A stretch of DNA of 32,000 nucleotides from Kineococcus radiotolerans SRS30216 = ATCC BAA-149 (GTDB lineage: Bacteria > Actinomycetota > Actinomycetes > Actinomycetales > Kineococcaceae). Positions 1-32,000 of this stretch are shown piece by piece. Under the pieces are notes generated by a model. The model did not search any database. It saw only the letters and a list, made by a program, of their open reading frames with translations, and was not told the DNA's origin. Positions within the stretch are counted from its first letter, which is position 1; the number at the start of each line of letters is the position of its first letter. The stretch covers positions 1,320,001 to 1,352,000 of the forward strand of contig NC_009664.2 of NCBI RefSeq assembly GCF_000017305.1, read 5' to 3'. A program made the translations under genes and the position numbers.

Positions 1-2
1 TC

Positions 3-767
3 TGGCTCATCCCGAGCCTGTGGGCGATCAAGACCTCCTTCACCGACAACGCCGTCTCGGCGCTGGGCACCCAGGCGATCCTCAAGGACGTCAACCCGAC
101 GCTGGCGTCGTACTCCGCCCTGCTGGGCGGGGGCGACCTGTGGAACTGGTACCTGGCCAGCTTCATCACCTCGACGCTGTCCGCGGCGCTGGTCGTAGTC
201 TTCGCCTCCATGGCGGCGTTCGCGATCTCCCGGATGCGCTTCCGCGGCCGCAACGTCGTCTTCGTCCTGCTGCTGGCCGGGATCATGGTCCCCGCCGACG
301 TGCTGATCATCCCGATCTTCCAGCTGCTGAACTCCGTCGGGCTGCTCAACACCTACTGGGCGGTGATCTTCCCGCAGGTCTCCAGCGTCATCGCGCTGTT
401 CGTCTTCAAGCAGTTCTTCGACGGCCTGCCCAAGGAGCTGGAGGAGGCCGCCCGCCTGGACGGCGCCACCAACTGGCGCATCTACCGCTCGGTCATCATG
501 CCCCTGTCGCGCCCGGTCCTGTCGGCCATGGCGATCGTCACCTTCGTGGGCGTGTGGAACAACCTGATCCTGCCCCTGTACGTGCTGTCCAACCCCGACC
601 TCATGACGATCCCCGTCGGCCTGGCCACCGTCCAGGGCTCCTTCGGCCAGCGGTTCTCCGACATCCAGGCCTCCACGATCCTCGGCGCCCTGCCGCTGGT
701 CGTCCTGTTCCTCGTCTTCCAGCGCCGCATCGTCGAGGGCGTCGCCGGCACCGGTCTGAAGGGCTGA
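3..767 (+). CDS. Carbohydrate ABC transporter permease (MalG/BPD_transp_1 type), 5' end cut by window edge
   Basis: Frame 3 is open from base 3 (WLIPSLWAIKTSFTDN...) and runs into tracked ORF 210..767. It has several hydrophobic helices and the permease EAA-type loop LEEAARLDGATNWRIYRSVIMPLSRP. The stop lies 8 nt before the abfA start. Confidence 0.85.
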   Translation, partial: WLIPSLWAIKTSFTDNAVSALGTQAILKDVNPTLASYSALLGGGDLWNWYLASFITSTLSAALVVVFASMAAFAISRMRFRGRNVVFVLLLAGIMVPADVLIIPIFQLLNSVGLLNTYWAVIFPQVSSVIALFVFKQFFDGLPKELEEAARLDGATNWRIYRSVIMPLSRPVLSAMAIVTFVGVWNNLILPLYVLSNPDLMTIPVGLATVQGSFGQRFSDIQASTILGALPLVVLFLVFQRRIVEGVAGTGLKG

Positions 768-774
768 ACCACCT

Positions 775-2322
775 GTGAGCACCACTGCACCGACCAGCGG
801 GACCCTGCACGGCGTCGTGGACCTCGACGTCGCCGGCGCCACCATCAGCCGCCACCTCTACGGCCACTTCGCGGAGCACCTCGGCCGGTGCATCTACGAG
901 GGGTTCTGGGTCGGGGAGGACTCCCCGATCCAGAACACCTCCGGCGTCCGCGACGACGTCGTGCAGGCCCTGAAGGACATCAGCATCCCCAACCTGCGTT
1001 GGCCCGGGGGCTGCTTCGCCGACGAGTACCACTGGGAGAACGGCGTCGGCCCCCGCGAGGACCGCCCCTCGATGGTCAACACCCACTGGGGCGACGTCGT
1101 CGAGGACAACTCCTTCGGCACCCACGAGTTCATGCGGCTGTGCGAGCTGCTGGGGGCGGAGCCCTACGTCTCGGGCAACGTCGGCTCGGGCACGGTCCAG
1201 GAGATGAGCGACTGGGTCGAGTACCTCACCCGCTCCGGCGACGCCCCCATGTCCCGGCTGCGCCGCGAGCACGGGCGCACCGAGCCGTGGAAGGTGCCGT
1301 TCTGGGGCGTCGGCAACGAGGCCTGGGGCTGCGGCGGCAACATGACCGCCGAGCAGTACGCCCAGCTCGCCTCCCAGTTCTCCACCTACGCCCGCAACCA
1401 CGACGGCAACGAGCTGTACCGCATCGCCGCCGGCCCCAACCGCGACGACTACCACTGGACCGAGACGCTGATGAAGTCGATCAGCACCCTCGGCGGCCCC
1501 GTGGAGGAGCGCCACCACCAGCGCTGGCAGGCGCTGTCGTTCCACTACTACACCCACGCCAGCGACGACTGGCAGCACAAGGGCTCGGCGACGGAGTTCG
1601 ACGCCGGCGAGTACCACGCCACGATGGTCAACGCCTGGCGCATCGACGAGATCGTCCGCGGCCACTCCCGGGTCATGGACGCCTACGACCCCGACGCGAC
1701 CATCGGCCTCGTCTGCGACGAGTGGGGCACCTGGTGGGACGTCGAACCCGGCACCAACCCCGGGTTCCTCTTCCAGCAGAACACCCTGCGCGACGCGCTG
1801 GTGGCCGGTCTGCACTTCGACGTCTTCCACGCCAACGCCCGCCGGCTGGTGATGGCCAACATCGCCCAGACGGTCAACGTGCTGCAGGCGATGGTCCTCA
1901 CCGACGGGGCGCGGATGGTCCTCACCCCGACGTACCACGTGTTCGCGATGAACGCCGGGCACCAGGACGCCACCAGCCACCCCGTGCACGTCGTCGCCGG
2001 CGACGCCCGCTACGAGGGCGAGGCGGGCGAGTACCGGACCCTGACGACGTCGGTGAGCTCCCGCGAGGGCAGCGCGCTGGTCTCGGTCACCAACCTCGAC
2101 GTCGAGCGCGGCGGGACGGTGCGCCTGGACCTGCGCGGGCGGGACTGGACCGTGGCGGCGGCGACGCTGCTCGCGGCCCCCTCCCTGCAGGAGCACAACA
2201 CCGTGGAGAACCCGACCGCGGTCGCGCCGGTCCCCTTCGACGGGGCCCGCCGCGAGGGCGACACCCTCGTCGTCGAGCTGCCCGCGCACTCCTTCGCCAC
2301 GGTGCAGCTCACCCTCGGCTGA
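775..2322 (+). CDS. abfA: Alpha-L-arabinofuranosidase, glycoside hydrolase family 51
   Basis: 515 aa, GTG start. The N-terminal block ISRHLYGHFAEHLGRCIYEGFWVGEDS...NLRWPGGCFADEYHW and the GVGNEAWGCGG catalytic-acid region are typical of GH51 AbfA. It sits directly downstream of a sugar ABC permease. Confidence 0.9.
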   Translation: MSTTAPTSGTLHGVVDLDVAGATISRHLYGHFAEHLGRCIYEGFWVGEDSPIQNTSGVRDDVVQALKDISIPNLRWPGGCFADEYHWENGVGPREDRPSMVNTHWGDVVEDNSFGTHEFMRLCELLGAEPYVSGNVGSGTVQEMSDWVEYLTRSGDAPMSRLRREHGRTEPWKVPFWGVGNEAWGCGGNMTAEQYAQLASQFSTYARNHDGNELYRIAAGPNRDDYHWTETLMKSISTLGGPVEERHHQRWQALSFHYYTHASDDWQHKGSATEFDAGEYHATMVNAWRIDEIVRGHSRVMDAYDPDATIGLVCDEWGTWWDVEPGTNPGFLFQQNTLRDALVAGLHFDVFHANARRLVMANIAQTVNVLQAMVLTDGARMVLTPTYHVFAMNAGHQDATSHPVHVVAGDARYEGEAGEYRTLTTSVSSREGSALVSVTNLDVERGGTVRLDLRGRDWTVAAATLLAAPSLQEHNTVENPTAVAPVPFDGARREGDTLVVELPAHSFATVQLTLG

Positions 2323-2354
2323 GCCGCACCCGCTCCCCCGGGAGCACCCCCGAC

Positions 2355-2391
2355 GCGCCCGGGCGCGGCCGAGCAGGCCGCGCCCGGGCGC
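2355..2391. terminator. Bidirectional stem-loop between convergent abfA and LLM genes
   Basis: Perfect 16-bp inverted repeat gcgcccgggcgcggcc / ggccgcgcccgggcgc with a 5-nt loop (gagca). No T-tract, as is common in high-GC actinobacteria. Confidence 0.6.
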
Positions 2392-2423
2392 TCTCGCGTC
2401 GGGGCCCGCTCAGCCCAGCGCGC

Positions 2424-3278
2424 TCAGCCCAGCCCGTGCGCGGTCAGCACCGTCCCCAGGACCGCCGCCGGGGCGCCCCGCCCGTCGGCGCGCGGCCAGT
2501 GGACGCAGACCTCGTCGTAGCCCGCACCGGCCAGCGCCGCCGCGAAGCGCGGGTAGTCGGTGAACGCCCCCCGCTCGTCGAGGCCGAGCAGCGCCAGGCG
2601 CCGCACCCCCGCCGAGCCCGCCACGGCGTCGAAGCGGGCCGCGGGGTCCAGGAACCGGGCGATCGCGTCCTCCACGGAGTCCCCCGGACCGGGCTGCCCG
2701 GAGCCGTAGGTGACCCAGGTGTCGCCGGTGCGCGCCGCGAACCGCAGGCCCCGCGGACCGGCCGCGGCCACCGTCAGCGGGACCCGCCCCGCGACCGGGC
2801 CGGGGACGTTGCGGGCGTCGACGGCGCGGTAGCGCTCCCCCGCCGCGTCGGTGACCCGCTGCGTCAGCAGCGTCGTCAGCAGCGTCGTCCACTCCTCGAA
2901 CCGGTCCTGGCGCTGCCCGGGGGTGAGCGGCGCCAGCCCGAGCACCGCCGCGTCCTCGGCCGAGGTGCCCGCCCCGACCCCGAGCTCCACGCGCCCCCCG
3001 CTCAGCTGGTCGAGGGTCATCACCTCGGCCGCGAAGGTCACCGGGTGCCGGAAGTTGGGCGAGGCCACCAGGGTCCCCAGCCGCACGCGGGTCGTGGCGA
3101 CGGCGGCGGCCGCCAGCAGGGGCACGGCGTTGAACCAGGGGCCGTCGCGGAAGTCGCGCCACGACAGGTGGTCGTAGCAGAACACCGTCCGCAGGCCCGC
3201 GGCCTCGACCTCCCGGGCGGTGGCGGTGAAGGACGTCGGGTGCAGGTCGTTGAGGACCACGCAGGAGAGTTCGACCAC
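2424..3278 (-). CDS. Luciferase-like monooxygenase (LLM) family oxidoreductase, possibly F420-dependent
   Basis: 284 aa, GTG start. The pattern LGTLVASPNFRHPVTFAAEVMTLDQLSGGRVELGVGAG is characteristic of LLM/bac_luciferase proteins. High GC3. Confidence 0.8.
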   Translation of the reverse strand: MVELSCVVLNDLHPTSFTATAREVEAAGLRTVFCYDHLSWRDFRDGPWFNAVPLLAAAAVATTRVRLGTLVASPNFRHPVTFAAEVMTLDQLSGGRVELGVGAGTSAEDAAVLGLAPLTPGQRQDRFEEWTTLLTTLLTQRVTDAAGERYRAVDARNVPGPVAGRVPLTVAAAGPRGLRFAARTGDTWVTYGSGQPGPGDSVEDAIARFLDPAARFDAVAGSAGVRRLALLGLDERGAFTDYPRFAAALAGAGYDEVCVHWPRADGRGAPAAVLGTVLTAHGLG

Positions 3279-3298
3279 CCCGGCAGCCTAGGGACCGC

Positions 3299-3778
3299 TC
3301 AGCGGGTGCGGCGACGGAACCACCGGCGCCGCCGCGCCGGCGGCTCCACCGCGGCGGGGGCCGCCGGAGCCGGGCGGGCCGCCCGCCACGCCTCCAGGAC
3401 CGCCTCCTCGTCGAGCAGGGCCACCACCACCAGCGGCCCGTCCGCGGGCCGCCGGTAGAGCTCCCGGACCCGGTCGTTGAAGTCGGCCACGACCTCGCGG
3501 ACCGCGGGCTCGCGCCCGAGCTGCGCCACGTCGCGCAGCAGCACCTCGCGCTCGCGGCGCAGCGCGAGCGCCGGCGGCAGCATGGCGGTCACGTCGTAGC
3601 CCTCGCGCCGGGCCTTGTCCGCGGCCCACTGCTCGGCGGAGAACTCCCGGTCCAGCCCGGGCAGCGGCGCCCCGGCGCCGGGCAGGTGGTCGAAGTCGCC
3701 CCGCTCCTGCGCCTCGCGCACCTGCCGCTCGACCCAGTCCTCGAAGGGGGTGCCGGGCGGTTTGCGTCCACTGGCCAC
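3299..3778 (-). CDS. DnaJ-like DUF1992 domain protein
   Basis: This is the 3' part of tracked ORF 3299..4159. The chosen in-frame GTG at 3778 gives VASGRKPPGTPFEDWVERQVREAQERGDFDHLPGAGAPLP, which matches the DUF1992 signature (G-FDxLPG-G-PL). The upstream part of the ORF is Arg/Gly/Pro junk overlapping the VOC gene. The stop lies 21 nt before the LLM start. Confidence 0.65.
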   Translation of the reverse strand: MASGRKPPGTPFEDWVERQVREAQERGDFDHLPGAGAPLPGLDREFSAEQWAADKARREGYDVTAMLPPALALRREREVLLRDVAQLGREPAVREVVADFNDRVRELYRRPADGPLVVVALLDEEAVLEAWRAARPAPAAPAAVEPPARRRRWFRRRTR

Positions 3779-3840
3779 CCGCCCACTCTGGCACCCGCCG
3801 GCCCGCGCGCCACCGGGTGCCGGCGGGACCCGGGAGCGGT

Positions 3841-4368
3841 TCAGCTCCCCGCGTCGCCCTCGCCGAGGCGGGCGGCCCGCTCCGCGACCCGGCGCGCGCT
3901 CTCCTCCTCGGAGAGGTCCTCCACCCGGGTCATCACCGACCACCGCACCCCGAACGGGTCGCGGAGGCTCGCGAACCGGTCTCCGGAGACGAAGTTCGTC
4001 AGGGGTTCGCGGACCATCGCCCCCGCCGCCTCGGCGCGGGCCACCACCGCGTCGGCGTCGGCGCAGTAGAACCCCAGCGAGTAGCAGTCGTCCTCCCCGG
4101 CCGGGGCCGCGACGAGGTGGTACTCCGGGTTCGGCTCGCCCAGCTGCAGGTGCCCGCACCCCAGGTCGAGGTCGGCGTGGACGACGATCCCGCCCACCTC
4201 GGTGACGTCGACGACCCGTGCTCCGAAGACGTCGCGGTAGAACGCGATCGCCTCCGCGGCGCGGGGGACGGACAGGAAGGGGGTGAGGCTGGTCATCCCG
4301 TGCGGAACGCCGCGGGTGGTGTGCTCGCCGTGGGCGGCCCTGCTCGTGGTGGTGCTCGCGCTGCTCAT
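3841..4368 (-). CDS. VOC (glyoxalase/bleomycin-resistance, PhnB-like) family protein
   Basis: The core MTSLTPFLSVPRAAEAIAFYRDVFGARVV...DRFASLRDPFGVRWSV is typical of VOC/PhnB-like proteins. An alternative start at ATG 4296 (MTSLTPFL) would remove a 24-aa low-complexity extension. I cannot tell the two starts apart by eye. Confidence 0.75.
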   Translation of the reverse strand: MSSASTTTSRAAHGEHTTRGVPHGMTSLTPFLSVPRAAEAIAFYRDVFGARVVDVTEVGGIVVHADLDLGCGHLQLGEPNPEYHLVAAPAGEDDCYSLGFYCADADAVVARAEAAGAMVREPLTNFVSGDRFASLRDPFGVRWSVMTRVEDLSEEESARRVAERAARLGEGDAGS

Positions 4369-4450
4369 GCCCGCGACGCTAGGTGCCCGGGGCGGGCGCG
4401 GGCTTGGAGATCCGCGCCAGTCCCCGTCCGGGCGCAGTAGCGTGCCCGGG

Positions 4451-5248
4451 GTGAGCGGAACCGACCGCGGGATCCTCTACCCCGCCCGGCTGCCCCGGTT
4501 CACCCGCGTCCCCGCCCCGCCGGAGGTGGGCGAACTGGTCCGGTGGTTCTGGGTCCCGCAGTGGGACGTGGCCGCGGGCCGGACCTCCCGCCAGCACCTC
4601 GTCGCCTTCCCGGCCTGCAACCTCGTCGTGGAGAGCGGGGACGGGGGGTTCGTCGGGTTCGCGGGGCCCACCACGCGGCGTTCGCACCGCGACCTCACCG
4701 GCACGGGCTGGGCGGTCGGGGCGCAGCTGCGCCCGGCGGCGGTGCCCGTGTTCACCGACGGCCCCGCGGCGCTGCGCGACCGCTACGTCCGCCTGGAGCT
4801 GCCGGGCCTGCTGGGCGCCGTCCTGGCCGCGGCGGCGGCCGGGCCCGCGGACGCCCTGCCGCAGCGCACGGCCGCGGCGTTCGCCGGTTGGCTCGCCGCC
4901 CACGTCGGGGAACCGTCCGCCGAGGCGCGGACGGCCAACGCGATGGCCGAGGTCATCGACACCGACCCCGCCGTGGTGCGGCTGGAGGACGTCGCGCTGC
5001 GGCTGGCGGTCTCGACGCGCACCCTGCAACGGCTCGCCCACCGCTACGTCGGGCTGCCGCCGGCGGCGATGATCCGCCGGCGGCGGTTGCAGGAGGCCGC
5101 CGAGCGCGTCCGGACCGACCCCTCCGCCGACCTGGCCCGGATCGCGGCGGAACTCGGCTACGCCGACCACGGGCACCTGACCCGCGACTTCCGGGCGGTG
5201 CTGGGGATGGTGCCCAGCGAGTACCGCCGCGGCGGCGGGGCCGGCTGA
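4451..5248 (+). CDS. AraC-family transcriptional regulator
   Basis: C-terminal HTH_18 region TLQRLAHRYVGLPPAAMIRRRRLQEAAERV...IAAELGYADHGHLTRDFRAVLGMVPSEYRR. The start is set at in-frame GTG 4451 (alternative GTG 4442). The tracked start at 4283 would overlap the divergent VOC gene. Confidence 0.75.
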   Translation: MSGTDRGILYPARLPRFTRVPAPPEVGELVRWFWVPQWDVAAGRTSRQHLVAFPACNLVVESGDGGFVGFAGPTTRRSHRDLTGTGWAVGAQLRPAAVPVFTDGPAALRDRYVRLELPGLLGAVLAAAAAGPADALPQRTAAAFAGWLAAHVGEPSAEARTANAMAEVIDTDPAVVRLEDVALRLAVSTRTLQRLAHRYVGLPPAAMIRRRRLQEAAERVRTDPSADLARIAAELGYADHGHLTRDFRAVLGMVPSEYRRGGGAG

Positions 5249-5269
5249 GCGCCCGGTCCCGCGGAGCGC

Positions 5270-6394
5270 TCAGTCCTCGGGCTCGGTGCTGAAGAACCCG
5301 TCCACGACGTCGAGGACGGCCCCGGCCAGGCCCGCGCGCGCCGTCCACGGCTCCACCGGCGACAGCACCCCCAGCTCGACGAGGCGCTGCACGGCCGCCA
5401 GCGCCGCGGGCAGGTCCGCCTCGTCGCCGTTCTCGGTGAGGAGCTCGCGCAACCGGCCCGACGTCATGGGGTCCAGCACGGCGGAGGTGACCGCCGAGAG
5501 GCCCCCGACGACGGCGCCGGGGCTGCCGGCCGCGGCGAGGGTCCCGCTGATGACCGACGCCGCGAAGACCGTGGCGAGGTCGCCGCGGTGCTCCGGGTCC
5601 CCCGCCCGCGGCACCTCGGTGCGCCCGTCGACGACTGTGACGAACCCGTTGCGCTGCAGCTCGGCCCACTCGGCGACCGGGTCCAGCGGCAGGTCGAAGG
5701 GCGCCAGCCGGGCCCGCAGGACCTCCACGGCCGGCCCCTCCCCCTCGGCGTCCACCGCGGCGTCGACCCCGGCGGCGAGCTCGTCGACGGCGTCGAGCGC
5801 CGCGGTGACCCACGGCAGCGCGGCCAGGTCCGCCAGCCGGCTCTCGGGCGGGACGGCCTCCTCCGCGGCGCGCAGGGCGTCGAGGACGCTGGCGGTGGCC
5901 GCGGCGGTGGCGCCGACCCCGCCGGAGGCGACGTCGAGGCAGTCGGCGAGCTCCTCGTCCTCCCCGGCCCACTGCTCGGTCTCGCCGAGGAACATCAGGT
6001 ACGACGTCCAGGCCAGGCGGGTCTCGTCGACGAGCTCCTGCGCGTCGAGCTCGTTGTGCTCGGCGACCGCGGGGACGATCTCGGTGAACAGCTCCTGCAG
6101 CCCCTCGGCGCTGAACCAGCGCGCGGAGGCGGGGACGAGGTCGAGCTCCAGGGACAGCACGAGCCAGCCGAGGGACTCCATCAGCCGCGCCTCGAGGTCG
6201 CCGACGTCCATCGGCGCCCCCGCCGCGCCGTCCCCGCCGGCCTCGTCCTGCTCGGCCAGCTCGGCCTCGAGGAAGCGGCGGAAGGGGACCTGCAGGTCGC
6301 CCAGGACCCGGCCCCCGGCGCGCAGCGGGGACATCGCGGTGCCGCTGCCCCCGCGGTGGGCGGGGTGGCCGTGGGACTTCTTCTTCTTCGGCAC
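5270..6394 (-). CDS. Hypothetical, strongly acidic protein with a Lys4 N-terminal tract
   Basis: This is the 3' part of tracked ORF 5270..7876. GTG 6394 is preceded by GAGG at 5-nt spacing (alternative ATG 6334, MSPLRAGG). Asp/Glu/Ala/Leu-rich with high GC3, and I recognise no family. The N-terminus reads VPKKKKSHGHPAHRGG. Confidence 0.55.
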   Translation of the reverse strand: MPKKKKSHGHPAHRGGSGTAMSPLRAGGRVLGDLQVPFRRFLEAELAEQDEAGGDGAAGAPMDVGDLEARLMESLGWLVLSLELDLVPASARWFSAEGLQELFTEIVPAVAEHNELDAQELVDETRLAWTSYLMFLGETEQWAGEDEELADCLDVASGGVGATAAATASVLDALRAAEEAVPPESRLADLAALPWVTAALDAVDELAAGVDAAVDAEGEGPAVEVLRARLAPFDLPLDPVAEWAELQRNGFVTVVDGRTEVPRAGDPEHRGDLATVFAASVISGTLAAAGSPGAVVGGLSAVTSAVLDPMTSGRLRELLTENGDEADLPAALAAVQRLVELGVLSPVEPWTARAGLAGAVLDVVDGFFSTEPED

Positions 6395-6468
6395 GGGTAC
6401 CTCGGGGACGGGGACGGTCGGAGCGGCCAGCGTAGTCGGGGCGCGCTCGCGGTGCGGCGGGCGCGAGG

Positions 6469-7224
6469 TCAGCCCGGGGTGCGCACGTCCAGCCCCTCGA
6501 CCTCGGTGAACCCCAGCCGCGCGTAGACGCGCGCGGCGCGGTCGTCGTCGGGCTGGAGGTGGGCCAGCGCGGCCCCGGCGGCGAGGGCGCGCTCCAGCAG
6601 CCAGGACGACAGCCCGGCGCCGACGCCCCGCCGGCGCGCGCCGGGGACGACCCCCACCCCGGCCAGCAGCACCGCCGGCCCGGCGGCCCCGTCGGAGCGC
6701 ACGGCGTGCGCCGCGGCGACGGGCTCGTCGCCGTCGAGCACCAGACCCACCTCGACGCCGGGGTTCTCCAGGTGCCCGGCCAGCCAGCGCCGGACCGGGG
6801 CGGCGGGTCCGCCGAACGCCGCGACGTCCACGGCCACCACGGCGTCCAGGTCCTGCGGCGCGGCGCGGCGGACGGCGACCCCGGCGGGCAGCGGGGCGGG
6901 GGCGAACCGCGCGGGGCGCAGCCCGGCGAGGCGCTGGTGGACGAGGAGGTCCCCGCCCGGCCAGCCGGTCGGCCACGCCGGGGAGGGGGGCGTTCGCCAG
7001 GCCCACGGGGTGCCCCGGGCCGCCCACCACGCCGCCACCCGTTCCGGGTCGGTGGTGGCGGGGTCGAGGAGGTCCGTCCCGTTGTACGGGCCGAACGGCA
7101 GTCCGCTGCAGGCGGCCCGGGCCCCGCCGAGGTCCGCGACGGCCCCTCCGGGGCGGCCGCCGGCGGTGACGGCCCAGGCGTCGGCGTGGGCGGTGCGGAC
7201 GAGGGCGCCGGTGAGGTCGGGCAC
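6469..7224 (-). CDS. GNAT-family N-acetyltransferase with an N-terminal extra domain
   Basis: This is the 3' part of tracked ORF 6469..8001. The C-terminal GNAT core is LLAGVGVVPGARRRGVGAGLSSWLLERALAAGAALAHLQPDDDRAARVYARLGFTEV. GTG 7224 is the only canonical in-frame start that does not run into the divergent ANTAR gene. The SD is weak. Confidence 0.7.
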   Translation of the reverse strand: MPDLTGALVRTAHADAWAVTAGGRPGGAVADLGGARAACSGLPFGPYNGTDLLDPATTDPERVAAWWAARGTPWAWRTPPSPAWPTGWPGGDLLVHQRLAGLRPARFAPAPLPAGVAVRRAAPQDLDAVVAVDVAAFGGPAAPVRRWLAGHLENPGVEVGLVLDGDEPVAAAHAVRSDGAAGPAVLLAGVGVVPGARRRGVGAGLSSWLLERALAAGAALAHLQPDDDRAARVYARLGFTEVEGLDVRTPG

Positions 7225-7315
7225 CGGCCCAGCGTGCCGCCCGGCGGGGACCGGCGGCCACCGGTTTCCCGCCCCGCGGCCCGGCGCCTCGGCGCGCGGG
7301 CGCGGCTGCACCACG

Positions 7316-8086
7316 ATGGGCACCGTGGACGACCTCCCGACGCGCTTCGCGGCGGCCCGGGCCCGCCGCGCCGACCCCGCCCGCCCGGAGCTGGCGGCGA
7401 CGGCCCTGGCCGCGGCCTGCTGCGACGTGCTGGCCGTGGACGGGGCCGTGGTCAGCGTCGCGGGCCGGGACGCGTGGCGGTTGCCCGTCGGGGCCAGCGA
7501 CGACGCGGCCGCCGCGGCGGAGCGCTGGCGGTTCACGGTCGGGCAGGGCCCCGGCGGCGGGGACGGGGCCGCGGAGCCCCTGGTCGTGGACGCGGACGGG
7601 TTGCGGACCCGCTGGCCCGCGCTGCACGACCAGCTGCGCCGCCACACCCCCTTCCGCAGCACGGTGACGCTGCCGCTGCGGCTGCTCCTGCCGGGCGGGG
7701 CGACGGGTCCGGGGGTGCTCGACCTGCACCTGCACCGCGAGCGCCCCCTCGCGCCCCCCGGCCCCGGCGCGGCGCCCCTGGACCTGGGCCCGGCCCGCCG
7801 GGTGGCCGCCCTCGTCGGCGCCGGGCTCGACGCCACCGGGGCCGGCGCCACCGGGGCCGGCGCGGGCGAGGGGCACGGGGAGCCGGACTGGATGGACGCC
7901 CCCACCGCCCGGGCCCGCCAGCGGGTGTGGATGGTCATCAGCATGGCCCAGCAGGTGCTGGCCGTGGAGCGCGCCGACGCGCTGGCCCTGCTGCGCGCCA
8001 CCGCCTACGTGCAGGACCGGACCCTGGAGGACCTCGCCGAGGACGTCGTCGCGGGACGCACCCCCCTGGGGTCCCTGCGGGGGTGA
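7316..8086 (+). CDS. GAF-like + ANTAR domain RNA-binding antiterminator-type regulator
   Basis: ATG 7316 (MGTVDDLP) lies within tracked ORF 7010..8086. The N-terminal block DVLAVDGAVVSVAG...ASDDAAAAAERWRFTVGQGPG matches the actinobacterial GAF-ANTAR pattern. The C-terminal block ISMAQQVLAVERADALALLRATAYVQDRTLEDLAEDVVAG is ANTAR-like. Confidence 0.8.
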   Translation: MGTVDDLPTRFAAARARRADPARPELAATALAAACCDVLAVDGAVVSVAGRDAWRLPVGASDDAAAAAERWRFTVGQGPGGGDGAAEPLVVDADGLRTRWPALHDQLRRHTPFRSTVTLPLRLLLPGGATGPGVLDLHLHRERPLAPPGPGAAPLDLGPARRVAALVGAGLDATGAGATGAGAGEGHGEPDWMDAPTARARQRVWMVISMAQQVLAVERADALALLRATAYVQDRTLEDLAEDVVAGRTPLGSLRG

Positions 8087-8113
8087 GGGCCGCGGCGGGA
8101 TCGAGGCGCGGGC

Positions 8114-8136
8114 GCGCCGTCGCGGCGCGACGGCGC
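8114..8136 (+). terminator. GC stem-loop downstream of the ANTAR gene
   Basis: 23-nt near-perfect palindrome gcgccgtcgcg-g-cgcgacggcgc, 28 nt after the stop at 8086 and 24 nt before the next start. Confidence 0.35.
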
Positions 8137-8159
8137 CGCCGGTCCGCGATGATGGGGCG

Positions 8160-8372
8160 GTGAGGCTGACCGGGCTGGAGCGTCGGATCCTCGAGGGCGC
8201 GGACGTGGGTCACGTCGTGGACGAGCCCGGGTGCGCGCCGCTCGTGGGCGCCGCCTACCGGCACCTGGAGCAGTACGGGCTCCTCGACGCGGACTGGTGG
8301 GGCGACGACCTCGTGCCGCTGATGGTCGAGATCACCCCGGCGGGCCGCACGCTGCTGCGCCACGGCGGCTGA
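8160..8372 (+). CDS. Hypothetical small protein (70 aa)
   Basis: GTG start. The codons show strong GC3 bias with non-Arg/Pro-dominated composition (MRLTGLERRILEGADVGHVVDE...). SD spacing is poor, and I recognise no family. Confidence 0.4.
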   Translation: MRLTGLERRILEGADVGHVVDEPGCAPLVGAAYRHLEQYGLLDADWWGDDLVPLMVEITPAGRTLLRHGG

Positions 8373-8425
8373 CGCCCGCCGCGACCCCGGGGGCGGGCGC
8401 GCCCGGCCCGCGGGAGACTCGCCCC

Positions 8426-8947
8426 GTGGTCACCACCCGCCTCATCGACGTCGGCGACGCGGAGCGGCTGGCGCTGCTGCTGCGGGAGAACCGCGACTTC
8501 CTGGCGCCGTACGAACCGCTGCGCGAGGACGCCTGGTTCACGGCCGAGGGCCAGCGCGCCGTCGTCGAGGCGGACCTGCGCGCCCACGAGCAGGGCACCG
8601 GCCTGCCCCACGTCGTCCTCGACGACACGGGCGCCGTCGTCGGCCGCACCACCCTCAACGGCATCGTCCGCGGAGCGTTCCAGTCGTGCAGCATCGGCTA
8701 CTGGGTCGCCCAGGACGCGGGCGGCCGCGGGGTGGCCACCGCCGCGGTGGCGCGCCTGACCGGGCTGGCCTTCGACGAGCTCGGCCTGCACCGGGTGCAG
8801 GCCGAGGTCCTGGTGGACAACGTCCGCTCCCGGCGGGTGCTGGAGCGCAACGGCTTCACCCGCTACGGCCTGGCCCCCCGGTACCTGAGGATCGCCGGCC
8901 GGTGGCAGGACTGCGAGGTGCACCAGCTGCTGGACCCGCGGGCGTGA
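8426..8947 (+). CDS. GNAT acetyltransferase, RimJ/RimL (Acetyltransf_3) type
   Basis: GTG 8426 is preceded by GGGAGA 8 nt upstream. IGYWVAQDAGGRGVATAAVARLTGLAFDELGLHRVQAEVLVDNVRSRRVLERNGFTRYGLAPRYLRIAGRWQDCEVHQLL is the classic RimJ/L-family pattern. Confidence 0.8.
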   Translation: MVTTRLIDVGDAERLALLLRENRDFLAPYEPLREDAWFTAEGQRAVVEADLRAHEQGTGLPHVVLDDTGAVVGRTTLNGIVRGAFQSCSIGYWVAQDAGGRGVATAAVARLTGLAFDELGLHRVQAEVLVDNVRSRRVLERNGFTRYGLAPRYLRIAGRWQDCEVHQLLDPRA

Positions 8948-8996
8948 GGGCGCCGGGCAGCGCCCGCGCCGACGGGGCGGGAGCGCCCCGCCCGGG

Positions 8997-9446
8997 TCAG
9001 GCCCCCACCGGGGCGGGGGTCCGCAGGGCGTCGCGCACCACGGGGTAGAGGTCGCCCCAGCAGCGGACGATCCTGCCGTCGGCGAAGCGGTAGACGACCA
9101 GTTCCTGGACGCTGATCGTGCGGCCGGTGGGGGCGATGCCGCTGAAGGGGCCGGTGTGCGTGCCCCGGCCGGTGAGCCGGGCGACGACCGTGTCCCCCTG
9201 CACCACCCGTTCCTGCAGCTCCCAGCGGTAGTCCGGAAAGCCGACGGCCACCGCCCGCACCCCCTCGACGTAGGCGGCGAGCCCGTCGACGGGCCCGGAC
9301 CCGCTGACCTCCTCGGAGACGAACTCGCCGAGGTCGTCGAAGCGGTGCTCGTTGCAGCACGCGAGGTAGCGCTCGTACACGGCGGCCACGTCCGCGGTTC
9401 CGGTCCCCACCGCGCCATGCAAGCACGGCCCGGTGCCCGTCGCCAC
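8997..9446 (-). CDS. SnoaL-like / predicted ester cyclase family protein
   Basis: VAAVYERYLACCNEHRFDDLGEFVSEEV...FPDYRWELQERVVQGDTVVARLTGRGTHTGPFSGIAPTGRTISVQELVVYRFADGRIVRCWGD is a typical SnoaL_2/ester-cyclase layout. The start is uncertain (GTG 9446 or GTG 9410). Confidence 0.7.
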   Translation of the reverse strand: MATGTGPCLHGAVGTGTADVAAVYERYLACCNEHRFDDLGEFVSEEVSGSGPVDGLAAYVEGVRAVAVGFPDYRWELQERVVQGDTVVARLTGRGTHTGPFSGIAPTGRTISVQELVVYRFADGRIVRCWGDLYPVVRDALRTPAPVGA

Positions 9447-9488
9447 GCCGGGACGCCCGCCGTGGACCCCGCGCCGCGGCGGCGCCGG

Positions 9489-10526
9489 TCAGGCCGAGGG
9501 GACGCCGGCCCCGGTCACGAGAGCGGTCATCAGCTCCATGCCCGCCCGGTCCACCGAGCGCGCGGTGTTGCTCAGCACGACGACCCCGACCCCCAGCTGC
9601 GGCTGGAACCCGGCGAAGGAGAAGAACCCGCCCGTACCGCCGTTGTGCCAGAGCACGGAGTGCTCCGTACCCCGCAGCGGGGTCAGCATCCAGCCCAGGC
9701 ACACCTGCAGCCACCGGTTCGCCCGGAACCGCGGCTGCTGCACCAGCCGCAGGGCGTCGGGCAGCGCGCCGTCCCCGGGTTCGAGGTGGGCGCGCAGGAA
9801 CGCCAGGACGTCGTCCGCCGTGGACCACAGGCCCCCGGCCGGCGCCACCGCGTCCAAGGTCCAGTCGGGCACCGGCCGGCGGCGGGCGGAGTGCCCGGTC
9901 GCCCGGCGGTCCTGCTGGTCGGGACGCACGTCGGCCACCGTGTCCCGCAGCCCCAGGGGGCCGGTGACCTCGTCGGCGACGAGCCGCTCCCAGGAGGTCC
10001 CCGCCCGCCGGGCCAGGGCCTGCCCGAGCAGGGCGACGCCGAAGTTGGAGTAGCGGAACCGCCGCCCGGGACGCGCCCCGGACCGGCACCGGCCGTAACC
10101 CGCGACGAGGTCCTCGGGCGAGAGGCCCCGGTAGGGGTCCGAGCGCTGGCGCAGGCCGCGCAGCAGCACCCCGGGCGGCAGGCGGGGGAGCCCGGAGGAG
10201 TGCGTCGCGAGGTGGGCCGTCGTGATCGCCGGCCGCGGCAGCGGGGAGGACAGCTCGGGGAACGAGGCGTCCACGGGGGTGTCCAGCGCGAGCTCACCCC
10301 GCGTCACCGCCGCCGCGAGGGCCAGGGTGGTGAACACCTTCGTGACGGACCCGATCTGGAACAGGGTGCGCCCGTCCGGGACGGTCCCCGCGCCCCCGGC
10401 GCTGCCCGCGCCGTGCACCGCGGTCTCCCCGCCCCGCACCGCGGCCACCACCAGCCCCCGGTGGCGCCGCGCCTGCGCCTCGGCCGTGCGCCGCACCCGG
10501 TCCGCCAGATCCCCGTCGAGTTCCAC
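9489..10526 (-). CDS. Serine hydrolase, beta-lactamase (class C-related)/esterase family
   Basis: 345 aa. It has the SxxK nucleophile motif FQIGSVTKVFT and family-typical blocks (LATHSSGLPR, YSNFGVALLG, WHNGGTGGF). Confidence 0.85.
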   Translation of the reverse strand: MELDGDLADRVRRTAEAQARRHRGLVVAAVRGGETAVHGAGSAGGAGTVPDGRTLFQIGSVTKVFTTLALAAAVTRGELALDTPVDASFPELSSPLPRPAITTAHLATHSSGLPRLPPGVLLRGLRQRSDPYRGLSPEDLVAGYGRCRSGARPGRRFRYSNFGVALLGQALARRAGTSWERLVADEVTGPLGLRDTVADVRPDQQDRRATGHSARRRPVPDWTLDAVAPAGGLWSTADDVLAFLRAHLEPGDGALPDALRLVQQPRFRANRWLQVCLGWMLTPLRGTEHSVLWHNGGTGGFFSFAGFQPQLGVGVVVLSNTARSVDRAGMELMTALVTGAGVPSA

Positions 10527-10605
10527 GGACCCATCCCAGCAGGGCGGGCCCGGCCGGTCCTCCCCCGTTCGGTGCCTCCCGCATCCGCCGACCGGCGGGC
10601 ACCGG

Positions 10606-10621
10606 CGGGAGGGGCCTCCCG
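10606..10621 (-). terminator. Short stem-loop after the GGDEF-EAL gene
   Basis: cgggag-gggc-ctcccg (6-bp stem), 13 nt downstream of the stop at 10634 on the minus strand. Confidence 0.3.
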
Positions 10622-10633
10622 GGACCGCGACGC

Positions 10634-12961
10634 TCAGGCCGACCCGACCCGCAGGTCCGGCGACGGGTCACCCGCGTCGGCGCCGTCCGCCCCCGGCGAC
10701 GGGACCCCCAGGCGCAGCAGCGGTTCCAGCTCCCCCGGCGGCAGGGCCGCGGACCACAACCAGCCCTGGCCGTGCGTCACGCCCATGCCGTGCAGGACGT
10801 CGCGCTGCGCGGCGGTCTCGACCCCCTCGGCGGTGATGCCCAGGCCCAGGGCGTGGCTGACGGCCACGACGGCGCGCACGACCTCCTCGTCCCGGGCGGA
10901 GCGGCCGATGCCGTTGACGAAGCTGCGGTCGATCTTCACCCGGGTGACGGGGAAGTCGCGCAGGTAGCTCAGCGCGGAGTACCCCGTCCCGAAGTCGTCG
11001 ACGGCCAGGCCGACGCCGAGCCCGCGCAGCCGGTGCAGGACGTCCAGCGTCGCCTCGTCGCCCTCCAGCATCGAGGACTCGGTCAGTTCCAGGACCACGC
11101 AGCGACCCGGCACCCGGTGCGCGTGCAGCAGCCGCGCCAGGTCGTCGGGCAGGGCGGGGTCGAACAGCTGCCGCGGGGAGACGTTCACCGACACGGTGAA
11201 CGCCTGGTCGACGGCCCCGGCCCGGCGCCACTCGGCCAGCTGCGCGAGCGCCCGGTCCAGGACGGAGCGCCCCACCGCGACGATGAGGCCCGCGTCCTCC
11301 AGGACGGGGACGAACACCACCGGGGAGACCGGGCCCACGCCAGGACGGTTCCAGCGGACCAGGGCCTCGACCCCGCGCGGGCGGCCGTCGGCGACGTCGA
11401 CGACCGGCTGGTAGACGACCTCGAACGCGTCGGCGTCCACCGCGTGGCGCAGCGCGACCTCCAGGTCGAGGACGTCGCCGGCGTCGGAGCGCATGGACTC
11501 GTCGAACAGCGCCCACCGGTTGCGGCCCTGGGCCTTCGCCCGGTACATCGCGGCGTCGGCGTCGCGCAGCGCGTCCTCGGCGCCGGTGAGGACGCGGGCC
11601 AGGCCGACCGAGGCGGTCACGACGACCTCCGCGCCCGGCAGCTGCGCGGGCCGCCCGACGGCGTCGAGGACGGCGCGGGCGAGGTCCTCCACCTCGGTCG
11701 CGGTGCCCACCGTGGCCAGGACGAACTCGTCGCCGGACAACCGGCCCACCACCGCCGTGCCGGCGACGGCCCGCAGGCGCCCCGCGGTGGTCCGCAGCAG
11801 CTCGTCGCCCGCCCCGTGGCCCCAGCGGTCGTTGACCCGCTTGAAGCCGTCGAGGTCGCAGAACAGCACCCAGCGGTCGGACCCGGCGGGGACGGGACGG
11901 GCCCGGAGCCCGTCGACGAGCCGGTCGACCTCCTCCCGGTTGGCGAGGTCGGTCAGGGAGTCGTGGCGGGTCCGCCGCTCCAGGACCGCCCGCGCCCGGG
12001 CCTGCCCGTCGACGGCGGAGACCGCGCGGAAGACCAGCAACCCGAACGTGACGGCCAGGGTGGACGCGGAGGCGAGGCCGTGCAGGCGGGGGTGGGTGGT
12101 GGTGGGCCAGGTGACCAGGACGACGACGGCGGCCATCGAGACCGTGAGGGTCACCAGCCGCGGCGGCGACCAGGCGTCGCCGTCGCCGCGGGGGGACGGG
12201 CCGGCGTCGGGGGCCGGCGCGCGGCGGCGCGACTGGGAGGGGTGCACGGCGGCCGCCCCCAGGCACAGGTAGCCCACGGCGTAGAACCCCTGGGCCGCCG
12301 CGGGCGGGAGGACCGCGCCCGCGGCCTCCGCGACGCCGAACCAGGTGTCGCCCACCAGGAGAGCGAGGATGGCCCCGAAGAGCAGCCGGTTGCTGGGACG
12401 GCGGGGGGCGGAGATCAGCAGGTCCGCGACGATCCCCAGGATCACCACGTCGACCATCGGGTACACCCCGGCCAGGACGATCGCCGCCGGGTCCGCACCG
12501 GCCCTCTCCAGGGCGGGCAGGACGAGCAGCCGCAGCGAGGCGAGCGCCCCGGCGCAGGTGAGGACCAGCACGTCGCAGACGACCTCGCGGCGCAGCCCGC
12601 GGTGGGCGCGCAGCAGCGCCCCCAGGGCCAGCAGCAGCAGGGTGAAACCGGTGAGGGAGAACACGTCGCCGAGGCGGGCCGGGACGTCGTCCCGTCCCGC
12701 CGTCCACGCCCGCACGCCCAGCCCGGCGAGGAAGACGAACCCGGACAGGGCCATCGCCCACCACGCCCAGCGCGGCCGGGGGCGGTGCACGACGGCCCCG
12801 ACGACCAGGCCGAGCAGGCCGACGACGCCGCTGGCGGCGAGCACGACGGAGCGCACCCCGTCGCCCACGGGCGCGAGGCAGGTGGTGAACACCGCGAGGA
12901 GGAGCACGACGGTGCCGACGTCGACGGTGCGGTCCACCCGCCGCTGCGTCCTCGTGGTCAC
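10634..12961 (-). CDS. Polytopic membrane sensor with GGDEF (SGDEF variant) and EAL domains (c-di-GMP turnover)
   Basis: This is the 3' part of tracked ORF 10634..14149. GTG 12961 is preceded by GGGGGAGGG. About 8-9 hydrophobic helices are followed by the GGDEF domain (RWGHGAGDELL...GRLSGDEFVLA). The EAL domain follows (VEALVRW, DDFGTGYS, VKIDRSF, ITAEGVET, QGWLWS). Confidence 0.85.
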   Translation of the reverse strand: MTTRTQRRVDRTVDVGTVVLLLAVFTTCLAPVGDGVRSVVLAASGVVGLLGLVVGAVVHRPRPRWAWWAMALSGFVFLAGLGVRAWTAGRDDVPARLGDVFSLTGFTLLLLALGALLRAHRGLRREVVCDVLVLTCAGALASLRLLVLPALERAGADPAAIVLAGVYPMVDVVILGIVADLLISAPRRPSNRLLFGAILALLVGDTWFGVAEAAGAVLPPAAAQGFYAVGYLCLGAAAVHPSQSRRRAPAPDAGPSPRGDGDAWSPPRLVTLTVSMAAVVVLVTWPTTTHPRLHGLASASTLAVTFGLLVFRAVSAVDGQARARAVLERRTRHDSLTDLANREEVDRLVDGLRARPVPAGSDRWVLFCDLDGFKRVNDRWGHGAGDELLRTTAGRLRAVAGTAVVGRLSGDEFVLATVGTATEVEDLARAVLDAVGRPAQLPGAEVVVTASVGLARVLTGAEDALRDADAAMYRAKAQGRNRWALFDESMRSDAGDVLDLEVALRHAVDADAFEVVYQPVVDVADGRPRGVEALVRWNRPGVGPVSPVVFVPVLEDAGLIVAVGRSVLDRALAQLAEWRRAGAVDQAFTVSVNVSPRQLFDPALPDDLARLLHAHRVPGRCVVLELTESSMLEGDEATLDVLHRLRGLGVGLAVDDFGTGYSALSYLRDFPVTRVKIDRSFVNGIGRSARDEEVVRAVVAVSHALGLGITAEGVETAAQRDVLHGMGVTHGQGWLWSAALPPGELEPLLRLGVPSPGADGADAGDPSPDLRVGSA

Positions 12962-13053
12962 GACCCGCCCTCCCCCGGTCCCCGCCGGCGGCGGGGGTGC
13001 TGGGGAGTTCGTCGGCGCGCGCGGCGCTGCGCTTGAACCGGGCGGCGGCGTGC

Positions 13054-13069
13054 CCGCCCCGCGGGGCGG
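13054..13069 (-). terminator. Palindromic GC stem after the USP gene
   Basis: Perfect 16-bp palindrome ccgccccgcggggcgg, 21 nt downstream of the USP stop (13090) on the minus strand. Confidence 0.35.
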
Positions 13070-13089
13070 GTCCCGGTGCCGGGCGGGTC

Positions 13090-14085
13090 TCAGTGCCGGG
13101 CGGGCCGGCGCGCCGGGCGGGCCGGGGCGCCGGCCCGGGCGTGCTCGGCCTGGCGGCGGCGGTGGGCCACCTGCTCGGCGTCGGGGACGACCACGACGGG
13201 GGTGGACGCGTGGTGCAGGACGGCGTGGCTGGTGGAGCCGATGAGGGCGGAGGTCAGGGCGCTGTGCCCGCGGGAGCCGACGACGAGCAGCGCGCAGGCC
13301 GCGGCGGCCTCGAGCAGGACGTCCTCGGGGTGGTCGTCCTCGACGACGGTGCCGCTGACCTCGACGTGCGGTTCCTCCTCGCCCAGCCAGCGCAGGAGGT
13401 CCTCCAGGCGGGCGTGCACCGCGGTCTCGTCCGCGGCGCGGGTCCGGTGCACCTCGGCGGGGTCGAGCCCGAGCGCGAGGTGCGCGGCGCTGCGCCAGAC
13501 CGTCAGGACCCGGACGCGGTCCCCGGTGCGGGCGGCGTGCGCGACGGCCCAGCGGGCGGCGGCGGTGGCCGCGAGGGAGCCGTCGAAGCCGACGACGAGG
13601 TCGCGGGCGCCCTCCGCGGCCGGTCCGCGGACCACGACGACGGGGCAGGTGGCGTGGGAGGCGACGAACAGGCTGGTGGACCCCAGCTGGAAGCCCCCGA
13701 GCAGCCCGGCGCGCAGCCGGCTGCGGCGGCGGGCGCCGGTGACCAGGAGGTCCGCGGAGCGGGCGGCGTCCAGCAGCGCGGTCCGGGGGTGGTCGTGGAC
13801 GAGGGTGGCGCGGACGTCGCCGGGGCCCCCGCCGGGACCGCCGTGCGCGACGGCCTCGCGGGCCGCGGCCAGCTCGCCCCAGGCGGCCTCCTCGAGGTGC
13901 TCCAGGAGCTGCGGCGCGTAGCCGGCGCTCCAGGGGTCCGGGGCGGGGACGAGCTGCACGCCGCGGACGAGCTCGAGGTCGGCGCCGCGCCCGGCGGCGG
14001 TCCGCGCCGCCCACTCCAGCGCGGCGCGGGAGTCGGCGAGGGTGTCGATCCCGACGACCACCCTGCCGTGCACGACCGTGACCAC
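13090..14085 (-). CDS. Tandem universal stress protein (two UspA domains)
   Basis: 331 aa. GTG start preceded by GGGGAGG. There are two repeats of the Usp pattern (VVVGID...ALEWAA...LLVTGARRRS...GSTSLFVASHATCPVVVV and LVVGFDGS...LLVVGSRGHS...GSTSHAVLHHASTPVVVV). Confidence 0.85.
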   Translation of the reverse strand: MVTVVHGRVVVGIDTLADSRAALEWAARTAAGRGADLELVRGVQLVPAPDPWSAGYAPQLLEHLEEAAWGELAAAREAVAHGGPGGGPGDVRATLVHDHPRTALLDAARSADLLVTGARRRSRLRAGLLGGFQLGSTSLFVASHATCPVVVVRGPAAEGARDLVVGFDGSLAATAAARWAVAHAARTGDRVRVLTVWRSAAHLALGLDPAEVHRTRAADETAVHARLEDLLRWLGEEEPHVEVSGTVVEDDHPEDVLLEAAAACALLVVGSRGHSALTSALIGSTSHAVLHHASTPVVVVPDAEQVAHRRRQAEHARAGAPARPARRPARH

Positions 14086-14207
14086 GACCCACCTCCCCGT
14101 CGGACCAGGCTCCGGACCCCACCACTGCGCTGCGTAGGTTTCCGCTCACACTGGGCTAAGCGCGGGCGGGGCGCAAGAGCCGGGGCGGTCCCGGTGGGGC
14201 CGTTCCC

Positions 14208-14232
14208 CCGGCCGGACGGGGCCCGGCCGGGA
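14208..14232 (-). terminator. Stem-loop after the orphan gene 14238..14573
   Basis: 9-bp inverted repeat cccggccgg / ccggccggg with a 7-nt loop, starting 6 nt downstream of the stop on the minus strand. Confidence 0.4.
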
Positions 14233-14237
14233 GGGGC

Positions 14238-14573
14238 TCAGACCAGCCGGCGCTCGGAGTGGTTCAGCCGCACCCGCAGCACACTGGCCACGACGTCGCG
14301 GGAGGCGATGCGCCGGCGCACCCGGCGGCCGTCCTCGACGACGACCACCTCCGGGCAGGTCATGCCCGTCGCCGCGAGCGCGGCCGCGGCCTCGCGGGGG
14401 ATGACGTCGCCGGGGCGCAGGGCCGCGAGCGTCGTCCGGGTCGGGATGGGCAGCGACTGCCACCACGCGATCAGCGCGGGGTCCAGCTCCTGACGGACGT
14501 AGCCCGTGCCGCCCCAGGTGCCCGGGTCGGGGTCGTGCTGGTCGTTCTCCGGCGCCTTCACGTTCTCACTCAC
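14238..14573 (-). CDS. Hypothetical protein (111 aa)
   Basis: GTG start with GGGAGAG about 8 nt upstream. GC3 bias is strong and the composition is not Arg/Pro-dominated. I recognise no family. Confidence 0.6.
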   Translation of the reverse strand: MSENVKAPENDQHDPDPGTWGGTGYVRQELDPALIAWWQSLPIPTRTTLAALRPGDVIPREAAAALAATGMTCPEVVVVEDGRRVRRRIASRDVVASVLRVRLNHSERRLV

Positions 14574-14644
14574 GCCCGTACTCTCCCGGATCCGGGCGCG
14601 CGACGCCTCCGGAACGGGGACGAGGGCGGCGGTGCGCGTGCTCG

Positions 14645-14720
14645 TGGAGCCCCTGGTCGGAATCGAGCCGACGACCTACCGCTTACAAGGCGGTTGCTCT
14701 GGCCACTGAGCTACAGGGGC
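14645..14720 (-). tRNA. tRNA-Thr (anticodon UGU), CCA encoded
   Basis: The reverse complement reads GCCCCTG TA GCTC AGTGGCCA GAGC A ACCGC CTTGTAA GCGGT AGGTC GTCGG CTCGATT CCGAC CAGGGGC T CCA. This is 76 nt and forms a complete cloverleaf with a 7-bp acceptor stem, and the anticodon loop CT-TGT-AA gives anticodon TGT. Confidence 0.93.
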
Positions 14721-14862
14721 GGGTCGTGCGGCGCCGAGTCTGCCACAGCGGCCGCCGGCGGGGCCCTCCGACGGCGCAGCGGTCCGGAGGGCCCGGACGC
14801 ACGACGTGGCGGTCACCGGCGTCGCGCCGGTGCCGCCACGTCCAGGTGCGGAGGGGTCCCCG

Positions 14863-15009
14863 TCACTCGCCGATCTTGCGGTCGGCGACGTCCTCGACCT
14901 TGTCGACCTGCTCGGCGTGGCCGCCGCCGGTCTTGGCGTCGACGGCGTCCCCGGCCTTCTCGATCCCGGCGTCGCTGGCCTTCTCGGTGATGTTCCCGAA
15001 GTCGGGCAT
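14863..15009 (-). CDS. MT0933/Rv0909-like small protein (so-called antitoxin family), 48 aa
   Basis: These are the terminal 48 codons of the otherwise spurious ORF 14863..17805. ATG 15009 is preceded by GAGGAG. IEKAGDAVDAKTGGGHAEQVDKVED resembles the IDKAGDxVDxKTGGKY core of the MT0933-like family. It is locally lower in GC than its surroundings. Confidence 0.7.
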   Translation of the reverse strand: MPDFGNITEKASDAGIEKAGDAVDAKTGGGHAEQVDKVEDVADRKIGE

Positions 15010-15188
15010 GTGCTGCTCCTCGGCTCGTCTGGGTGGGCGGTCCGCCGACCCGGGTTCGTCCCGGGCCGGGCTTCCCGGGCCCGAGCCTCCCCCGCTCCCC
15101 GCGGGTCCGCCACTCGGGGCGGGAGGCGGGCGGAGGACGGTCCCGGGCCCGGGCCGTCCGGCTGGGTTAGGCTCCCGGTCAGGACGGC

Positions 15189-15235
15189 GTCCCCGACGCG
15201 CCGGTCCCCCGACGCGCCGGTCCCCCCGACGCAGG
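15189..15235 (+). repeat. Tandem 15/16-nt direct repeat with a growing C-tract
   Basis: gtCCCCgacgcgccg / gtCCCCCgacgcgccg / gtCCCCCCgacgcagg. The C-run is 4, then 5, then 6. The unit length is not a multiple of 3. It lies between the divergent MT0933-like gene and the PP2C gene start. Confidence 0.7.
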
Positions 15236-15276
15236 ACCTCCGGAGGGACCCGCTGAGAACCGACGCCGCCGCCCGG

Positions 15277-17880
15277 GTGACCCTGGACGGCTTCGCCGCC
15301 GACGTCGACCGGGGCGCCTCCACCCGCCGGCTGCTGTCCTCCGCCCCCGTCGTCGCCCTGGACCGCCTGACCGTCCTCGCCGCCCGCTCGCTGGACGCCC
15401 CCACCGCCCACCTGTCCCTGCTCGGCGAGGAGCGGCACGTCGTCGCGGCGACCGGGCCCGGCGCGGACCCGCGGGGGCACGCCGGCCCGCTGGCCGGGTC
15501 GCTGTGCGCCGCGACCGCCGTCGAGGGGCTGCCCCTGGTCGTCCCCGACTGCGCCGCCGACGAGCGCGTCGCGGCGCTGCCCGCGGTGCGCTCGGGAGCC
15601 GCCGGCGCCCACCTGGGCGTGCCGCTGCGCGGCCGGGACGGCCACGTCGTGGGGGTGCTGTCCGTCTCCTCGCCGCGGCCCCGGGCCTGGGACGGCGCCG
15701 ACGTCTCGACGCTGACGACCCTCGCCGCCGCCGCCGTGAGCGAGCTGGAACTGTCGGCCCTGGCGGTGGAGCACCGGACCGCCCGGGTCCGGGGGCAGCT
15801 CGCGGTCGCCGCGGGCGGGGTCGGCACCTTCGACTGGGACCTCCTCACCGGCGAGCTGGTCTGGGACGAGCGGCTGCTGGACCTCTTCGGCTACGCCGCC
15901 GACGACTTCGGCCGCGACATCGCCGCCTTCGAGGCCCGCCTGCACCCCGACGACCGGTCCCGGGTCGGCGAGGCGCTGCAGCAGGCCATCGAGACGTGCG
16001 GGCCGTTCGAGGCGGAGTACCGGATCGTCCGCCCGGACGGTTCCACGCGCTGGGTCCAGGCCCGGGGGCAGGCGCTGCCCGACGCCTCCGGGCTCGCGGT
16101 GCGGCTGCTGGGCGCCGCCTACGACACGACGTCCGCGCGCGACGACGACGTCCGGGTCGCCCGGATCCTGGAGTCGATGGCCTCGGCGTTCTTCTTCCTC
16201 GACCGCGGCTGGCGCTTCACCTACGTCAACGCCGAGGCGGAGAAGGTGCTGGGCCGGCGCCGGGAGGAGCTGCTCGGGGGGAACGTCTGGGCCCTGTTCC
16301 CCGACGCGGTCGGCTCCGACTTCGAGACGCACTACCGCTCCGTGGCCCGCGACGGGCGGCCGGCCACCTTCGAGGCGTACTACCCCGCTCCGCTGGACGC
16401 CTGGTTCGAGGTCCACGCCTGGCCGGACCCGGACGGGGTGTCGGTGTACTTCACCGACGTCACCGAGCGGCGGCGGACGCTGCTGGAGCTGGAGTCCGCC
16501 CGGGCGCAGGCGGTGGCCGCGCACGCCGCCACCACCGCCGCCGCGGCCCGGCTGCAGCTGCTGGCCACCGTGGGCGAGGACCTCAGCGCCACGCTCGACG
16601 TGCACGAGGCCGTCGCCCGGCTGAGCCAGCACCTGGTGCCGGCCCTGGCCGACTGGTGCCTGGTCACCCTGGTCGACGAGCACGGCGGGTTGCGCGACGT
16701 CGGCTGCCAGCACAGCGACCCCGCCCTGCTGGACACCGTCCGCGCCTACCGCGACGCCCGGCTGTCCGCGCTCGCCCCCGACTCCTACCTCCACGGGGTC
16801 TGGCGCACCGCCCGGCCGGTGACGATCGGCGCGGGCGCCACGGAGGCCGTCGTCCGCCACCTCGCCGGGGACAGCCCGGCCCGGGACCTGCTGCGGCGGC
16901 TGGCCCCGGAGGCCCTGGAGTGCCTGCCCCTGCGCGCCCACGGGCGCACCGTCGGGCTGCTGACCCTCTTCCACGGCGCCGAGCACGGGCCGCTGGCCCC
17001 GGCGGACCTCCTGCTGGTCACCGAGGTCGCCGACCGCGCGGGGCTCGCGCTGGACAACGCGCGGCTGTACTCCGCCCAGCACCGCATCGCGGAGAGCCTG
17101 CAGCGCAGCCTGCTGACCGCCCCGGTCGAGCCGGACCGGGTGCAGGTGGCGGTCCGGTACCAGCCGGCGGCGCAGGCGGCCCGGGTCGGCGGCGACTGGT
17201 ACGACGCGTTCCTCACCCCCGACGGGTCCACCGTCCTGGTCATCGGCGACGTCGCGGGGCACGACATCGAGGCCGCGGCGCAGATGAGCCAGGTCCGGTC
17301 CCTGCTGCGCGGCATCGCCTACGCCACGGGCGCGGGCCCGGCGACGGTCCTCTCCGGGCTGGACGCGGCGGTGAGCGGCCTGGCCGTGGCCACGACCGCC
17401 ACCGTGGTCGTGGCCCGCCTGGAGCAGGACGCCGACGAGCGCCGGCGCGGGGTCACCCGGCTGCGGTGGGCCAACGCCGGGCACCCGCCGCCGGTCCTGG
17501 TCGGCGCGGACGGGACGGTCCGCCCGCTGGCGGTGCTCCCCCCGCAGCTGCTGCTGGGCATCGACCCGGGCACCCACCGCGCCGACGCCGTCGTCGCCCT
17601 CGAACCCGGCTCGACCGTCCTCATGTTCACCGACGGTCTCGTCGAGCGCCGCGACCGCGGGCTGGAGGAGGGGCTGGAGGAGCTGCAGGAGTGCGTGGCG
17701 GGGCTGGCCGGGCTGACCCTGGACGAGCTGGTCGACGGCGTCCTGGCCCGCCTGGTGCCGCCGGGCCACGACGACGACGTGGCCCTGGTCGCGTTCCGGC
17801 TGCACCCGGTGGACGAGCCCCGTCCCGCGGAGGCCGGCCCCGCCCGGGAGCCGGACGCGGTCCTGCCCGTCCCCCGCTGA
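15277..17880 (+). CDS. Multi-sensor GAF-PAS-PAS-GAF-PP2C (SpoIIE/RsbU-type) serine phosphatase
   Basis: This is the 3' part of tracked ORF 14806..17880, and GTG 15277 is the first canonical in-frame start. An in-frame CTG at 15253 has a much better SD (GGAGGG, 5-nt spacing). The N-terminal GAF is followed by two PAS blocks (FDWDLLTGELVWDERLLDLFGY...; FFFLDRGWRFTYVNAEAEKVLG...) and a second GAF. The PP2C core follows (GGDWYDAF...LVIGDVAGHD...MFTDGLVE). Confidence 0.85.
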   Translation: MTLDGFAADVDRGASTRRLLSSAPVVALDRLTVLAARSLDAPTAHLSLLGEERHVVAATGPGADPRGHAGPLAGSLCAATAVEGLPLVVPDCAADERVAALPAVRSGAAGAHLGVPLRGRDGHVVGVLSVSSPRPRAWDGADVSTLTTLAAAAVSELELSALAVEHRTARVRGQLAVAAGGVGTFDWDLLTGELVWDERLLDLFGYAADDFGRDIAAFEARLHPDDRSRVGEALQQAIETCGPFEAEYRIVRPDGSTRWVQARGQALPDASGLAVRLLGAAYDTTSARDDDVRVARILESMASAFFFLDRGWRFTYVNAEAEKVLGRRREELLGGNVWALFPDAVGSDFETHYRSVARDGRPATFEAYYPAPLDAWFEVHAWPDPDGVSVYFTDVTERRRTLLELESARAQAVAAHAATTAAAARLQLLATVGEDLSATLDVHEAVARLSQHLVPALADWCLVTLVDEHGGLRDVGCQHSDPALLDTVRAYRDARLSALAPDSYLHGVWRTARPVTIGAGATEAVVRHLAGDSPARDLLRRLAPEALECLPLRAHGRTVGLLTLFHGAEHGPLAPADLLLVTEVADRAGLALDNARLYSAQHRIAESLQRSLLTAPVEPDRVQVAVRYQPAAQAARVGGDWYDAFLTPDGSTVLVIGDVAGHDIEAAAQMSQVRSLLRGIAYATGAGPATVLSGLDAAVSGLAVATTATVVVARLEQDADERRRGVTRLRWANAGHPPPVLVGADGTVRPLAVLPPQLLLGIDPGTHRADAVVALEPGSTVLMFTDGLVERRDRGLEEGLEELQECVAGLAGLTLDELVDGVLARLVPPGHDDDVALVAFRLHPVDEPRPAEAGPAREPDAVLPVPR

Positions 17881-17906
17881 CGGCGCCGGGTGAGCGCCGG
17901 GTCAGC
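17876..17906. terminator. Bidirectional stem-loop between convergent PP2C and orphan genes
   Basis: gctgac-ggcgc (cgggtga) gcgcc-gg-gtcagc. It overlaps both stop codons (17878..17880 and 17902..17904). Confidence 0.45.
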
Positions 17907-18540
17907 GGGCGCCCGCCCCCCGGACCTCGGCGAGGAGCTTCACGACCTGCCGCACCTCGGCCAGCGGGGCGCCGCGGGCGATCAGCGCCGTGGGCAGCTG
18001 CGCCCGCCGGTGCGCGGGGAGGTCGGCGAGGACGGCGAGCGTCCGCTCGGGCGAGGACGGCATCCCGTGCTCGCCGGAGGCCAGCCGGGTCACCGTGCGC
18101 AGCCACTGCTCGTCCACGGCCGCCGTCGCCGCGCCGGTCCCCGGCCCGGCCGGGGCGAGCGCGACCGCGGGCGTCACCGACGCCCAGCCGGCGACCTGGC
18201 CGGCGACCCCCTCGACGACGCAGAGCGCGGCCCCGTGGGCGCGCTGGACGGCCAGGTGCAGGGCGGCCTGGTCGGGGCGGTGGGCGAGGACCGGCACGCC
18301 CCACGGCGCGGCGGCGCTGGTCCGGGGGGTGGCGGAGCGGTGGCGGCGGGCGAGGGCGAGCAGCCGGGGCGTGACCGTCACGGTCATCTTGTCGTTGGTG
18401 ACCAGCAGCCCGCGGGTGCCCGTCTCCGCGCAGCGCTCCTCCCACCAGGCGACGGCGGTCTCGAGGGCGGCGTCGGGCGGGGCGTCCCCGCGGGCGGGCA
18501 CCCACGCCGCCCGGTAGGTCGGGGCGATCCGCAGCGGCAC
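17902..18540 (-). CDS. Hypothetical protein (212 aa)
   Basis: GTG start with GGGAGG about 13 nt upstream. GC3 is consistently high and the composition is Ala/Leu/Val-rich rather than Arg/Pro-rich. I recognise no family. Confidence 0.6.
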   Translation of the reverse strand: MPLRIAPTYRAAWVPARGDAPPDAALETAVAWWEERCAETGTRGLLVTNDKMTVTVTPRLLALARRHRSATPRTSAAAPWGVPVLAHRPDQAALHLAVQRAHGAALCVVEGVAGQVAGWASVTPAVALAPAGPGTGAATAAVDEQWLRTVTRLASGEHGMPSSPERTLAVLADLPAHRRAQLPTALIARGAPLAEVRQVVKLLAEVRGAGAR

Positions 18541-18614
18541 GGCCCGACGGTACCTCCCGGCCGCGCCCCGACCGCGCCCCGACCGCGGTGGTCCCCGGCG
18601 CGGCGTAGGGTCCG

Positions 18615-19799
18615 GTGCCCGTGAGACTCGCCCAGCGCGCCCGGACCGTGCAGCCGTTCCACGCCCTGGCCTTCGGCCAGCAGGCCGCCGACCTCGAGGC
18701 CCGGGGTGAGCACGTGGTCCGCCTCAGCATCGGGGAGCCGGACTTCGGCGCGCCCCCGGCGGTGCGGGAGGCGATGCGGGAGGTGATGGACGGCCGTCCC
18801 CTGCCCTACACCCCGTCGACGGGGGCGCCGGCGCTGCGGCGGGCCATCGCCGGGTTCTACCGCGACCGGCACGGCGTGGAGGTCGACCCGGAGCGGATCG
18901 TCGTCACCTCCGGGGCGTCCTCGGCGCTGCTGCTCGTGCTGGCCGCGACGGTCGACCCGGGGTCGGAGGTCGTGGTGGCCGACCCCTCCTACCCGTGCAA
19001 CCGGCAGCTCGTGGAGACCTTCGGCGGGGTGGTGGCCGCGGTGGCGACCACCGCCGCGTCGCGCTACCAGCTGGACCCGGCCTCGGTGGAGCGCGCCTGG
19101 AGCGAGCGCACCGCCGCCGTCATGGTCGCCACCCCGTCGAACCCCACCGGGACCTCCGTGCCGCCGGGGCAGCTGGCGGAGATCTGCGCGCTGGCCCGCG
19201 CCCGCGGGGCGTGGCGGATCGTGGACGAGATCTACCTCGACCTCGCCGACCCCTCCCCGGGGGGCGCCGCCCCCCGCACCGTCCTCGCCGTCGACCCGGA
19301 CGCGGTGGTGGTGAACAGCTTCTCGAAGTACTTCGGCATGACCGGGTGGCGGCTGGGGTGGGCGGTCCTGCCCGCGGAACTCGTCCCGGCGGTGGAGAAG
19401 CTGGCGATGAACTACTTCCTCTGCGCCTCGGCCCCGGCCCAGCAGGCCGCGCTGGCCTGCTTCACCCCGGAGTCGCTGGCCCTGTGCGAGGAACGGCGCG
19501 TGGAGCTCGCCGCCCGCCGGCGCGCCGTGCTGGACGGGCTGGCCGGGCTGGGCCTGCCCGTCCCCGTCGAACCCGACGGCGCGTTCTACGTGTACTTCGA
19601 CGTCTCGGGGACGGGACTGGGTTCGTGGGAGTTCTGCGAGCGCGCCCTGCGGGAGGCGCACGTGGCCCTGACCCCAGGCCGCGACTTCGGCGTCGACACG
19701 GCCGAGACCCACGTGCGGTTGTCGTACGCGGCCTCGCGCGCGGAGATCGCCGAGGGGTTGCGGCGCCTGGGCGCGTTCCTGGCCGGCCTCAGGCCCTGA
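18615..19799 (+). CDS. Pyridoxal-phosphate-dependent aminotransferase, class I/II (aspartate-aminotransferase-like)
   Basis: 394 aa. LSIGEPDFGAPPAV, TSGASSALLL, ATPSNPTGT, and the PLP-lysine block NSFSKYFGMTGWRLGW are hallmark class-I aminotransferase motifs. An alternative GTG at 18621 lies 2 codons downstream. Confidence 0.9.
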   Translation: MPVRLAQRARTVQPFHALAFGQQAADLEARGEHVVRLSIGEPDFGAPPAVREAMREVMDGRPLPYTPSTGAPALRRAIAGFYRDRHGVEVDPERIVVTSGASSALLLVLAATVDPGSEVVVADPSYPCNRQLVETFGGVVAAVATTAASRYQLDPASVERAWSERTAAVMVATPSNPTGTSVPPGQLAEICALARARGAWRIVDEIYLDLADPSPGGAAPRTVLAVDPDAVVVNSFSKYFGMTGWRLGWAVLPAELVPAVEKLAMNYFLCASAPAQQAALACFTPESLALCEERRVELAARRRAVLDGLAGLGLPVPVEPDGAFYVYFDVSGTGLGSWEFCERALREAHVALTPGRDFGVDTAETHVRLSYAASRAEIAEGLRRLGAFLAGLRP

Positions 19800-20265
19800 C
19801 CGCCGGCGCGGGGCCGGGTTCCTCGGGCGGGCGGGGGCGGGCGGCGCGCAGGCTGCGCGGGACCGGCAACCGGCGGGGCTGGGTCCCGCGGGCCCGTCGC
19901 CGCCGCGCCGCGGCCTCCCGCTCGGCGAGGAGCAGCGCGCGCCGCGCGGCCCGGGCGGGGTCCTGCGGTGAGCTCACCGCCCGCACCGCTCGCCGTGGGT
20001 GGGGCGGGCGGTGGGGCGGGGGGCCGTGATCATCGTTCTCCACAGGTGCGTTCAGGGCGTCGTCCCCGAAGAGTAGGTGGCCCGACCGCGCCCGGCAGCC
20101 CGGAACGCCTGCGCTGCAACCGAGCGTGACGCTGCGCGATCGGCGCGGACCGGGGTTCGGGTGGTGGGCGGCGCCCGGGGACAGCAAGCTCGGGCGGACG
20201 GGGCGCCCGGACGGGGCGCCGCAGGGACGAGGACGAGGGACGACGATGATCGACGAGGACCAGCC

Positions 20266-21174
20266 GTGAGGTACCGCGACGACGCGAGCCTGGACCCCGG
20301 CGGCGTGCAGGACCGGCGGGGCGGCGGCGGGCGGACGGTCGCGCTGGGCGGCGGTGGCCTGGGCATCGTGGGCGTGCTCGTGCTCGTCCTGTTCCAGGTC
20401 CTCGGCAGCGGGGGTCCCGACGGGTCCGGCACGCGCTCCGCGGGGGTCTTCGACCAGCTGGGCCAGGGGCAGAGCGTGGGCGGTGCGGAACTGGCCTCCT
20501 CCTGCCGCACCGGCGCCGACGCCAACGCGCGGACGGAGTGCGCGCTGGTCGCCGACATCGAGTCCGTGCAGGACTACTGGACCGCGGTGCTCGGGAACGG
20601 GTACACCGCCACCGACACCGTGTTCTTCTCCGGCGGGACGCAGACCGGCTGCGGGGCGGCGTCCTCGGGGACCGGGCCCTTCTACTGCCCCGCCGACCAG
20701 CTCGTGTACGTGGACCTCTCCTTCTTCGACGAGCTGCGCACGCGGTTCGGCGCCGAGGGCGGGTCCTTCGTCAACGCCTACGTCCTCGCCCACGAGTACG
20801 GCCACCACGTGCAGCACCTGCTGGGCACCACCGACGCGGTGCCGGCGGGCGCGGCCGGTCCCGACAGCGCCAGCGTGCGGCTGGAGCTGCAGGCCGACTG
20901 CTACGCGGGGACGTGGGCGAACCACGCCACCACCGTCCCGGACGACTCCGGCGCCCCGCTGATCGCCGAGATCACCGCCGACGACGTGGAACGCGCCCTC
21001 GACACGGCCGGGCGCATCGGTGACGACTTCATCCAGACCGAGCTCGGGAACGGCAGCGCCGACCCGGACTCCTACACCCACGGCACCTCGGAGCAGCGCC
21101 GGCACTGGTTCAGCACCGGGTACGAGACCGGCGACCCCCGGCAGTGCGACACCTTCAGCGCCACCACCCTCTGA
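20266..21174 (+). CDS. Putative neutral zinc metallopeptidase (YpfJ family), N-terminal membrane anchor
   Basis: GTG 20266 lies within tracked ORF 20077..21174. VRYRDDASLDPGGVQDRRGGGG followed by a TM helix (LGIVGVLVLVLFQVL) matches YpfJ-type N-termini. It also has GPFYCPADQLVYVDLSFF, the HExxH site (LAHEYGHHVQ) and LELQADCYAG. Confidence 0.85.
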   Translation: MRYRDDASLDPGGVQDRRGGGGRTVALGGGGLGIVGVLVLVLFQVLGSGGPDGSGTRSAGVFDQLGQGQSVGGAELASSCRTGADANARTECALVADIESVQDYWTAVLGNGYTATDTVFFSGGTQTGCGAASSGTGPFYCPADQLVYVDLSFFDELRTRFGAEGGSFVNAYVLAHEYGHHVQHLLGTTDAVPAGAAGPDSASVRLELQADCYAGTWANHATTVPDDSGAPLIAEITADDVERALDTAGRIGDDFIQTELGNGSADPDSYTHGTSEQRRHWFSTGYETGDPRQCDTFSATTL

Positions 21175-21183
21175 GCGGACCCC

Positions 21184-21681
21184 TCAGGGACGGGGCAGTT
21201 CCTTCTCGAAGGGCAGCGGGCCGATGGTCTCGGGGTCGGCGGTGACGTCGAACAGCGGCCGGTAGCCCGCGGTGAGGTAGAGGTGCCTCGCCTCGGGCTG
21301 GCGCGGCCCGGTCGTCAGGTGCAGGCGGGAGTAGCCGGCGGCGACGGCGCGGCGCTCGAGCTCCCGCAGCACCCGCCGTCCCAGGCCGCGCCGCCGGTGC
21401 CCGGGGTGGGTCCAGATCCGCTTGAGCTCCGCGGTGCGCTCGTCGTAGCGGCGGTAGGCGCCGCCGGCGACGGGCGCACCGTCCTCCAGCAGCAGGAGCA
21501 GCACGCCGTGCGGTTCCTCGAACTCCGCCGGCGGGTAGCGCTCGAGTTCTCGCCGCACCTGCTCGGGCGTCCCGCCGTAGCGGGCCCCGTACTCCCGGGC
21601 CAGGTCCTCGAACAGCGGGCGGGCCAGCTCGTCGCGGGTCCCCACCGCGCGGACGGCGAGCTCGACGGGTTCCGCGGTCAC
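21184..21681 (-). CDS. GNAT-family N-acetyltransferase, last gene of the ABC operon
   Basis: This is the 3' part of tracked ORF 21184..23082. GTG 21681 overlaps the ATPase stop (GTGA). The GNAT core is AELKRIWTHPGHRRRGLGRRVLRELERRAVAAGYSRLHLTTGPRQPEARHLYLTAGYRPL. Confidence 0.8.
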   Translation of the reverse strand: MTAEPVELAVRAVGTRDELARPLFEDLAREYGARYGGTPEQVRRELERYPPAEFEEPHGVLLLLLEDGAPVAGGAYRRYDERTAELKRIWTHPGHRRRGLGRRVLRELERRAVAAGYSRLHLTTGPRQPEARHLYLTAGYRPLFDVTADPETIGPLPFEKELPRP

Positions 21682-23333
21682 GACACGTCCTCCAGCGCCC
21701 GCCGGCCGGGGATGGCCTCCAGCAGTTCGACGGTGTACTCGTGCCGGGGGCGGGAGAACACCTCGTCGGTGGGTCCGAGCTCGACGAGTTCCCCCCGGCG
21801 CACGACACCCACCCGGTCGCTGACCTGGCGGACCACGGCCAGGTCGTGGGAGATGAACAGGTAGCTCAGGCCGTGGTCGGCCTGCAGCTGCACCAGCAGT
21901 TCCAGGATCTGCGCCTGGACCGAGACGTCGAGGGCGGAGACGGGTTCGTCGCACACCACGAGCTCCGGTTCCAGGGCCAGCGCGCGGGCGATCGCGACCC
22001 GCTGCCGCTGCCCGCCGGACAGTTCCGCGGGCCGGCGTTCGAGAAGGCCGGCCGGCAGCCGGACCTGGTCCAGCAGGGACGCCGCGCGCCGCCGACGCGA
22101 CGCCCGGTCCCCGATCCCGAAGGCGCGCAGGGGTTCCGCGACCGTCTCCCCCACCGCGACGCGCGGGTCCAGCGAGGCGTAGGGGTTCTGGTAGACCAGC
22201 TGCACCCGCCGGCGCAGTTCGCGCCAGGCCGCCCCCCTCAGACCGGCCGTCGGTTCCCCGTCGAACCGCACCTCCCCCGAGGTCGGCCGCTCCAGCCCCA
22301 GGACGAGGCGGGCGGTGGTGGTCTTGCCCGACCCGGACTCCCCCACGAGGGCGAGGGTCTCGCCGCGGGCGACGTCGAAGCTCACCCCGGCGACGGCGGT
22401 CTGGGTGCGGCCGCGCCCGGGCAGCGGGAACTCCTTCACCAGGTCGCGCACCTGGACCAGCGGTCCGGACGCGCGGGGCGCCGGGGGTTCCGGGGGTTCC
22501 GGGGGTGCGGTGCGGGGGCGCGGGCGGGCGGTGATCCGGGCGCTGGAGAGGCTGGGCGCGCTGGCCAGCAGGGACGCCGTGTACGGGTGTCGGGGCCGGG
22601 TGAGGACCTGGTGCGCGGTGCCGACCTCGACGACCTCGCCCCCGGACATCACCACGACCCGCGACGCCCGGTCCGCGGCGACGGCGAGGTCGTGGGTGAT
22701 GAGCAGCACGGCCGTCCCGGCGTCGCGGGTCAGCGCCTCCAGGTGGTCGAGGACCTGCCGCTGGACGGTGACGTCGAGGGCGCTGGTCGGTTCGTCGGCG
22801 ACGAGCAGCCGGGGGCCGGCGGCGAGGCCGATGGCGATGAGGACGCGCTGGCGCATGCCGCCGGAGAGTTCCGTCGGGTACTGCCGCGCGCGCAGGGCGG
22901 CGTCGGGCAGGCCGGCGGCGGTGAGCAGGTCGACGGCCCGCGCCCGGGCGGCCGCTCCCCGGGCCAGGCCGTGGACGTGCAGCGCCTCGGCGACCTGGTC
23001 GCCGATGCGCTCGACCGGGTTCAGCGACAGCGTGGGGTCCTGCGGGACGAGCCCGATGCGGGCCCCGCGGACCCGGCGCCACGCACCCTCCCCCAGCCCG
23101 ACCAGTTCGTCGCCCTCCAGCAGGACGGAGCCGGAGTCGACGGAACCGTTGCCGGGCAGCAGACCCACGACGGCGTGCGCCGTGGTGCTCTTGCCGGAGC
23201 CGGACTCGCCGACGACCGCGACGACCTCGCCCGGGTGCACGTCGAAGGACGCGCCGTGGACGACCTCGCGCCGCCCGTCCCGCCCGGCGTAGGAGATCCG
23301 CAGGTCCTCGACCTGCAGCAGGGGGGTGCTCAC
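21678..23333 (-). CDS. Fused double ABC ATPase (DppD/DppF-like halves in one chain, GsiA-like architecture)
   Basis: 551 aa from GTG 23333, which overlaps the permease stop as GTGA. There are two Walker A sites (GESGSGKST, GESGSGKTT) and two signature motifs (LSGGMRQRV, LSGGQRQRVAIARAL). Confidence 0.9.
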   Translation of the reverse strand: MSTPLLQVEDLRISYAGRDGRREVVHGASFDVHPGEVVAVVGESGSGKSTTAHAVVGLLPGNGSVDSGSVLLEGDELVGLGEGAWRRVRGARIGLVPQDPTLSLNPVERIGDQVAEALHVHGLARGAAARARAVDLLTAAGLPDAALRARQYPTELSGGMRQRVLIAIGLAAGPRLLVADEPTSALDVTVQRQVLDHLEALTRDAGTAVLLITHDLAVAADRASRVVVMSGGEVVEVGTAHQVLTRPRHPYTASLLASAPSLSSARITARPRPRTAPPEPPEPPAPRASGPLVQVRDLVKEFPLPGRGRTQTAVAGVSFDVARGETLALVGESGSGKTTTARLVLGLERPTSGEVRFDGEPTAGLRGAAWRELRRRVQLVYQNPYASLDPRVAVGETVAEPLRAFGIGDRASRRRRAASLLDQVRLPAGLLERRPAELSGGQRQRVAIARALALEPELVVCDEPVSALDVSVQAQILELLVQLQADHGLSYLFISHDLAVVRQVSDRVGVVRRGELVELGPTDEVFSRPRHEYTVELLEAIPGRRALEDVS

Positions 23334-24232
23334 GCGTCGGTCCCCCTCTCCAGCGCCCGGGCGATCCGGTTGGCCGACAGCACGACCGCCGCGACCACCA
23401 GCCCGGGCAGCGTCGTCAGCCACCACGACGTCGCGAGGTAGTCGCGCCCGCCCGAGACGAGCGAACCCCACTCCGGCGCCGGTGGCGGCGCGCCGAAGCC
23501 GAGGAAGCTGAGGGCGGAGACGGCGAGGACGGCCATCCCGAACTCCAGCGCCGACAGCGCGAGGACGGGGCCGGCCGCGTTGGGCAGGACGTGGCGCAGC
23601 AGGACGCCGGTGGTCCGGACCCCGCTGGCCCGCGCGGCCTCCACGTAGACGGCCCCGCTCACCCGGAGGACCTCCGCGCGCATGACGCGGGCGAAGTTCG
23701 CGACCGTCCCCAGGCCCACCGCGACGGCGACCTCGACCGTGCCGAAACCCAGGGCGGTGATGAGGGCCATGGACAGCAGCAGCGAGGGGACGGAGAGCAG
23801 CACGTCCACGAAGCGCATCAGCACGTCGTCGACGACCCCGCGCGCGGAACCCGCGACGAGACCGACCAGCGTCCCCGCGACGAACCCGACGAGCACGGCG
23901 AGGACGGTCGCCTCCAGGGTCAGCCGCGCGCCGTGGACGACGCGGGCGAACAGGTCGCGGCCGAGGTGGTCGGTGCCGAACGGGTGCGCGGCCGACGGGC
24001 CCTGCAGCCGGTCGTCGGGGATCCCCCGGACCGGGCTCTGCGCGGTGAACAGGGTCGGGGCCACCGCCCAGGCGAGCACGAGCAGGATCACCAGCGCGGC
24101 GACGACGACGCCGGGGCGGCGCCACCGGGCCGGGATCCCGCGGCGGGGTGCGGGGGCGCGGCGGTACCGCTCCCCGATGTCGAGGACGTCGAGGACGGCC
24201 TCGGGCGCTTCCCGGTTCACTCCGACGGTCAT
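23330..24232 (-). CDS. ABC peptide/nickel-type permease (DppC/OppC-like)
   Basis: 300 aa from ATG 24232, with a 1-nt overlap (TGATG) on the upstream permease stop. It has the typical N-terminal PFGTDHLGRDLFARVVHGAR and the EAA loop YVEAARASGVRTTGVLLRHVLPN. Confidence 0.9.
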   Translation of the reverse strand: MTVGVNREAPEAVLDVLDIGERYRRAPAPRRGIPARWRRPGVVVAALVILLVLAWAVAPTLFTAQSPVRGIPDDRLQGPSAAHPFGTDHLGRDLFARVVHGARLTLEATVLAVLVGFVAGTLVGLVAGSARGVVDDVLMRFVDVLLSVPSLLLSMALITALGFGTVEVAVAVGLGTVANFARVMRAEVLRVSGAVYVEAARASGVRTTGVLLRHVLPNAAGPVLALSALEFGMAVLAVSALSFLGFGAPPPAPEWGSLVSGGRDYLATSWWLTTLPGLVVAAVVLSANRIARALERGTDA

Positions 24233-25248
24233 CAGGCGGTCCCCACGACGGTGCGGTCGGCGGTGCGGTCGCGGCGCGCGGAGGCGCGGGCGCCCCCGAC
24301 GACCCGCAGGCGCGGGTCGAGCACCGGGTAGAGCAGGTCGACGACGAGGTTGGTGACGACGAAGACCGCGGCGGCCAGCAGCACGAGGCCCTGGACCAGC
24401 GGGATGTCCTGCCCGTTGACGGCGGTGACGGTCAGGCGGCCGATCCCCACCCGGGAGAAGACCGTCTCGACGACGACGGCCCCCGCGAGGAGGTTCCCGA
24501 CGACGATCCCCCCGACGGTGAGGGTGGGGATGGTGGCGTTGCGCAGGGCGTGGCGCAGGTGGACCCGCGCCCGGGAGGCCCCCTTGGCCCGGGCGGTGTC
24601 GACGTAGGGCTCGGCCAGGGCCGTCCGCAGGCTGCGGGCCAGGACCTGCGCGATCGAGGCCGACACCGGGACCGCCAGGGTGACGGCGGGCAGGACGAGG
24701 GCGGCGAGGCCCTCCCCGCCCAGGGCCGGGAAGACCGGGACCCGGAAGGAGAGGAGCTGGACGAGCAGCAGACCGACCCAGAACGTCGGCAGCGAGACCC
24801 CCAGCGGCGGCAGGGCCAGCAGCGCCGTCCGCAACCAGCCCCGGCGGGTCCAGGTGCCGAGGAACGCGGTCGCGACGCCCGCGACCAGCGCCAGCGCGCC
24901 GGCGGCGGCGGCGAGCAGCGCCGTCTGCGGCAGCGCGTCCGCGATGAGGGCGGAGACGGGCGCCCCGTTCTGGATGGAGTTCCCGAAGTCCAGGTGCAGG
25001 GTGCGCCACAGGGCGTGCAGGTACTGGACGGGCAGCGGGTCGTCGAGGCCGTGCTCGGCGCGCAGCGCCGCCACCTGCGCGGGGTCGACCGCCGTCTGCT
25101 CACCGCCGCGGCCGCCGGCCAGCATGATCGAGACGGGGTCGCTGGGCAGCAGGTAGAGGATGGCGAACGTCACCGTGAACGCGGCCCAGAGGACCACGAC
25201 GGCCTGGCCGAGGCGGCGGGCCACGTACCCCGCGAGCCCGGGGTTCAC
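24232..25248 (-). CDS. ABC peptide/nickel-type permease (DppB/OppB-like)
   Basis: GTG 25248 overlaps the SBP stop (GTGA), so the tracked start at 25275 is probably too long. YVARRLGQAVVVLWAAFTVTFAILYLLPSDP and YVDTARAKGASRARVHLRHALRNA are family-typical. Confidence 0.85.
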   Translation of the reverse strand: MNPGLAGYVARRLGQAVVVLWAAFTVTFAILYLLPSDPVSIMLAGGRGGEQTAVDPAQVAALRAEHGLDDPLPVQYLHALWRTLHLDFGNSIQNGAPVSALIADALPQTALLAAAAGALALVAGVATAFLGTWTRRGWLRTALLALPPLGVSLPTFWVGLLLVQLLSFRVPVFPALGGEGLAALVLPAVTLAVPVSASIAQVLARSLRTALAEPYVDTARAKGASRARVHLRHALRNATIPTLTVGGIVVGNLLAGAVVVETVFSRVGIGRLTVTAVNGQDIPLVQGLVLLAAAVFVVTNLVVDLLYPVLDPRLRVVGGARASARRDRTADRTVVGTA

Positions 25249-26843
25249 GCCGTCTTCCAGGCGTCGTGGAACCACAACCGGGAGGAACCCTCGAACCTCA
25301 GGTCGTGGACGTCCTCGCCGGCGGCGATGACGGTGGAGAGCTCGATCAGCGGGACGGAGTGGGCCTGGCTCAGCAGCAGCTGCGAGGCCCGCGCCACGAG
25401 GTCGGCGCGCTGGGCGGGGTCGGTGGTGGCGGCCTGCCGGTCGAGGAGGTCGTCGACCTCGCTGCGCGCGCGGTGGTTCACGTTGCGCCCGTCGGCGCTG
25501 AAGACGGTGCGCAGCACGTCCGGGTCGGAGCGGGTGAGGTTGTAGAACAGCGCGTCGTAGTCGCCGGAGGCCTGCTGCGCGGCCGTGTCGGCCGTGGTCC
25601 CCTGCTTCAGCTGCAGGTCGATGCCGACCTCGCGCACCTGCTGCTGCACCAGTTCGAGCACCGCGGACGTGGGCTGCCAGAACGTGACGGTGAACGTGAG
25701 GTCCTGACCGCCCTTCGTGCGGATCCCGTCCGGGCCCTTCGTCCAGCCCGCCTCGTCGAGCAGCGCGTTGGCGCCGGCGACGTCGTGGGCCAGGAGGTCG
25801 GAGTCGTCGGGGGCGTCGGGGGTCGAGGCGGACAGGGCGGAGCTGACGGCGACGTCACCGGGGTTGAGGATGGCGGCGAGCTGCTCGCGGTCGACGGCCT
25901 TGGACAGCGCCCGCCGGACGCGTTCGTCGGCGAAGAGGGGCCGGGACTCGTTGAGGAAGAAGTTGTACGGGATGCCGGGGTTGGCGCGGCGCTCGGTCCA
26001 GAAGCCGTTGCCGTCGAACTGCGGGAGGTCCTGGGCGGCGATGCCGGTGGTGGCGTCGACCTGGTGGGACTGCAGCGCCCCGGTGCGGACGCCGGCCTCG
26101 GGCACGACCCGGTAGGTGATGGTGTCGAGGTAGGCCTCCCCGGTGTGCTTCGCCCCCGTCGGCGCCCAGCCGTACCCGGCGCGCTTGGCCAGGACGGCCT
26201 CGTCGTCGCGGGTGTAGCTCCGCACGGTGAACGGCCCGGAGCCGACGAGAGTGCTCCCGTCGCAACGGGTCGCGGGATCGGCGGTGGTGGTGGGGACGGA
26301 CAGCAGCCCCAGGCTCATCGTCGAGGTGGCCTGGAGGAACTGGGCGCTGGGCCCGGCGAACGACACCACCGCGGTCCGCGCGTCCGGCGTGGCCGTGCCG
26401 GTGTACCCGGCGAGGTAGGTCGACCCCAGGGACGCCTTCGCCCCCAGCGCCACGATCCCGTCGAGGTTGGCCTTCACCGCGGCGGAGTCCACGGGGGTCC
26501 CGTCGGAGAACGTCGCGCCCTCGCGCAGGTGGAACGTGAACGTCGTGGCGTCGGGGCTCACCTCCCACGACTGCGCGAGCCACGGCTGGATCGCCCCGTC
26601 GAGGTCCTGGACGGTGAGGGAGTCGACGAGCTGGCGGCCGATGTTGAGGGCGTCGTTGTTGCCGACCTGCTGCGGGTCGATGCACCCGGAGTCGACCTGG
26701 ATCGCGACGGTGAGGTTCCCGCCGGCGACGGGCTCGGCGTCGGCGGCGGGGTTCGCGCCGCCGTCCCCGCTCCCGCCGCCGCAGGCGGTGAGGGCGAGGA
26801 GCGCGACGAGGGCGGTGACGGTCGAGGGCGTGCGGGTGCGCAA
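25245..26843 (-). CDS. ABC substrate-binding lipoprotein, family 5 (peptide/nickel/glutathione-type)
   Basis: 532 aa. TTG start preceded by GGAGAA at 5-nt spacing. It has a lipoprotein signal with lipobox LALTAC-GGGSG. The length and blocks (NLTVAIQVDSGCIDPQQ, WEVSPDATTFTFHLREGATFSDGTPV) fit SBP_bac_5. Confidence 0.9.
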   Translation of the reverse strand: MRTRTPSTVTALVALLALTACGGGSGDGGANPAADAEPVAGGNLTVAIQVDSGCIDPQQVGNNDALNIGRQLVDSLTVQDLDGAIQPWLAQSWEVSPDATTFTFHLREGATFSDGTPVDSAAVKANLDGIVALGAKASLGSTYLAGYTGTATPDARTAVVSFAGPSAQFLQATSTMSLGLLSVPTTTADPATRCDGSTLVGSGPFTVRSYTRDDEAVLAKRAGYGWAPTGAKHTGEAYLDTITYRVVPEAGVRTGALQSHQVDATTGIAAQDLPQFDGNGFWTERRANPGIPYNFFLNESRPLFADERVRRALSKAVDREQLAAILNPGDVAVSSALSASTPDAPDDSDLLAHDVAGANALLDEAGWTKGPDGIRTKGGQDLTFTVTFWQPTSAVLELVQQQVREVGIDLQLKQGTTADTAAQQASGDYDALFYNLTRSDPDVLRTVFSADGRNVNHRARSEVDDLLDRQAATTDPAQRADLVARASQLLLSQAHSVPLIELSTVIAAGEDVHDLRFEGSSRLWFHDAWKTA

Positions 26844-26873
26844 GGGTTCTCCAGGCTGGGGGGACGTCGAGGA

Positions 26874-26921
26874 CGCGTCCGGCCGGGGGCGGGACGCGGG
26901 GTGACCGGGGTTTCCCGGTCA
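26874..26921 (-). other. Two GC stem-loops between the leader mini-ORF and the SBP start
   Basis: In minus-strand RNA: UGACCGGG-AAAC-CCCGGUCA (26902..26921, 8-bp stem) and CGCGUCC-(11 nt)-GGACGCG (26874..26898). No U-tract. They could be an attenuator or a processing/stability element. Confidence 0.35.
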
Positions 26922-26936
26922 GCGGGGTGGTGGTGG

Positions 26937-27014
26937 TCAGCGACAGCCGGTGGAACCGGAGAGGCAGAAGTCGACGACGCGCCGCAGGACGGCGACGTGG
27001 GACGTCGTGTTCAC
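26937..27014 (-). CDS. Riboswitch-gated leader mini-ORF (25 aa): MNTTSHVAVLRRVVDFCLSGSTGCR
   Basis: GTG 27014 lies 5 nt after GGAGGA, which is itself the 3' strand of riboswitch P1. 23 of 25 codons end in G/C. TGA stop at 26937..26939. It is too short to appear in the ORF track. Translation is unproven. Confidence 0.35.
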   Translation of the reverse strand: MNTTSHVAVLRRVVDFCLSGSTGCR

Positions 27015-27021
27015 AGCGTTC

Positions 27022-27112
27022 CTCCATCGTTCCTGGCGGAAGCACCCGCGCCCGTTGCCGGGGGGTTGCTGCGACGTCGTGGAGCCAGGTCTCTCAGCCG
27101 CTCTGGATGGTG
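27022..27112 (-). promoter_or_regulatory. SAM riboswitch, SAM-I-type core (copy A), apparently lacking P4
   Basis: Minus-strand RNA: CACCAUC CAGAG CGGCUGAGAGACCUGGCUCCACGACGUCG CAGCAACC CCCCGGCAACGGGCGCGGGUGCUUCCGCCAGGAAC GAUGGAG. This shows the S-box hallmarks: P1 CACCAUC/GAUGGAG, AGAG junction, GAGxGA..CUGGC P2 region, GCAACC, GGUGCU, and a GCCAGG/CCUGGC pseudoknot. Confidence 0.8.
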
Positions 27113-27125
27113 TTCTCCGTCGAGA

Positions 27126-28097
27126 CTAGGGCGCGGCCGGGGGAAACTCAACCCGGTCGCCGTCGGCGGACCGCGCGGCCCGCCGCGCCGCGGCGGCCCA
27201 CCCGCCCGGGTCGTCCGGGCCCGGGACGGCCTGCAACCCCAGCCAGAGCAGCAGGGCCTCGAACCACCGCGCCTCGGCGGGGGCGAGCGGGCGGACGGAC
27301 TCGTAACCGCGGCGGAACGTCCGCTGCGCCGGCGCCGGCGTCGGCCGCCACCCGGTGAAGCGGGTACCCAGGTGCACGGAGGCCTTGGCCAGGTCGACCA
27401 CCCGGTGCCCGGGGGCGACCTCGTCGGGGTCGAGCACCGCGACGACGGACGAACCCCGGGTCAGGACGTTCGCGGCCCGGAAGTCCAGGTGCACCAGCTG
27501 AGGTTCGTCCTCGAGGACCGGGGCCGCGTCGAGGAGGTCCGCGAGGCGGCGCGAGGCCGCGGGCACGTGCCCGGGGTCCCGCCCCGCCAGCCACTCCCGG
27601 ACGGCCTCCGCCAGTGGCGGGCCCACCGGCCCCACCGCGGGACGGGCCGTCGCCAGGTCCCGGTGCAGCCGCGCCAGGCAGGCTCCCGCCGCGTGGACCG
27701 CGACGGGGTCCGCGACGTCGAGCCAGTCCCCCTCGACCTCCGGCAGCACCACGACCGACAGCGGCCCCGCCGGCCCCGCGAGCACCGCCCGGTCCCGGCC
27801 CGCGGTCGCGACGACCGGCGCGGCCACCGGGGCACCGAGCCCCGCGAGGTCGCGCAGCAGCCGCGCGGCGGCGTCCAGGCGCGCGAACCGCTCCGGCGCG
27901 CACGACCACTTCACGACGAGCCCGCCCACCCACGCGATCGCGTTCCGGTCGCTGATCACCAGCCGGGTGCAGGGGCCGGGGGTCAGGCCCCACGTCCCCT
28001 CCAGCGCCGTCGCGAGCCACGCCGCGGCGGCGTCGAACCCGGTGAACCCGAAGCGCCCGGCGAGGGCCCCGGAGGGGTCCGCGGATTCCCAGAGCAT
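27126..28097 (-). CDS. Phosphotransferase of the APH/choline-kinase fold (unknown substrate)
   Basis: This is the 3' part of tracked ORF 27126..30626. Start ATG 28097 (MLWESADP); the alternative GTG 28118 is buried in a hairpin arm. The catalytic-loop Brenner motif HxDxxxxN is present as LVHLDFRAANVL, followed by AVLDPDE (the metal-binding Asp position). Confidence 0.75.
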   Translation of the reverse strand: MLWESADPSGALAGRFGFTGFDAAAAWLATALEGTWGLTPGPCTRLVISDRNAIAWVGGLVVKWSCAPERFARLDAAARLLRDLAGLGAPVAAPVVATAGRDRAVLAGPAGPLSVVVLPEVEGDWLDVADPVAVHAAGACLARLHRDLATARPAVGPVGPPLAEAVREWLAGRDPGHVPAASRRLADLLDAAPVLEDEPQLVHLDFRAANVLTRGSSVVAVLDPDEVAPGHRVVDLAKASVHLGTRFTGWRPTPAPAQRTFRRGYESVRPLAPAEARWFEALLLWLGLQAVPGPDDPGGWAAAARRAARSADGDRVEFPPAAP

Positions 28098-28107
28098 GGA
28101 CAGGCCC

Positions 28108-28148
28108 GGCGGCAGCACCCCCGGACCGTGGCCGGGGGTGCCGCCGCC
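28108..28148 (-). terminator. 17-bp stem-loop between metE and the kinase gene
   Basis: Arms 28108..28124 (ggcggcagcacccccgg) and 28132..28148 (ccgggggtgccgccgcc), with a 7-nt loop. The single non-Watson-Crick position is G-U in the minus-strand RNA but A-C in the plus-strand RNA, so the structure is optimised for the metE transcript. Confidence 0.5.
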
Positions 28149-28168
28149 GGGCGCGGCGGTGGGCGTGC

Positions 28169-30502
28169 TCAGCTCGCGGCGGCGGGGACGGGGAGTTCCG
28201 CGCGCACCGTGCGGGCGGCCTCGACGAGGTTCCGCAGCGACTCCGTGGTCTCGGCGTAGCCGCGGGTCTTCAGGCCGCAGTCGGGGTTCACCCAGACCTG
28301 GCGGGCCGGGACGGAGGCGACGGCCGCGCGCAGCAGCCCGGCGATCTCCTCGGTGGAGGGCACCCGCGGGGAGTGGATGTCGTAGACGCCGGGCCCGATG
28401 CCGCGGGCGAACCCGGCGCGGGCGATGTCGTCGAGGACCTCCATGCGCGAGCGCGCCGCCTCGATGCTCGTGACGTCGGCGTCGAGGCCGTCGATCGCGT
28501 CGATGACCTCGCCGAACTCCGAGTAGCACAGGTGGGTGTGGATCTGCGTCGCGTCGCCGGCGCCGGCGGTGGCGAGGCGGAAGGAGCCCACCGACCAGTC
28601 CAGGTAGGCGGGCTGGTCCCCGGTGCGCAGCGGCAGCAGTTCCCGCAGGGCGGGTTCGTCGACCTGGACGACGCCGATGCCGGCGGCCTCGAGGTCGGCG
28701 ACCTCGTCGCGCAGCGCCAGCGCCACCTGCCGGGCGGTGTCGCCGAGGGGCTGGTCGTCGCGCACGAAGGACCAGGCCAGGATCGTCACCGGGCCGGTGA
28801 GCATCCCCTTGACCGGCTTCGGCGTCCGGCTCGCGGTGTACGTGCTCCACGGGACGGTGATCGGCGCCGGGCGCACCACGTCGCCCCACAGGATCGGCGG
28901 GCGCACGCAGCGGGAACCGTAGGACTGCACCCAGCCGTGCGCGGTGACGGCGAACCCGTCGAGCTGCTCGGCGAAGTACTGCACCATGTCGTTGCGCTCG
29001 GGTTCGCCGTGCACGACGACGTCGAGGCCGAGTTCCTCCTGCAGGGCCACCACGCGGTCGATCTCGGCACGGAGGAACTCCTCGTAGGCCCCCTGGTCGA
29101 GGTCCCCGCGGGTCCAGGCGGCGCGGGCCCGGCGGATCTCCGCGGTCTGGGGGAACGAGCCGATGGTCGTCGTCGGCAGCGCGGGCAGCCCGAGGGCCTC
29201 CTCCTGCGCCAGGCGGCGCACGGCGTAGTCGCTGCGGTGGAACGCCTCCGGGGTCAGGGCGGCGAGGCGCTCGCGGACCTCCGGGCGCACGACCCCGGGG
29301 GCCCCGGTGCGGTCGGCGCGGGCCCGCGCGGAGGCGGACAGCTCCTCCCGGACCGCGGCGGCGTCGCCGAGGGCGCGGCCGAGCACGACGACCTCGGAGA
29401 CCTTCTGGTCGGCGAAGGCGAGCCAGCCGCGCAGCCGCTCGTCGAGCGCCGTCTCGCGGGTCACGTCGTGCGGCACGTGCAGCAGCGAGGTGGAGGTCCC
29501 CGCGACGACCCGCGCGGCGGGACCCTCCAGGGTCCGCAACCGGGCGAGGGCCGCGACGAGGTCGGCGCGCCAGACGTTGTGCCCGTCGACGACCCCGCCG
29601 ACGACGGTCTTGCCGGTCAGCAGCTCCGGGCGGGCGGGGACGTCGCCGCGGACGAGGTCCAGGGCCAGGCCCTCCACGGCGGTCGCGGCGAGCGGTTCCA
29701 GCAGTTCGCCCGGGTCGCCGTAGGGGGTGGCGACGAGCAGGCGCGGACGCCCCTCGACGGCGGCGAGGCGGTCGTAGGCGGCGCGCACCAGGCCGGCGAG
29801 GCCCTCGACGCCGGCCGTGGCGGAGTCGCTGACCAGCGCCGGCTCGTCCAGCTGCACCCACTCCGCCCCCGCGGCGGCGTAGGCGGTGAGCAGGTCCTCG
29901 TAGGCGCCGAGCAGGTCGTCGAGGCGGGAGATCGGGGCGAAGCCCTCGGGGCTGCCCCCGGCCGCCTTGGCCAGCAGCAGGAACGTCACCGGGCCCACCA
30001 CGACCGGGCGGGTCAGGAACCCGTCGGCGAGGGCCTCGGAGAACTCCCGGACCCCGCGGTCGTCGGCGAAGCGGAACGCGGTGCCGGGGCCGATCTCGGG
30101 GACGAGGTAGTGGTAGTTCGTGTCGAACCACTTCGTCATCTCCAGCGGGGCGTCGGCCCCCCGCCCGCGGGCGATGGTGGAGTACCCGGCGAGGTCGACC
30201 CGCCCGTCCTCCCCCACGACGTCGGCGAACCGCGGCGGGACCGCGCCGACCGCGACGGCGGCGTCGAGCACCTGGTCGTAGGCCGAGAACGCCGAGGGGA
30301 TCGAGGCGTCGTGGGCGGGCAGGCCGAGGGAGTTGAGCCGGCGCACCGTGGCCGCCCGCACCCCGGCGAGGGCCCGCTCGGTGCTCGCGAGGTCGGCGCG
30401 CCCGGCCCACAGCGCCTCGAGGGCCTTCTTGGCCTCGCGGTCGGCGCCGGTGCGGGGGTAGCCGAGGACGGTGGCGGTCCAGGCGGGGAGCTGTTCGGTC
30501 AT
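28169..30502 (-). CDS. metE: Cobalamin-independent methionine synthase (5-methyltetrahydropteroyltriglutamate-homocysteine S-methyltransferase)
   Basis: 777 aa from ATG 30502, which overlaps the metF stop as [40 protein letters not shown] and [10 protein letters not shown] are canonical MetE motifs. Confidence 0.95.
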
Positions 30503-31452
30503 CGTGCGGGTCCTCCTGCCGCGGCAGCCGTGCTGGCGCGGATCGGGTCGAGGGAGCGGGGCAGGTCGAGGTCGTCGAGCAGGTCGAGGGCCGGTTCGGC
30601 CGCGTTGAACGTGTAGAGGTGGACACCGGGGGCGCCGGCGTCGAGCAGCCCGCGGGCCAGTCCCGCCGTGAACGCCGTCGCGGCGCGCCGGCGCCGGGGC
30701 GCGTCGTCGGTGTCGAGCGCCGCCAGCAGCGGGACGGGGACGGGGACGCCGGTGAGTTCGCCGATCCGCCCCAGCCGACGGGTGCAGTCGGTCACCGCGA
30801 CACCGGGCAGCAGCGGGATCCGCACCCCCGCCGCGCGGGCCCGGCGGACGAAGGCGGCGTACTCCCCGGCGGAGAACGTCACCTGGCAGACCGCGAAGTC
30901 CGCGCCGGCGTCCTGCTTGGCGCGCAGCGCGGCCAGTTCGCCCTCGCCCCCGCGGGGGAAGGCGGCGACGGCGAGGCTCAGCGGGCCCTCGTCGACCGGG
31001 ACCCGCGCGCCCCGCAGGGCCGCCCGGCGCCGGTCGGCGACCTGGAGGAGTTCCACCAGGTCGCGGGCCGTGGCCACCCCGTCGGGGTGCGGGGTCCACC
31101 CCGCGTCCCCGGCCGGCGGGTCCCCGCGCAGGGCGAGGACGTTGCGGACCCCGGCGTCGAGGAACTCGCTGGCCAGGTCCACGACCTCGCGGCGGGAGGA
31201 CCCCACGCAGGTCAGGTGGGCCATGGCGGGCACGGCCGTCGTGCGGAGCACGTGGGCCAGCAGGTCCCGGCTGGGTCCGCGGGTGGCCCCGGCCGCGCCG
31301 AACGTGACCGACACGAAGTCCGGGCGGGCGGCGAGGAGGTCGGACAGCTTGCGCCACAAACCTTCCCGGGCGCTCTCGGAACGCGGGGGGAACAGTTCGA
31401 AGCTGAGGACGGGTCTCCCCGCCGCTCCGGCGACGAGGGGAGCCAGGGTCAC
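30499..31452 (-). CDS. metF: Methylenetetrahydrofolate reductase
   Basis: 317 aa, GTG start. [10 protein letters not shown] near the N-terminus, [17 protein letters not shown] and [10 protein letters not shown] are typical MetF blocks. There is no SD in front of the GTG, and the start overlaps the stop of a mini-ORF (GTGA). Confidence 0.92.
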
Positions 31453-31508
31453 CGCGGGCTGCCCGGGACCGGGACCGGGTAGGCGTCGACGACATCGGTG
31501 CTGCGCAT
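31449..31508 (-). CDS. Riboswitch-gated leader mini-ORF (19 aa [19 protein letters not shown]; 23 aa if started at AUG 31520) coupled to metF
   Basis: AUG 31508 lies 6 nt after the GGAG that is the P1 3' strand of riboswitch copy B. The ORF ends in UGA 31449..31451, forming GUGA with the metF start codon. Translation is unproven. Confidence 0.35.
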
Positions 31509-31514
31509 CACGAA

Positions 31515-31604
31515 CTCCATCGGCCTGGCTTTAGCACCCTCGCCCGGGCTCGGGGGGTTGCTGCGGCGTCGTCGAGCCAGGACTCTCGGCCGCTCTGGAT
31601 GGTG
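31515..31604 (-). promoter_or_regulatory. SAM riboswitch, SAM-I-type core (copy B), apparently lacking P4, upstream of metF-metE
   Basis: Minus-strand RNA: CACCAUC CAGAG CGGCCGAGAGUCCUGGCUCGACGACGCCG CAGCAACC CCCCGAGCCCGGGCGAGGGUGCUAAAGCCAGGCC GAUGGAG. It is nearly identical to copy A and lies upstream of classic SAM-regulon genes. Confidence 0.85.
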
Positions 31605-31756
31605 TGGTTCGAATGTAGACCGGCACCGCGGCGCTCCACAAGGGTTCCCCGGGAACACCGCCGGCGGTTCCCCCGGTCGGCCCCACCGGGGGTCCGGGAC
31701 GGCCCGCGACGCGCCGACCTTGCCGCCGGGCGGTGGTTCGTGGCAACCTCGCCGCA

Positions 31757-31870
31757 GGTCATGAGCGCCAGCGACAAGCCCCGGCTCGCTGGCCGGCAAC
31801 CCTCCTCCGCGGCGGGGTGCCCCGGGTGACGACCTGGCCGGTGCCGACGTGGCGCCGGCAAGCGCGGACC
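31757..31870 (+). promoter_or_regulatory. SAM-IV riboswitch
   Basis: GGUCAUGAGCGCCAGCGACAAGCCCCGGCUCGCUGGCCGGCAACCCUCCUCCGCGGCGGGGUGCCCCGGGUGACGACCUGGCCGGUGCCGACGUGGCGCCGGCAAGCGCGGACC matches, block for block, the actinobacterial SAM-IV sequence as I remember it (GGUCAUGAG..GCCAGCG..AAGCCCCGGCU.GCUGGCCGGCAACCCUCC..GGGGUGCCCCGGGUGA.GACC..GGCAAGCGCGG). That includes the 3' hairpin and the pseudoknot tail. Confidence 0.85.
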
Positions 31871-31925
31871 TCGCCGGGGGAACCCCGGTCCTCCCGGCAG
31901 GGTCCTGTTCCCGAGGAGACCCGTC

Positions 31926-32000
31926 GTGACGACCACCACCCTGTCCCCCTCCCGCCCCTGTCCCGGGGCGGTCCACGGGCCCCTGCTGCCCGTCGTCGGC
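31926..32000 (+). CDS. Start of an unidentified SAM-IV-controlled gene (only 25 codons in window)
   Basis: GTG 31926 lies 7 nt after GAGGAG. The frame stays open to the window edge (VTTTTLSPSRPCPGAVHGPLLPVVG) with G/C-ending codons. A GUCCUC segment at about 31888..31893 could pair with the SD. Confidence 0.4.
   Translation, partial: MTTTTLSPSRPCPGAVHGPLLPVVG

Follow-up and report, generated by a model that had tools for sequence, protein, structure and literature searches.

A SAM-I riboswitch and a conserved leader ORF precede a PepT-type importer operon in Kineococcus radiotolerans, with a predicted role in organosulfur salvage

The window analyzed here, a stretch of 32,000 nucleotides from Kineococcus radiotolerans, carries five overlapping minus-strand genes behind a SAM-I aptamer. 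Pfam and NCBIfam matches assign their products as a family-5 substrate-binding lipoprotein (SBP), two permeases, a fused double ATPase and a GNAT N-acetyltransferase, the gene content that the original prediction for this locus had given. The SBP gene (25245..26843; SBP_bac_5, PF00496, 241.8 bits) starts with TTG and encodes the lipobox LTAC; it is followed by the genes for permease 1 (24232..25248; DppB/NikB-like, BPD_transp_1 and BPD_transp_1_N), permease 2 (23330..24232; DppC/NikC-like, BPD_transp_1), the ATPase (21678..23333), with two ABC_tran (PF00005) and two oligo_HPY (PF08352) stretches in one polypeptide, and, in last position, the GNAT (21184..21681; Acetyltransf_1, PF00583, 65.5 bits). 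All four junctions overlap, and reading the sequence gives the same motifs as had been proposed: GTGA between the SBP stop and permease 1, TGATG (a 1-nt overlap) between the permeases, and GTGA both between permease 2 and the ATPase and between the ATPase and the GNAT.

The SAM-I aptamer lies at 27021..27113 on the minus strand and scores 53.2 bits against Rfam RF00162 (gathering score 44.4; E=1e-9 over the whole window), which bears out the predicted aptamer class. P1-P3 and the core motifs AGAG, GAGRGA, GCAACC and GGUGC are present, the core nucleotides are kept, and the aptamer is nearly invariant across nine Kineococcus loci. Two points weigh against the reading of SAM control favoured below: the margin above the gathering score is only 9 bits, and P4 is almost absent, 17 model positions being reduced to 1 nt. 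The metF/metE-side SAM-I of the same window, which is about 90% identical, is also built without P4. The aptamer does head the operon, as had been claimed, but 178 nt and a conserved 25-codon ORF separate it from the SBP start.

The operon has its own promoter, with a -35 box TTGAGT (27146..27151) and a -10 box TAGTCT (27123..27128), both on the minus strand. In 9/9 Kineococcus leaders GGTTGAG(T/G/C) is followed, after 17-18 nt, by a TANNNT box, the aligned -10 variants being TAGTCT, TATGGT, TAGAGT, TACAGT and TATGCT, and these -10 boxes stop 8-11 nt ahead of P1. The aptamer thus sits downstream of the promoter, in the 5' leader of transporter genes that have a sulfur-linked neighbourhood. A generic sigma-70 scan gave no report of the TTGAGT -35 promoter, and this conserved promoter was also absent from the original prediction. 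The upstream APH-family gene ends within the -10 box TAGTCT, which supplies its TAG stop codon.

The 3' strand of P1 (GAUGGAGG) contains the Shine-Dalgarno sequence GGAGG (27021..27025, minus strand), located 5-7 nt ahead of a GTG in 9/9 Kineococcus leaders. Judged from the sequence, this Shine-Dalgarno serves a 25-codon, Cys-containing leader ORF (uORF2; 26937..27014, minus strand; MNTTSHVAVLRRVVDFCLSGSTGCR and a stop codon) and not the SBP gene, and this ORF is what the riboswitch is predicted to control most directly. The ORF is kept, with a coding signature, in 11/11 Kineococcus-type leaders; its length, GTG start and TGA stop are the same in 9/9 Kineococcus leaders and in a metagenome relative (L082), and L081 has a 22-codon version. 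It is free of indels, while the remaining leader is indel-rich, and it shows a dN of 0.145 against a dS of 0.47 (dN/dS about 0.3), with variable sites distributed 11/4/14 by codon position. Its Cys codons are scattered, at positions 17 and 24 and in some leaders also at 20. Next comes a C-rich, poorly conserved spacer (26844..26936; 54% C, 24% G), 93 nt long here and 82-118 nt in Kineococcus, which contains the SBP ribosome-binding site GGAG (26849..26852). No intrinsic terminator was found in the leader, a result that, with the C-rich spacer, counts for the reading favoured below. Predicted base pairing of the leader ORF with the SBP ribosome-binding site was no stronger than in shuffled sequences (mean z +0.46), and in L004/L005 a local hairpin is found in its place, both of which count against the favoured reading. 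The leader ORF had not been described in the earlier prediction.

Rfam places three SAM riboswitches in the window, inside a span of about 5 kb, a cluster that had also gone unmentioned. The second SAM-I aptamer (31514..31605, minus strand; RF00162, 63 bits) heads uORF1-metF-metE-APH, where uORF1 (31449..31508), metF (31452..30499; MTHFR, 186.8 bits) and metE (30502..28169; MetE NF003556, 1008 bits) all lie on the minus strand, the stop of uORF1 overlaps the metF start (GTGA), and metF and metE overlap by ATGA. This short ORF accompanies metF at 5/5 Kineococcus loci, every time overlapping it by (A/G)TGA; unlike in uORF2, the peptide sequence is not conserved and only the position and the NUGA overlap are kept. 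The third riboswitch is a divergent SAM-IV aptamer (31757..31870, plus strand; RF00634, 109.3 bits) heading a class-V aminotransferase gene with its GTG at 31926. The aminotransferase N-terminus matches cluster c17 of L001-L005, which is trailed there by rhodanese and luciferase-like monooxygenase (LLM) genes. No LLM gene was found in the 32,000-nt window, a point against the favoured reading; synteny with L001-L005 suggests that one lies just beyond the window end.

A survey of 81 loci with orthologous SBP-permease-permease-fused ATPase operons found a SAM riboswitch in cis at 44. SAM-I is present at the 9 Kineococcus loci, SAM-IV lies directly upstream of the transporter at 16 Cellulomonas/Isoptericola/Oerskovia-type loci, and at 19 Arthrobacter-type loci SAM-IV is followed by two LLM genes and then the transporter, with SAM-IV-LLM-LLM-SBP in a single operon. 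Across genera the riboswitch is of either of two classes and the operon has either of two layouts, which argues for selection on SAM control; on this comparison the link between SAM riboswitches and a peptide/nickel-family importer, which the original prediction had proposed to look for in relatives, is real and conserved. On the other side, the riboswitch is absent at 37/81 loci, including all Microbacterium loci, a count that includes three loci cut at a contig edge. The co-occurrence of aptamer, SBP_bac_5 transporter and GNAT that was to be looked for held for aptamer and transporter (44/81), while the GNAT is not part of the operon outside Kineococcus.

The gene company of the orthologues fits the proposed role in sulfur-compound uptake. 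In 70/81 loci the transporter has at least one FMN-dependent LLM gene no more than 8 kb away; the main LLM cluster, c4, is near it in 47/81 loci and its partner c5 in 37. The best PDB match of c4 is B. subtilis YtnJ (304 bits), and c4 is above the TIGR03860 cut-off. The neighbouring LLMs score against CE1758, KPN_01858, MsnO8, SsuD and NtaA/DmoA-family models, cut-offs being passed only by the MsnO8 (c7) and NtaA/DmoA (c4) matches. Rhodanese, flavin reductases, GNATs and M20 deacylases also recur, the latter in 19/81 neighbourhoods, and in L006/L007 a RibR-like flavokinase under SAM-IV adjoins the operon. Relatives house the orthologous importer in putative sulfur-scavenging gene islands.

In the case of the transporter, the SBP_bac_5 score together with PF00528, PF00005 and PF08352, each found twice, places it in the PepT family (Opp/Dpp/Nik, TC 3.A.1.5). 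The best NCBIfam match of the SBP is TIGR04028 (SBP_KPN_01854), with 303 bits, under the cut-off of 468.5, which the Paenarthrobacter orthologue does not reach either (316.8 bits). Among PDB entries it comes closest to NikA, AgaA and CntA-type proteins; the ligands of these solved proteins are nickel chelates and opines rather than known sulfur compounds, which again counts against the favoured reading. The likeness to E. coli GsiABCD proposed earlier stands for the architecture; membership was rejected, all four equivalog scores being far under their cut-offs (GsiA 493.6 vs 1077, GsiB 89.5 vs 594, GsiC 191.6 vs 463, GsiD 185.4 vs 484), and the SBP has higher scores with TIGR04028 and NikA than with GsiB. 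NikABCDE membership was likewise rejected (NikA 178.8 vs 393, NikB 236.6 vs 447, NikC 208 vs 358).

The acetyltransferase belongs to the GNAT superfamily by its PF00583 score and by the R/Q-x-x-G-x-G/A acetyl-CoA motif, read as RRGLGR. The analogy with MddA/YncA that had been drawn for it has no detectable sequence relation behind it in the PDB: none of the 17 matches at E<=0.01 is of the YncA/PA4866 type, and the best is B. subtilis YsnE (34.6 bits). The gene holds the terminal, GTGA-coupled position at every Kineococcus locus, including those that differ in both flanks. Cellulomonas and Streptomyces have GNAT homologues of 52-73% identity inside LLM/ABC clusters. Against the favoured reading, the GNAT is joined to the operon only in Kineococcus, and no sulfur context was seen for an Amycolatopsis homologue (L084).

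The interpretation that we favour, with moderate confidence, is that SAM represses this operon, which is transcribed from a promoter of its own, encodes a PepT importer and a GNAT, and belongs to a larger SAM-riboswitch island devoted to making methionine and salvaging organosulfur compounds. Transcription would start a few nt ahead of the aptamer, and bound SAM would stabilize P1, whose 3' strand carries the leader-ORF Shine-Dalgarno, so that the leader ORF would stay untranslated. A leader without ribosomes would then keep the downstream operon off, be it by Rho-type polarity on the C-rich spacer, by base pairing between the SBP ribosome-binding site (CAGCC.UGGAG) and leader-ORF codons ~20-24 (CUCCA..GGCUG), or by both acting together. 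At low SAM, ribosomes would translate the leader ORF, and expression of the five translationally coupled genes would follow. The cargo would most likely be a small sulfur-containing amino-acid derivative, candidates being S-substituted cysteine or homocysteine types or a sulfur-containing pseudo-dipeptide or peptide. The GNAT may N-acetylate it, the SAM-IV-controlled LLM monooxygenases encoded next door may cleave it, and deacetylation would come last, an order modelled on the B. subtilis yxe operon. Acetylation, oxygenative C-S cleavage and deacetylation are the logic of its YxeL/YxeK/YxeP pathway, the precedent for a GNAT that acetylates ahead of cleavage, and S-methylcysteine is handled by the same strategy (PMC9706529).

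Other explanations can be proposed for the same genes. A generic oligo- or dipeptide importer could gain methionine from Met-containing peptides at low SAM, the GNAT being an unrelated passenger. Its parts are indeed members of the Opp/Dpp/Nik superfamily, the ATPase halves score above the cut-off for the dipeptide ATPase subfamily (PRK11308, 468.9 vs 408), and the GNAT gene is missing from the operon outside Kineococcus; nevertheless, we regard this as unlikely, given that the SBP has its best scores with TIGR04028, NikA and CntA-type models and poor ones with OppA (64 bits) and DppA (56 bits), that persistent LLM, rhodanese and flavin reductase neighbours, with LLMs inside the SAM-IV operon in 19 loci, would be unexpected for peptide nutrition, and that the coupled GNAT position is held in Kineococcus despite differing flanks. 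A module that chiefly detoxifies toxic methionine analogues, taken up by the importer and acetylated by an MddA-like GNAT, corresponds to the second half of the idea in the original prediction; it would agree with the translational coupling of the two and with a proposal that acetylation detoxifies 2SC in B. subtilis (PMC9706529). This seems quite improbable, since the PDB matches at E<=0.01 include no MddA/YncA/PA4866-type structure, importing a toxin at low SAM merely to neutralize it brings no clear benefit, and the adjoining LLM and deacylase genes point to assimilation.

The transporter might also import nickel, cobalt or a metallophore, as NikABCDE or Cnt systems do: Opp2B/NikB/NikC nickel permease models give the highest scores for the permeases, NikA and CntA-type proteins are the best PDB matches of the SBP, and the ATPase halves pass the generic NikD and NikE cut-offs. 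We consider it very improbable, as the SBP and both permeases fall well under the Nik equivalog cut-offs, no known logic ties SAM sensing to nickel uptake, and the genes conserved around it encode monooxygenases that act on organic substrates rather than nickel enzymes. Finally, the aptamer could be a decaying duplicate of the metF/metE-side SAM-I that has lost regulation, leaving the operon under other control. The missing P4, the near-threshold score and the identity between the two copies, which suggests duplication, would fit; it is nonetheless hardly credible, because the metF/metE-side copy is P4-less as well, the transporter-side copy is nearly invariant in nine Kineococcus genomes and a metagenome relative of 74% identity while the flanking leader diverges, and SAM-IV is kept at the equivalent place in other genera.

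Under the favoured reading of SAM-controlled organosulfur salvage, the transporter neighbourhood appears to resemble the B. subtilis ytmI/yxe S-alkyl-cysteine operons. The yxe (scm) and ytmI-ytnM systems, for the use of S-(2-succino)cysteine and S-methylcysteine, share a parts list with the importer neighbourhood taken as a whole: GNAT, ABC importer, FMN-dependent LLM, M20 deacylase, flavin reductase and RibR-like flavokinase. GNAT and ABC importer are co-localized in the window operon, and the c4 LLM and M20 enzymes in the orthologous neighbourhoods counted above; for the window locus, synteny suggests the YtnJ-like c4 LLM just past the window end. The S-methylcysteine version of the strategy is presumably that of the ytmI operon. 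On the other hand, the importer here is of the PepT family, with SBP_bac_5 and a fused ATPase, whereas theirs is a polar-amino-acid ABC system; control here is by SAM riboswitches, whereas the B. subtilis operons are under the protein regulators CymR/YtlI; and the genes here are split over several operons, with an ArgE/DapE-like M20 enzyme.

A SAM-I-repressed ABC importer feeding the methionine/SAM pool is classical SAM-I regulon content (PMC11477304), as in the S-box-controlled MetNIQ/MetNPQ. Compared with these, the transporter is PepT instead of MetQ/NlpA type, the predicted switch is a Shine-Dalgarno in P1 acting on a leader ORF and not a terminator, and the operon has a GNAT in addition. 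GsiABCD, which serves sulfur nutrition too, shares the family-5 SBP, two permeases and one fused two-domain ATPase, but it is not an orthologue and has neither riboswitch nor GNAT. The TIGR04028 cassettes represent the best family of the SBP, although under the cut-off, and LLM partners flank the orthologues likewise. According to the TIGRFAMs description, the definition of this family rests on the LLM partnership, and to our knowledge it has no characterized substrate.

The putative relay through a leader ORF has its closest parallels in mycobacteria. At the M. tuberculosis B12/ppe2 locus, a riboswitch of the translational type controls a short ORF, and translation of that ORF determines how the downstream genes are expressed (PMC11260477). 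The RNA of a mycobacterial Cys-codon sORF pairs with the downstream Shine-Dalgarno, which stays locked off unless translation of the sORF frees it (bioRxiv 10.1101/834739). The Shine-Dalgarno in the P1 3' strand and the conserved ORF would make the Kineococcus leader a similar device, with SAM-I as the sensor. Unlike in the mycobacterial relays, 93 nt separate the end of the leader ORF from the next gene, so that there is no NUGA overlap, and the Cys codons of the ORF are scattered instead of consecutive, with the whole peptide conserved.

The transporter operon of K. radiotolerans is headed by a SAM-I riboswitch (27021..27113, minus strand), which Rfam recognizes with 53.2 bits against a gathering score of 44.4. 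It comprises, on the same strand and as assigned with Pfam and NCBIfam, a family-5 substrate-binding lipoprotein (SBP) with a lipobox (25245..26843), two permeases (24232..25248 and 23330..24232), an ATPase carrying two ABC_tran and two oligo_HPY regions (21678..23333), and a GNAT (21184..21681). The four gene junctions are, in order, GTGA, TGATG, GTGA and GTGA, and together with the Rfam, Pfam and NCBIfam assignments they show that the original prediction of a riboswitch-headed five-gene operon was correct. The GNAT stop codon (21184..21186) lies 9 nt from that of a convergent YpfJ-type Zn-peptidase gene (ending at 21174), and both stops fall inside an imperfect inverted repeat (21172..21190, CCCTGAG..CTCAGAGGG), which could form a hairpin that terminates transcription of both genes; a scan with the terminator consensus gave no match at this repeat.

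The closest relatives of the SBP are Kineococcus proteins, with 80-88% identity, and an ENA metagenome protein with 99% identity. Among the protein family models, TIGR04028 ranks best (303 bits, below its cut-off of 468.5), followed by NikA, CntA and GsiB (89.5 bits), while the solved structures nearest to it (NikA, AgaA, which binds agropinic acid, and proteins of the CntA type) score 117 bits at most. Neither the SBP nor either permease reaches any of the NCBIfam equivalog cut-offs for Gsi and Nik. The proposed likeness to the GsiABCD glutathione importer was therefore rejected, the transporter not being a Gsi orthologue; as judged from its sequence, it is a PepT-family importer of the nickel/opine branch.

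For comparison, 80 loci encoding SBP orthologues with 49-86% identity were fetched, the window bringing their number to 81, and riboswitches were searched for with Rfam on representatives and with two covariance models built from the matches. The gene order SBP, permease, permease, fused ATPase is found in every locus long enough to show the downstream genes. SAM-I lies directly upstream in 9 loci, which are all the Kineococcus loci with upstream sequence, window included, and SAM-IV lies directly upstream in 16 loci from Oerskovia, Krasilnikoviella, Isoptericola, Cellulomonas and Cellulosimicrobium. In another 19 loci, from Arthrobacter, Paenarthrobacter and Pseudarthrobacter, SAM-IV is followed by two genes for luciferase-like FMN-dependent monooxygenases (LLMs) and then by the SBP gene. 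No SAM riboswitch was found in 37 loci, including 3 that end at a contig edge, and in three riboswitch-less loci the SBP gene is fused 44-64 nt behind an LLM gene. Because two unrelated aptamer architectures head the same orthologous operon, this distribution, drawn from sequence comparison, is strong evidence that SAM control of the transporter has been selected for.

A search for other riboswitch classes in the Microbacterium, Gryllotalpicola, Miniimonas and Streptomyces orthologues found none. The Microbacterium orthologues, all of which lack a SAM riboswitch, share a different conserved leader in the roughly 160 nt that precede the SBP gene (L025, L030 (e.g. 7837..7997), L031, L033, L035-L037, L040, L043, L044, L047, L048, L054, L055, L059 and L065). 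It contains the direct repeat (A/G)TGACG in 3-4 copies at intervals of about 11 nt, the palindrome CGTGAAC..GTTCACG and, upstream of the ribosome-binding site, a GC hairpin. Rfam gives no match to this leader, which could represent either an undescribed RNA element or an array of transcription-factor operators. One Streptomyces locus has a Streptomyces-metH RNA (RF03076, 87.6 bits; L078 2587..2710, minus strand) at a distance of about 5 kb from its transporter orthologue.

The genes surrounding the transporter, called by a windowed GC3-based procedure and then clustered, point to organosulfur salvage. In 70 of the 81 loci, one or more LLM genes are encoded no farther than 8 kb from the SBP gene. 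Cluster c4 is an NtaA/DmoA-family FMN monooxygenase (TIGR03860, 433 bits, above cut-off), with B. subtilis YtnJ/MoxC as its best PDB match (304 bits), and its partner, cluster c5, is a shorter LLM; other neighbouring LLMs score against the MsnO8, SsuD, CE1758 and KPN_01858 models, only MsnO8 above cut-off. Further recurring neighbours are a rhodanese, an ArgE/DapE-type M20 deacylase, a flavin reductase, a nitroreductase, DUF1684, a class-V aminotransferase, a cystine-like polar-amino-acid ABC system and several GNATs. In two loci, a gene with only a Flavokinase domain stands directly behind SAM-IV and beside the transporter-GNAT operon (L006 13813..14416 and L007 13671..14274, both minus strand), an arrangement that would couple the FMN supply of the LLMs to the SAM level. 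The B. subtilis ytmI operon encodes an S-methylcysteine pathway and contains ribR, the gene of that sulfur operon which we take the Flavokinase-only gene to resemble.

Additional SAM riboswitches are found in this neighbourhood. In five Kineococcus loci (L001-L005) the genes behind a divergent SAM-IV encode a class-V aminotransferase, a rhodanese and LLMs, and in one of these loci, L001 from Kineococcus sp. SYSU DK003, a third SAM-I copy (1241..1336, minus strand; 81 bits with the covariance model built here) lies directly upstream of the c5 gene, so that this locus has four SAM riboswitches within 8 kb. The SAM-IV of the window (31757..31870, plus strand; Rfam, 109 bits) points away from the metF/metE SAM-I, and the gene it heads, for a class-V aminotransferase, starts with GTG at 31926 and runs off the window. 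Since the N-terminus of this protein matches that of the aminotransferase following SAM-IV in L001-L005, the corresponding LLM genes probably lie just beyond the window end.

The GNAT is fused to the transporter operon only in Kineococcus, including one locus (L009) where both flanks differ. In three Cellulomonas/Cellulosimicrobium loci, a homologue with 52-56% identity is the first gene of the adjacent amino-acid-ABC/LLM operon, and homologues with 64-73% identity are common in Streptomyces and Kitasatospora. In Streptomyces sp. P9-A4 (L083 856..11445), a member with 70% identity to the window GNAT adjoins a polar-amino-acid ABC system, two LLMs, a NAD_binding_9 protein and DUF1684; no riboswitch was found in this cluster, which resembles a variant of this salvage module under the control of a protein regulator. 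The Amycolatopsis homologue has no such ABC/LLM context around it. The assignment of the GNAT as a detoxifying enzyme like MddA/YncA was rejected, there being no detectable similarity to structures of that type. What stands of the original prediction on sulfur is the SAM-gated import of a sulfur compound, which is well supported by the comparative evidence, and what falls are its Gsi and MddA analogies.

The window, with a G+C content of 76.7%, has three SAM riboswitches within about 5 kb according to Rfam, and also a tRNA gene (14648..14720, minus strand; Rfam tRNA, 70.7 bits) unrelated to the transporter. Its second SAM-I (31514..31605, minus strand; 63 bits) has a Shine-Dalgarno sequence (SD) in P1 and is followed by a short ORF, uORF1 (31508..31449), with its stop codon and the start codon of metF overlapping in GTGA; metF (31452..30499) and metE (30502..28169), both on the minus strand, overlap by ATGA. 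A 1108-aa ORF at 28169..31495 (minus strand) was discarded as an artefact, as its first ~340 codons cross metF in the wrong frame and metE really begins at 30502. The position of uORF1 and its (A/G)TGA overlap with metF are conserved in 5/5 Kineococcus loci and its peptide is not. The arrangement resembles that at M. tuberculosis ppe2 and suggests a relay working by termination-reinitiation alone. The two SAM-I copies of the window share about 90% identity, which is most simply explained if Kineococcus took a copy of its own metF/metE aptamer into service for the transporter operon.

Alignment of the window leader with those of eight other Kineococcus genomes reveals a conserved promoter of the form GGTTGAG(T/G/C), a 17-18 nt spacer and TANNNT, ending 8-11 nt before P1, with the -35 box TTGAGT at 27151..27146 and the -10 box TAGTCT at 27128..27123 (minus strand). 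These boxes stand directly 5' of P1, and the transporter operon therefore has its own promoter, visible solely through the alignment of relatives, as the generic promoter/terminator scan of the window returned nothing; the terminator scan predicted no intrinsic terminator in the operon leader. Between metE and this promoter lies an APH-family phosphotransferase gene (27126..28118, minus strand; PF01636, 56.5 bits), with a weak homoserine-kinase match and no MtnK match reported, which is missing from that position in the other Kineococcus loci and whose TAG stop falls within the -10 box.

The 3' end of the operon aptamer is 178 nt from the SBP start. The 3' strand of P1 (GAUGGAGG) contains the SD of a leader ORF, and a GTG 5-7 nt after this strand starts the 25 codons of that ORF (27014..26937, minus strand), which encode the peptide MNTTSHVAVLRRVVDFCLSGSTGCR. 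Its start, stop and length are identical in 9/9 Kineococcus leaders, and the more distant metagenome relatives L082 and L081 encode VDVTTHVPILRLFVDLCRTHSTRCR and MEKTHHAVLRLHIDLCRTRSDI, respectively, the latter preceded by a SAM-I of 54.3 bits. The peptide consensus is ..HV.(V/I)LR..(V/I)D(L/F)C(R/L)(S/T).S...CR. The ORF is free of indels, in contrast to the 82-118 nt behind it, which are rich in indels and in C (45-58% C); mean dN is 0.145 versus a dS of 0.47, and variable sites by codon position number 11/4/14 (P=0.016 for so few at position 2). The contrast with uORF1 on the metF side, which keeps only its position and overlap, suggests that the sequence of the transporter-side ORF itself matters.

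The leader consists of promoter, aptamer, SD in P1, leader ORF, C-rich spacer and the SBP's own GGAG, followed by the five coupled genes, and the best-supported reading of these parts is a relay in which SAM binding would stabilize P1 and block initiation on the leader ORF, and the operon, deprived of leader translation, would be switched off by Rho-type polarity or by sequestration of the SBP ribosome-binding site. For the latter, pairing within the leader is a hypothesis: codons about 20-24 of the ORF (CUCCA..GGCUG) are complementary to the SBP ribosome-binding site (CAGCC.UGGAG) in 9/11 leaders, and the predicted pairing is present in the MFE folds of 5/9, but by RNAduplex energy it does not outperform shuffled sequences (mean z +0.46), which keeps it at that level. 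A more elaborate and rather unlikely possibility is that SAM-I gates not the transporter directly but a Cys-containing leader peptide acting as a second sensor, where ribosome dwell at Cys codons or the nascent peptide would decide the exposure of the SBP ribosome-binding site or of a Rho site. Cys-containing short ORFs are also found behind SAM-IV in Oerskovia (L010, 7658.., and L011, 7600..; MRALGTEQEHDRRVERCLGGTGPLGRCCP) and Cellulomonas timonensis (L020, 7629..; VAHWQCPDAPCVGCRRMLLVPRACR), the loci with leaders longer than 300 nt, with their SD at or near the 3' end of the aptamer. If such a second sensor exists, the importer operon would compute two inputs, low SAM and cysteine or substrate status, and the Oerskovia and C. 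timonensis ORFs would make the riboswitch-plus-leader-peptide a recurrent design in Actinomycetota.

In the textbook view, SAM riboswitches control the biosynthesis of methionine and cysteine and the uptake of methionine by MetNIQ-type transporters, and reviews describe the SAM-I regulon as methionine/SAM enzymes and MetNIQ (PMC11477304). In the literature searched, no paper was found that ties SAM riboswitches to PepT-family importers or LLM clusters; regulon catalogues may contain an earlier mention. SAM-I, the ABC importer, the GNAT and the uORF relay are each known singly, and what is new is their combination and the exchange of SAM-I and SAM-IV on one orthologous operon, a compact natural example of two aptamer classes recruited to the same genes. 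The SAM regulon of Actinomycetota would thereby come to include an importer of the peptide/opine family associated with organosulfur salvage by flavin monooxygenases, and since low SAM should induce TIGR04028-like SBP/LLM cassettes, their regulation gives a handle on the substrate. The conserved leader ORF with its SD in P1 moreover provides, outside the mycobacteria, a directly testable candidate for a riboswitch-to-uORF relay, to which sulfur status may contribute a second input.

Known systems offer counterparts to both the salvage genes and the leaders. In B. subtilis, the yxe operon serves an imported S-substituted cysteine, which a GNAT N-acetylates before an FMN monooxygenase cleaves it and deacetylation follows; other S-alkyl cysteines, S-methylcysteine among them, are handled in the same way (PMC9706529). 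The parts list of the transporter neighbourhoods described here resembles that of this operon. In mycobacteria, translation of Cys-codon sORFs is needed to release a paired SD (bioRxiv 10.1101/834739), and the B12 riboswitches of M. tuberculosis act via uORFs, one of them by termination-reinitiation at a NUGA overlap (PMC11260477), which is exactly the layout of SAM-I, uORF1 and metF in the window.
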